Source of the DNA: Octopus sinensis
Lineage: Eukaryota
Direction of reading: 5' to 3'
Assembly (NCBI RefSeq): GCF_006345805.1
Contig: NC_043021.1
Location: 7,564,001 to 7,628,000, forward strand
DNA length: 64,000 nt
The notes under the pieces are model-generated. The model did not search any database. It was given only the letters and a program-made list of their open reading frames with translations, and was not told the origin of the DNA. Shown here in pieces: positions 1-64,000 of the stretch. The position numbers and the translations under genes are program-made. Position 1 is the stretch's first letter; each line of letters opens with the position of its first letter.

Positions 1-107
1 TGTTAGCATGGAAAACGGACGCTAAATGATGATGATGATGATGATGATGTTTCAGTCATTTGGCTGCGGTCAGGCTGAAGCATCACATTGAAGGGTTTTA
101 GTTGAAG

Positions 108-157
108 AAATAAGACACTCTGTCATCAAAATATCATCATTCAGGTTGACCAAGTGA
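108..157 (-). pseudogene. 50-bp degenerate copy of part of exon 13
   Basis: 46/50 identical to 1190-1239; lacks splice sites; abuts a SINE fragment. Confidence 0.85.
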
Positions 158-460
158 TAAATATGATCTTAATTCTTTTAAATCCCATATTAATCATTCA
201 ATGGTTTTTTTGAGCAGGTTCACATTTGATTTTTTTCTTTTCTCATTTTCTTTTAAAACTTTGGTAAACGGTTTCAATCTAGTTTATTTTAAAATATGAA
301 GTTTCTATCATTGAACCAGGAGCAGTCTTGGGCAGATTGTTATCAAAAGGTTTAACCGTTTGGTGTTCAGATTATTCTGTCAAATGTAATGCTTATTGAT
401 TCACATCATTTTAAGTCGATCATGCATTATCTCATAGCTTTGAGATTTCAATGATGTGAT

Positions 461-865
461 TACTCTTTTACTTGTTTCAGTCATTTGACTGCAGCCATGC
501 TGGAGCACCGCCTTTAGTCGAGAAATTCGACCCCGGGACTTATTCTTTTGTAAGCCCAGTACTTATTCTATCAGTCTCTTTTGCCGAACCGCTAAGTAAC
601 GGGGACATAAACACACCAGCATCGGTTGTCAAGCAATGCTAGGGAGACAAACACAGACACACAAACACACACACATATATATATATATATATACACATAT
701 ACGACGGGCTTCTTTCAGTTTCTATCTACCAAATCAACTCACAAGGCTTTGGTCGGCCTGAGGCTATAGTAGAAGACACTTGCCCAAGGTGCCACGCAGT
801 GGGACTGAACCCGGAACCATGTGGTTGGTAAACAAGCTACTTACCACACAGCCACCCCTGCGCCT
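461..865 (-). mobile_element. tRNA-derived SINE family A (~400 bp, internal (TA)n/(TG)n, AAGAGTA tail), inserted into a TTAA-type MITE (~352-992)
   Basis: Head has A-box-like TGGCTGTGTGG and B-box-like GGTTCAGTCCC. Many copies in the window, e.g. ~23714-24162, 25690-26105, 26855-27258, 31959-32351, 38920-39333, 43716-44105, 55790-56178, 63156-63530. Confidence 0.85.
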
Positions 866-1164
866 ATACTTTTGTTTACTTTTTAAAGTGACATTGTAGG
901 GTAGATATAAGAGGCCAGATCTGGCTGGTTTCAAGAAAAAACAGGTAGAATATTTTGGTCAGATATGGCCAGTTTAAATGCTAAATGATTAAATGAGGTT
1001 GAACACATTGAATAACTTTATTTGTCCTCAAAAAGATGGAATGGTCAGGGTTGGAATGCATTTAATCATAGGTTTGTTCAATGGAAGGGCAGAGGGCTAC
1101 AGGAGAGTTATTAAACCACTAATATAGAGGGAAAAAGTGGGACAAGATGAGAAGGATTTCTTAC

Positions 1165-1244
1165 CTCGTAATACCATCCTTGATGTAGTAAATAAGACAC
1201 TCTGACATCAAAGGATCCTCATTCAGGTTGACCAAGTGAGGGGT
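1165..1244 (-). CDS. unc-104: unc-104/KIF1A-like coding exon 13, FHA lead-in ([27 protein letters not shown]); gene continues past the window start
   Basis: 80 nt; TGTCAG acceptor, GTAAG donor; [16 protein letters not shown] motif. Confidence 0.96.
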
Positions 1245-2101
1245 CTGACAAGAGAAAACATTAGATGTGTCTTTGAGAGATGAACACAATGAAATAATGT
1301 AACAGAACATTGTTGTCGAGTAGGTTTGGGACATGTATAGAAGGGTTGAAGTTTAGGAGTTTGTGATGGGTAGGAGATGGAGTGTGATGGGAGAGATAGG
1401 ATAAGTTAAGGGAAGGAGAGAGAGGGAGAGGTAACATGGAAGACAACACAAGAGAGAGAAGGAGAGATAATAAGGGAGAGAAAAGAAGAGACAACAGGGA
1501 AGAAAAAGAAAGGGAGAGACATAGGAAGATAGAGAAAGGGAGAGACATAGGAAGAGAGAGAGAAGGATAGATGACAGGAAAGAGAGGAGAGAGAGACAAG
1601 ATAAATAGAAAGAGATACAAGAGAGACAGGAGATACATCAGGGAGGAGCAAGAAGATAAAGAGAGAGAGAGAGAGACAAAAGAGGAAGGAGGGACACATG
1701 GGGAGAGAAAAGAGGCAGAAGGGAGATAGAGAAGAGGGAGAGTAAGAAGGAAAAAAGTGAAGAAAATATATTAAAGAGAATACGAGAACAAGAATAAGAA
1801 GGATTTGAAAGTGTACAGGAGAAATGAATGAAAAAAATCTGAAAAAGAGAGAATAAAAGAGAGAGAGAAAAAGAGCATCTGAAAAAAGAAGAGTGAAAGA
1901 AAGAGAAGAGAGAAAAAAATATTTTTGATAATAGAAAACTAAAGGAAGTCAGAAAATAGAAAACAGGCATCAAATATGATTGTCTGAAATATCAGAGAAA
2001 AGGAGTACAAGGATGTGATAGCTGAAGACAGGGAGATGTGAGGAGTTCAAAAAGTTTAAGTAGAAGAATTGGCAAAAAAACAAAAACAAAAAAAAATCTA
2101 C

Positions 2102-2177
2102 CTTTTTTGGAGAAAATACGCCGATGGTTCCGCCATCTTCTCTCAGAGCTACACCCATTTCAGCAAGAACTGCTTCT
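2102..2177 (-). CDS. unc-104: unc-104/KIF1A-like coding exon 12 ([25 protein letters not shown])
   Basis: 76 nt; TTACAG acceptor, GTAGA donor; KIF1-specific EDGGTxGVFSPKK. Confidence 0.96.
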
Positions 2178-2671
2178 CTGTAATGAGACAACCGATCAAA
2201 AATAACTTAGGTAATCAAATATGTAAATGATATATTTTTTTTAAAAAAAAAGACACTCTTCACAATATATATATATATATATAACTTTATAATTCCTATT
2301 AGCAAATGAAACGTGTGTAATGGTGAATAAATAATGTAAAAAAATTTCCAATTTTTTGTTTTGTTAAATATATATACACATACACACACACTCAAATGGT
2401 GTTATTACCCAACATTTGAAAGGTGCTTTCAACAGGCCAGTTACATGACACTAGCATCTCAAAGCAAGGTAATATTTTCCCATAGTCAGACATGTTTTTC
2501 ATAGACAATTGGAGGCCAACAACCCCACTTGTATGATGATGATGCTCATTTACGACCATCACACGATGTCTTGACATAAGTACACAAAAACACAAACACA
2601 CACATATCATATCTAAAGAAACAGTCTGTGAAAACAAATTCCTTTTAAATAAAAATTCCTTCAAAATACAC

Positions 2672-3003
2672 ACCATGGCAGTTTTTGAGTTTCCACCTAA
2701 ATTGTTAGGAAAGGAACAAAATAATAATAATAATAATAATAATATTTTTTATAATAATATTTTTTATAATAATAATAATTTCTATTATAGGCATAAGTCC
2801 TGAAATTCGTGAGAAGGGGAATAGTCAATTACATCAGCCCCTGTGTTCAGTTAGAACTTATTTCATCAACTCCAAAAGGATATAAGGTAAAGTTGTTTAT
2901 AAGGAGGAGGGTTTCTAATACCAGAAGGCATTTCACATTTGCAATGCTGTCAATGAATCACACACACAGGTTTCTTTCAATTTCCATCAACCAAATCCAC
3001 TCA
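2672..3003 (-). repeat. Diverged local duplication of 4288-4633 (upstream intron, acceptor and first 25 nt of exon 9)
   Basis: ACCATGGCAGTTTTTGAGTTTCCAC is identical to exon 9; colinear similarity continues ~330 bp through the (AAT)n tract and SINE pieces. Confidence 0.9.
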
Positions 3004-3112
3004 GTAATTTCACTGCCCATAGTACATAAAACTCTACACTAAGTCCCTCTTGCACACACACACACACATGGATGGCAGTGAATTCAAATGAAGAAAATAG
3101 ATAGATATGAAC

Positions 3113-3281
3113 CTGTCTTTTCTAATAGCTTCTGTTTTACGAAGTTTTTCTTCCCAAGATTCATTGAGTTCAGCCATTAGTTTCTCAGACAACTGAAGAC
3201 GTTCCACTGGGTCATCACCATCGGTGGACATGGATTCTTTACGAGTGCGTTTTATTTCTTTTTGGCCGGTTGGGGTGTTAC
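3113..3281 (-). CDS. unc-104: unc-104/KIF1A-like coding exon 11, CC1 (...[31 protein letters not shown])
   Basis: 169 nt; CTGCAG acceptor, GTTCAT donor; phases 1 and 2 match neighbours; WEEKLRKTE motif. Confidence 0.92.
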
Positions 3282-3467
3282 CTGCAGAAGAATGAAGAAA
3301 TTGACAAATGTTGAAGACCACACAAAAAGAGAAAGTTGCCAAATAATGTTGAAGATGATAATTAATATCAAAAAGACAAATTACAAAAATAAATGCTGCA
3401 TTAATTTTTTTTCAAAATCAAAAAAGAAATATATAAATAAAATTGGGTGAAGAAGAATGAAACTTAC

Positions 3468-3607
3468 ATTCATTTATTTCAATTCCTTCATGAACCAAAA
3501 GTTCTCGTAAACGAGCAACTTCTTCCTTGAGCTCACGAATGACCTTGGCATTTGGATCTTCATTGACCACAGCCTTACACACGATCTGTTTGGCTCGGTC
3601 AGCATAT
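3468..3607 (-). CDS. unc-104: unc-104/KIF1A-like coding exon 10, neck linker and neck coil ([37 protein letters not shown]...)
   Basis: 140 nt; TCTAG acceptor, GTAAG donor. Confidence 0.96.
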
Positions 3608-4233
3608 CTAGAAGGACAATTATAGAGATTACATATAACATATGGTACGTGTGGAAATATATACAACAGGTCATAGGTAGAAATTTATAAAGTTACGAGC
3701 ACACATACATTTCATCTTGGTCTAAGATGACCTAAAAATAAATAGCATATAGATACTACCCTTCTATCTTAACACTAGTGCTTCAGTCACAGAATTAAAT
3801 CATTTTTTGCATTCTGTCTTACACACACACACACACACACACACACTGTATGAAGTTACACTTACTCAGCCTCTTAACATCACCCATCTATAATTCATAA
3901 TTTTATCTTCCTTCCAGATTCACATCTATACTAGAAACAACACTCGGACATTAGGAATCCATTTGCAATGGAGACTTGCAGGTAAGTTCTCTCAAAATGT
4001 ATCAGACATTATCTGGAACCAGGCAGGCCAAGAGGCTTTACTCCAATCCACAATGAGTGGGGGCAGTTAAGCTTTAAAGACTCTAATTTGTAAGTATATG
4101 ATCAACATGAATTAAAAATATATTGTCACACATTTCTGATCCCTGAAGCTTCTACATAGAAAAGTGTGTTTGTGTGTGTGTGTGTGTGTGTTAAATTAAG
4201 AAGGTAAAAAACAATGAAAACTTATTCCCTTAC

Positions 4234-4312
4234 CTTAGTGTACTGAGGGTTTCATCAAAATTGATGTCAGCTGGGCTGAGTGCAGCAACCATGGCAGTTT
4301 TTGAGTTTCCAC
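4234..4312 (-). CDS. unc-104: unc-104/KIF1A-like coding exon 9 ([27 protein letters not shown])
   Basis: 79 nt; TTCAG acceptor, GTAAG donor; in frame. Confidence 0.97.
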
Positions 4313-4360
4313 CTGAATTGTTAGGAAAAGAACAAAAAATAACAATAATAATATTTTCTT

Positions 4361-4396
<36 letters not shown>

Positions 4397-5088
4397 TCCT
4401 ATTATAGACATAAGGCCTGAAATTCATGGGGAAGGAGTTCATCAATAACATCAACTCCAATGTTCAGTTGGAACTTATTTCATCAGCCCCCAAAAGGATG
4501 TAAGGTAAAGCTGTTAATAAGGGGGAGGAGGAAGTGGGGTTCTTATACCAGAAGGGATTTCATATGCTGCCAATGAATAACACACACACTCTCACAGAGG
4601 CTTCTTTCAGTTTCCATCAACCAAATTCACTCACAAGACTTTGGTCAGCCTGGTGCTATTATAGAAAGCATTTGTCCAAGTGTCTATGCAGTAGGACAGA
4701 ACCTGAAAATATACGGTTGGAAAATGAACTTCTCAACCACACAGCCATGCCTACACCCAGAGTTTTTTTTTTTTTTAAACCTTTGCCTGTCTAAAGCATT
4801 TTCACATGTGTCCAAAATACCCATGTTTGTTTTCAGATTTTTAGTTAGATTTTTCTTTCATATGTTCTGAGTAATTTAAAGCTTTTCTTTCTGATGTCCC
4901 AAGTGACTTTGGTGGTTGAAAAAAAAATTAGAAATATGTATCATATACAACACATGGATGCCAGGAAAATATGTCTTATGTATTACATGTGAAATATAAG
5001 ACAGGCAAAGGGTCAAACCTATTAAATCCACAGTCCACAACAGCCTCCACCTTTCACATTCATTTATTTTTATTATCATGGCTAAGTT

Positions 5089-5513
5089 TCAGCCCAGGCA
5101 ACAGCAACAAACGGTGTGTCTGCCACATTCACGGCTCTCGGTACAATCATTCAGGCAGTTATTCATCGAACGTTCCAGCCAACGCCAATTCAACACCTCT
5201 GTCTGAAGGAAGTCTCCGAAGCAGTCCTCTTGAAGGCAGACTTCACAGACATGATACAGTTCCGTAGTGGTCATCATCTGGTAAGTCAGGCAGTGGTAAA
5301 AGATGGCAGGATACAGTGACACAGATCAATGCAGACTCTGTAATGAGGAGGTGGCATCTGCAGAACATCTTTGGTTGAGATGTCCTGCCCTGATGGTGGA
5401 ACGCTATATCTGCCAACTAGGGGCTACAATGGATGAGATGATTAGTCTCCCTTCCGCGGCTCTAGCACTTCTGAGAGTTATCCTCAGGTGCTTGAGGTGG
5501 CCAACAACAACAA
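5089..5513 (+). mobile_element. 5'-truncated non-LTR retrotransposon 3' end (I-group-like, C-terminal CCHC zinc knuckle)
   Basis: Frameshifted peptides ...QFRSGHH... and CRLCNEEVASAEHLWLRCPAL (C-x2-C-x8-H-x4-C), followed by a (CAA)n tail. Confidence 0.7.
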
Positions 5514-5926
5514 AGTCCACTCAGCACTCTTTTTGGACCAACATTACTGCCTTGAGATCATAGATACATTGTCAATGTGTGACGACATTTTCTTTTTACA
5601 TCACCATGAAGCAAGGTAATATTTCCCCATAGTTGAACATTCTGACCCAGAAGATTGAAAACAAAAGACTGTTTGTATGAAGGTGACACTCACTTCACAA
5701 CATGAAGTGGGTTCCACAAGACTAATTTAGACGCTTCCATTTCAGGGTGGCGCATGCAGTAACCAGAAAGTTGCAGCTGCCTTTGCCTGATCTTCTCACT
5801 AACTTCCACATTTATACTGTCTTATTGGAATAGATTTTCATGGTTCTCACCACACAAACCCAACAAGTGAAAGCAATGATTTCCTGATGGTGTTATCCAA
5901 GCAAGATCTCATTCTAAGTACTGTCA

Positions 5927-6082
<156 letters not shown>

Positions 6083-6730
6083 CTATAAGAAAATGAAATA
6101 ACAGGAACACATCATTACATGTTAAAACAATCACAGTGTAATTAATTATCCCTTTCCCCATGAATTTCAGGCCTTATGCCTATAAATGAATATTTTAATT
6201 ATTAGTGACAGAAGTAGTATTAAAACCAAAAGGGAATCTTTATATCCAACGTAACATGGATGTTCTGTTAGAACACTCAATACTGCATTACTAACTTTGA
6301 GAGACCCTCTCAAAGAGGTGTTTGGTGCATATATATTATATATATATGATAGAATGAGAAATACAAAGTCATTGATACAGTATTATATATTTGAGAAAAT
6401 GAATAGAAATGGCTTTTCTGACAACTTTTCCACTTAAGTAATTAGATGTTTATGATTTTACAAAATGTAACCAAACAGGTCTGGGCTATTTGTGTCCATC
6501 TTCAGTGGTGAATATCTGACCACTAGATCTCTAGCAGTCGGGTGTTCACCAAATAGCCCAAAACTGTTCGCTCACCTTTTGTAAAATTAAAAACATCTAA
6601 TTATTAAAGTGGAAAAATTACCATTTCTATTCATTTTTTCAAATATATAATAATACTGTACCAAGGACTTTCTATTTTTTATTCTACTATATATACATAC
6701 ATACATACATACATATATATATATATATAG

Positions 6731-7017
6731 TGGAGGCACAATGGCTCGGTGGTTAGGGCAGTGGACTCGCGGTCGTAGGATCACGGTTTCAATTCCCAGA
6801 CCAGGCGTTGTGAGTGTTTATTGAGCGAAAACACCTAAAAAGCTCCATGAGGCTCCGGCAGGGGGTGGTGATCCCTGCTGTACTCTTTCACCACACTTTC
6901 TTCTGTTGGCCTGCTCGCTTAGCCAGCGGGGTGGCATAATTCGAAGGCTAAAACAATGCGAACGCATTGTGACCAGCGATGTGTAACAACATCTGATGGT
7001 CTGGTCGGTCACGTGAT

Positions 7018-7025
<8 letters not shown>
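6731..7025 (+). mobile_element. tRNA-derived SINE family C, tail variant 1
   Basis: A-box-like TGGCTCGGTGG and B-box-like GGTTTCAATTCC; 5' ~170 bp shared with the 24405 copy; sits between (TA)n tracts. Confidence 0.8.
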
Positions 7026-7064
<39 letters not shown>

Positions 7065-10000
7065 TATATAAAATTGTATTTATATTCATCTTAGTCCATC
7101 TGACTCATACTGTGCTGTGTATAAAGTAAATATGTTGTTTAAACAATAATAAGCGTCTTCTTCACAAAGCACAAATATGCAAATTACTTTATTTGATGAC
7201 ACAAAAAATACAGATATATTACATATACCGCAATTTCAATAGCACATATTCAGGAGAATAAGTTTTTAGTGCATTTAAGCATGTACTACAAGCTCAAATT
7301 TTCATATAGACTCAGGGCAATTTTTTGAGACGTTTGTTGGGGAGGGTAGGTCCTCAATATGGCAAACTATCCACCATGGTGATAACCTATGACTGTTTTA
7401 TATAACAACTTACTGTTCTATGGTATTGATTAAGAAAAGGAAACTAGGTATATCTTCTCTGAGGAATAGCGAGCAAATTGTGAAACAGCCAATCAGGAGA
7501 TTTCTCACCTCTTTTTACCACACACCCAAAGCATAGAAGAAATGTGTTTAAATTGTGAATATTTCTCTCACAGCTAGGTTTTCTAATATTAAAAACATCA
7601 AGTCAACAACTGTATTTATAAGGGGAATCATCTTGGCAGATTGAATCTCATTCCATCAACAGAAATAACTCAATATCCATTATGTTTCAATACCGTTGCT
7701 GTTTAGAATGACTGTAAATAGCTGTAAATAGACATTCTTTTATTCTTTTACTCATTTCAGCCATGCAGCTGTGGTCATGCTGGAGCACCACCAAATTAAG
7801 ATATTTCAGAATTAAATCTCTTTCACAAAAACAGACACCAACCACTGCCTGTGGTAAACACCAAACAATGATATATTAATATATTAGCTGTTGGTATTTT
7901 ACTTCTGTTGAAGATACAGCAGTAAGTCTATCGCAAGGGAGCTACAGACTATTGGCATTCTGCACTCATACCTAGAGCTCTTCTGCTTCACTATCATCAC
8001 ATTTTTTACTTCCATTTCTCCATGCTTGCATGGGTCAGAAAGAATTTGTTGAAGCAAATTATTTTATGGCTGGATGCTCTTCCTGTCACCAACCCTTACT
8101 TGTTTCCAAGTAAGGTCATATTTCTCCATGGCTGGATATTCTTACACAGAAGATCGAAAACAAAAGACACAGTTTATATGATGGTGACACACACACTATC
8201 AGGTTTCTATCAAGACAAGAAGACACAAACACACACACACACACATATACAACAGGCTTCATTCATTAAGCAAACCTCTTAACTACAAGGCCATATCTAT
8301 GCTTACATAATTTTGATACAGTCATTTCACCAGATTAATTTTACACTGGTGCACAACAGGAAGATGGTTTTCAGTGATGATCCAATATCAATTACGAAAC
8401 ATTTTATTTTTTCCCCAATTTAATTCGTAAAGTAACCAAGGAATTGACAAACTGACTTAAAACGACAATAAAATTGATGAAGCTTTCTGTATATGTCTGT
8501 CTCTGAACAAGACAAATATACATATTCTATATTATTCTTTGTATGACTGGGTACACATTGACGATACAAATTGCATAGGATTTAATTTGCAATTAAATTT
8601 AAATATTGCAGTAAATATAAATTTTTAAAACATTCAGAAAAAAAAAGAGAATTCTTACAATAAAATTCCATGTGAAAAGGGTTTTGTCTTTTGGAAATTT
8701 TTTTTTCCTCATGATGAAAGCTATTTACCAAAATGTATTTATATAAGTCATATAACGACGTATGTATTTATGTAAGTAATATAATGACATATATTTTACT
8801 TCTTAAATAAATATACACTACATAAATAGATTCTCATTTTATTATCATTTCAATACAAAACATGGCCTTCTTATAAATGAAAGGAATCATTATCAATAAC
8901 AATAATAAAAAAAAAAATCAATATTATCTTAGAAAGACAGACAGACAGATAGATAGATAGATAGATAGATAGATAGGAAGAATGTAAGGCAAATAACATA
9001 TTTAAAAATGTAGAAAGTAAATTATTTAATTGCGAAGAAAGAAATGGCTAGTGAACAACAATAAATTATAGTTTCAGATGTATTGAATTATGCCTGACAT
9101 TACTGTAATAGTCAGACAAACTAGGATTTCAGATAGAATAACAATAACAGCAGCAATAAAACTATCAGCAACAGAGGTAAATGAACATCAAGTTTAGAGA
9201 TAGAATAACAGACATTGAACTGAGGCAAGAGAAACAGGAAGCTGACAACATTAAGAGAGAAAAACAAAAACAGAACAACTTTCAAATAGAAATCTTCACT
9301 GAAAGAAAGACAAACCCTTATTTATTTATTTTATTATTATTATTTTTTTTTGTTCAGTTTCAAAACTTAGTGAAAAATTGTTTTTAATAATAGAATTTAA
9401 TGGTATTTAAAGTTATAAATTATGGCTTCAAATTTTGGCACAAGGTCTGGAATTTCGCAGGGAGAGGGTTAGACAATTTTATTGACCCCAGTGCACAACC
9501 TGTTTCTTAATCTCATTTGTATCAATTTCTCTTCACTTAATAGATGGATGCCCTTCAGAAAGGACCACACACCAGAAACCTCTGACTTTCTGTTTCATTT
9601 TAGACCTGGGGACTTGTTATTGGGCAAGGAATTATCTTAACATTTTGTAGGAATGAAAATGTGTAAGATTAAAGTATAGAATTTAAAAGCACATGGAATT
9701 TCACTGAACTCATAAGCAACACTAGTTATAACCAGAAAACATGTAGCAGATCGTTAGAGAATAATCACAAAGGGTCTTCTTTATCCTTTTATGCTGAAGG
9801 CAAAGTCAACCTTGGAAGAATTTGAACTCCGGATGTAAAGACAGATGAAATACTTAAGTATTTTTCCCAGTGTGCTAATGATTCTGCCAGCCCGCCACCT
9901 TGGTAAAGCTTTTAATAACATTATGTAAATATTGAGTAAAATCTCCCCTTGGATCTAAAAAGTCAAAGGTTGTCCATGGCTCCACTTACTGAGAAGAGAA

Positions 10001-10339
10001 CGAATATTAAAAATTCCTTGTTTCTCCTTCCCCTTTTGATACCAATGCACCTAAGATTGCCCCTGGTTTTATGATACAAACTTCCAACTTAAACATGAAC
10101 TAAATTAAAATCTTCCATAGAAATTTCATGTTTGGTTATATTCCAAAAACCTGTTTAATAATGACCGAGATATTTTACTTAAATTCTTCATTATTTTCAA
10201 AGTTAATTAGAACAAAAACAATGAATTTCAATAGAAATATATTTGTCATATAAATTAGTTTACTCATTACTCTTTTACTTGTTTCAGTCATTTGACTGTG
10301 GCCATGCTGGAGCACCGCCTTTAGTCAAGCAAATGAATG

Positions 10340-10389
<50 letters not shown>

Positions 10390-12968
10390 GAAAGAGGAGA
10401 GAGAGAGAGAGAGAGTTGCCTCCTCCTTGTCTATGTGTATTAGTCTACCAAAGAAATATAATATTCTATATAAGAATATATTTCTAGCCCTGCTAAACGA
10501 TAAATAATATTGGCATTGTAATCCCTTGAGAAAATATTGAAATCTTACCATGATAGGCACATGGCTAAAGTGGTTAGGGTGTTACATTCATGATTGTCAG
10601 ATCATAGTTTCAATTCCCAGACAAGGCACCGTGCTATATTCTTCAGCGTAACACTTTATTTCACATTACTCCAGTCCACTCAGCTGTAAATGGGTCCCAG
10701 CAATATCTGGTAAGTTAACTCTGCGACAGACCACCATCCCATTCAGGGGAGAGTGTTGTAATCTGAGTCACTTATAAGCCATTGAAACCAAACCAGATTA
10801 AGCTCTGGCCTTATGAGTTCTTGGGCTTAAAACAGATGTGAGCCTAATGAGCAAAGGAACACAAATATTCTACAGACTCTGGTCTACGCTGATTACACCT
10901 AATTACTTCTTGTTCTTTATGATTACCATTTGTGAGAGATAGAATCATTAGGGAACAGAACACATTGCCTACCCATTTTGCCCTTTTTTATCTACAGTCA
11001 ACAAATCAAATGCTAGCCAAGCACAAAGGTAGACAAACTGAAGTACCTCTTTTTCTCAAAACAAGGTCTTGTAATAAGGTTATGAAACCCTTATTATTAT
11101 CATTATTACTCCTCTCAGTGTAGACCTGTAAGTCAGACAGAAGGAATTGGAAAGGGCACTTGCTCTAAGTGTTCAGGGAAACTTCAAAGAGTGGGGTTCC
11201 TCGATTATCCCTAGACGGCCTCCTGTATCAAGAGGGTTACATCTCTATCATCCTCCCTCACCACCTTTTTTTAAACCTTTGTATGCTATGCATATGCCCC
11301 TTCTTTTTCAGTGTATACCATGTATACTTACCTTTTTTTATCATTTCATTATATATAAACCCCCACACTTTATGTCCACCTTTGTGTTGTCCCCCTCATC
11401 CTTTGCTCTTGTGGCAAATAAATGAAGTCATCATCGTCGTCATCATCATCATCATCATCAAGGTGGCAAGCTGGCAGAGTCATTAGCATGCTGGTGCAAA
11501 ATGCTTAGCAACATTTCATCTGCCTTTATATTCTGAGTTCAAATTCTGCCAGGGTCAACTTTGCCTTTCATCCTTTCAGGGTCAACAAAATAAGTATCAG
11601 TTGAGCACTGGGGTCAATGTAATCAACTTTCCCACTCCCATGAATATGCTGGCCTTGCGCTAAAATTTGAAACCATTATTGCTCTTGCTGACCAAGTGCA
11701 CAACCTGTTTCTTAATCTCATTTGTATCAATTTCTCTTCACTTAATAGATGGATGCCCTTCAGAAAGGACCACACACCAGAAACCTCTGACTTTCTGTTT
11801 CCTTTTAGACCTGGGGACTTGTTATTGGGCAAGGAATTATCTTAATTGTTATCCTTGTCATTAACATTTTGTAGGAATGAAAATGTGTAAGATTAAAGTA
11901 TAGAATTTAAAAGCACATGGAATTTCACTGAACTCACAAGCAGCACTAGTTATAACCAGAAAACATGTAGTAGATCTTCAGAGAATAATCACAAAGGGTC
12001 TTCTTAATCCTTTTACGCTGAAGTCAACTTTAACTTTTCTTCACTCTTGGACCCATTATAAGAATTACTAGTAAGATGTAGGATTAAATCAGCTGAAAAT
12101 AGCCAACTCCCCACTGCTAATCCCTCTCTGCAATATAAACCTTATGTTTATTCGTTATCATTTAATGTTTGTCTTCTATGTTGATAGGAGTTGGATGGTT
12201 TGAGAGTATTCAAAGAGCTTGAAGAGCGTGTTGAACCCAATGTCTGTTTTGGTATGGTTTTCTACCGATGGATATCCTCCTTAATGCCAACACTTTACAG
12301 AGTATACCAGGTACTTTTTATCATGACACAAGCACTAATGAGGTCACCAAGTACAAAGGAAAATCCCCATTGACTTAGTGGGGTTTTAGCAATGAGGGAG
12401 CTGGCTTTATACCAGGTGTGAAGAGACAGAGTATGATAGAGGGACCAGACTTAGGTACCATACAACAGATGAGATACAGGGCTATCCTCATTATATAAGG
12501 GCAGGTGGAAGTAGCTGGAAAGAAGACGATGATGGTAATGAGGTGACTAATGGAAATCAATATTACGTACATATTTCAATCTAAATCAACAACAACAACA
12601 ATAGACAATGTCAAGAATGTGCATAAATGAGTAAATATTAACAACATGTACTGCAGGCTTGACAGTGAGGAGGAAAGAGAAGTGAAGAGAGAATATAATG
12701 CGTACACAGCCTACATTGAGGATTTTAATCCTTGTGTCTTTTTTAATCATCAACAAACTAGATTAAGTGCTAAAAAAGTGATATGACACCATCAGCTTTC
12801 TTTAAAGATTTTATTATAAAAGAAAAAAAAAAGAGTACTGAAACTGTTTTAAAATAATAGGGATGAACAGATAAACACACTCATTGCACTTCAACATAAA
12901 GAAATATACATGCACCAGTGCACCAGTGAGGTACATTGAAAACCACACAACTGTTCTCAAGGTCTTAA

Positions 12969-13187
12969 CCCTTTAGTGTTCAGATTATTCAATCAAACAT
13001 AATGCTTTTTGATTCCCATTGATTTGAATCAATCATGCATTATCTCATATCTTCAAGATCTTGATGGTGTAATTACTTAATGTAGAATAACATTGTAGGG
13101 TAGGTGTGAGAGCCTGGATCTGGTCAGTTTGAACATAAAACAGATTAAATATTTTGGCCGGATATGGCCGGTTTAAATACTAAAGGG
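12969..13187. mobile_element. piggyBac-type MITE family 1 (TTAA-flanked, CCCTTTAG...CTAAAGGG)
   Basis: TTAA at 12965-68 and 13188-91 with terminal inverted repeats. Copies at ~352-992, 42469-42692, 60451-60673. Confidence 0.8.
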
Positions 13188-13859
13188 TTAATGTTTTATT
13201 TTTAAATTTGCCTCCCAAGAATTGTAGGCATACCTGCTGGCCATTTCTAGGCATGCCTCAAGTCTATCAGTGGGCATGCACGTGGGCTTCGTGTATGCCT
13301 TATAGCAGTACATTGGTTGAAAATGCCCGGTCTACACAAATGATTAAACTGTAAAATAATTTGTCACAGACTTGGCCTTATTATAGGTCATACACCAGTA
13401 TTATTATATATATGATGTAAACATACTGTCAGATACATACACACAAATACACAGCATGCAGAAAATACAGAATGACAACCAATTTATTCTCATGAAAGTC
13501 AGTTTACAATGTGTACATTCATGCAAAGATAATCATGATTTCTCAGAGAAGATTTCCAACATTTGTCTATAAACAGTAAAGGTAACATTCCTGAAATGGT
13601 CTAGGGTTGTATCTTCTAATTCTTCTTATTAACATTAGTTTTTCTAATTCTTGTTTTTATCACTATCATCATCATTATTATTATTATTATTATTATTATT
13701 GTTTTCTAATTCCTCCTATTGGGGATTTTAGTTGTTAGAATTTTCATTGTTATTTTATTGTTTACTTGATTTTTGTGCTAAAGCCCACGTGTCCCTAGTT
13801 TTATATTGTCCCTATTTGTTTTTGTGTTGGGCCCTTGTTGCCAATAAAGAAACAATTAT

Positions 13860-14130
13860 TATTTTTATTATTATTATCTTCTTTCTTCAAATTTTCTTCC
13901 GTTTCTCGCTGAGTGTTTTCCGTACACCTGTAGCAGAGAAGCTCATTGTATGCATTCCCAGATTACACATGCAAATTCACAGGTAAAATACGTATTTAAA
14001 AAATTAATGAATAAATAAATTCATGAATGAATGTTGTTTTCACAGCAATAGTGCTCTTCTCAGTACATAAGCCATTCCAGTTAACACAATTTTTTGCACT
14101 TCCTGTAGGGATGGTAAATTTCTGATGATC
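13860..14130 (-). mobile_element. R4/Dong-like non-LTR retrotransposon 3' end
   Basis: Peptide LPSLQEVQKIVLTGMAYVLRRALLL* resembles the RLE-clade C-terminus (QKxxLLGTAxILR); 3'UTR runs into (TAA)n. Confidence 0.7.
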
Positions 14131-15205
14131 CTTGCAATGCCAAGGGGCACACTAATCTGATTTCCTTTATATTCCTCTTGATACCTTATTATTATTATTA
14201 TTATTAGCAGTAGTAGTAGTATTATCCTTATCAATGTCATCATTATTATTTATATCAGTATTATCAAAATTATTATTATTACTACAACTATTATTATTAT
14301 CATTATTATTATTATTATAAAGCTATTACATGCTAATCAAGTTAGCAGAGATGTCTTAGGAGTCTTGCAGAATACAAGATGGTACTGTTTGAGTAGCACC
14401 TATCTCAGTTCTAATACCAATCTCAATTGCCTCACCCTTTCACCTATTAGGTTGCAGTTTAAACAATGTACCAAACACAGTGTTGGATCACTGAAGATGG
14501 AAAGTCTCCAGGTTTGGTCATGCTACATTCTTGGCAACAATATCTATTAATCCCTCTGGTTGGAAATTAGGTTTTATAGAATAAATAGAATTTCTGCTTA
14601 ATTCTATTCTATTTTTTTTCTGCTTTAATACATAAAAGACATTGTGAACAAAAGATGCTATCCATGTCCATCAAACAATTTCAATTTGTTTTTTCTTTTC
14701 TTTCAACTCATCATTTCTTTCATTAACAAAGAACTATGTAAAAACATCTTCAGCAGAATATTAAGTAAAATTTTAAGAATTGGTAAAAACATTTCTATGA
14801 TTCTGAACATTAGAACATTTTAGAATTCAAACTAATAAAAATATAACATGTTCTTTTTGTCTCGTCCTAAAATATTTTTAAAACTTTAAATAAAATATTC
14901 TATTTATCTTCTGGTCCTGAATAATTCTCAAACCATTCTTTAGACTGATAAGAAAAGCAATAGATGTGCACTATAATGTTTCATTATTAACATGAAGGGC
15001 CTTTGTTTTAGAGGAACTGGGAGGATTCTGTTGGAGTATTTACGGTGCATGTGTTGCACTAAGGCTTGGTTACCTATATCGGAAAACTGCACTACATCAG
15101 ATGACAAAGGCACATACACACAAACATTTAGGAGCAATTTCATAGCTAGCCACGAACATAAAGGAGGACAATATCACATACACAGACCCCTTTTAAAAGC
15201 CTTAC

Positions 15206-15226
15206 CTTTATCGCTTCAGAAGCACT
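15206..15226 (-). CDS. unc-104: Candidate 21-nt cassette microexon (SASEAIK) in loop 12, before the K-loop
   Basis: Long poly-T tract + TGTGCAG | AGTGCTTCTGAAGCGATAAAG | GTAAGG; phase 0/0, no stop, inside the phase-0 intron between exons 7 and 8. Confidence 0.7.
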
Positions 15227-15514
15227 CTGCACAAAAGGTAAAAATAAAAAAAAAAAATGAATAATGAATGAAAAATATGTGTCTACATTTTTAGTTCCAG
15301 TTTCTTCCCAACTTAAAATTAAGGAAAAAAATTTTTAATAATGCTTATTAGTCAGATTAAGACAGAGACTCCACTGATAACAATGTTGTTTCATATTGAA
15401 AAAATATTGGTAATGTAGTTGAAGAGAATATCTCGCTCAAATAGAAAGACCAAAAATTTGCTTACAAACTTCAAAGGAATTTACTTTGCTAAATCTTTTG
15501 TATGCATGAGGCAA

Positions 15515-15553
<39 letters not shown>

Positions 15554-16064
15554 TTGCTGAAGCAAAACAACTTTTGAATGTAAAAAAATGGTGGGGATAG
15601 AAATCTCAAAAAAAAAAAAAGAGTAATTTGAAAATGAAGTAAAACCCCTAATCTAAGACTTTTCTGGTCAATATAACAACAGGCAATATTCAAACAGCCA
15701 TGGTCTTTAATTATAAATATAGCAATCATTTATCTGCATCTTTCAAGTATGATATGGCAGTAACCTTCAGTTATTATATTACAACAGTAACTCAGCTATC
15801 AGAGCCCACCAGATATCAAAGAGTTGTCACTCCTTCAGAAACTAAACTTCAGATCTATAGATCAATAACTGACATTTGATAAATTCAGCAAGACAAGATA
15901 TCAGCAAGGCATCATACTACACCAGCTATAGGCAACAGATCATAAGTGCATATTGTTAAGATGCCTTAACAGTAAATACTATGTTGCAGTTATGACTGTC
16001 TGTCAGTCAATTTTAATATTTTATGACATACAACAAGTCATTTTGATGATATTCAGCTGCTCTT

Positions 16065-16119
<55 letters not shown>

Positions 16120-16975
16120 GTCACTAACTGTGACTGACTGATGGTGCACAGTAGTACCTACATTGCTAGAAATAAGAGCTAAAAGCCCTTAGACCCACAG
16201 GAAGCACATGTCTATGCACTGAGAGGGGAGATAACCACCCCACTGCAAGTGAAAAGGCTTTTAGCTCTTATTTCTAGTACTGTGGGTGCTACCTTGCACC
16301 ACCAGTCACAATTAGTGACACCTGAATTTTCCTTTTTGGTTTTGTATTGCATATAGCCACCTTCATTTTATATATATATATATATCGCTTTTTATATCTG
16401 GTTTGCAAGATTCTTGGTGTGAATTCATGAGTTGAAACAAACTTTGTGCCTTGGGAGAGTCATTACACAATTAACAATGACACACACACTGGTTCAATAT
16501 CACTTCTTTATTGTTAGTCAATTGGTTAAATATCTAACCAACTAACTAATTGATAGTTTCTTTAATGTGCTGGTTAAACAATCAATCATTTGTTTGTTAG
16601 TCTAAGTTCTTTCACTGCTGTTTTCAACCTTTCCAGTGACTTCCCTTCTCCAAAATACTAATCACCAGAAATATGAAGCTAGTTTCTGAATCAGACTGCC
16701 AAAATGAAACCAGTTACACTTCAGTGATATTATAGCCTAACAATGATATATTGGGTAAGTAGTCTTATTCATATGTAACTATCTTTTAGGTCTATTTCTA
16801 AAAATATTTATATTCTTATCAATGTGAGTCCCACAAACTACAGATAGGCTCTGAGAAATGTAAGTCCCACGAAAAGGTGACAAATCCAATAACAGAATCT
16901 ATGGCACAAGTTCTAAATGAATTTTAAGTATTTCCTTAGCTTAATCTTCAGACCTACAAATTATCTTGTTTAGAC

Positions 16976-17204
16976 CAGTGCTCTGCAACCAATATGCCGC
17001 GAGACAATGCTAGGTGTGCAGCAGTGTAACCTGAGTATAATTTTTTTTCCCTACGCATTTTTCCCCCTATAATTTTTCCCTATACTTTTTTCCACCTATA
17101 ACTTTTTTTCTCTATACCTTTAGTTATATTTTTAGTTCAGGTGTGCCACCAAATTTTGGAAAGAATATAAGTGTGCCGTAAGTGAAATAGGTTGCAAAGA
17201 ATTG
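16976..17204. mobile_element. hAT (Charlie/Buster-like) MITE with 8-bp TSD
   Basis: TSD GTTTAGAC at 16968-16975 and 17205-17212; TIRs CAGTGCTCTGCAACC / GGTTGCAAAGAATTG. Similar CAG..CTG elements near 51140-51365 and 52460-52633. Confidence 0.8.
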
Positions 17205-17592
17205 GTTTAGACAATAGTTTGGCAATTTCATAGAGATGTTAATGAGAGACTCTTAAGTAATTCAAACTATCCAAGATGCATAACCGAGATGTTTTGTTGA
17301 TGCAATGTACAGACTCATGATTCATGAACAGGACTTTACACTGTATATATGTATATTTATTTGATTACTAGCTGTGAATTGTTTTATTCATTTGCAAATC
17401 ATCAACATGTATACATTTTATTCATCTGTTACATGAAACAAAAACAAAATTGGATGAGGGTGTTTAACAAACACACATGTATATTAATTATAATGAAAGA
17501 TTCACCAGAGATGTTACAATCATTGTCGATATATTTTATGATAACCCATCCACCAAAAAATGAAAATAAAAGTTGCAATTAATTAAACTTAC

Positions 17593-17736
17593 CACGTCTG
17601 CCAGAGCAGAAATTACTTTTCCAAGGGTCGTCAAAGATTTGTTAATGTTAGCGCCTTCTTTCAGGCGGGTTCCTTTGGCACCGGTTGAATCAGCTCGTTC
17701 ACTGCCGGCCAAGTCTACAAGACTGATTTTGCTCAC
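17593..17736 (-). CDS. unc-104: unc-104/KIF1A-like coding exon 7, switch II ([48 protein letters not shown])
   Basis: 144 nt; TGTAG acceptor, GTAAG donor; DLAGSE motif. Confidence 0.97.
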
Positions 17737-18659
17737 CTACAGGAAGAAAATTTAAATATTTGTAAATTTAAGTAAAAAAAAAAAAAAAATAGAAACAATT
17801 AAAAGCACAAGAAAAATGTAGCATTAACTACATCACACGTAACAATCCCGCAAACTGGAAAGTGTAACAATCAGCTTAACAACCAGTCTAATTGTATGAT
17901 AGAAAGAATCCGATTCTAGAAAAGACTGATGCAATTTCATGTTGGAGTTTCCATGAGTTTAGTAAAAGATGAAAGAAAGAGATGAAAAGCAACTTACAAT
18001 AATGAAGGACTGGATGTATTTGGTGCCTGATTCCTTCGAAAAGAGGAATAAACTCACAAGGATCTTTAAAGTACCTTGCTATATGTCTACATCTGCACTG
18101 GAATACTTTACAATTGAGACAAGTTGTCCATGCCACAACTCTCCATTATTAGTATTAAGGCAGTAAGATAACAGAATAATTAATAAGCCAGACAAAATGC
18201 TTAACAGCATTTCAGTTCTCTTTGTTCTGAGTTCAAATTCCACTAAAGTTGACTTCGCCTTTCATCTGTTTGCGGCTCAGTAAATTAACTACCAGTTGAG
18301 TACTTGGGGGGGGGGGGGGAATCAATGTAATCGACTTACTCCCTCCCCTCAAATTGCTGGCCTTGTGCCAAAATTTGAAACTATTGATAAGCTGGCAGAC
18401 TCAGTAGCATGCTAGACAAAATGCTTGGGAAAATATTTCCTCCATTTTTGATTTGAGTTCAAATTCCACCAAGGTAGACTTAGCCTTACATCTGGAACTC
18501 ACTTAATTAATTACCAGTTGAGTACTGGGGTCAACATAATTGACTTACTTCCTCCCCCAAATTCCAAGCTTTGTGCTTGTAGTAGAAAATATTATTGTTG
18601 TTGTTGTTGTTGCTGTATGGTTGGGATGCAAGCTTCTTACCACACAGCCATGCCTGCAC

Positions 18660-18704
<45 letters not shown>

Positions 18705-19829
18705 TACAAACATATATACAATGGACCACACAGCTTCTGCTTATCAAATTTACTAACAAGGTATTGGTCAGCCTGGGGCAATAGTAGAAGTCACTTGCCC
18801 AAGATGTTATGCAGTGGGACTGAACCCTAAACAACTTGGTTGCAAAGGGGGCTTCTTAACGACACAGCCATTCTTTGTATTTCTTCCATGCTCATCATAG
18901 GGATTGGCAAAGTATTTAATATTGATCCCTGGAGAACTATGTGGCTATCCAGTGGGATAGATATCGCAACTAAAAGGAATGGCCATCGAATTGCACCTAG
19001 AAAGTTACCCTCCAAGGTACAAGACTGGGCAAGATTGTTTATGGAAGACTAGCAATCACCCATGCAAACCAGCATGCCCCCTCCACTCCACTGATGTTAT
19101 CCAAGGGAAAGGCAAAGATCAATACAGCTTGGCACCAGTGACATTGCAACTCATTCTTACAGATGAGTGAAATGGAGCAACAGGAAATAAAGTGTCTTGC
19201 TCAAGAACACAACACACAGCCCAGTCCAGGAATTGAACTCACAACCTCACAATTGTAAGCTCAACACTCTAACCACTGAGCCATGCACCTTTGCCACTAT
19301 ATATATATATATATTAATATAACATGACTGAATTTTTATTGTTCATCAATTTATTAAATCTTATTAAAGCAATAATGACATGAAAGAACAAAGAAATTAT
19401 TGTTTTTAAACCAATAAATTCTTTCATTAATTATACTTTTTAATTTTATTTGAGGAATTTACGCGATTGGAATTGATGATTCCATGAAAGGATCAATGAC
19501 CCTTTCATGACCTTTTACTCAAACATAACCGAATTCCACTAAGAAATTCCAGAAGATCTAACTCTAGTAAACTCCCTCTCTTCTGGTACTCAAAGAACTG
19601 GAACTCTCAAGGAATTGGCACCCAAGAGAAAATCAAAGGAAATGTATTGTTAATTTGAGTGAAGAGAATTTATGCTAATTTGTGTTAATTAACTTCAATT
19701 TTGGTACAAGGCCAGCAATTTTTAGGGCAGGTGTAAGTTGATTTTATTGACTCCAGTACTCAACTGGTACTTATTTTATCAACCCTGAAAGGATGAAAGG
19801 CAAAGTGGCCCTTGGTGGAATTTTATTAG

Positions 19830-20490
19830 TGTTGGAGCTACTTTATTCATGTGGAGCAATTCCAGTACAGAGCATAGAACATTATCAAACATCTTCTGGT
19901 AATCAATCTAAGTCATGCTGAGGCTTGTTTTCCTCTTTTTACAGTCTTCTAAAATGGTTCAATTTCTCAGAAGCTGCTCTTTACAACCATACATCCCTTT
20001 CCAGCATCCTTTTTGGTAATCTGGTACATTGTTTCCATGGTGTTACAGGCTAGTTGTAAATAACTGATGCAAGGGTTTTATAAGTTGTTGATAGGCATGT
20101 TATTGGCCCATAATTTCGTGGGTGTATGGTGTGTTTGTTTTTGGACATCAGAATGGTTTGTCCTTCCAGCATCCAGTTTGGTGTTGAATATGAGTATGGG
20201 TACTGGTGAGGTGTTTCAACCAAAAGTTGGGGACCCTGTCTAACGCTGGAGATTTCCAGTTACTGGTACTCCTCAGCGTGTCTGCAATCTCTAGATTTAC
20301 AATGGTTGGCCATATCTGTGGTGCTATTTTGCTCTTCCTTTCCTTTTCCCTATTCATTCATTGAGCATTTTTGTTGTCGTGTTCTTGTTTGCTCCATATT
20401 CCTTCCCATACTGTTGGCATGTCACCTATTGATATGATTTTTTTCTTTAAGGTTTTGTAAAAATCAATAATAAATCGCTGAACGAGGTAT
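19830..20490 (-). mobile_element. R4/Dong-like RT N-terminal fragment (degenerate)
   Basis: Motifs NWKSPALDRVPNFWLKHL, NYGPITCLSTTYKTL, QKGCWKGMYGCKEQLL and IDYQKMFDNV, with stops and frameshifts. Confidence 0.8.
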
Positions 20491-21369
20491 ATCATTATTA
20501 TTAAGGTAGCAAGCTGGCAGAATTGTTAGCACACTGAGTGAAATGTTTAGTGGCATTTCATCCGTCTTTACGTTCTGAGTTCAAATTCCGCTAAGGTCGA
20601 CTTTGCCCTTCATCCTTTCAGGGTCAATAAAATAAGTACTAGTCCCCACAAATTTCAGGCGTTACTACTACTACTATTACTACTACTAGTAGTAGTAGTA
20701 GTAGTGGCAGCAGCAGTAGTAGTAGCAGTAGTTGTAGTACAACAAGCTGGGAGAATCATTAGTATGATGGATAAAATGCTTAGCAGCATTTCTTGAAGCT
20801 TTATGTTCCGAGTTCAAATTCTGCTGAGGTCGATTTTGTCTTTCATCCTTTCGGGGTTAATAAAATAAGTACCAGTTGCGCACTAGGAGTCAATGTAACT
20901 GACTATCACCTGCCCACAGAAATTTCAGGCCCTTGTGCCTATAGTAAGTACAAATCGTCAAAATCTGCCAAGGTCGACGTTGTCTTTCATCCTTTCCGGG
21001 GAGGGTCAACGTCCTCGAACACAACATCACACCAGATGGAGCTTTCATTGTTATCACCACCACCAACATCACCACCACGGATGCAGACAATATCTTCCTG
21101 CCGTTATCCACTACCGCATGCATGCATCCCGTTACCACCTGAAACTAGAGCAATAGCAACTACCACCAACATCACCACCACCAATACTAACACTCACTAC
21201 CACCACTACCACCATCACCATGAAGAGAGCAGGTGTAAAAAAGCCTGCCCTCTTGCACAGCAGTATGAGTCAGCTGACTTAGCTGGTAGGTTGGCTGCTG
21301 TATATAGATGTAAAACCATGAGTCATAATCACATTGAACACAAGATCAATCAGTCAATTCTAATAGAAT

Positions 21370-22572
21370 TTTTATAGACGGTGGTTATGGTGGTTGTGGT
21401 TTAGGACGACGACGGTAGCGCAGGCGACGACGATGACGACGACGACGACGATGATGGTGTTGACGGGTCTGGATTGGGCTGCTGCAGTAGCTATGATGGT
21501 GGTGTGGGTTTCAATGACGATGGCTGTGGTGGTGGTGGTGGTGGTGGTGCAGCTGCTGCTGCTGATGGTTGTAGTATGGCAATGGTGGTGGTGAGTGTCG
21601 TAGTGGTTTTGGTGGTGGTGGTGGTGGTGGTGGGGTTGGGGTGGATTGTGGTAGGAGAGTGTGATGGTGGTAGTGGTAATGGTTTTGGTGGTGGTGGTGG
21701 TGGTAGAGGTGGGCAGTGTTCGTAGTGGTAACGGCAGTGGTTGAATGGTGTTGATGGTTGTCACTGTGGTTTCCGTATTGGTTATAGTGGTGGTGGTGGT
21801 GCTGGGGTTGGGGTGGGGTGGGGTAGGAGAGTGTGATGGTGGTAGTGGTAATGGTTTTGGTGGTGGTGGTGGTGTGGTGGTGGTGGTGGTGGTGGTGGTG
21901 GTAGAGGTGGCAGTGTTCGTAGTGGTAACGGCAGTGGTTGAATGTGTTGATGGTTGTCACTGTGGTTCCGTATTGGTTATAGTGGTGGTGGTGGTGGGGT
22001 GGTGGTGGTGGTGGGGTTGGGGTGGGGTAGGAGAGTGTGATGGTAGTAGTGGTAATGGTTTTGGTGGTGGTGGTGGTGGTGGTGGTGGTGGTAGAGGTGG
22101 GCAGTGTTCGTAGTGGTAACGGCAGTGGTTGAAAGGTGTTGATGGTTGTCACTGTGGTTTCCGTATTTGTTATAATGGTGGTGGTTCTGGGGTTGGGGTG
22201 GGGTGGGGTAGGAGAGTGTGATGGTGGTAGTGGTAATGATTTTGATGGTGGTGGTGGTGGTGGTGGTGGTCACAGTGGTTTTGATGATTGTGGTGATGAT
22301 GGTACAGTTGTTACTAGTGGTGGTGGTAATGGTACTGCTGCTGCTACTGCTTGTTGCTGTACTAATGGTAACAGCAGACATAGTAGCTGTAGTAGCGGCT
22401 GGCTGGCTGGTTGGTTGGTAGTGATGGTGGTTGTGATGATGATGTGGTAGAATGAGGGAGGTGGTGAAGATAATGATAATGATGACAGTGATTGTGGAGA
22501 GACCTGTGTTGGTAGTAGTGGCAGCAGTGGTGGTAATAGTGGTGGTGATGGTGGTGGTGGTGGTGATGGTGG
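21370..22572. repeat. (GGT)n-derived G-rich array with higher-order ~170-200-bp units
   Basis: Repeated GGGGTAGGAGAGTGTGATGGT...TAGAGGTGGGCAGTGTTCGTAGTGGTAACGGCAGTGGTTGAA units separated by variable (GGT)n. Confidence 0.9.
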
Positions 22573-23071
22573 CAAGTGAATTTTTCTGAAATGCAGTTGA
22601 ACGACAGAAGAAGCAGTTTCATTTCCCCACTACCCCCTTCATCTCCCACTCCAACAGATATAAAAAAAATTAAGTACCCTAGTACCAGAGATACACTGGT
22701 GTCCAAAGGGGCCCCTTTTATTGTCAGTACACTCCCTTCTCTCGTAGCAACTTCAGTGGCTATTATTATGGTCATAGTGCTTGCAATGAGTCTTGTAGTG
22801 ATTTTTCTGATGGCAACAGTCACTGTGTAGTGGTAGTGATGGTTTGGGAGACACAGTGGTTCTTATTATTACACTAGTGCTGATGAAATATCAAAGCTTG
22901 GTCTTACTTCCCGGTGTGAATGAACTCACAACTTGTACTCGGCTTTCATAAATTGTCTTTCAGTACCTGTGTAGTTGCAAGCAGACATACACATGTTCAT
23001 GGTTCTCCTTGTTTTTCGGTGCCTATGTAGTTGCAAGCAGACAGACATATTCATGGCACCCCTACCATTAA

Positions 23072-23293
23072 CCCTTTCGTTACTGTATTTATTTTGAGAT
23101 GCTCTGCGTTTCATTCAATTAATTTTAAATATAACAAAGACTTTAGTAAAAGATCTTAGTTATAATTAAGCTAGTGTTGGGAACATAAATTGTGACTAAG
23201 GTTTGGTGGAAGATTTTAATTCAAAACTTATGAAAACAAGACATTTTTACTACAGAGCCAGAGGTGGTTTCAGCCAGGTTGGTATCGAAAGGG
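23072..23293. mobile_element. piggyBac-type MITE family 2 (TTAA-flanked), followed by a tandem partial copy to 23465
   Basis: TTAA|CCCTTTCGTTAC...GTATCGAAAGGG|TTAA. Copies at 31279-31499 and ~35775-35985 (reversed). Confidence 0.8.
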
Positions 23294-24404
23294 TTAAATA
23301 TAACAAGGAATTTAGTAAAATAACTTAGTTATCATTAAGCTAGTGTTGGGAACATAGATTGTGACTAAGGTTTGGTGGAAGATTTTAATTCAATACTTAT
23401 GAAAACAAGACATTTTTACTACAGAGCCAGTGGCAATTTTGGCTGTGTTGGTATCAAAAGGTTAATACAGTGGAGCTTCAATGGTGTGACAACTGGAGAG
23501 AGAGAGGGATGTACCAGTAATTGGCTGGTACTTATTTTTAGTTGAGTACAGTGAAGCAATGTGAGATGATGTGCCTTGCTCAAAGAAATGGCACAATTAC
23601 CCAGCTCAAGAACTGAACTCATAATCTCATGATTACGAACCCAACACCCCTAACCACTGAGATAACAATGAATATGATGATATCCAATATCACAGATGAG
23701 TTTTGTACTGATATTACTCTTTTACTTGTTTCAGTCATGTGACTGTGGCCATGCTGGAGCACCGCATTTAGTCAAACAAATCGATCCCAGGACTTACTCT
23801 TTGTAAGCCTAGTACTTATTCTATTGGTCTCTTTTTGCCGAACTGCTAAGTTACGGGGACATAAACACACAGGCATCGGTTGTCAAGCGATGTTGGGGAG
23901 CCAAACACAGAAACACAAACATATATACACACACATACATATATATATATGTATATATATATATATATGTATATATATATGTATATATATATGTATATAT
24001 ATATATATATATACGATGGGCTTCTTTCAGTTTCCATCTATTAAATCCATTCACAAGGCTTTGATCGGCCCGAGGCTGTAGTAGAAGACACTTGCCCGGA
24101 CTGAACTTGGAACTATGTGGTTCGTAAGCAAGCTACTTACCACACAGCCACTCCTGCGCCTATATCATATTCTTTATTAACTATGCTTTAGTATTTTCAG
24201 TCATTGCACCATGGCTATGCTGGAGCATCACATTCCAGGCAAACAAATTCAACCCTTAGTACTTTTAAAAAATATTTTTTAGTGATAGAGGCAATATTAA
24301 TACCAAGAGGTAATATTTATCCCCACTTAAATGTGGATGTTCTGTTATAACAAACTACGTTATGGTATATACCATGAGAGAAACTCTCATATTGGCATTT
24401 GGTG

Positions 24405-24788
24405 TGGAGGCGAAATGGCCCAGTGGTTAGGGCAGCGGACTCGCAGTCATAGGATCGCGGTTTCGATTCCCAGACCGGGCGTTGTGTGTGTTTATTGAGC
24501 GAAAACACCTAAAGCTCCACGAGGCTCCGGCAGGGGATGGTGGTGATCCCTGCTGTACTCTTTCACCACAACTTTCTCTCACTCTTACTTCCTGTTTCTG
24601 TTGTACCTGTATTTCAAAGGGCCGGCCTTGTCACTCTCTGTGTCACGCTGAATATCCCCGAGAACTACGTTAAGGGTACACGTGTCTGTGGAGTGCTCAG
24701 CCACTTACACGTTAATTTCACGAGCAGGCTGTTCCGTTGATTCGGATCAACCGGAACCCTCGTCGTCGTAACCGACGGAGTGCTTCCC
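24405..24788 (+). mobile_element. tRNA-derived SINE family C, tail variant 2, with 14-bp TSD
   Basis: Perfect TSD ATTGGCATTTGGTG at 24391-24404 and 24789-24802; tRNA-like head. Confidence 0.9.
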
Positions 24789-24866
24789 ATTGGCATTTGG
24801 TGCTAAATGCAGTCTTGTTTATAGCACTTGCAAAGAGACACGCCCATGCTATCTCCAGTGCTGAGA

Positions 24867-24913
24867 CCACCAGATCATGTGATTTTGACCTTTCTTGGTC
24901 TTGTCAATGATGG
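24867..24913 (-). ncRNA. Decayed type I hammerhead ribozyme motif
   Basis: CCAUCA-UUGACAA-GACC aagaaa GGUC-AAAA-UC acau GA-UC-UGGUGG: all three stems pair; the core differs from CUGACGA/GAAA by three transitions. Confidence 0.6.
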
Positions 24914-25611
24914 ACACTCAACCACTACAGGTAAGTAACAGTGACTCATCTCCCTGCCAATGGTATGTAGAAAAACAGTTCTAGAACAGGCACTGTTTAA
25001 AAATATATATTAGTGACAGTAGCTGTATTAATTACCCAGAGGTAATATTTATTCTGACTAAGACAGCGAGCTGGCAGAAACAAGCACACATATACACACG
25101 CATGCACAGGCACACAGCTTTAACAGGTTTCTACACAAAATTACTGCCAAGTGAATTTCATACAATACAAAAGGTATTGGTTAATCTGTTAATCTGGTGT
25201 TCCAAAAGGAATCTTGCCTCAAGCGGAAAGCAAGATGCTCTGCAGTGGTACCGAACCTAGAGCCAGATGGTTACCAAGAAAAATTCGTAACTACACAGCT
25301 ATGCCTGCACCCATAAAATTGATGATGATGATGATGGCAAGATTGGAGAAACAGGATGTCTCCGAGATTAAATATGGCGATGACGATGACAACGACAAGC
25401 ATGAAGAAAACAACAATAAGGACCAGGATATCTCGGAGATAATCAAGCAGTCTGACTGGTTACTCTATATTTACTTTCCTCACTCCATCTTTTCCATTTT
25501 CATTAGGTGTAATCAATACTAAAATTATGACGTTTCAAACGGAAACAGATCGAAACACACCCTTTCTTACTTTCTCTCTCTCTCTCTCTCTATACATATA
25601 CATGTATATAC

Positions 25612-25660
<49 letters not shown>

Positions 25661-26487
25661 TGTATGTATGTATGTATATGTATACTGTTTACTCTTTTAC
25701 GTGTTTCAGTCATTTGGCTGTGGCCATGCTGGAGCACCGCCTTTTAGTCGAGCAAATCGACCCCAGGACTTATTCTTTGTAAGCCTAGTACTTATTCTAT
25801 CGGTCTCTTTTGCCGAACCGCTAAGTTACGGGGACGTAAACACACCACCATCGGTTGTCAAGCGATGTTGGGAGGGACAATCACAGACACACAAACATAT
25901 ACACACACACACACACATATATATATATACACATATATACAATGGGCTTCTTTCAGTTATCATCTACCAAATCCACTCACAAGGCTTTGGTCGGCCCAGG
26001 GCTATAAGTAGAAGACACTTGCCCAAGGTGCTACGCAGTAGGACTGAACCCGGAACCATGTGGTTCATAAGTAAGCTACTTACCACACAGCCACTCCTAC
26101 GCCTATATATATATACACATACAAACACACCCTTAAGGACATACATTAATGTATGGAAACAACCGTCCTGTTGCCAGGTATTACTTCGCTAATAAAACTA
26201 GTGTGTGTATGTAATATGCATGTAAAATAAACAACTCAGTCCATGGAATAGGAGTTCATTTATGTGATCAGCACTGATGATTCACACTGTTGCCATTCCG
26301 AGTTTCTTGCATTTGTTGAGTTCCTTCATACAGCAACAGGATGGATGCAATTGTTGAAATTTGGAACACAGTAAATAAACACCCTGCATTTTCATTGGTC
26401 CATTCCAGTAACCGGAAATTATGTGCAAAAGTAAGAAACTTGGAGTAGCAACAGAGTGAGTCAGCTTTATATATATATATATATATA

Positions 26488-26685
26488 CTTTATTTAAAGC
26501 AGCAGAAAATTCAACAAAATTCAACAAAACCTGTTACTCTGAGTTTCCCGTTGCTGATGAACGGGAAACTCAGAGTAACAGGTTTTGTTGAATTTTCTGC
26601 TGCTTTAAATAAAGCATATTACTCTACCACTGGTATTTGAGTACTCTTTTTTCCACCTTGTTTCACATTTATGTGTTTACTCCGG

Positions 26686-26690
<5 letters not shown>
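26488..26690 (+). mobile_element. Fold-back element in (TA)n with hammerhead-like centre (Penelope-like relic)
   Basis: 55-bp inverted arms (left arm has an extra 10-bp duplication); centre CTGATGA-ACGG-GAAAC-TCAGA-GTA; unpaired ~75-bp tail. Confidence 0.7.
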
Positions 26691-26742
<52 letters not shown>

Positions 26743-27023
26743 CTGTGTGTATGTATGTATATTATGTATATACATATAAATGTATACAAGTACATATAAA
26801 TAAACCACACATGTAAATGAACAGATATATTCTCACACACACACATATATATACAGGCGCAGGTATAGGTGTGTAGTAATAATTTTGCTTCCCAACTACC
26901 TGGTTCCAGGTTCAGTCCCACTGCATGACAACTTGGGCAAGTATCTTCTACTATAGTCTTTGGCCAACCAAAGCCGTGTGAGTGGATTTGGTAAACAGAA
27001 ACTAAAAGAATCCCATCATATAG

Positions 27024-27057
<34 letters not shown>

Positions 27058-27961
27058 CTTTGTGTCCGTGTTTGTCCCCCAACTGGTGTTGGTGTGTTTA
27101 TGTCCCTGTAACTCAATGGTTTGGCAAATGTGACTGATAGAATAAGTACGAGGCTTTAAAAAAAAAAAGGGCTGGGGTCGATTTATTCAGCTAAAACAAA
27201 ACGTTCAAAGTGGTGCCCCAGCATGGACACAGTCTGATGACTGAAACAAGAAAAAGAGAAAAGGCATTCACACACATACACACACACACATATATGTATA
27301 CATAGATATATATGCAATGATGAGTGTGTTTGTGTATGTGTCACTGTGTAGTAGTTTAAGATTAGAATAGTCAGGTAGGCTAAGTGATGTGCTAGTCTTA
27401 TCCGGAGGTAGCTACTCCTCTGAGTGACTTGTTTATAATAGTCTAGATGTGTGAGAGAGGGAGTTGAAGAATGCATGCAAGAGCATGTGAGTGAATGAGC
27501 CAATGGGTGTGAATGAAAGAGCCAGTGAGTGTAAAAGTGTGAGTCATCATCATCATCATCATCATCGTTTAACGTCCATTTTCCATGCTAGCATGGGTTG
27601 GATGGTTCGACCAGGGATCTGGGAAGCCAGAAGGCTGCACCAGGCTCCAGTCTGCTCTGGCAGTGTTTCTACAGCTGGATGCCCTTCCTAACGCCAACCA
27701 CTCCATGAGTGTAGTGGGTGCTTTTTACGTGCCACCTGCACAGGGAGCATAATGCACGAGTTGATGAATGTAAATGTGTGTCAGTGAGAGTAAATGCAGG
27801 AGTTGGTCAGCACAAATGTGTGAGTCTGTGAGTATGAATACAGGAGTCAATGAATGTGAATGCATGAGTCAGTGAGTCAGTAAGTATGAGTGTGTGAATC
27901 AGTGAATGTGAATGAATGAGTCAGAATGTGCAAGTGTATATGATAGAATGTGTAAGGGCAT

Positions 27962-28320
27962 GAGTCAGAGTGCATGAGGGTACGAGTCAGAGTGCATGAG
28001 AGTACGAGTCAGAGGGCATGAGGGTACGAGTCAGAGTGCATGAGGGTACGAGTCAGAGTGCATGAGGGTACGAGTCAGAGTGCATGAGGGTACGAGTCAG
28101 AGTGCATGAGGGTACGAGTCAGAGGGCATGAGGGTACGAGTCAGAGGGCATGAGGGTACGAGTCAGAGTGCATGAGGGTACGAGTCAGAGTGCATGAGGG
28201 TACGAGTCAGAGTGTATGAGGGTACGAGTCAGAGTGCATGAGGGTATGAGTCAGAGCGCATGAGGGTACGAGTCAGAGTGCATGAGGGTACGAGTCAGAG
28301 TGCATGAAGGTATGAGTCAA
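27962..28320. repeat. 22-bp minisatellite (GAGTCAGAGTGCATGAGGGTAC), ~16 copies, with diverged units to ~28580
   Basis: Direct period of 22 (27962, 27984, ...); a separate 16-bp repeat GAATATGTCAGTGTRT lies at ~28797-28892. Confidence 0.95.
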
Positions 28321-29576
28321 AGTGAATGAGTGTCAGAGGCAGAGTGCATGAGCCAGTGTGTGTGTGTATGTGTGTGTGCATGCAAATGCATAAGGGAGAG
28401 TATGTAAGGTCATGAACCAGGGTACAGGAGTGTCTGAGTATCTGAGTCAGAGTGCAGGAACATCTAAGTCATGGTGCAGGAGTGCCTGAATCAGGTTGCA
28501 GGAGCACCCGAGTCAGAGTGCAGGAGTGCCCATGTCAGAGTGCAGGAACGTCTGAGTCAGAGTGCTGAAGTGTCTGAGGCAGAACATGTGAGTGTGGGTA
28601 TGTGTGAACGACTTGAGAGGGTGTTCAAATGAGTGAATGTCTTAATGTGTCAGGCTGCGTATGAATACATGAATGAAAGTGTGTGTGTGTGTGTGTAAAT
28701 GAGTCATAGTATTGTGTGAATGAGTCACAGTGTCTGCACCAATGAGTTCAAAGTGTCTATAGAAATGAGTCAGAATATTTGCTATGTCGGTGTATGCATA
28801 TGTCAGTGTATGAATATGTCAGTGTGTGAATATGTCAGTGTGTGAATATGTCAGTGTATGAATATGTCAGTGTATGAATATGTCAGTGTGTGAGTAGGTT
28901 TTTGTGAGTGTGTATATGTGTGTATATTACCATCACTACCACAATCACTTCTATTATTCTTCATATCACCACAATGTTTCTTCCGATATTACCCACCCCA
29001 CTCCCATTACACTGCACACACCTACCCAACCAGTCAAGTCTTCAACAAATCTGTCAGAATCTATTATCATTTGCAAGGTTAACAACCTTAGCAGTTCTCT
29101 CATAATCTAACTAATGGCATGGAATTGGCTAAATTGCTAGAGCAGACAAAATGTCTTGTGGTATTCATATTCTAGTACCTTGAACCCTGATTTCAAATCA
29201 GGCCGAGGTCAAATTTTGCCTTTTCATCTTTCTATGGTCAATAAATAAAATGCCAGTCTTGAGTCATGGATTTGTGGAAATGTTAGAACATCAGAGAAGA
29301 AGCCTTATGGCATTTATTCAGGATCTTTGTATTCTAAGTTTATATTCTACTGTGGAGAAGGATGTGCCTAAGAGCTCTACCGTTACAGTTTTTTCCAGAA
29401 ATAGCACATGAGATTGTATGAATGAATAAATGAATGAATGACCCAAACAAAAATTTTTTAATAAAAATAATAATAATAATAATAATGGTTTCAAATTTTG
29501 GCACAAGGCCAGCAATTTCGGAGGAGCGAATAAGTCAATTACATCAACTCCAGTGCTCAACTGGTATTTATTTTAT

Positions 29577-29810
29577 AAAGGTGGTGAGTTGGCAGATTCG
29601 TTAGCACGCCGGGTGAAATGCTTAGTGGTATTTCGTCTGCCGCTACATTCTGAGTTCAAATTCCGCCGAGGTCGACTTTGCCTTTCATCCTTTTGGGGTC
29701 GATTAAATAAGTACCAGTTACGCACTGGGGTCGATATAATCGACTTAATCCGTTTGTCTGTCCTTGTTTGTCCTCTCTGTGTTTAGCCCTTTGTGGGTAG
29801 TAAAGAAATA
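29577..29810 (+). mobile_element. SINE family B with 14-bp TSD, nested in an antiparallel related SINE (~29484-29948)
   Basis: TSD GGTATTTATTTTAT at 29563-29576 and 29811-29824; core GTCGACTTTGCCTTTCATCCTTT.GGGGTCGAT; the host element resumes after the TSD. Confidence 0.9.
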
Positions 29811-30649
29811 GGTATTTATTTTATCAACCCTGAAAGGATGAAAAGGCAAAGTCAACCTCAGCAGAATGTTAACTCAGAACATAAAGATGGATGAAATTCC
29901 ATAAAGCATTTGCCCAGCATCCTAACAATTCTGCCAGCTCACTGCCTTGATGACGATGATGATGATGTGTTGCATATTTTAAAAAATCTTAAGTTCTTTC
30001 TCATTTTCAAAATTATTTGAACATATTTGAATATGTAAAAATGTTACAGGTAAGATTACACCTATGAGAATTTTTTTTTTTTTTTAATAAACAATGTATT
30101 TTTTCCATTTCTTATCAGCTTTTAATCCATTTCTCAAGCTCTCATACATCAAGTTTGGTTTTAACTTCTCTGATTTCTTGACAGCATTTAAGTAAATATG
30201 TAAAAATCTCTTGATAAGTGAAACAGGCAGGGCAATATTATTTGAGTTAATGATATTGTTACCTTTAACAATCCAACTGTGAAAATAGTTACAGTTGCAG
30301 TAACATTTTTTTTTCTTTTTTGCTTTGAGGTAGTGATGTTCTTTTTCAACAAAAATGAGAAACAGAAGATCTTCAAGAAAATGCCATTGACCTATAAAAC
30401 CTTTTGTCTTCTAACATTTAATACATTAAAACATCAAGTCCACAGACATGCTACCTCCCCTCTCTCTCTTTCTTACTCTCTGTCTTTGCCGTTTCTATTT
30501 CTACTGCAATCACTATCCTCCTTGGAACTGGATGGTTGCATCACACATCTACTGAAGCACTCCTGATTCATTTATCTTTCCATCAACCATATTATAACTA
30601 TCCCCCACTCACCAAGTTCTGCACTATCCCTTAATCCAACCCTTCCTTG

Positions 30650-31023
30650 TTTCCCTGGGCATGGATTCACTGAAGCTCCGGCGTCTGGTGACGGACTTGG
30701 TAAACACCCACAAAGTTATCAACCACCTCACCAACAACAACACTGAACACCTTTTTGATCTCCATGTGTCTAACACACGTGGACATGCCTACAAAGTCAG
30801 AAAACAGCACAGCTCCCATGACTTTCGGAAACATTTTTTCATGCTCAGAGTTGCTGAAGCATGGAATAAACTGCCTGCGTCAGTTGTTGACTGCCATGAC
30901 ACTGCATCCTTTAAGGCCCTCATGCTTTCCGAAATCCGCCGAAACTACACCTGATTATATATACACTTTAGATGAATTGTAGTGCACCTGAGCACTGTAC
31001 ACAATTATTATTATTATTATTAT
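30650..31023 (+). mobile_element. CR1/L2-type LINE 3' end
   Basis: SLKLRRLVTDL...TRGHAYKV...RKHFFMLRVAEAWNKLPASVV...SFK is a typical CR1 ORF2 C-terminus; short 3'UTR and (ATT)n tail. Confidence 0.85.
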
Positions 31024-31278
31024 TCCTTGCCAAAACATCATCCATTCCTCTTGAATTCTCTCCCTGCATCCTACATCCATTAATTCTTACTTTCTGAAGA
31101 GGAAGATTCTTAACTATTTGAGCTCACCTATGTGGGAGAGCAAGTGAAGGTCATATGTACAGGGCCATCCTCCAGACTAAACAAAGATTTTCTTTATCAT
31201 TGGAAATAACCCCTCATGTTATTTCTGATCTTACTTTAACTTTGACCTTTTAATTCATGCATGAAAAATGATATTTAA

Positions 31279-31499
31279 CCCTTTTGTTACTGTATTTATT
31301 TTGAGATGCTCTGTGTTTCTTTTAATTACTTTAGATATAACAAAGAATTTAGTAAAATAACTTATTTATCATTAAACTAGTGTTAGGAATATAAATTGTG
31401 ACTAAGGTTTGGTGGTGTATTCTAATGCAAAACTTATGAAAACAAGACATTTGTACTACAGAGCCAGAGCCGATTTTGGCCGGGTTGGTAACAAAAGGG
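31279..31499. mobile_element. piggyBac-type MITE family 2 copy
   Basis: TTAA|CCCTTTTGTTAC...GTAACAAAAGGG|TTAA, a perfect 12-bp TIR. Confidence 0.85.
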
Positions 31500-32549
31500 T
31501 TAAATGATTGTTCTCTTAGATGTAATATGGTTCAAATAAATGACCTTCAGGTCAGCAAATTAGCATTTTAATTTCATGGCTACCACTGTGTCAGAATAGA
31601 AAATTCTTTTAAAAGCACCCTCTGGATCTATGATACAAACTTCTTGTTTTAAATTAAATCATTCATCAAAATTTTATGTTATGCCCCAGACACTATTTTA
31701 ATAATGACACAGTTATGTTATTAAATTCCTTGTTATTTACAAAATTAATTGAAGAAAAGGCAGCGTGCCACAACAGAAATATGGCAACAAAAGTGTTAAG
31801 TGATTTAAATGAAAAATATCCATAAAAATTTTATGCTAATTTACATTCCAGATGCCACCTTAATAATAACAAAGGTTATTTTAATTAGATCCTTCATTAT
31901 TTTCAAAATGAATTGAACCAAAGACAGTATACACCAATAGGAATATGGTAACAACATATTCTTTTATTTGTTTCGGTCATTTGACAGCAGCCATGCTGGA
32001 GCACTGCCTTTAGTCGAGCAAATCGACCCTAGGACTTATTCTTTGAAAGCCTAGTAATTATTCTATCGGTCTTTCTTGCCGAACCGCAAAGTGACAGGGA
32101 TGTAAACACACCAGCATCGGTTGTCAAGCGATGTTGGGGGGGACAAACACAGACACACAAACATATACATACACACATACACATATATGATGGGCTTCTT
32201 TCAGTTTCTGTCCACCAAATCCACTCACAAGGCTTTTGGTCAGCCTGAGACTATAGTAGAAGACACTTGCCCAAGGTGCCATGCAGTGGGACAGAACCCG
32301 GAACAATGTGGTTGGTAAGCAAGCTACTTACCACACAACCACTCCTGCGCCATCTACATAACCACTTAACACCCCTTAAATCAGATCCTATCATTTTAAA
32401 TAAATTAAGAACATGTTACACAATTTGGCTTAAGATTTTTAAAAAATAGTCGTAACTAGACAATTTTGATCACACATTCTTGCTCAATCAGAGCTGCCCA
32501 GGAGCTAAATAATAAAATCTTTTTAAATACAAACATAGCTAATACAAAC

Positions 32550-32661
32550 CTTTTCTCCAACCATTTTAGTGGCTTGGTCAAGTTTTTTCTGGGTGAATAT
32601 AATGGTAAAAACAGCATGTGAACGGCTGCTGGTTTCGTTCATGTTTGTAGCGGCAACGGTC
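32550..32661 (-). CDS. unc-104: unc-104/KIF1A-like coding exon 6, switch I ([24 protein letters not shown]...EK)
   Basis: 112 nt; CTTCAG acceptor, GTTTGT donor; SSRSH motif. Confidence 0.97.
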
Positions 32662-34585
32662 CTGAAGATTAGGAAATACAAAGGAAAATAGAAAAGAAAT
32701 TGAATAAAATTTCTTAGAAATAATTCAAATGAAATTAGAAAAAAAATATGCATGAAATATTTATTTTATTCACACAATAAGAATCTAAAGAGGCAGGAAA
32801 ATATTGTTTGACCAAAACTTCTGTATAGTATGGCATGGTTGGCTTGAACAAATCAATGAATATCTTTATGTTAAGTTCTCAGATAAATACATCTCTCCTG
32901 TCCTCATCATCAACATTGTCTCTCTTTCCAACTACTCCTACACATCTTTATATAATGTGGGGTAACCATATGAAGGTGCGTAGCTTAGTGGTTAGGGTAT
33001 TTGGCTTTGGTCATAAGGCTGTAAGTTCAATTCCCAGCAGTGCAATGTGTCCTTGAGCAAGATACTTTATTTCATGTTGCTCCAATCCACTCAACTGGCA
33101 AAAGTGAATAGTGTCATGCCAAATCTCCCCTGAGAACTACATTAATTCATCCCTAATTACCATTTTTATTACAATATACGAAGCTAATTACCCAAAACAT
33201 TAACTTAATTATAATCTCACATTTTTTTTATTCATTATTTTCTTTTTACCTCACATTAACGATTCATTATCTTTATTTTAATGTCTCTCCCCTTGTTGCT
33301 ATGGGTTGAATAGGTTTACAATAAATTTCTTCACATCTCAACTGTGAAAACCAATTTTCTCAGATCATACACAGATTGCCTTTCTCTCCACATTTTTTAT
33401 TTATCTACAATCTACAAGAACCACAAGTGCTTCTCTTCCCTGCCATATCACATTTTGTTTCCTCCTAATTTATACTATCTGCTCACCTTACACAGCCATT
33501 TGCCATGCCAGTAAACACAAGTCAATATATTTAAAGAGAGAGACAACTGAGTGTGGCTGTTTGGATGCTGAGAATTTGGCAGGACTGACTGGATATTGAA
33601 CCTCTTTTGGCGACAGCACATTTTGGCATTGTAGGTAAACACACATACAAGCACACAGAAACAGACACATACAGTGAAAGAGAGAGATAGAGAGAGATAA
33701 CAATTTATTAACGTAAAAGCACCATCCGTTCGTGGCCGTTTGCCAGCTCCGTCTGGCACCTGTGCGGGTGGCACGTAAAAAGCACCCACTACACTCGTGG
33801 AGTGGTTGGCGTTAGGAAGGGCATCCAGCCATAGAAACATTGCCAGATCAGACTGGGCCTGATGCAGCCTTCTGGCTTCACAGACCCCAGTTGAACCGTC
33901 CAACCCATGCTAGCATGGAAAACGGACGCTAAATGATGATGATGATCATCATCATCATCATTTAACGTCCATTTTCAATGCTGGTATAGGCTGGATGGTT
34001 TGACAGAACTGGTAAGCCGGGGAGCTGCACCAGGTTCCAATCTAATTTCGATGCCTTTCCTAACACCAACCCCTCTAAGAGTGCAGTGGGTGCTTTTTAT
34101 ATGCCACTGGCATGGGTGCCAGTTATGGGACACCGGCATTGGCCATGACTACGGTCTCACTTGGCTTGGCAAGTCTTCTCAAGCATGGTATATCACCAAA
34201 GGTCCTGGTCACCTGTTACTGCCTCTGTGAGGCTCAACATTCGAACGGTGCTTTGTACATACCACCGGCACAGAATATCCCAAAACTCAAGCACATAGAT
34301 AAATATGCTCAAATACTTTTAAACAAAGGATAAAAATGAGAGAAATTTTAAAACAAGTGAAACATTAAAACATCTGATGCCAAATAAACCACCATTGAAT
34401 CAGTGACACCAAACAGTATCATCAAAACAGCTGTGCCAAAATGTCACATATCCATACATTTGATACCCAGTCACTTCTTAAACCAGTTTCCAGGTCAGCC
34501 ATTTGCATAAATAAATTTTGTACAAACAAAGAACATAATCCACTCATTTGGCCCGAAAAGAAATAGGAAGACTTTCCTAACTTAC

Positions 34586-34764
34586 CTGGCTTTGTTGCCT
34601 TCATCGATGAGTTTTCCGATGTCTTCAAAAGATTGTACGGCCAATTTAGAAAGGTCCTCGACATATGGACCTAATAATGGATGTTCTCTCACGCGAAGGT
34701 TGTTTTTGTTACTGGGGTTCAAAAGATCCCGTACACGCTCACAGTAAATTTCCATGTAGCTGAC
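34586..34764 (-). CDS. unc-104: unc-104/KIF1A-like coding exon 5 ([17 protein letters not shown]...[21 protein letters not shown]...GNKAR)
   Basis: Translated by hand. 179 nt; TTTAG acceptor, GTAAG donor; canonical kinesin-3 motifs. Confidence 0.97.
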
Positions 34765-35214
34765 CTAAATTACAAAAACCAGAAAAAAAGCATGTAGTTT
34801 GTTGTTGTTGTTATTATTATTATTATTATGCTGGCACAATTATTAGCACACCAAACAAAATGCTCAGTAGCATTTCATCAGTCTCTACATTCTGAGTTCA
34901 AACTTCAACAAAGTCAACTTATCCTTTCAAGATCAATGAGATAAGTACCAGTTGAACAATGGGGTCAATGTAATCAACCAATCTCCTCCTGCAAAATTTC
35001 AGGCCTTCTGCCTTCAAAAGATAACATTATTATTATTATTGTTATTATTATTGAATGAGAGAGCAGTGCATGCCTTCAAAGTGACACTGGGGTAAAATGT
35101 ACGAAGCCCAGTATACCCATCATGACTACTGTCTGATAAGGGTACACCAGGCACATGCATCATAACCATATGTGCACGACATGATGATCTCATATCAAGA
35201 TTAACAGCTTCCAA

Positions 35215-35735
35215 CTCTACTCTAAATAAATGATTCCTGCATCAGAAGAATATTGTAACAAGTCTTGTTCACTATTTACCAAATACTCTGTCATGTTTCT
35301 TCTTTCAATGTTAATGCACACGTGTACACTTATCAGGCCAAGTCCACCTTTAGCCCTCTTCATGTACAGCCTGTATAAGTTTGTATAAGTTTGCCTGAGG
35401 ATGAAGGGAAACATGCATTGCCATCATCTTTCAAGTAATGCTCTCAAGTTGGTCAGTCTCTGCTCATGTCCATTTCAGAACAGATGCACTATAGCAAACT
35501 ACAGTGATAGCCCATATGTTGATGCCAGTCACAAGTTTCCTTGCATTGAGTTTTGACTTCAAGAGAAGTTTGAGGCACTTCAAATATGCAGTGGTGACCT
35601 TGTCTTTCATTTCTCTGTGCAAGATATTGTCCAGCTCTAGGGTCCCAAGGTGCTTGTACCCACCATCATCCAGGTTTCCCATCCACTCTCTGTTTGGCAG
35701 TTCTATGCCTCTACACTCGACTCTTTTCCCACATT
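35215..35735 (-). mobile_element. R4/Dong-like RT thumb fragment (degenerate)
   Basis: YKHLG...LLKSKLNARKLVTGINIWAITVVCYSASVLKWT and RLYMKRAKGGLGLISV; adjacent (TAA)n tract. Confidence 0.8.
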
Positions 35736-37072
35736 TTAACTATTATTATCATTATTATTATTACTATTATTATTAACCCTTTTGTTACCAACCTGGCTGA
35801 AACCAGCTCTGGCTCTAAGTACAAATGTTTTGTTACCATAAGTCTTGAATTAAAATCTTCCACCAAACTTTAGTCACAATTTATGTTCCTAACACTAGCT
35901 TATTTTACTAAATTCTTTGTTATATTTAAAGTAATTGAAAGAAACACAGAGCATCTTAAAATAAATACAATAATGAAAGGGTAAAGGTGGTGAGCTGACA
36001 GGCTCATTAGCATGCCAGGTGAAATACTTAGCAGTATTTCATCTGCTGCTACATTCTGAGTTCAAATTCCACCGAGATCGACTTTGCCTTTTATCTGGGA
36101 GTCAATAAAATAAGTACCAGTTGAACACTGGGGTTGATGTAATAGACTCCTCCCCACCTCTAAAATTGCTGCCCTTGTGGCAAAATTTGAAACCCTTATT
36201 ATTATTATTATTATTATTATTATAGTATGCTAATACTATATGTAATAAAAGTGTGCAGAGCCTGGCCATGCTATTTTCTGTTTGAGTATAAGTCATGAGT
36301 TTTTTTGGTTTCTTTTTTTTGTCTAAATTTATTGAAAAATAATTCCCACCGAACCAATTATTGCCATTTTCAATTCCTCCATTCTAGTTGTCTCTATTTC
36401 CCAAAATATTTATTTATACTTGGATAATTCCTCCATTCCTTTTTTGTAGATACTTTATCATCTGTTGGAACTGATACTCTTAACGGGAGACTTTAATTTC
36501 CTGACAGACCTTGATGACAAGATCTGTTTGATTTCCTTTGAGATCTTTCAATTTACCTTAATCTTCCTTTATTATCATTATTATCAATATATACACCCAA
36601 ACGTTAAGAGCAGTCTTAAACATATCTTGGAGAACTTATGAGCGATGGCTAGAAGGATATTGAGTTTAACTTTATAACCAGCTGATCTAGCAAGCGGGGC
36701 CTCATATCAGTGAGGGGAGCTGGTGCGCATTGATGCCGTCGAGAGGTAGGCCCCGAAACGGCGCGCATTCTCTCCTGATGACCCCATACACTTGCTGGCT
36801 TCCGGTATATGGAGCTTTCAACTGGTAGCACTTACATCTGCAAGTTGTTTGTAAAACATCTAACCTTATTCCATGCTAATTCTCTGAAATCCTATATAGT
36901 CCTTTAGTCGTACAAACATTCGTTTTGACTGTAGCGGTTAGCCCGTTCAGCTGATAATGTTTCATAAAACCAAAGCATGTCTTCAATTACCTCCACACTC
37001 ATAAACTTACTCCTTACTCCATTCTCTCCTGATGACCCCATACACTTGCTGGCTTCCGGTATACGGAGCTTT

Positions 37073-37305
37073 AAGGCGGAGGGCTGGCAGAAACGTTAAC
37101 ACATCGGGCGAAATGCTTAGCGGTATTTCATCTGCCGTTACGTTCTGAGTTCAAATTCCGCCGAGGTCGACTTTACCTTTCATCCTTTCGGGGTCGATAA
37201 ATTAAGTACCAGTTATGCACTGGGGTCGATGTAATCAACTTAATACCTATGTCTGTCCTTGTTTGTCCCCTCTGTGTTTAGCCCCTTGTGGGTAATAAAG
37301 AAATA
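37073..37305 (+). mobile_element. SINE family B with 15-bp TSD
   Basis: TSD GGTATACGGAGCTTT at 37058-37072 and 37306-37320. Further related copies at ~11460-11675, 18170-18590, 20503-20660, 20745-20945, 35985-36195, 48315-48530. Confidence 0.9.
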
Positions 37306-37389
37306 GGTATACGGAGCTTTTGACTGGTAGCACTTGCATGTGCAAGTTGTTTGCAAGACACCACAAGGAAACAGCTGTATGGAGATCTC

Positions 37390-37560
37390 CTGCCTGTTTC
37401 CACCAATAAAAGGGGAAAGGCGCTTACAGTTTATGGGACATTCTTGGCAAACTAAACAAGAGCTGGCAAGTGACCAACTGCTATGGATGTCAAAGCATGA
37501 CCATACTCGAACTGGTCGTATGAGCATAACGTATGCAAATCAATATGTACTAGAACAGAA
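37390..37560 (+). mobile_element. RTE-like LINE ORF C-terminal fragment
   Basis: RRLQFMGHSWQTKQELASDQLLWMSKHDHTRTGR resembles the RTE RRLxxAGH...LLW...GR motif. Confidence 0.65.
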
Positions 37561-37757
37561 AGATTCAATGATGGTGATGATCTGCTTGTATTGATGTGTG
37601 TGTATGTGTGTGTGTGTCTGCATGTTAGTATTGCTAAGAACGTGTGCATTTATATACATGTGTTGCTGTGGTGGTGGTTGTTGTTATTAGTAGTAGTAGT
37701 AGTGCTTGGCTCCAAATCAGCATGATTCAACAGACCACTAATAAAAGATGCCCCAAA

Positions 37758-37807
<50 letters not shown>

Positions 37808-38044
37808 CACATATATATATATATATATATATACATACATATACACATATATATACATATATATATACATATACATACATATACACACATATATATATAC
37901 ACACACACATATATATATGAGTATACGCATAGTTGCATATTATGTACGTGTGTGTGTGTATATATACATATATAGACACACAATGTCTATATACGACAGA
38001 TAGATACATATATATATATGTGCATCTGTAGATATGTGTGTGTC

Positions 38045-38089
<45 letters not shown>

Positions 38090-39124
38090 TATATATATAT
38101 ACATATACACACACACACACACACAAACACAGAGTACACATATTCTTTTTAATTGCAAAACATTTAAAATGCTGTGATATATATATATATTGGAGTATCC
38201 TTCCACATCTCCTTCCCACCCATTCAAAACCATCCATTCACACACACACACACACATTCATTCTTCCATGCTCTACTTTCAACAATTGCTTCACATTCAT
38301 TTCCCCCACCCCACACCAACATACATACATCGCCATGTCTTCATTACTATCAACATTCTTTAAGTCAGTGATCAATACCTACTTTGAATTCTGTAGTACT
38401 ACAATAGCTCACAGAGACCAAAGCACTCAGAGATATTAGCATCACTTTGGTACATTCTGTACTCTTTAGTTTCTGTGTTAATCTTTTTTTCTCTTGGATT
38501 GTAACAATCGTCTACAGATTTCTGGTGTCTAAGAACCTGCACATAAGTACCTCTAAAAATCACTGATACAGAAAAATATAAAACACACATCAGCATTACT
38601 CTTTTATCTCTTTTACTCTTTTACTTGTTTCAGTCATTTGACTGCGGCCATGCTGGAGCACCGCCTTTAGTCGAGCATGTGTGGAGTATATATTAATCAG
38701 TCCAATGGTACACACAGAAGACACATGTCTAATGTGCTACCCAGTGAGATAAAACTGGAGACCATGTGGTAACAAAATGGACTCCTAACCCACATAAACC
38801 ATGCTTAACAATTTTCAACTATGCTTTGCTTCATTCCACAGCGGCTAAAATATTTTTCATTATTCAAGGGTTAATTAAACAATTCATCATCGAGTAGTTA
38901 ATGAAAACATTTTCAATCATTTCATCTTTTACGTGTTTCAGTTATTAGACAGCAGCCATGTTGGGGCACTGTCTTGAAGAACTTTTAGTCAGATGAATTG
39001 ATCCCAGAATATTTTTTTTTTTTAAATCCAGGTACTTATTCTATTGGTTCCTTTTTGCCAAACCACTAAGTTACAGGGACGTGAAGACATCAACGCAAAT
39101 TGTCAAGTGGTTTGAGGAGCAAAT

Positions 39125-39167
<43 letters not shown>

Positions 39168-40594
39168 AATGACAGGCTTCTTTCAGTTTCCTTCAACCAA
39201 ATCCACTAACAAGGCTTTGGTCAGCCCAAGGCTATAGTGGAAGACACTTGCCCAACGTGCTATGCAGTGGGACTGAACCCAGAACCATGTTCTTGGGAAG
39301 CAAACATCTTACTACACAACCACATTTGCACCTATGGTAATTAAATATGGTAATTATAATTAAAATAATTACCAGCAATATATTGGAATCAATTTAAATG
39401 ATTATACACACTATCTGCTCAACAAAATAAAACATAAATAAATCAAATGTGGTACCGAATCAGTTTTGAATCTGACTGGTTTGGTTGTTGCTGTTTCAGT
39501 ATCCCAGACTCAAGATAAACAAAGCAACAATGTGTTTGGTTGATGGCACAGACAATAGGAATAAAAGCATATAGAAGAATCAGAATCGAATGTATTGACT
39601 TGCTGCACAATAGCAACCCACCAAAGACCAATCCTAATTCTATGGTACAAACATCCTGCTTTAAAATGTGTTAAATTTTAAATGTGCTAAACCTTCCATC
39701 AAAATTTTATGCTAATTTATGTTCCAGACACCAGCTTAATAATCACAAATTTTATTCAATTCTTCATTATTTTCAAAGCAGTGTATTGCAACACAAAAAA
39801 AGTAATGAAAGTATTAAAGTGATCCGCATTAAAGCCACTCAACCAAATTTCATATGTTACTCTATGTTCTAAACATCGGCTTAATAGTGACAAATTTTAC
39901 TAAATTCTTCAAAGTAGTGTATTGCAACACAAATAAGGTCACAAGAGTATTAAAGTGATCTACATTAAAGCCACTCAACAAAATCTCGTGTTAATTTATG
40001 TTCCAAATGCCAGCTTAATAGTGAAAAAATTATTTTACTTAATTTTTCATTATTTTCAAAATTAATTGAAATAAAAGCAGCGCATTGCAATAGAATTATG
40101 ATAACAAAAGGACTAATACAGACACATTCAAGTCTTTGACACACAGACATACTGACTCTTCTCTTTGTCTTTTCTATAACTCCAGCAATGGCCTCCGTTC
40201 CTCAGAGCTGACCAGTTTTGTATCCCCTACATTCAAACACTTCAACCCATCAATTTTATCACCCTTCCTCAGTCCAGCACACTCAGGCCCCTCATTAACC
40301 ATTACGTCCAGTCTTTCTGTCCCAAAGCATATGCTTGTCCATGGAAGCTACTGTAACCTGTAAGAATTTAAAACTATTTTGTCTTGCTGTAAGCTTTCAA
40401 AAGACGACACACTTTCCTGAATTTTCTACCATAATTCAACGAAGGAGTTCTGAAATGCTTTCTCCTTTGCATGTGTGTATGTGGGTGCATGTGTGTATGT
40501 GTGTGTGTGAGTATATGCTGGAGTGCGTATATGTGAGCATGTGGGTGAATGAATCCATGTATGTGCACACATATGTATGCGTATGAAAATGAGC

Positions 40595-41120
40595 GAGAAA
40601 AGAGTGTGTGTATGTGTAAGAGACAGAAAGCGACAGTGTGTGACTGTAATTGACACACAAAAAGAGAGTGATGATGTGTGTATGTATATGTGTGTGTGAG
40701 AGTAACTGTATGTTTGTATGTGTGTGTGTGAGAGATAGAGATAGAGACAGAGATGAGAGTGTAAGTGTAAGATAGTGATTGTGTGTGTAAATGCATGTGG
40801 GAGTGAGGTGAGTATATATATGAGTGTGAGAGAACGACTGAGTGTGTATGACATGAGAAAAGAGTGTGTGTATGTGTAAGAGACAGAAAGAGACAGAGTG
40901 TGACTGTATGTGACACACAAAAAGAGAGAGTGATGATGTGTGTATGTATGTGTGTGTGTGAGAGTAACTGTATGTTTGTATGTGTGTGTGTGAGAGATAG
41001 AGATAGAGACAGAGATGAGAGTGTAAGTGTAAGATAGTGACTGTGTGTGTAAATGCATGTGGGAGTGAAGTGAGTATATATGTGAGTGTGAGAGGAAGAC
41101 TGAGTGTGTATGACATGAGA
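40595..41120. repeat. ~261-bp tandem duplication of (TG)/(AG)-rich sequence
   Basis: GAGAAAAGAGTGTGTGTATGTGTAAGAGACAGAAAG at 40595 and 40856. Confidence 0.85.
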
Positions 41121-41689
41121 AGTATACACGAGAGAGAGAGAGAGAGAGACACTGAATGTATAAGCCTGTATAGAAAGCTCAGAGAGAAACTGCGTGATAG
41201 CATTCAACAAGAAATCAATAATTCTCTCTAGTATAAAAATACAACAAAATTCACTGACAGTTACTACTACTACTACTACTATTAATGCTGCTGCTGCTGC
41301 TATTACTATTACCACTACTACTGTTACTGCTACTATATTTGCTGCTGATGCTATTGTGGTCTTAGCTGTGGCTGTTGCTGCTGTTATTGTTAGCTTATGG
41401 CAGCTGGAAAAGTACCAATGGTTGTATCATGTGAGGAACAAGTACGAAGAAGATAGAAGTGGAAGGGAGAGAGAGGAAGGAAGGAATAAATGTAAAAGAG
41501 AGAATGTAGGGAAAGATATGGAAATGGTATAGAAATATGAGGGAGAGAAAGAGAGGAAGGAGTTGGAAAAAAAGAGCAAAGGAGAGAGTGACGGGGAGAA
41601 GCAAAGAGACGTGGAAAAGGAAAGAGAGTAGAATGGGGAAAAAAGAGAAGAGTAAGAAAAGCAAGGAGAGGAGAGCAAAGAGAGGAGGG

Positions 41690-42305
41690 CAAAGAGGTGA
41701 AGAAAAGGGGTAAAGAGAGAGCAACAAGAGAGGAGCAAGAGAGGGCAACGAGAGGGGACAACAAGAGGGGCAACGAGAGGGCAACAAGAGGGACGAAGAG
41801 GGGACAAAGAGGAGAGCAAGGGAAGGCAAAAAGATGAGAGCAAGAGAAGGCAAAGAGAAGAGAGCAAGAGAAGGCAAAGAGAAGAGAGCAAGAGAAGGCA
41901 AAGAGAGGAGAGCAAGTGTGGTAACGAGAAGAGCGTAAGAGGGGTAAAGAGAGGAGAGCAAGAAGGGGTAAAGAGAGGAGAGCAAGTGGGGTAAAGAGAG
42001 GAGAGCAAGTGGGGTAAAGAGAGGAGAGCAAGTGGGGTAACGAGAGGAGAGCAAGTGTGGTAACGAGAGGAGAGTAAGAGGGGTAAAAAGAGGAGAGCAA
42101 GAGGGGTAAAGAGAGGAGAGCAAGTATGGTAACGAGAGGAGAGTAAGAGGGGTAAAGAGAGGAGAGCAAGAGGGGTAAAGAGAGGAGAGCAAGAGGGGTA
42201 AAGAGAGGAGAGCAAGAGGGTAAAGAGAGGAGAGCAAGAGGAGTAAAGAGAGGAGAGCAAGAGGGGTAAAGAGAGGAGAGGAAAAGAAGGCAAAGAGAGG
42301 AGAGC
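41690..42305. repeat. Purine-rich ~23-bp minisatellite (GAGGAGAGCAAGAGGGGTAAAGA)
   Basis: Period of 23 visible at 42181/42204; the source of the spurious Leu/Ser/Pro ORFs. Confidence 0.9.
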
Positions 42306-44277
42306 ATCCACAATGCTAGTGTTCTAGATACACTCTTATAAAAGATATTCTAACATATTTGGATTTAAATATCTAATTCAAGTTTTGATCAACATTCCAG
42401 CTGTAATCAGCAGGTTTTTGTATGCATACTGTCTTCAGATTAAAGACTTCAAACACGTCTATCTTAACTGTTTAACATTCAGATTACTCTGTCAAATGTA
42501 ATGCTTATGTATTCACATCATTTTAAATTAATCGTGCATTATTTCAAAGCTTTGGAATTTCGATGATTGTGATTGTTTATTTTTAAAATGACAATGTAGG
42601 GTAGGTGTGAAAGGCCAGATCTGACCGGCTTGCAGATAAAACAGGTAGAATATTTTGGCTGGACTTTGCTGGTTTAAATGTCGAAGGGTTAAAGATTTCT
42701 AAGTCCTGGAGAAGACATCAAATTGCATCTGGTGGTGAGATCAAACTCAGGAGTTGAAGAGGGGTTTTCGAGAGTAAAGAGGTATCCTTCAGTCTTCACT
42801 CCATCCAAGTCTACTCTGGTTCAGGGGCTGTAATACTTATTAAGGACTCCAGTTATGAGTCAAAGAACAGCAGACATTCCTCTGGCTAAAGCATAAAAGG
42901 CTTGGAGGAGGGCTGGCTGCTAGACATTTGTCACACAGGCCTGCTGGTGTGTGAATGTACTTTTATACCATACATGGACCAGTATCCCTTTTAAGGTTTA
43001 AGTAGACCCTATACTTCATGACACCAACAAAGGATACACAACTAGAAGGACTGGAACTGGATCAACTACTTCACTGTTTTAGTTCCAAATCCAAAGAATG
43101 AACATGTATATATCTGAGATATATATATATATATATATATATCTGAGATATATATATCTGAGATATATATATATATCTGAGATATATATATATATATATA
43201 TATATATAACTATGATTACAGAGAAAGAGAAAAAGGAAGAATGAAAAAAAAGAGAAAGTGAAACAGAGAAAGAATGAGAGAAAGAAAAAGGGAGGAATGA
43301 AAAGAAAATGAAATGAAGGAAAGAGATGAAGTAAAAATTAGGAAAAGTAAAAGAAAGGAAAACAAAGAAGAAAAAGAAAAAGTGAAAGAGAACAAAGTAG
43401 AAGAAATGGTAATAGAAAAAAAGGAAGAAAAGAAAGAAGAGAGGAAAAATAAAATGAGAGAAAAATAATTTTTTTCTTGAGAGAAAAACAAAGAGTGAAT
43501 GAGAAATTATAATTACAAACAAAAGAAACTAGTATGAATTAATTAACTAATTAGTCTTTATGCCTAATGAATTAGTTATATTAATAATGTAGAATGTATT
43601 AACATGGCTAACCTGTAGGTGGGAGGGAAATGAAGATTGAACTAATTAACACTAATTTAAAGATAGGAAGACCAAATCCCATACAGCCAGTGGGGGCAAG
43701 AGAAACTTTTCTCATCTCTTACGTTTTACTTCTTTCAGTCACTGGACTGCGGCCATGCTGGGACAACACCTTAAAGGATTTAGTCAAACAAATCAACCCC
43801 AGTTCATTTTGCTTTTATTTTTTTAAAGAGTGGCACTTATGCTACTGGTTTCTTTTGTTGAACTAAGTTACAAGGACATAAACAAACCAACACCGGTTGT
43901 CAAGCCAGCGGGAGGCCGGCCAAACACATACACACATACATATGTGACAAGATTCTGTACAGTTTCCATCGGTTACCCCTCTCACACAGCATTGGTCAGC
44001 CTGGGGCAAAAGTAGAAGACACTTTCCTAAGGTGCTGTGCACAGGGACTGAACTTGAAGCCATGTGGCAGCAAAGTGAGCTTCTTAACGATACACCAATG
44101 CCTGCATGTAATTTGTAGGGTCTTTTATATTATGCCAATATCAGAAAGAAATCGTGGTAACTAATGCTCCACTTGATTCTTTCCCATTAAACTGTTTAAA
44201 ACAACTTCAACAACAAACAGTGATGTGTATAAAATTCTCAGAGAAAGAGAATGCAGCAACAACTATACAAAACTTAC

Positions 44278-44343
44278 CTCCACGGAGTACATCTGTTCGG
44301 CAGTTTTATTGTCTTTGATCCGGTCAAATAAATCCTGACACAA
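44278..44343 (-). CDS. unc-104: unc-104/KIF1A-like coding exon 4 (LCQDLFDRIKDNKTAEQMYSVE)
   Basis: 66 nt; TTCCAG acceptor, GTAAG donor; in frame. Confidence 0.95.
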
Positions 44344-45461
44344 CTGGAATATACATAAGAAAGAACAACGGTGAGGATTAAATGGCAGAACTAAACAAAA
44401 TGAAAATTTTTCGTCTGGATGATTAAGAGAGAACATGGTTTTTAGCATACAAGCTAACAATGTGGTTTATTAACTGAACAGTATTTACTTGTGAACTTTC
44501 ATGCTCTGGATTCAAATCCTGCTGAGGTTGTCTTTCACTTATATTCTTCATGATTCAATAATTACCAATTAAGTATACTGAGACTAACCTAATCAACTAC
44601 CTTCGTCCCCTGCACTTTTGAGGCCTTTAAGATATCAATGATACAATGCTTTTGGCCCTTAAAGCAACAAGTAGATCCAACTTATTAACAGAGAGAGAGG
44701 CTGAACTATTTCCCAGGGATGGTTCTAAATTACATATGGTAGTGGTGCCCTGGTTCAGGAATTCTAGGATGTTGATGCAATGTGGGGACCACCTCTTAAC
44801 CACTATTCTTCTTAGGACTACTGTAGCCTGGAGTAGTAACATCTGTCAGGCTCTCAGCTACGGGTTTTTTTAGTATATTATGGAAGAAGTTTTAATCCCA
44901 AATGCTCACCACCTTGTGAGTATCTTGAGTAAGGAAAAAACTAGGGAAGTCAACTGTGACAAACTAAGGAGTGGGGTCTTTCAGGCAGTTTGGTGCCCTC
45001 TTTGATACCCTTCCAGCAACTCCAGGGTTGGTGGGGGCTCTCCCGCCCTGTGAGATAATTCACCTAGGGGAAGGCTACACCAATGTAAAATCCTATATCT
45101 TGCTGGTCACTCCAGCCACCTTGGCCCACTGTGCCACTGTGGTCAGACCTTTAAGTCAAAAGAGAGGAATCGGATTGCATAGAGTGACTCTCCCTTTAAA
45201 AGGAGAAGGGGTAAAAAGACAGGTAGTGGATGGTATTGGTAGTCACAGCCTCAATTCTACATGATGTTCACACACAAAGAACTGCCATCACCAGATTGAG
45301 CCAATAAGAGATAATTATCTTGGCTGGCACAAGAACACAGTACAATACTGAAAATACAATAGAGACCTTTGATCTTTCAATTGATATACTGACCCTTAAC
45401 TCAATTGACATTTGCTGCTGCCCTATGAAATAGTTAGCCACACAAAGTACTCAAAGTAATC

Positions 45462-45493
<32 letters not shown>

Positions 45494-45869
45494 ATGAGCA
45501 AAATATTTGTGTCCTTATGATTAATAAATATATATATATATATATATTGCAATTTATAATGAATAGTAGTTAGTGATTATAGTTTGCCAACAGACCAATC
45601 TCTAGTCAATTCAATTTCTGACAGCTACACTGACAAGGGGAGTGTTGGTAACTTGGCACTGAACAAATAGTGTAAGAGACTTTGCACAATGAATATTAGC
45701 TTTCCGATTCATTTTTCTAACTGATGTTTATATGCTTCACTGATATACACCAGTAAAAGATACACACACACAACAAGCAGTGCGAGAACTCGATATCCAT
45801 GAAAGAGTGAAGATGTTTCTTACATGAAACCAATGGTAGCCTAAATATCTATGGTTGTGTTATGCTTAC

Positions 45870-45909
<40 letters not shown>

Positions 45910-46388
45910 TAATGAATAAATAAAACATATGCATATATACATACAAATATGTACGCACCTACCTCTACATGTATATATACATGCATATATGGGTACAGGA
46001 CATACAATACAAGGAAAATTCCCCTTCTTCAGTCGCTTTTGTTTCATCTACTCCACGTTTCGAAGGCCACACACACACACATATATATATAAACACAGTC
46101 AGGTTATACAAACACGTATATATGGACACATACACACACAATCTTTCCAGATAGTTTAAGTAAACATTGTATCGATGTGTGTGCATATGGATATGAGTTT
46201 ATGAGTGAGAAAATAAAAAAGTGTGTGTATGTGTGTGTAGGTGAATGTCAGAGGGAAAATGTATGAGAAAAGTTATGTATATGTAAGAATATGTGTATAT
46301 GGGAGAGAGAGATAGTGTGTGAGTGTGTGTGCATGCTCGCTAATTTGGAAAAGATGAGGAAGGGTGAGTAAATAAAGTAGCTTCTTAC

Positions 46389-46568
46389 CAGTGGGATTAT
46401 CCCACGTTGGCTGTCTTCATTCTTTCCCATCATGGTGTAGCTTTTCCCTGCACCAGTCTGTCCATATGCAAATATACAGACATTGTATCCTTCAAAAGCA
46501 TGTTCCAACATCTCCAGGCCGATGTCTTCATACACTTTTGTCTGGGACGAAAATTCAGGATCAGAAGG
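46389..46568 (-). CDS. unc-104: unc-104/KIF1A-like coding exon 3, with P-loop ([11 protein letters not shown])
   Basis: [60 protein letters not shown]; 180 nt; TTTCAG acceptor and GTAAG donor. Confidence 0.97.
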
Positions 46569-46968
46569 CTGAAAGAAAGAAAAATTAAAGATATATATAT
46601 ATATATATATATATTTATGTGTGCGTGCATTAAGGCTACCATTGGTTTCAGGTTAAGAAAAGTATGAAAATATCCTAGTGTCTTAACAATTTTTCAATCC
46701 AATAACATGGAGGCTTGAAAAATTGTTAAGACACTTGGAAATTTTCCTACTTTTCTTAACATGAAACCAATGGTAGCTTTACTTCACAAATAAAGAAATT
46801 ATATCTACCAATGCAGCGTTAAACACTCCTTTTCATCATTCAACATTTACATATATATATATATATAAGCAATAATTATAATGACAGAGAATATGGAGAG
46901 AGGTACATCCTCAAAATTTATTTATTTTTATTTTACAATGTCGTACAGCATATTTTTATGGTTATAAT

Positions 46969-47041
46969 GACCTACACGTGTTTCCACTGCACAGAGCGTA
47001 TACAACTGGATATAGTTTTCTGTGCAGCTTCATGCAGGATC
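46969..47041 (-). ncRNA. Near-complete type I hammerhead ribozyme motif (degenerate)
   Basis: GAUC-CUG(C)AUGA-A-GCUGCACAGA...UCUGUGCAGU-G-GAAAC-ACGU-GUA-GGUC: stems I and II and a palindromic stem III loop are present; 1-nt insertion in the core. Confidence 0.65.
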
Positions 47042-49298
47042 TTTCAACCAGCTTGGATCAAAGCAAACTCAGTGTGAATGACAACTCCTAATAGTCATAG
47101 ACTCTGAATACTAATCGATGCGGTTAGCTGAAACCTGGAACATAACTGAGGGTTATCGCGGTATTTGCCCAGAAATATATCACTCTAAGCACACGTGTGT
47201 GTGTGTGTGTGTGTGTGTATGTGTTTGCATGTGTGTAATGATGATGATGAACTCTCTTGTGAAAGACGATGTAGGAGTGTTCAGCTTTTTCCAAACAACC
47301 TGCAAAGATGATTTGTTTATAGCAATCAAACGTCTGTGCTATACAAATGTCTGTGCTCTCCACCAAATCGGCATTGCATGAAACGGTGTATCATGCATCA
47401 GATGTCAAAGTGAAAGCAGAGCAACACAGGATGAAGTGTTTTGCTCAAGAACACAACACCACCTGGGCTCAGAATTGAAACAATGATCTTACGATCATGT
47501 GTGCAACACGCTAACCACTAGGCCATACACCCTCATACATGTAAGGTGTACCATAATTCATGGCATCTGGTGGAGCATCACTGAAGATTTACCTTCGTTT
47601 AGTTAAAGACAGCAATCAAGGACTGTAATACAGCTTTCAGTCACTGAATTGCAACCATGCTGGGACACTGCCCTTAAGGGCTTACTTGATCAAATCAACA
47701 CAAGAAATTATTTTTTTAAAGTCTGTTATTTATTCTACCAGTTCCTTTTGCTGAACTGCTAAGTTATGTGGATGTAAACAAACTGACACCAGTTATCAAA
47801 CAGTGGGGAGAACAAACAGAAAAACACATACACACTCATATACGATGGGCTTCCATAGAGTTTCCATCTATCGAATTCACTCACAAAGCATTGGTCAGTC
47901 CGGGGCTATAGTAGACGACACTTGCACAAGATGCTACGCAGTGGGACTGAACCCAGAGCCACAGGCTGCAAAGCCTTTAGTCAAACAAATTGACTCCAGG
48001 ACTTATTCTTTGTAAGCTGAGACCTTATTCTATAGGGTCTTTTTTGCTGAACTGCCAAGTTACAGGGACATAAACATACCAACATCAGTTGTCAAGTGAC
48101 AGTGGGAGGGGGGACAAACACTGACACACAAACATATATATATATATATACATCTGTATGACTGGCTTGTTTCAGTTTCTGTCCACCAAATCCACTCACA
48201 AGGCTTTGGTCAGCCCAAAGCTATAGGAGAAGTCACTTGCCCAAGGTGCCATGCAGTGGGACTGAACGTGGAACCATGTGGTGGGTAAACAAGCTACTTA
48301 CCACATAGCTGATAGAAAAGTTAGGACGCTGGGCAAAATGCTTAGCGGTATTTTGTCTGGGCTACATTCTGAGTTCAAATTCTGCCGAGGTCGTCTTTGC
48401 CTTTCATTCTTTCAGGGTCGATTAAATAAGTACCAGTTACACACTGGGGTCAATATAATCGACTTAATCCGTTTGTCTGTCCTTGTTTGTACCCCATGTG
48501 TGTAGCCCTTTGTGGGTAGTAAAGAAATAAATATTGGTGGGGGGGTATCAAATTTTGCCCACAAGGTATTGCTTAGCCCAAGGTAACAGCAGAAGACTCT
48601 TAACTCTAGCTTTCTTACATTGGGCTTCAATGCTTGACCACATGGCTGAGAAGTAAACTTCTTAATCAAACAACCATGCCTGCACCTATAATTAATATTA
48701 CATATATTAAATATATTAATCTAATTTTATTCTGTTCAGTACTTATCTATTGATCCAGATATACAGAAGAGAATAAGATAGGGGGGGAGACATAGAGGTA
48801 GAATGAAAGAGAGAAAGAGGGAGGGACGATAACAGAAAGAGGGAGAGTGAGGAGAATAAGGAAGACAGAGGATGAAAAAAGTAGAGATAGAGAACGAGAG
48901 AGAAAGGGGAGAGAATAAAAAGGAGAGTGAGACGGGGAGGGTAAAAAAAAATAGCATTGTTGAAGGTGGATGGTTACAGCTAAATCAGGTCAAATTATAG
49001 CAGATTAACCGCCTATAATCTAATCTAGCTTTTATAGTTTTTAAAAGATGTAGCACAGTACTCCACCACCTGTATACAGAGACACAACACACAGAGGCGG
49101 TAGTGATTATATATATATATATATAAATGACATAGAAATAGTTTGATGAAATTTTATTTAATGAGAAAATTCTAATATCATGATGAATTGTTTTGTAACT
49201 CGCAAGCATGTAAATAATTTATATTATATTTAATGATAAATAAATATATGTGTATGTAAATATATATATATATATAGATATACATATATACATAAATT

Positions 49299-49332
<34 letters not shown>

Positions 49333-49635
49333 TATAAATTTATATACATATATACATTTATTTAAATTATATATAAAATATATACACATATGTATATAAA
49401 TATATATATACATACATATATTTAAATTATACATATGTAAATACATATATTTAAATTATATATAAATTTATATATATATATATATATATACACATATATA
49501 TAAATTTATATACATATATACATTTATTTAAATTATATATAAAATATATACACATATGTATATAAATATATATATACATACATATATTTAAATTTATACA
49601 TATGTAAATACATATATTTAAATTATATATAAATT

Positions 49636-49666
<31 letters not shown>

Positions 49667-49719
49667 TTACATATATATATATATATAAATTTACATATAT
49701 ATATGGACACAGACAGCTC

Positions 49720-50170
49720 ATCACACTGACCTGTCAAACAGCAACCTGTTGTCCTGTCTAACAGAAATCTACACTAACTGTCAAGCAGCAATCCACAGTC
49801 CCATCAAACAGTATTCCACACTGACCTGTCAAACAGTAGTCCACACTGTCCTGTCAAACAGTAATCCACACTGTCCTGTCAAACAGTAATCCACACTGTC
49901 CTGTCACACAGTAGTCCACACTGTCCTATCACACAGTAGTCCACACTGTCCTGTCAAACAGTAATCCACTGTCCTGTCAAACAGTAATCCACACTGTCCT
50001 GTCAAACAGTAATCCACTGTCCTGTCAAACAGTAATCCACACTGTCCTGTCAAACAGTAGTCCACACTGCCCTGTCAAAGAACATTCTGCAGGACTCTGT
50101 CAAACAGCAATCTGCAGGGCTCTGTCAAACAACAATCTGCTGGGCTCTGTCAAACAGCAATCCACACTGC
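49720..50170. repeat. 25-bp minisatellite (GTCAAACAGTAATCCACACTGTCCT)
   Basis: Period of 25 (49828, 49853, ...), degenerate at both ends. Confidence 0.92.
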
Positions 50171-50732
50171 TGACTAATTGAGATTGCAAACCCTGCTGCC
50201 ATGTCAGGCAACTACATATGCTACCGTATTAGACAGAAATTAATATTGCATGTCACGGTCAGATAACAAATTACTCTGCTGTCTCACAACCAGACAGCAA
50301 CCCATGCTCTCATGTCACAATCAATCTCCATCTTCCTATAGCCACATGGAGTCAATAGCAATTGGTTATCAGTCCTTGATAATGGAAGGTTTGAAGCATG
50401 GCCCAACCAGCATCTCTGATATCAGGTTTCACACTCTTATAATTCAATACAATAGAGTTACACCATCAGAGGTTGATTCTAATCTCTTTCCTGCTGATCT
50501 ATATTTTCCCAATGTTAGTGCCACTTTAATTCTAATGCAAAATTATACAAGGGTGTGGCACAGAAGACTCCAGTACTGGAACCCAACATTAAAAATTAAA
50601 ACCCCTGAGGTTAATGTCACTCAATCTGAAAGTAGTGTTCCAATATGTTCTTGGTCAATATTTTCAAAAATTCTGCATTTAAAAAACAAAAAAAAAAAAA
50701 AAAGAACACAGAGGTAATATTTTTCAACTTAC

Positions 50733-50815
50733 ATCAGTGTGGGACCAATATGAATAATCAAAATTAAAGCTCTTGTACATTTGGTCCTTGGGTCCAGGTT
50801 TAGGATTCTGTATAG
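50733..50815 (-). CDS. unc-104: unc-104/KIF1A-like coding exon 2 (T/IQNPKPGPKDQMYKSFNFDYSYWSHTD)
   Basis: Translated by hand (not in the ORF track). TTTGCAG acceptor, GTAAG donor, 83 nt, kinesin-3 FNFDYSYWSH motif, frame continuous with flanking exons. Confidence 0.95.
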
Positions 50816-51499
50816 CTGCAAAAGATAAAGAAATACAGGATCAATGAAATGAGGCCCTTACAGGTGTTGAGTCAATTTCTAACATATGCTAACGAACATT
50901 TTTGTAGTAAACTTTTATAACTTCTAATCCATTAAGATTGGGAATTCGAATTACTGCTAGTATATTTGTTGTTTCTCTCAGAAAGACATTCAGTATTCTA
51001 TATTTCAATACCTTGCTGGATGGTATGACAATTTTCTCATTCTATGGCAGTAGATCCCTCATCTGAGATGCCACATGCTGTAACACCTTCTCCAGCAGCA
51101 ACTTTTCAGTTTGTTTTAGCAATTAAGATCATTCTAGATCAATGATTTGCAACCATTTTTCTCCTATGGACCCCACTTGATTCTTGTTTCACTTGGATAG
51201 ACGCTCATAACCATTTATTTGATCTTTAAAAAATCCTATTATATTTTCATGATTATTATTAGGAATTATATATAAAAAATTATTAAAATATTTTAGATAA
51301 ATTTCAACAACGAAATCTTATATGGACCCTCCAAGGGCCATGTTGAATCCAATTGAGAACCACTGCTTAAGAGTATCATCTTCAGCTCTTTCTTTTTTTT
51401 TTCTTAGGTTAAGCTAGAGTATGGATCAAAGGAGACCCATAGGGACAGAAGACCTAACAGAAACATCTAATCAAACACTTTCACTTTCTTTTTAAGACA

Positions 51500-51800
51500 G
51501 ACGAGATTAAGATAATGAGTCGAGAGGTACTTAAGGAACATTGTCAAGAGCATCAGAAGATTTAAGGGCACATTCTGTATCTGTTGGAATATAGAATAAC
51601 CTACATTGCCAGTGGCTGGGTAGCAGAGGGAAACAGAAGAAACCAAAGAAGAGTACAGAAGATATTATAGCAGAAGATTTTATAGACTTAGAAAAGATGG
51701 GAATTATCTGGAGTGGTACAAAAATGCAGCAAGTGACAGAGCCCAACAGAAACAACTTAGTGCCCAATGTCCCACAAGAGAAACAAAGAACTAAGAAGAG
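51500..51800 (+). mobile_element. Degenerate RTE-like LINE 3' end
   Basis: Broken frames give RFKGHIL and DLEKMGIIWSGT..AASDRA, similar to RTE C-termini. Confidence 0.5.
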
Positions 51801-53031
51801 TATGATTTGAGAGCTATCTGGTGGTCATTTCTGGCAGATTGAGTGACTACATAGAAACTATTTGAGTCTCTTTTTTTCCTATGTCCCTTCATTCTGCATC
51901 ATCATCATCATCATCATCATCGTTTAATGTCCACTTTCCATGCTAGCATGGGCTGGACGGTTCAACTGGGGTCTGAGGAGCCTGAAGGCTGCACCAGGCT
52001 CCAGTCTGATCTGGCAGTGTTTCTACAGCTGGATGCCCTTCCTAACGCCAACCATTCCGAGAGTGTAGTGGGTGATTTTATGTGCCACCGACACAGGTGC
52101 CATCGAGGCTGGCGAACGGCCACGCTCGGATGGTGTTTCTTTATGTGCCACCAACACAGGTGCCAGACGAGGGTGGCAGACGCCCACACTCTGAGTCTCC
52201 CTCACACAGCATCCAGACATGGAAGTTGCAGATTTACGCAGAGAATGAGATTCATGTAGATTTTGTGATGCAAAGCTGAGAATTGAACTCTCTTCAACCA
52301 GGACTTCTGCTTCTCCATACAAGGCACAAACTAAATACTTCAACTGAAAGAAGGTACCACTCCAAAGTTGCTCAAGCTGCAAGAAATAGCAACCAAATCT
52401 CCTACAGATCACACTCTACCATCATAAATAAAGAGAGGATAGCTAAGTCCATTTAGTTCAGTGGTTCTCAACTACAGGTCTCAGGGTTGCATGCAGCCCT
52501 CAAGCATTTTCCTGGTGGCCCCACCAACAGTCTTCCTTCTACAAGCATAAATTTTTCTTTTGGTGCAGCCCCCTAATAAAAAAAATCCTGGTTTGGGATC
52601 TGGTCTGGATATTAAAATGTTTGAAAACTACTGATAAATGGTTGTGGCTGGAACATTTTTGATCATGAAACTGCAAAACACTTCTAAAATGCACAAGCAC
52701 AGATTTTTGGATTCAAGATATCACATGCTTTGATATTGGAAGGCAAGGTTTTTTTCTGTGTTTTTAAATTATTTTTTGTTCTGGCTTGTTTTTTTCTTTC
52801 CTGCTTCATATCAATTTGTATATTTTATTGTGGATGAGATAAATATCTGATTTGGAACAACTGTTTTTTACAGGTTTATCTTTATTTTTTTTTTAAAAGC
52901 TTGAAATAAGTTGTAACATACAGATTGTCAAAACGAAGGCAAACAAGAGTCATGTGCTCTTAGCTAGTTACGTCCGGCCCACAGTTTAAACTAATAACCA
53001 CCAGACAAACACACACACCACACACACACAC

Positions 53032-53084
<53 letters not shown>

Positions 53085-54353
53085 CACTGTATCACTGATG
53101 CATGTATTAGATATATTTGTTTTATTATAAAAAGAGAGACAGAAAGAGGCAGAATTGACTTCTATTACAATAGATAAAGTGTGAGAAGAAAATGAATTCT
53201 AAAATCTAAATGTAAACTGGTCAAGCCTGATCTGGTTTGGCATGGTTGGACTTTATAATCTTGGCTTGGTTTTACAATTTATTATTGGTCTGAATATTGA
53301 GCAATTCAGCCATGGCTTAACAGTTTCTGGTTTAACACCCTGTCATTGTTTCCATTAACACACATCTGACAGAAATCAATGAAACCAGATGCTTTCCTGT
53401 TCTAATGAAAAAAAATATATATAAAAGGGTAAAAAAAAAACAAGCAAAAGAAAGACGTTTAATTATTTCCCCCATCATCAACCCCTTTACTAAATAGGAA
53501 TCAGCTTTATTCCACCAATAGAATTCCACATTTGTTAACTAGACTTCAACTGACTCAATCGGTTAGTCCGTTAATCAATGTAGCGCAAAAAAAAATTATT
53601 AATACTACTACTAATAATAATAATAAATATGTAAAAATAAGAAAACAATTTGATCAATTATTGATTAAATAAACAGGATCCTGATTGACTGTAGTTATGG
53701 AGACAGTATCTATGGTACCCAATGTATATATCCAAGAAACTTCAGTGTGTGTGTGAGAGAGAGAGAGTTTTGTAATATCACAAGTAATAAGGGATAAGAG
53801 TTTTACTATATCAGAAAAGCAAAAACGAAAAAAATCCCATTTCACTTCCCTTTAAAAAAAACTAGAAACCTTGAGTCAAAACCACAAGTGGGAAAGCTGT
53901 CACTATAAGACCTTATATGGCCTTTGGGAAGAAAGGCGGGGCTTTCCTAAAGTGCAGCCTTCAGAAAGAAGCCTGAACTTTTACGTAGAAAAATACTTTT
54001 CTCACTAAATGCGTACTGTTATGTTTTTTTAATTCTTTAAAAAAATACATGAAAAAACCTGTTTACATTTTATCTTTCTCTCTTCTGTATGGTGCTATGT
54101 CTACAGACGTTAGCAATCATGGTACTCCACCCACTCTTGTCTCATGCACAACTTAGTACAACAATTGGGTCAATCTTTATGAAACTAGCTAGTAAGACCA
54201 TCCGGTATCTGTTCTCTCTCTCTTTGTCATCCAAGGCTTCTTTTTCAATTTTACTTTTCTCTAGTTGCCACCAAATGCTTAAGGCATTGTCTTCACATCC
54301 CATCCTTGTCCTGTTCCTCTTCCTTATTTTGTTATTAAAATTTCATAAGAAAA

Positions 54354-54751
54354 CTAGCAGTTTCGCCCGGCGTTTGTAAGGGTTTGTAAGGGAAATAACT
54401 ATATAAGCATTTTTAGAGAGTTATAGCCAAAAAATAGCAAAAAAATGCATTAAAAATGGGGAAAAAATTATGGTAAATTTTTTTTAAATCGTTGACTCAT
54501 CGTAGACATTTTTAGAGAGTTACTTCCCTTATATAATAGCGAAAAAATGCATTAAAATGGGAAAAAATGATGGTAATTTTTTTTTTAAATCGTAGACTCA
54601 TCGTAGACGCGCGCTAATACCCAGAAGGGCTCGATATGAATCACGACTATAAGATACCCGCTTTTGGTTAAACTGCACCGCAAAATGTGGGAGTAGTTAG
54701 GAATCTAAATCGTAGGAGACAGACCCACAACTTCTCTTTTATATATAAAGA
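54354..54751 (-). mobile_element. Non-autonomous Helitron
   Basis: Minus strand starts A|TC(TTTATATATAAAAG) and ends CGCCGGGCG..CTGCTAG|T: inserted at A|T, no TSD, GC-rich subterminal palindrome, internal ~100-bp duplication. Confidence 0.8.
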
Positions 54752-55371
54752 TGTAATTAGCATTTTTTTTCTGTATAGTTAATAAAATTTCTTTTATTGT
54801 GGCTTTATTAGATTATACTTAATCCAATGCAACGTTCAAACATAAGATTCCCACACCCAGACAAAAGAATATGATATTCCAGCATACAAGTGGAATGATG
54901 GAGAGACGCAGGCAGGCAGGACAGCCAAATCACTGTTACAGCTTGGATGCATTCCTTTCTATCATTCTCTGGTCTTGGTAGCAAAACTACCAAACCTAAC
55001 ATTTTAATCACCATGGAAAGCTCAATAAAATAAGTACCAACAACTCATTGAGGCAGATTTTCTATGGCCTGGTGCTCTTCTTCTCACCACACATCACCTA
55101 TTCCAAATAAGGTAATATTTCTCCATATTTTTTTTACTCTTTTACTTGTTTCAGTCATTTGACTGCAGCCATGCTGGAGCACTGCCTTGAAGGGTTTTAG
55201 TCAAACAAATTGACCCCAGAGTTTATATTTTAAGCCTAGTACTTATTCTATCAGTCAATTTTGCTGAACCGCTAAGTTATAGGGACGTAAACACACCAAT
55301 ACCAATTGCCAAGCAGTGATGGAAGAGGGGAACACAGACACAAAGGCACACACACATATACATACAATAAT

Positions 55372-55424
<53 letters not shown>

Positions 55425-55789
55425 GTCATGAGAGGTAATGGTGTCACTGAGACCCAAAGGTGTCAGGTAATACTGAATAAGTGCTATAGATAGACCATAG
55501 TTAAGTTCCAGGTTCGGTGATTATGCGAATAAGGGGTTCAATGTTAGTCATATGTCAGCGTGTGTATATAAAAATTTTATTTCGTAATGGGATAAAAAAA
55601 CTATGGCTGTGTAGATTTTAGAACATTTATAAATAGGTCTTACAGCTGTTTCCAGGATATTTATTGCTGAAGGGATATAATAGATATCCTTGAAACAGCT
55701 GTAAGACCTTCTATCTATAAATGTTCTAAAATCTTCACAGCCTTGGTTTTTTTATCTCATAACGAAACAAAATTTATATATATATAAAT

Positions 55790-56178
55790 GGAATGGCTGT
55801 GTGGTAAGTAGCTTGTTAACCAACCACTTGGTTCTGGGTTCAGTCCCACTGCGTGGCATCTTGGGCAAGTGTCTTCTGCTATAGCCCCGGGCCGACCAAT
55901 GCCTTGTGAGTGGATTTGGTAGACAGAAACTGAAAGAAGCCTGTTGTATATATGTATATATATATGTGTGTGTGTCTGTGTTTGTCCCCCTAGCTTGACA
56001 ACTGATGCTGGTGTGTTTACGTCCCCGTCACTTAGCGGTTCGGCAAAAGAGACCGATAGAATAAGTACTAGGCTTACAAAGAATAAGTCCCGGGGTCGAT
56101 TTGCTCCACTAAAGGCGGTGCTCCAGCATGGCCGCAGTCAACTGACTGAAACAAGTAAAAGAGTAAAGAGTAAAGAGT
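55790..56178 (+). mobile_element. SINE family A, near full-length plus-strand copy
   Basis: Colinear with the other family A copies; ends in AAGAGTAA repeats. Confidence 0.85.
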
Positions 56179-58628
56179 AATATATTTGTGTGCTGTCATA
56201 ACACAGATATGATATACAGATATATCTATTGCCATTGTCATGATGTCTTTTGTCATAACATGATTATCAGATCTGTAGTCATAACATGGTTATAAAATCT
56301 ATGGTTAAAAATGTAGTGGTGATTTTATTTTTATAATTTGCAACCAAGGTTCTTCTGTTCATCAATGCTGCAGATGTCTATGATGAAAATGCAAAAATTT
56401 CCAATAATTGTTAGAATCTTGCCAGTTTTGTAATCAATAGAAATCATCTCTTCTAGCAGACAATCAACTAACCCAAATCACGGTAACAGCTACGGCACTA
56501 CAAATTCTTTGTGAGACACATTTTATGTACACTCCATGAAGACACACCCAATTCACATGTCTTTTATAATCACTGAAGGAGGTTTTTGATAAACTGTAGC
56601 TTTATTCTCAACATAATTATAACATCTATTTCCATCTGTAAAGTACTTCTGGCTTTCAGTGCCAAAAATAGAATGAGGTGGATAAGAGAGAGAAACCATT
56701 TATAACGAGGTCTTCAGTTCAATTTATAGTCCTTGCTTAACTGGATTTCTTTGATGTCACACAACTATATTATTCCTCAGCTAAATACATTTTCTCTTTT
56801 CTTCATTTTTTTGGGGGGTGATGGGGAGAGCTCTTTTGATGTTACTGACATTGATTTCCAGATCACAAGTATAGAAAATATTGGCTTGTATTTGTAATTT
56901 TCTGCTTTTTATACAAAAAAAAAGTATATACTAAGTGCTTACTCAGCAATAGGGGAATGCCTGGCTGAGTAGTTAAGATGTTGGACTCACGATTGTTAGG
57001 GGTCCACAAGTTCAATTATGGGACCAGACAACACTGTACTCTTAAGCAAGGCACTTCATTTCCCATTGTTCCAGTACACTCAGATAAAAATCAGTCACAT
57101 TGACTCCTGGGGATTAACCCTGTGATGGACTGACATATCATACAAAGGTTAAGAAGTGTGCTCTCAGCTTAAATGCCTTGAAAATCTAGCAGAGTCCCAG
57201 CTTCAAGGAACAGAAGGCTCAAGGTATATAAAAACCATACACAGTGGCTGTGTGGTTAAGTTTGCTTCCCAAACATGCCATTGAATGATTTCCATCCTCA
57301 CCTCTTTTATATATATATATATATATATATAATTATTATTATTATTTTTATTAAGAGTAGGGAATATAAAAATTCCAAACTTACAGGGAAAAATTCAATT
57401 CAGCAACACTAAATCAAATTTCACAATATATATGTATACAATTTAGAGATAAAACCTGTAATAAGTAATTCAATTAATAGTGAAAGATATTAACTATATA
57501 GAAAGAATTTAAATATATTATATTAAATATTATTCTAAAAATCACTAAATTAAATAAACATTAAATTGACTACGCGTGTTTCGTAACTATATATCTTTAA
57601 ATGATAATAGTAAAATCTATAATATTAAAAGTTAATATTAATTTGATTTGAAATTCTTTCTATATAGTTTGATATCTTTCACTATTGAATTACTTATTAC
57701 AGGTTTTATCTCTTAATTATACATATATATATATATACATATATATACACACGCACACAGACGTGTGTGTTCTAAATTTGCAAATTTAGTTACAACATAT
57801 ATTTAATAAATTATTTTTAGCCTCAACAGTGAAAATAGATTCCTGATTACCCCACTTGATCTTTGTGTCTAGCTATTTATAGACCTGGGCTGCTTATAGG
57901 TACTCACTCTCTACCCAAGGAGGGTAGGGAGTAAGTGTCTACTTGTACAATGAAGCTACTAAAAATATGTCCATTGAACAAATGATTGTAACTTTGTTTA
58001 GGAATTTAATCCTAAAAAATATTTTGTCTATGCTTGTACTTAAGCAGTTTGCTTCCCATAGATAAGGTTTCAGGTTCAACCCTACTGTGTGACACTTTGG
58101 GCAAATGTCTTCTACTATAACCTTAACCTGATCAAAACCTTGTGAAAGGATTTAGTACCTGGAGATATTTATCATCATCATCATTTAACATCCGTCTTTC
58201 ATGCAGGCATGAGCTGGACGATTTGACAGATGCTAGCAAACCAAAGGATTGCACCATGGTCTGTCTGTTTTGGTATGGTTTTTAAGGCTGGATGCCCTTA
58301 CTAAGGCCAACCATTTTACAGAGTGGACTGGGTGCTTTATGTGTGGCACCAGCACTGGCAAAATCTGTTTTGACATGATTTTCATGGTCGGATGCCTTTC
58401 CTGACACCAACCACTTTACAGAGTGAACTGGATGCTTTCCATGTCATACCAGTACCAGTGAGGTCTGTTTTGGCATGATTTTCACAGCTAGATGCCCTTC
58501 CTAATGCCAACTGCTTCATATATATATATATATATATAATAATAATAAATATTAGGGAATGAATCCAAAAATTACAGGGAAAAATCAGATTTACGGTTAA
58601 ATCCAATTTTATAGTAAAATATTATATA

Positions 58629-58801
58629 ATATAATTCGAGACAAAACCACTATTTTAAAACCAAACAAGGAAAGACTTAATCAATACATAAAATTTTAAT
58701 ATAAATTAAATAAAATAAATAAAATAAATATTAAAATTTTATGTATTGATTAAGTCTTTCCTTGTTTGGTTTTAAAATAGTGGTTTTGTCTCGAATTATA
58801 T
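58629..58801. repeat. Perfect 74-bp inverted repeat with 25-nt spacer
   Basis: 58629-58702 is the exact reverse complement of 58728-58801; flanked by (TA)n. Confidence 0.95.
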
Positions 58802-58812
58802 ATTATATATAT

Positions 58813-58872
<60 letters not shown>

Positions 58873-59908
58873 TACAGCATCATCATCATTTAACATCTGC
58901 TTTCCATACTGGCATGGGTTGGATGGTTTGACTGAAGACTGGCAAGCTATTCATGCAGACAGATACTATGTATGTTCATACATATGATGGGGTGTTCATG
59001 TTTCCTTGTTTTGACATCATATGATAGTTGTAAATGAGAGTCACCAATATTCAAGCAGTTTCATTCATTTCTAAAATATTCTTTGAAAACTACACCTGAG
59101 CTTGAAGAAATATTAATTTGCTTGGAAACAAGTGAGGGTTGGTGCCAGGAAGGGCACTTCTCCATAGAAAATCTGCCTCAAAAAATTCCATTACTTACAT
59201 ATATATATACATATATGTAAGTATGTATGTATTATACCATACATTGATATTATGCAATTATCCTTCATTGGAATTCTAATTCTGGTCAGTATCACCAAAA
59301 TAAAATTAAATCAACAGTGACAAATACACAAAAACATTTATAAAATCAAATTTTTAATAGCATTGGTCAATCAGAAATTGCCTTTTAAAATACTGTTAAA
59401 ATACTGGTCAAACAGAGATTATCTTTTAAAATATTGTTAAAATGTTGGTTTTGTTTTGACAAGATATAAGATTTCAGATAAAGAATAATGAAATGGAATT
59501 GATGACATTTATATTATTTGAAGGAGAATAACAGCAAATGTAGACTGGCTACAACTGCAAAACAGAACTATAACAAATTATGTCACTTGGTAGGAATTTA
59601 CCTCTTACTAAGTAGGAGAAACTCTTGTATCATTCTATCTTCTCCTGAATGGGATATAAGTCTGACCCAGGTTTACTCATTTGTAACTGACTGAACTGGA
59701 GTAATGTGAACTGAAGTGTCTTGCTCAAGAACATAATCCATTAACCTGACCAGGAATCAAAACCATGATACAAGGAAGATACAAGAGTTTACCTTTTATT
59801 AGGCAGCACTAGATATCACAAAAGCAAGGAGGAAACATTCTTTTGGTTGTCTTTTTTAACGAGACAAAATCTCTGATTCCAACAGAAATATGGTAACAAA
59901 AGGGTTAA

Positions 59909-60248
59909 CATCATCATCATCATCATCATCGTTTAACGTCCGCTTTCCATGCTAGCATGGGTTGGACGGTTCAACTGGGGTCTGGGGAGCCTGAAGGCTG
60001 CACCAGGCCAGTCAGATCTGGCAGCGTTTCTACAGCTGGATGCCCTTCCTAACGCCAACCACTCCGAGAGTGTAGTGGGTGATTTTATGTGCCACCGACA
60101 CAGGTGCCAGACGAGGCTGATGAACGGCCACGCTCGGATGGTGTTTTTTATGTGCCACCGACACAGGTGCCAGACGAGGCTGGCAGACGGCCACAAACGG
60201 ATGGTGTTTTTTATGTGCCACCGACACAAGTGCCAGACGAGGCTGGCG
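59909..60248 (-). mobile_element. Retroposon family D with (GAT)n tail and internal ~60-bp tandem units
   Basis: Minus strand reads GGTTGGCGTTAGGAAGGGCATCCAGC...CATGCTAGCATGGAAAGCGGACGTTAAAC(GAT)n. Related copies at 1-48, 27545-27745, 33708-33943, 33944-34270, 51897-52190, 58170-58515. Confidence 0.8.
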
Positions 60249-60825
60249 TGATCAGCAAATTTTCTAATTGTCTACTTAATTTCATTTATCTGAAGCCATT
60301 ATAGTGAATGGTAGAAATTATCACAATTTCCAAATTACAGTCATTTAAGCCCATTGTAGGTTTTGGTTTCCTGCTGTCTTTCAGTCTATTGCAGCACACT
60401 TACCTAAAGATCTGGTCACTTGACTGTTGGCCAGAATAGCCACTGCCTCTTTAACCTTTTAGCGTTCAGATTTCTCTGTCGAATGTAATGCTAGTTTATT
60501 TACATTGTTTGGAATTAATCTTGTGTCATCTTGTAGTTTTGAGATTTCAATGATGTGACTGCTTATTTTTAGAATGACATTGTAAGGTGAGAGGCTGGAG
60601 CTGGCCACTTTGAACATGAAACAGGGGGGGTCATTTAGGCCAGATATGGTCAGTTTAAATACTAAAGAGTTAAATGATAGAGGACTACGAAGATGTGACA
60701 TTAAAGTCAAAGTCTCTTACAATTATGTCACATCTCAGCAATTCTAACTAAAAATAAGAAAAGTAGGGAGAAGAGAAAAAGAGGAGGCGGAGGAGCAGAA
60801 AATGGTAAAAAACTGATTAACTTAC

Positions 60826-60925
60826 TGGTTGTTGTTCCACACATATCAATGATACAAGTTGAGTCTCGGGCAATTTCCCGACTGTTGAAGGGACGTACCC
60901 TTACAGCAACTTTAACCGACGACAT
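60826..60925 (-). CDS. unc-104: Kinesin-3 unc-104/KIF1A-like, coding exon 1 ([33 protein letters not shown])
   Basis: Kinesin N-terminal VKVAVRVRP motif. ATG at 60925; acceptor TACAG 10 nt upstream (exon starts 60935, so a 5'UTR exon lies further upstream); GTAAG donor at 60825. 100 nt, phase 1. Confidence 0.96.
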
Positions 60926-63024
60926 TGTTTTACTTCTGTAATAAAGAAATGAAATAAAATGGCATTAAGAATTTATTTCCAGCAGAAAATCTTAAAGTAG
61001 AAAAACAAGGAACTTTTGTTTTTTTAATGAAATAGAAAAAATATAATAAAACAAAAAGACTGCGTTTTTCATTTCAATTTATAATGTAAACAAACATCAT
61101 CTTCACTTTAACGTCTACTTTTCATACTGAGATGGGTTTGGTGGGTCACCGCAGTCTGAATTAGTCCTTACTCAAATTTACTGCTCTTTTATATACTCTT
61201 ACTCTTTTACTTGTTTCAGTCATTTGACTGCGGCCATCACCACCACTGGCAGGATCTTTAAAGACATCGCAAAAAAATAAAAACAGTTGTGATTTGAACT
61301 CAGTACACAAAAGTACGTAAATACAGCCAGGTATTTTAAAATTCTCTCGTGGAATCAACCATTTAAAAATTTTTTTATCTTTAACTTGTTTCAGTCAGTG
61401 GACTGTGGCCATGTTGGGGCACCCCTTTGACAGGTTTAGTCAAACAAAAGGCATGGTTTCTGCAGCTAGATGCCTTTCCCAATGCCAACCACTCACAAGG
61501 TCTTGGTTGGCCCGAGGCTATAGTAGAAGACACATGCCCAAGGTACCACACACTGGGAACGAACCCGGAACCATGTGGTTGCTAAGCAAGCTACTTACCA
61601 CACAGCCACTCCTGCGCCTGTATGTATGTATATATATATATATATATAAGCAAATCAAATATTAAACATAACAAATAACAAAAGTCAAAAGGACATACAC
61701 ATGGAATACATTAGCTTGACATTCGATATAAGATGGAAACAAGAGAGAGAGAGAGAGAGAGTGTGTGTGTGTGTGTGTGTGTGGTACAGGCATGGCTATG
61801 TAGTAAGAAGCCTGCTCCTCAGACACATGCTTCTGGGTTCAGTCCCACAGTGTGGCTTCTTGGACCAGTGTCTTCTGCTATAGCCTCGGGCTTGACCAAA
61901 GCCTTGTGAGTGGAGTTGGTAGATAGAAACTGAATGAAGCCTATCAAGTGTGTGTGTGTACATCTACCAAATTCACTCACAAGACATAAGGTCGACCTGA
62001 GGCTATAGCCGAAGACACTTGCCCACGGTAGGTGCCACGCAGTGGGACTTGAACCCAAAAATCGCACGGGTGACAAAGTGAGCTTCTTAACCACACAGCC
62101 ACCTCCCCACATTGGTTAGGAAAATATAAAAAAAAAAAAACTGTCATCACAATGGAAATAATATTCTGAATGATTCTGTAAGTAAATGGACAGCAGCAGC
62201 AACAACAACTACTTTAATATACAATGGAAAGGAAGCTGTTTTTTTTTTTAAATGAATTCCTTACATTTGTATTGGAGAAGCAGATACTTCCATTAAATCA
62301 TTTCAAAAAATTCTACAAGTTTTCTTTATTTATTTATCTATACTTTTTACTTATTCTTATTCTTCCTCTCTCTCCTCCTCCTCCTCTTCCTCTCCTTTCT
62401 TACTCTTTTTAGTTTATACTACCTGTTTCTATTATTTATTTTAGATTTTTTTTATTCATTATTATTTCTTTTTTTTTTTACTAAGAAAATGGAGGGGGGT
62501 GAAAATGTTATGGAGAAAATATGTTGGCAAATAAATGTATTTCAATCAATTCTATTTTCATTTTTTGCTTTTTTGATTTTTTTTTTTTTTAGCTTTCACA
62601 ATTTTTTGATTTCAATTTTTCTTAAGAATGCTAAATGAATGTTAAAAGAATTTCACTTTATCTCATCTTCATCATCATCATCATTATTATTATTATTATT
62701 ATTATCATCATTATTATTATTATTATCATTATTATTATTATTACGACTACTATTATCATCATCATCATCATTATTACTATTAATACTTTTGCTACTACTG
62801 TTTTGAAAATCATTGTTATTACTACTACCACTACTACCAGTATTGTTACTACTGCTTTGAAGGTCATTAATATTACTACTATTACCATTATGATTTTGCC
62901 TTTCATTCTTTCAAAGGTGGATAAAATAAAATACCAGTAATTACAAGGTCAATTTAATCAACAAATCCCCCACCTCACAAAACTGTTGGCCTTGTGCCTA
63001 AGCCAGAAGACATTACTTATTATG

Positions 63025-63059
<35 letters not shown>

Positions 63060-63779
63060 AACAACTGTCTGGAAATTCTTCAAATATCTCAAAAAGCTGA
63101 AGTCATAGCAAATAGATTTGAAAATTTTAAAGAAAATCTATTTTCAACATTATAGGTACAGGCATGGCTATGTGGTAGGAAGCTTGCTTCTTAGTCACAC
63201 ACTTCTGGGTTCAGTTCCACAGTGTGGCTTCTTGGGCCAGTGTCTTCTGCTATAGCCTCAGGCCTGACCAAAGCCTTGTGAGTGGAGTTTGTAAATGGAA
63301 ACTGAATGAAGCCCATCAAATGTGTGTGTGTGTGTGTGTGTCCCACCCCCACTTAACAACTGATGATATGTCTTTGTCCCTGTAACTTAGCAGTTTGGTA
63401 AAACAGACTGATAGAATAAGAACCAGGCTCTCAAAAGAATAAGTACTGGGGTTGAGTCATTAAACTAAAGAAATGATAATTTTTCAAACTGGTGCCCCAG
63501 CATGGCCAGAGTCTAATGGTGAAACAAGTGAAAAAGCAAAAAAAAAAAGATAAAAATAATATAGTCAAAGTATGATGAAAGTCATTTCATCTAGGTTTAT
63601 TTCTATCATTTTTGCAAAAAGTGATGGAATGTCAGAAACTAGTGATTCCAAACCAAATGTTCTACAGCAGAGGTTTTTAATCGGGGCCCACATAAGATTT
63701 TGTTGCCAAAGTTTATGAGCAGTAAATTGATTATTCTTCTACAATAATAATAAATAAATGCGCCCTTTTAAAAACTAAC

Positions 63780-64000
63780 CAGGCTCATGGGCCCGGTTTC
63801 CCGGTTTCTATGGCGTATGTGTTCCCCAGCTGGACGGGACGCCAGTCCATCGCAGCGTTACTCATTTTTGCCAGCTGAGTGGACTGGAGCAACGTGAAAT
63901 GAAGTGTTTTGCTCAAGAACATAACGCATCGCCCGGTCCAGGAATTGAAACCACAATCTTATGATCATGATGCTGACACCCTAACCACTAAGCCACACGC
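63780..64000 (-). mobile_element. tRNA-derived SINE family E (CORE/V-like central region)
   Basis: Minus strand reads GTGGCTTAGTGGTTAGGG...GGTTTCAATTCC...TGTTCTTGAGCAAAACACTT...CTGCGATGGACTGGCGTCCCGTCCAG. Related copies at ~10555-10830, 19150-19290, 32975-33120, 56958-57200. Confidence 0.7.

What the first reader, a model, noticed from the sequence alone, without database searches (positions are those of the whole stretch)
15206..15226. Candidate 21-nt microexon inserting SASEAIK directly in front of the kinesin-3 K-loop
Seen: inside the 11.5-kb intron between ...SALADV and [10 protein letters not shown], the minus strand reads TCATTCATTATTCA-(T-rich)-ACCTTTTGTGCAG | AGT GCT TCT GAA GCG ATA AAG | GTAAGG. 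It has a strong donor, about 50 nt free of AG, phase 0/0 and no stop, in a locally repeat-poor stretch. Known: vertebrate KIF1A/KIF1B carry an 18-nt exon at this junction (DSGPNK / DNCTSK, alternatively used in KIF1B), and loop 12 with its K-loop tunes microtubule affinity. A UGC next to the acceptor and upstream YCAY clusters are typical of SRRM4/eMIC- and Nova-regulated neural exons. Inference: an ancient or convergent neural microexon that tunes this motor and would be missed by standard annotation.
Basis: partly seen in the sequence, partly recalled or inferred. Interest (0 to 1): 0.78.

Follow-up and report, generated by a model that had tools for sequence, protein, structure and literature searches.

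The report
Ancient K-loop microexon in octopus kinesin-3
A real 21-base mini-exon adds seven uncharged-in-sum residues just before the microtubule-gripping loop of the octopus axonal motor UNC-104/KIF1; it is already in public gene models, and inserts at the same spot in many animal phyla suggest it is likely a nerve-cell switch inherited from early bilaterian animals.

Summary
The 21-nt exon (15226-15206, minus strand) is there as described and is the best of 334 frame-keeping candidates in its intron. It is real but not hidden: RefSeq octopus UNC-104 models carry SASEAIK at this junction (15 of 15 listed Octopus proteins have an insert), and squid transcript contigs occur with and without it. 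Inserts of 1-10 residues sit at the same junction in bivalves, gastropods, a nemertean, hemichordates, sea stars, arthropods and vertebrates, often as plus/minus isoforms. The zebrafish counterpart is a published neural, eMIC-dependent Kif1b microexon. Published work reads the fly/mouse match as convergence. Against that, bivalve, gastropod and hemichordate inserts share S-[AS]-[ML]-D (exact p 0.0004-0.01, post hoc); vertebrate inserts and the octopus peptide itself do not. 21 of 25 inserts have net charge zero, so the exon likely works as a spacer. Neural inclusion, skipping and eMIC control in octopus are inferred; no reads were examined. The scan noted the insect 3-nt counterpart before in another genome (e1-9811338). 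Verdict: new member of a known kind.

The parts
15206..15226 (-). 21-nt microexon, phase 0/0, encodes SASEAIK (residues 289-295 of P0001), net charge 0, at the start of loop 12 before the K-loop
15200..15205 (-). 5' splice site AAG|GTAAGG, strong
15227..15282 (-). 3' splice site region: 54-nt AG-free zone, T-rich tract, acceptor TGTGCAG (the only TGC is at -5..-3)
15257..15271 (-). three TCAT words at -45, -41, -34; YCAY (Nova-type) or, as likely, branch-point candidates of the yUnAy type (consensus recalled); function untested
   Evidence: inference
17593..17736 (-). upstream constitutive exon [16 protein letters not shown]...[11 protein letters not shown] (switch II to helix 4)
6001..6082 (-). 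downstream constitutive exon [27 protein letters not shown], carrying the K-loop lysines
6083..17592 (-). 11,510-nt host intron (split into 2,366 and 9,123 nt when the microexon is used)
1164..60925 (-). 5' half of the unc-104/KIF1 kinesin-3 gene: 14 exon stretches matching residues 1-504 of P0001; the gene runs on past the low end of the window

Best explanation
This is a real 21-nt microexon of the octopus kinesin-3 gene unc-104/KIF1 that inserts seven residues of zero net charge directly before the K-loop lysines, and it is likely a neuron-enriched cassette, likely switched on by the eMIC domain of Srrm234, that would lengthen loop 12 and so retune the motor's grip on tubulin tails. Shown: the exon, its frame, its use in public gene models, plus/minus forms in squid transcript contigs and in 11 named mollusc species, and the identity of the junction with the neural zebrafish Kif1b microexon. 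Inferred: skipping and neural bias in octopus (about 0.8), eMIC dependence (about 0.65), action by length or geometry rather than charge (about 0.55), descent from one bilaterian exon (about 0.6).
For: P0001 (NCBI: unc-104 isoform X6, Octopus sinensis) reads [17 protein letters not shown] and maps exon by exon on the window. 15 of 15 listed Octopus proteins (of a 30-member cluster) carry an insert: 7 O. sinensis and 1 O. vulgaris SASEAIK, 7 O. bimaculoides SAEGIK. Of 10 unnamed Logan squid-like proteins, 7 have a 6-residue insert, 2 lack it, 1 does not cover the site; Doryteuthis kinesin-3 ABY75514 has SADAMGKK. Both forms within one species: 11 named molluscs, Lineus, Ptychodera, Patiria, two Asterias, Limulus, Ixodes scapularis, Parasteatoda, Amphibalanus, Orussus, Cephus, three fishes. 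Zebrafish kif1b DreEX0041536 is 18 nt, PSI 95 in neural tissue against 0-10 in 8 other tissues (44 in endocrine pancreas, 31 in blood/immune), and its human partner rises by 96 PSI on eMIC over-expression (PMC12626424 supplements); its RT-PCR primers translate to KVISAL and VLTWLL, the flanks of this junction. The own genome has a PF15230 (SRRM_C) match over the cut-off. 21 of 25 inserts have net charge 0, 4 have +1, none is negative. KIF1A run length scales with loop-12 charge at fixed length (PMC9871336) and the loop bridges the tubulin tails (PMC11219953), so a neutral insert would have to act through reach or shape.
Against: No reads were examined, so tissue pattern in octopus is unknown. 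No skipping isoform was seen among the 15 listed Octopus proteins (15 more were not listed); the exon could be near-constitutive here. The eMIC cis code is poorly met: no UGC apart from the acceptor, no UCUC tract, nearest CTAAT at -125. Only positions 13-55 of 67 of PF15230 were matched and the rest was not found in C11337:1-11400. The 25 inserts are not independent (12 are molluscan), so the charge count is suggestive only. Zebrafish deletion of the Kif1b exon gave only a mild social phenotype. No fold was obtained.
Confidence: 0.7

Rival explanations
1. Convergent hotspot: loop 12 tolerates insertions and sits on an old intron, so unrelated microexons arose there several times (vertebrates, insects, molluscs); the octopus exon is molluscan only.
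For: PMC8797185 favours convergence for the fly unc-104/mouse match because the exon was not found in all insects studied. bioRxiv 10.64898/2026.09.05.749416 reports that same-position recurrence is common and accepts only APBB and MADD microexons as bilaterian-ancestral. Vertebrate (p 0.81), echinoderm (p 0.08) and nemertean (p 0.40) inserts do not resemble the mollusc profile; cephalopod inserts alone do not resemble hemichordate ones (p 0.12). Lengths run from 1 to 10 residues. No insert in the models seen for Ostrea edulis (10 of 10), Patella, Argonauta, Priapulus, Tubulanus, Owenia and several ticks and spiders.
Against: Hemichordate inserts match the mollusc profile at positions 1-4 (2 of 5040 permutations; 1 of 504 without the first residue), for bivalves and gastropods separately; 0, 0 and 1 of 5891 peptides read after an AG in the window score as high. 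Dreissena and Ptychodera share SAMDK letter for letter. A 1-residue insert is present or absent in horseshoe crab, tick, spider and sawflies, so the fly exon is not a dipteran novelty. Absence from gene models is weak evidence for tiny exons.
Confidence: 0.3
2. The exon is real but constitutive or near-constitutive in Octopus: a fixed part of loop 12, as the DSGPNK stretch appears to be in KIF1A, with no regulatory role.
For: 15 of 15 listed Octopus proteins include it; strong donor and acceptor and weak eMIC-type cues. KIF1A chains in solved structures carry DSGPNK at this place, and none of the 3 Kif1a rows in Table S2 of PMC8797185 is 18 nt.
Against: Squid contigs and Sepia models show both forms; the single Argonauta model lacks it. 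unc-104 is mainly neural (established knowledge), so inclusion would dominate gene models even for a neural cassette.
Confidence: 0.15
3. Chance splice-like sequence or a gene-prediction artefact.
For: The octopus proteins are predicted models, and no reads were seen here.
Against: Top of 334 candidates by a wide margin; a related insert in three Octopus species, in squid contigs of 5.6-6.6 kb that hold the whole reading frame and so are likely RNA-derived, and across molluscs.
Confidence: 0.02

Closest known systems
Vertebrate KIF1B 18-nt K-loop microexon (zebrafish DreEX0041536, human HsaEX0034475; mouse MmuEX0025502 by inference)
   Same: Same junction in loop 12, in frame, similar length, net charge 0, ends in K; plus/minus isoforms in fish proteins.
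   Different: No sequence likeness (DNCTSK against SASEAIK; p 0.81 against the mollusc profile); neural inclusion and eMIC control are measured there and only inferred here.
Drosophila unc-104 3-nt eMIC-dependent microexon DmeEX0010000 (PMC8797185)
   Same: Same gene; reported at the same position as a mouse Srrm3/4 exon. That this is the K-loop junction is my inference from its coordinates and from 1-residue inserts in insects and chelicerates; I could not see Fig. 9B or S11H.
   Different: One codon against seven; read by its authors as convergent.
Bilaterian-ancestral neural microexons of APBB1/2/3 and MADD (bioRxiv 10.64898/2026.09.05.749416)
   Same: Tiny in-frame exons at one position across protostomes and deuterostomes.
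   Different: Those are described as 6 and 9 nt; this one varies from 3 to 30 nt, and KIF1/unc-104 is not named in that main text (0 hits).
C. elegans unc-104 7-residue motor-domain microexon of AVM/PVM touch neurons (PMC12084633)
   Same: Same gene, same length, in the motor domain, neuron-type specific.
   Different: Its position in the domain is not given in the text I could read, so homology is untested.

Membership tests
KIF1/UNC-104 kinesin-3 | Motor, kinesin-associated, FHA, KIF1B, DUF3694 and PH domains in order | tested here: met
   on P0001; residues 1-504 map on the window
KIF1/UNC-104 kinesin-3 | Lysine run (K-loop) in loop 12; best solved relative is KIF1A | tested here: met
   (8utn, E 1.5e-195)
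eMIC/SRRM3/4-type neural microexon | 3-27 nt, frame-keeping, flanked by AG and GT | tested here: met
eMIC/SRRM3/4-type neural microexon | Strong 5' splice site (mammalian type) | tested here: met
   rough matrix; feature
eMIC/SRRM3/4-type neural microexon | Long AG-exclusion zone and pyrimidine tract | tested here: inconclusive
   54 nt, but 5 of 7 constitutive acceptors of the gene are as long or longer
eMIC/SRRM3/4-type neural microexon | UGC between branch point and AG (74-79% of targets; not strictly needed) | tested here: inconclusive
   single TGC overlaps the acceptor; rule
eMIC/SRRM3/4-type neural microexon | An eMIC-domain regulator in the genome | tested here: met
   PF15230 32.6 bits over cut-off 27, positions 13-55 of 67; that PF15230 covers the eMIC domain is recalled
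eMIC/SRRM3/4-type neural microexon | Neural-specific inclusion | not tested
   no read data obtained
eMIC/SRRM3/4-type neural microexon | Inclusion depends on eMIC | not testable with these tools
   needs a minigene or knock-down
Orthologue of the vertebrate KIF1B K-loop microexon | Same junction in the protein | tested here: met
Orthologue of the vertebrate KIF1B K-loop microexon | Sequence likeness of the inserts | tested here: not met
   293 of 360 permutations score as high
Orthologue of the vertebrate KIF1B K-loop microexon | Unbroken presence along the tree | tested here: inconclusive
   present in hemichordates, sea stars, molluscs, a nemertean, arthropods; not seen in 2 annelid models, Priapulus, Tubulanus; amphioxus, sea urchin, xenacoelomorphs and cnidarians not sampled
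Bilaterian-ancestral neural exon (criteria of bioRxiv 10.64898/2026.09.05.749416) | Tissue-specific in vertebrates, insects and both outgroup lineages | not tested
   vertebrate and fly from papers; octopus, centipede, amphioxus, sea urchin not seen
Bilaterian-ancestral neural exon (criteria of bioRxiv 10.64898/2026.09.05.749416) | Lengths within 6 nt (their rule for patchy cases) | tested here: not met
   1 to 10 residues; rule

The most novel reading that the evidence does not exclude
The K-loop microexon of KIF1/UNC-104 is a third neural microexon inherited from the last common bilaterian ancestor, wrongly filed as convergent because its length drifts freely (3 to 30 nt). An S-A-M-D-K-like start survives in molluscs and hemichordates. 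Selection has kept the position and a zero net charge, not the sequence: a splice-controlled spacer that sets how far the lysines of the main synaptic-vesicle motor reach towards tubulin tails in neurons.
Probability: 0.55. Interest if true: 0.6.

Novelty: new member of a known kind. Interest (0 to 1): 0.4.

Why it matters
The exon itself is annotated and its vertebrate and fly counterparts are published, so finding it is not a discovery. What could matter is the history. Recent work counts only two bilaterian-ancestral neural microexons and treats same-position cases such as unc-104 as convergence; a shared start motif in molluscs and hemichordates would add a third and show that length-based rules undercount old microexons. 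The natural series of neutral inserts from 1 to 10 residues also makes an open biophysical question testable: whether K-loop length, apart from charge, tunes kinesin-3 motility.

Tried and rejected
No read-level evidence was obtained, which leaves tissue pattern and skipping in octopus open. A structure prediction of a squid motor with the insert (alignment A1) could not be run because the machine was busy; the idea that the insert extends helix 4 is untested. The second-best candidate in the intron (6596-6576, score 11.9, weak acceptor) appears in none of the 15 Octopus proteins and was dropped. The microexon with its flanks is single-copy in the own genome (1 match), so not a repeat. The UGC, AG-free, YCAY and repeat-poor cues were tested and found weak. 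The second half of the eMIC domain was not found in C11337:1-11400. Vertebrate and Capitella loops of the form EVVS.. were taken as likely read-through of the donor GTAAGT in gene models and left out of the insert table, as were mites (Varroa, Tropilaelaps, Dermatophagoides), Trichinella, Ostrinia and Cephus, where the insert's ends were unclear. Matsushita 2009 and Torres-Mendez 2019 are not held. PMC12626420 has no kif1a/kif1b in its main text. No earlier scan notes exist near this place.

Full report
Observation. The minus strand at 15226..15206 reads AGT GCT TCT GAA GCG ATA AAG (SASEAIK), after ...accttttgtgcag and before gtaagg. The flanking exons end at 17593 (...SALADV) and start at 6082 ([10 protein letters not shown]...), both in phase 0, around an 11,510-nt intron. 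I scored all 334 stop-free, frame-keeping AG..GT stretches of 3-51 nt in that intron with a rough splice-site score (donor frequencies recalled). This one ranks first at 19.0; the next scores 11.9. The stretch with its flanks matches once in the own genome.

Host gene. Fourteen exon stretches of the window match residues 1-504 of P0001 letter for letter apart from split codons. NCBI names P0001 kinesin-like protein unc-104 isoform X6 of Octopus sinensis. It has the KIF1 domain order, and its best solved relatives are KIF1A motor constructs; the insert aligns with the DSGPNK stretch before KIF1A's lysine run.

The exon is already annotated. P0001 reads [19 protein letters not shown]. Of a 30-member Octopus cluster, 15 were listed, and 15 of 15 have an insert: SASEAIK in 7 O. 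sinensis and 1 O. vulgaris proteins, SAEGIK in 7 O. bimaculoides proteins. No skipped form was among the 15; the other 15 were not shown (a second look-up listed the same ones).

It behaves as a cassette in relatives. Of 10 unnamed Logan proteins close to Sepia and Doryteuthis, 7 have a six-residue insert, 2 lack it, 1 does not reach the site. Those with full-length frames lie on contigs of 5.6-6.6 kb, so they are likely transcripts, since half the gene spans 60 kb here. Both forms occur within Sepia pharaonis, Mizuhopecten, Gigantopelta, Haliotis cracherodii, Dreissena, Saccostrea, Magallana gigas, Biomphalaria glabrata and three Mytilus species; in Lineus (12 with, 3 without), Ptychodera (11, 4), Patiria and two Asterias; as a single residue in Limulus, Ixodes scapularis, Parasteatoda, Orussus and Cephus; as four residues in a barnacle; and as DNCTSK in three fishes. 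Only the short form was seen in Argonauta (1 model), Ostrea edulis (10 of 10), Patella, several other molluscs with one model each, Priapulus, Tubulanus, Owenia and several ticks and spiders. For all species but octopus I saw proteins only, so a separate exon is inferred. The searches list the best 62 or 120 hits and one search was built to favour inserts, so these are not unbiased counts.

What is known. In PMC12626424 (passages; supplement rows) zebrafish kif1b DreEX0041536 is an 18-nt exon with PSI 95 in neural tissue, 44 in endocrine pancreas, 31 in blood/immune tissue and 0-10 in eight others; it falls by 31 on eMIC loss and its human partner rises by 96 on eMIC over-expression; deleting it gave a mild social phenotype. 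Its RT-PCR primers translate to KVISAL and VLTWLL, which places it at this junction. PMC8797185 (passages, section 13, Table S2 rows) lists a 3-nt eMIC-dependent exon in fly unc-104 and 18- and 42-nt ones in mouse Kif1b, names unc-104 as one of four same-position fly/mouse exons, and favours convergence. I could not see its figures; that the shared exon is the K-loop one is my inference. bioRxiv 10.64898/2026.09.05.749416 (passages and section 10; supplements closed) accepts only APBB and MADD microexons as bilaterian-ancestral, admits likely false negatives, and does not name kif1 or unc-104 in its main text. PMC12084633 (passages) reports a 7-residue unc-104 motor-domain microexon in two worm touch neurons, position not stated. 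Matsushita 2009 is not held; PMC12626424 cites it for motor activity and PMC10849588 (passage) for raised ATPase and microtubule affinity. I recall that longer K-loop inserts gave higher activity there with no change in speed; that is recalled, not read. Torres-Mendez 2019 is not held and may already list the octopus exon. Eight paper searches listed no paper whose title or abstract start points to a molluscan or pan-bilaterian K-loop microexon; I read only the papers named here.

One origin or many. I noticed that bivalve and gastropod inserts start like hemichordate ones (Dreissena SAMDKVS, oyster SAMDLK, Biomphalaria SSMDPK; Ptychodera SAMDKIGKGS, Glandiceps SSMDK.., Saccoglossus SSLDK..) and then tested it, so the test is post hoc. 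Against a profile of 11 mollusc inserts, positions 1-4, the three hemichordate inserts beat all but 2 of 5040 column permutations, and all but 1 of 504 when the first residue is left out. The result holds for bivalves (2 of 5040) and gastropods (10 of 5040) apart, and without the three best matches (6 of 5040), but not for cephalopods alone (627 of 5040). Of 5891 four-residue peptides read after an AG in the window, 0, 0 and 1 score as high as the three hemichordate inserts. Echinoderm (70 of 840), nemertean (336 of 840) and vertebrate (293 of 360) inserts do not match. So there is sequence evidence for an exon shared across the protostome-deuterostome split, the octopus peptide is a drifted member tied in through other molluscs, and the link to vertebrates and insects rests on position alone. 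Convergent selection on the first residues after helix 4 cannot be excluded. I put one origin at about 0.6.

Regulation. The donor is strong. The other cues are weak: 5 of 7 correctly placed constitutive acceptors have AG-free zones as long; the only upstream TGC is part of the acceptor; YCAY triplets occur at five places in the intron. The TCAT words at -45 to -34 fit a yUnAy branch point as well (consensus recalled). UGC is found in 74-79% of SRRM3/4 targets and is not strictly required (bioRxiv 10.1101/2024.09.17.613571, passages and section 10; PMC13174390, passages). The own genome has a PF15230 match over the cut-off, covering positions 13-55 of 67; the remainder was not found nearby. 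eMIC control is thus argued from homology, not from the local sequence.

Effect on the motor. Of 25 inserts tabulated, 21 have net charge 0 and 4 have +1; the loop stays at +3 with or without the insert in those 21. Many are related, so this is a hint. KIF1A run length scales with loop-12 charge at fixed length (PMC9871336, passages), and the loop projects from the head and bridges the tails of alpha- and beta-tubulin (PMC11219953, passages). A neutral insert placed before the lysines would then act by reach or shape. The rival is that it does little; the mild zebrafish phenotype fits that.

Verdict. It is a new member of a known kind, already in gene models. Interest 0.4, resting on the case that this exon is ancestral rather than convergent. 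An earlier scan note (e1-9811338) describes the insect 3-nt counterpart in another genome; I saw it after reaching my reading and it agrees.

Noticed in passing
window about 2720-2674, minus strand: Near-exact copy (about 47 of 49 nt) of the acceptor and first 25 nt of the GGNSKTAMV exon (near 4312), inside the intron 3112>2176 and followed by GTGTGT; likely a local duplication or pseudo-exon.
   Followed up: partly
L002 (G000:C11337:11167-11301, minus): Exon ending ...RRRPGSPSHLDKRRIT that matches PF15230 over the cut-off; likely the first half of the Srrm234 eMIC domain; second half not found in C11337:1-11400.
   Followed up: partly
window 9473-9842 and 11594-11842: Two near-identical repeat copies in the host intron (same translated stretch; repeated 14-mers); likely a mobile element.
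   Followed up: no
window 30598-30951, plus strand: Stretch translating to ...LRRLVTDLVNTHKVINH...SNTRGHAYKVRKQHSSHDFRKHFF..., which looks like the end of a LINE reverse-transcriptase frame (likeness recalled).
   Followed up: no
P0228/P0379 and P0093: Barnacle and abalone (Haliotis rubra) carry the same four-residue insert SAAP at this junction.
   Followed up: partly
P0444 (Dermatophagoides) and P0457 (Trichinella): Loops ELSSQDPAK.. and EMSSQSGSIA.. resemble the SSMDPK-type insert; no clear short isoform, so left out of the tests.
   Followed up: partly
window 6576-6596, minus strand: Second 21-nt frame-keeping candidate with a strong donor (AAG|GTGAGC) but weak acceptor; not in any Octopus protein seen.
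   Followed up: partly
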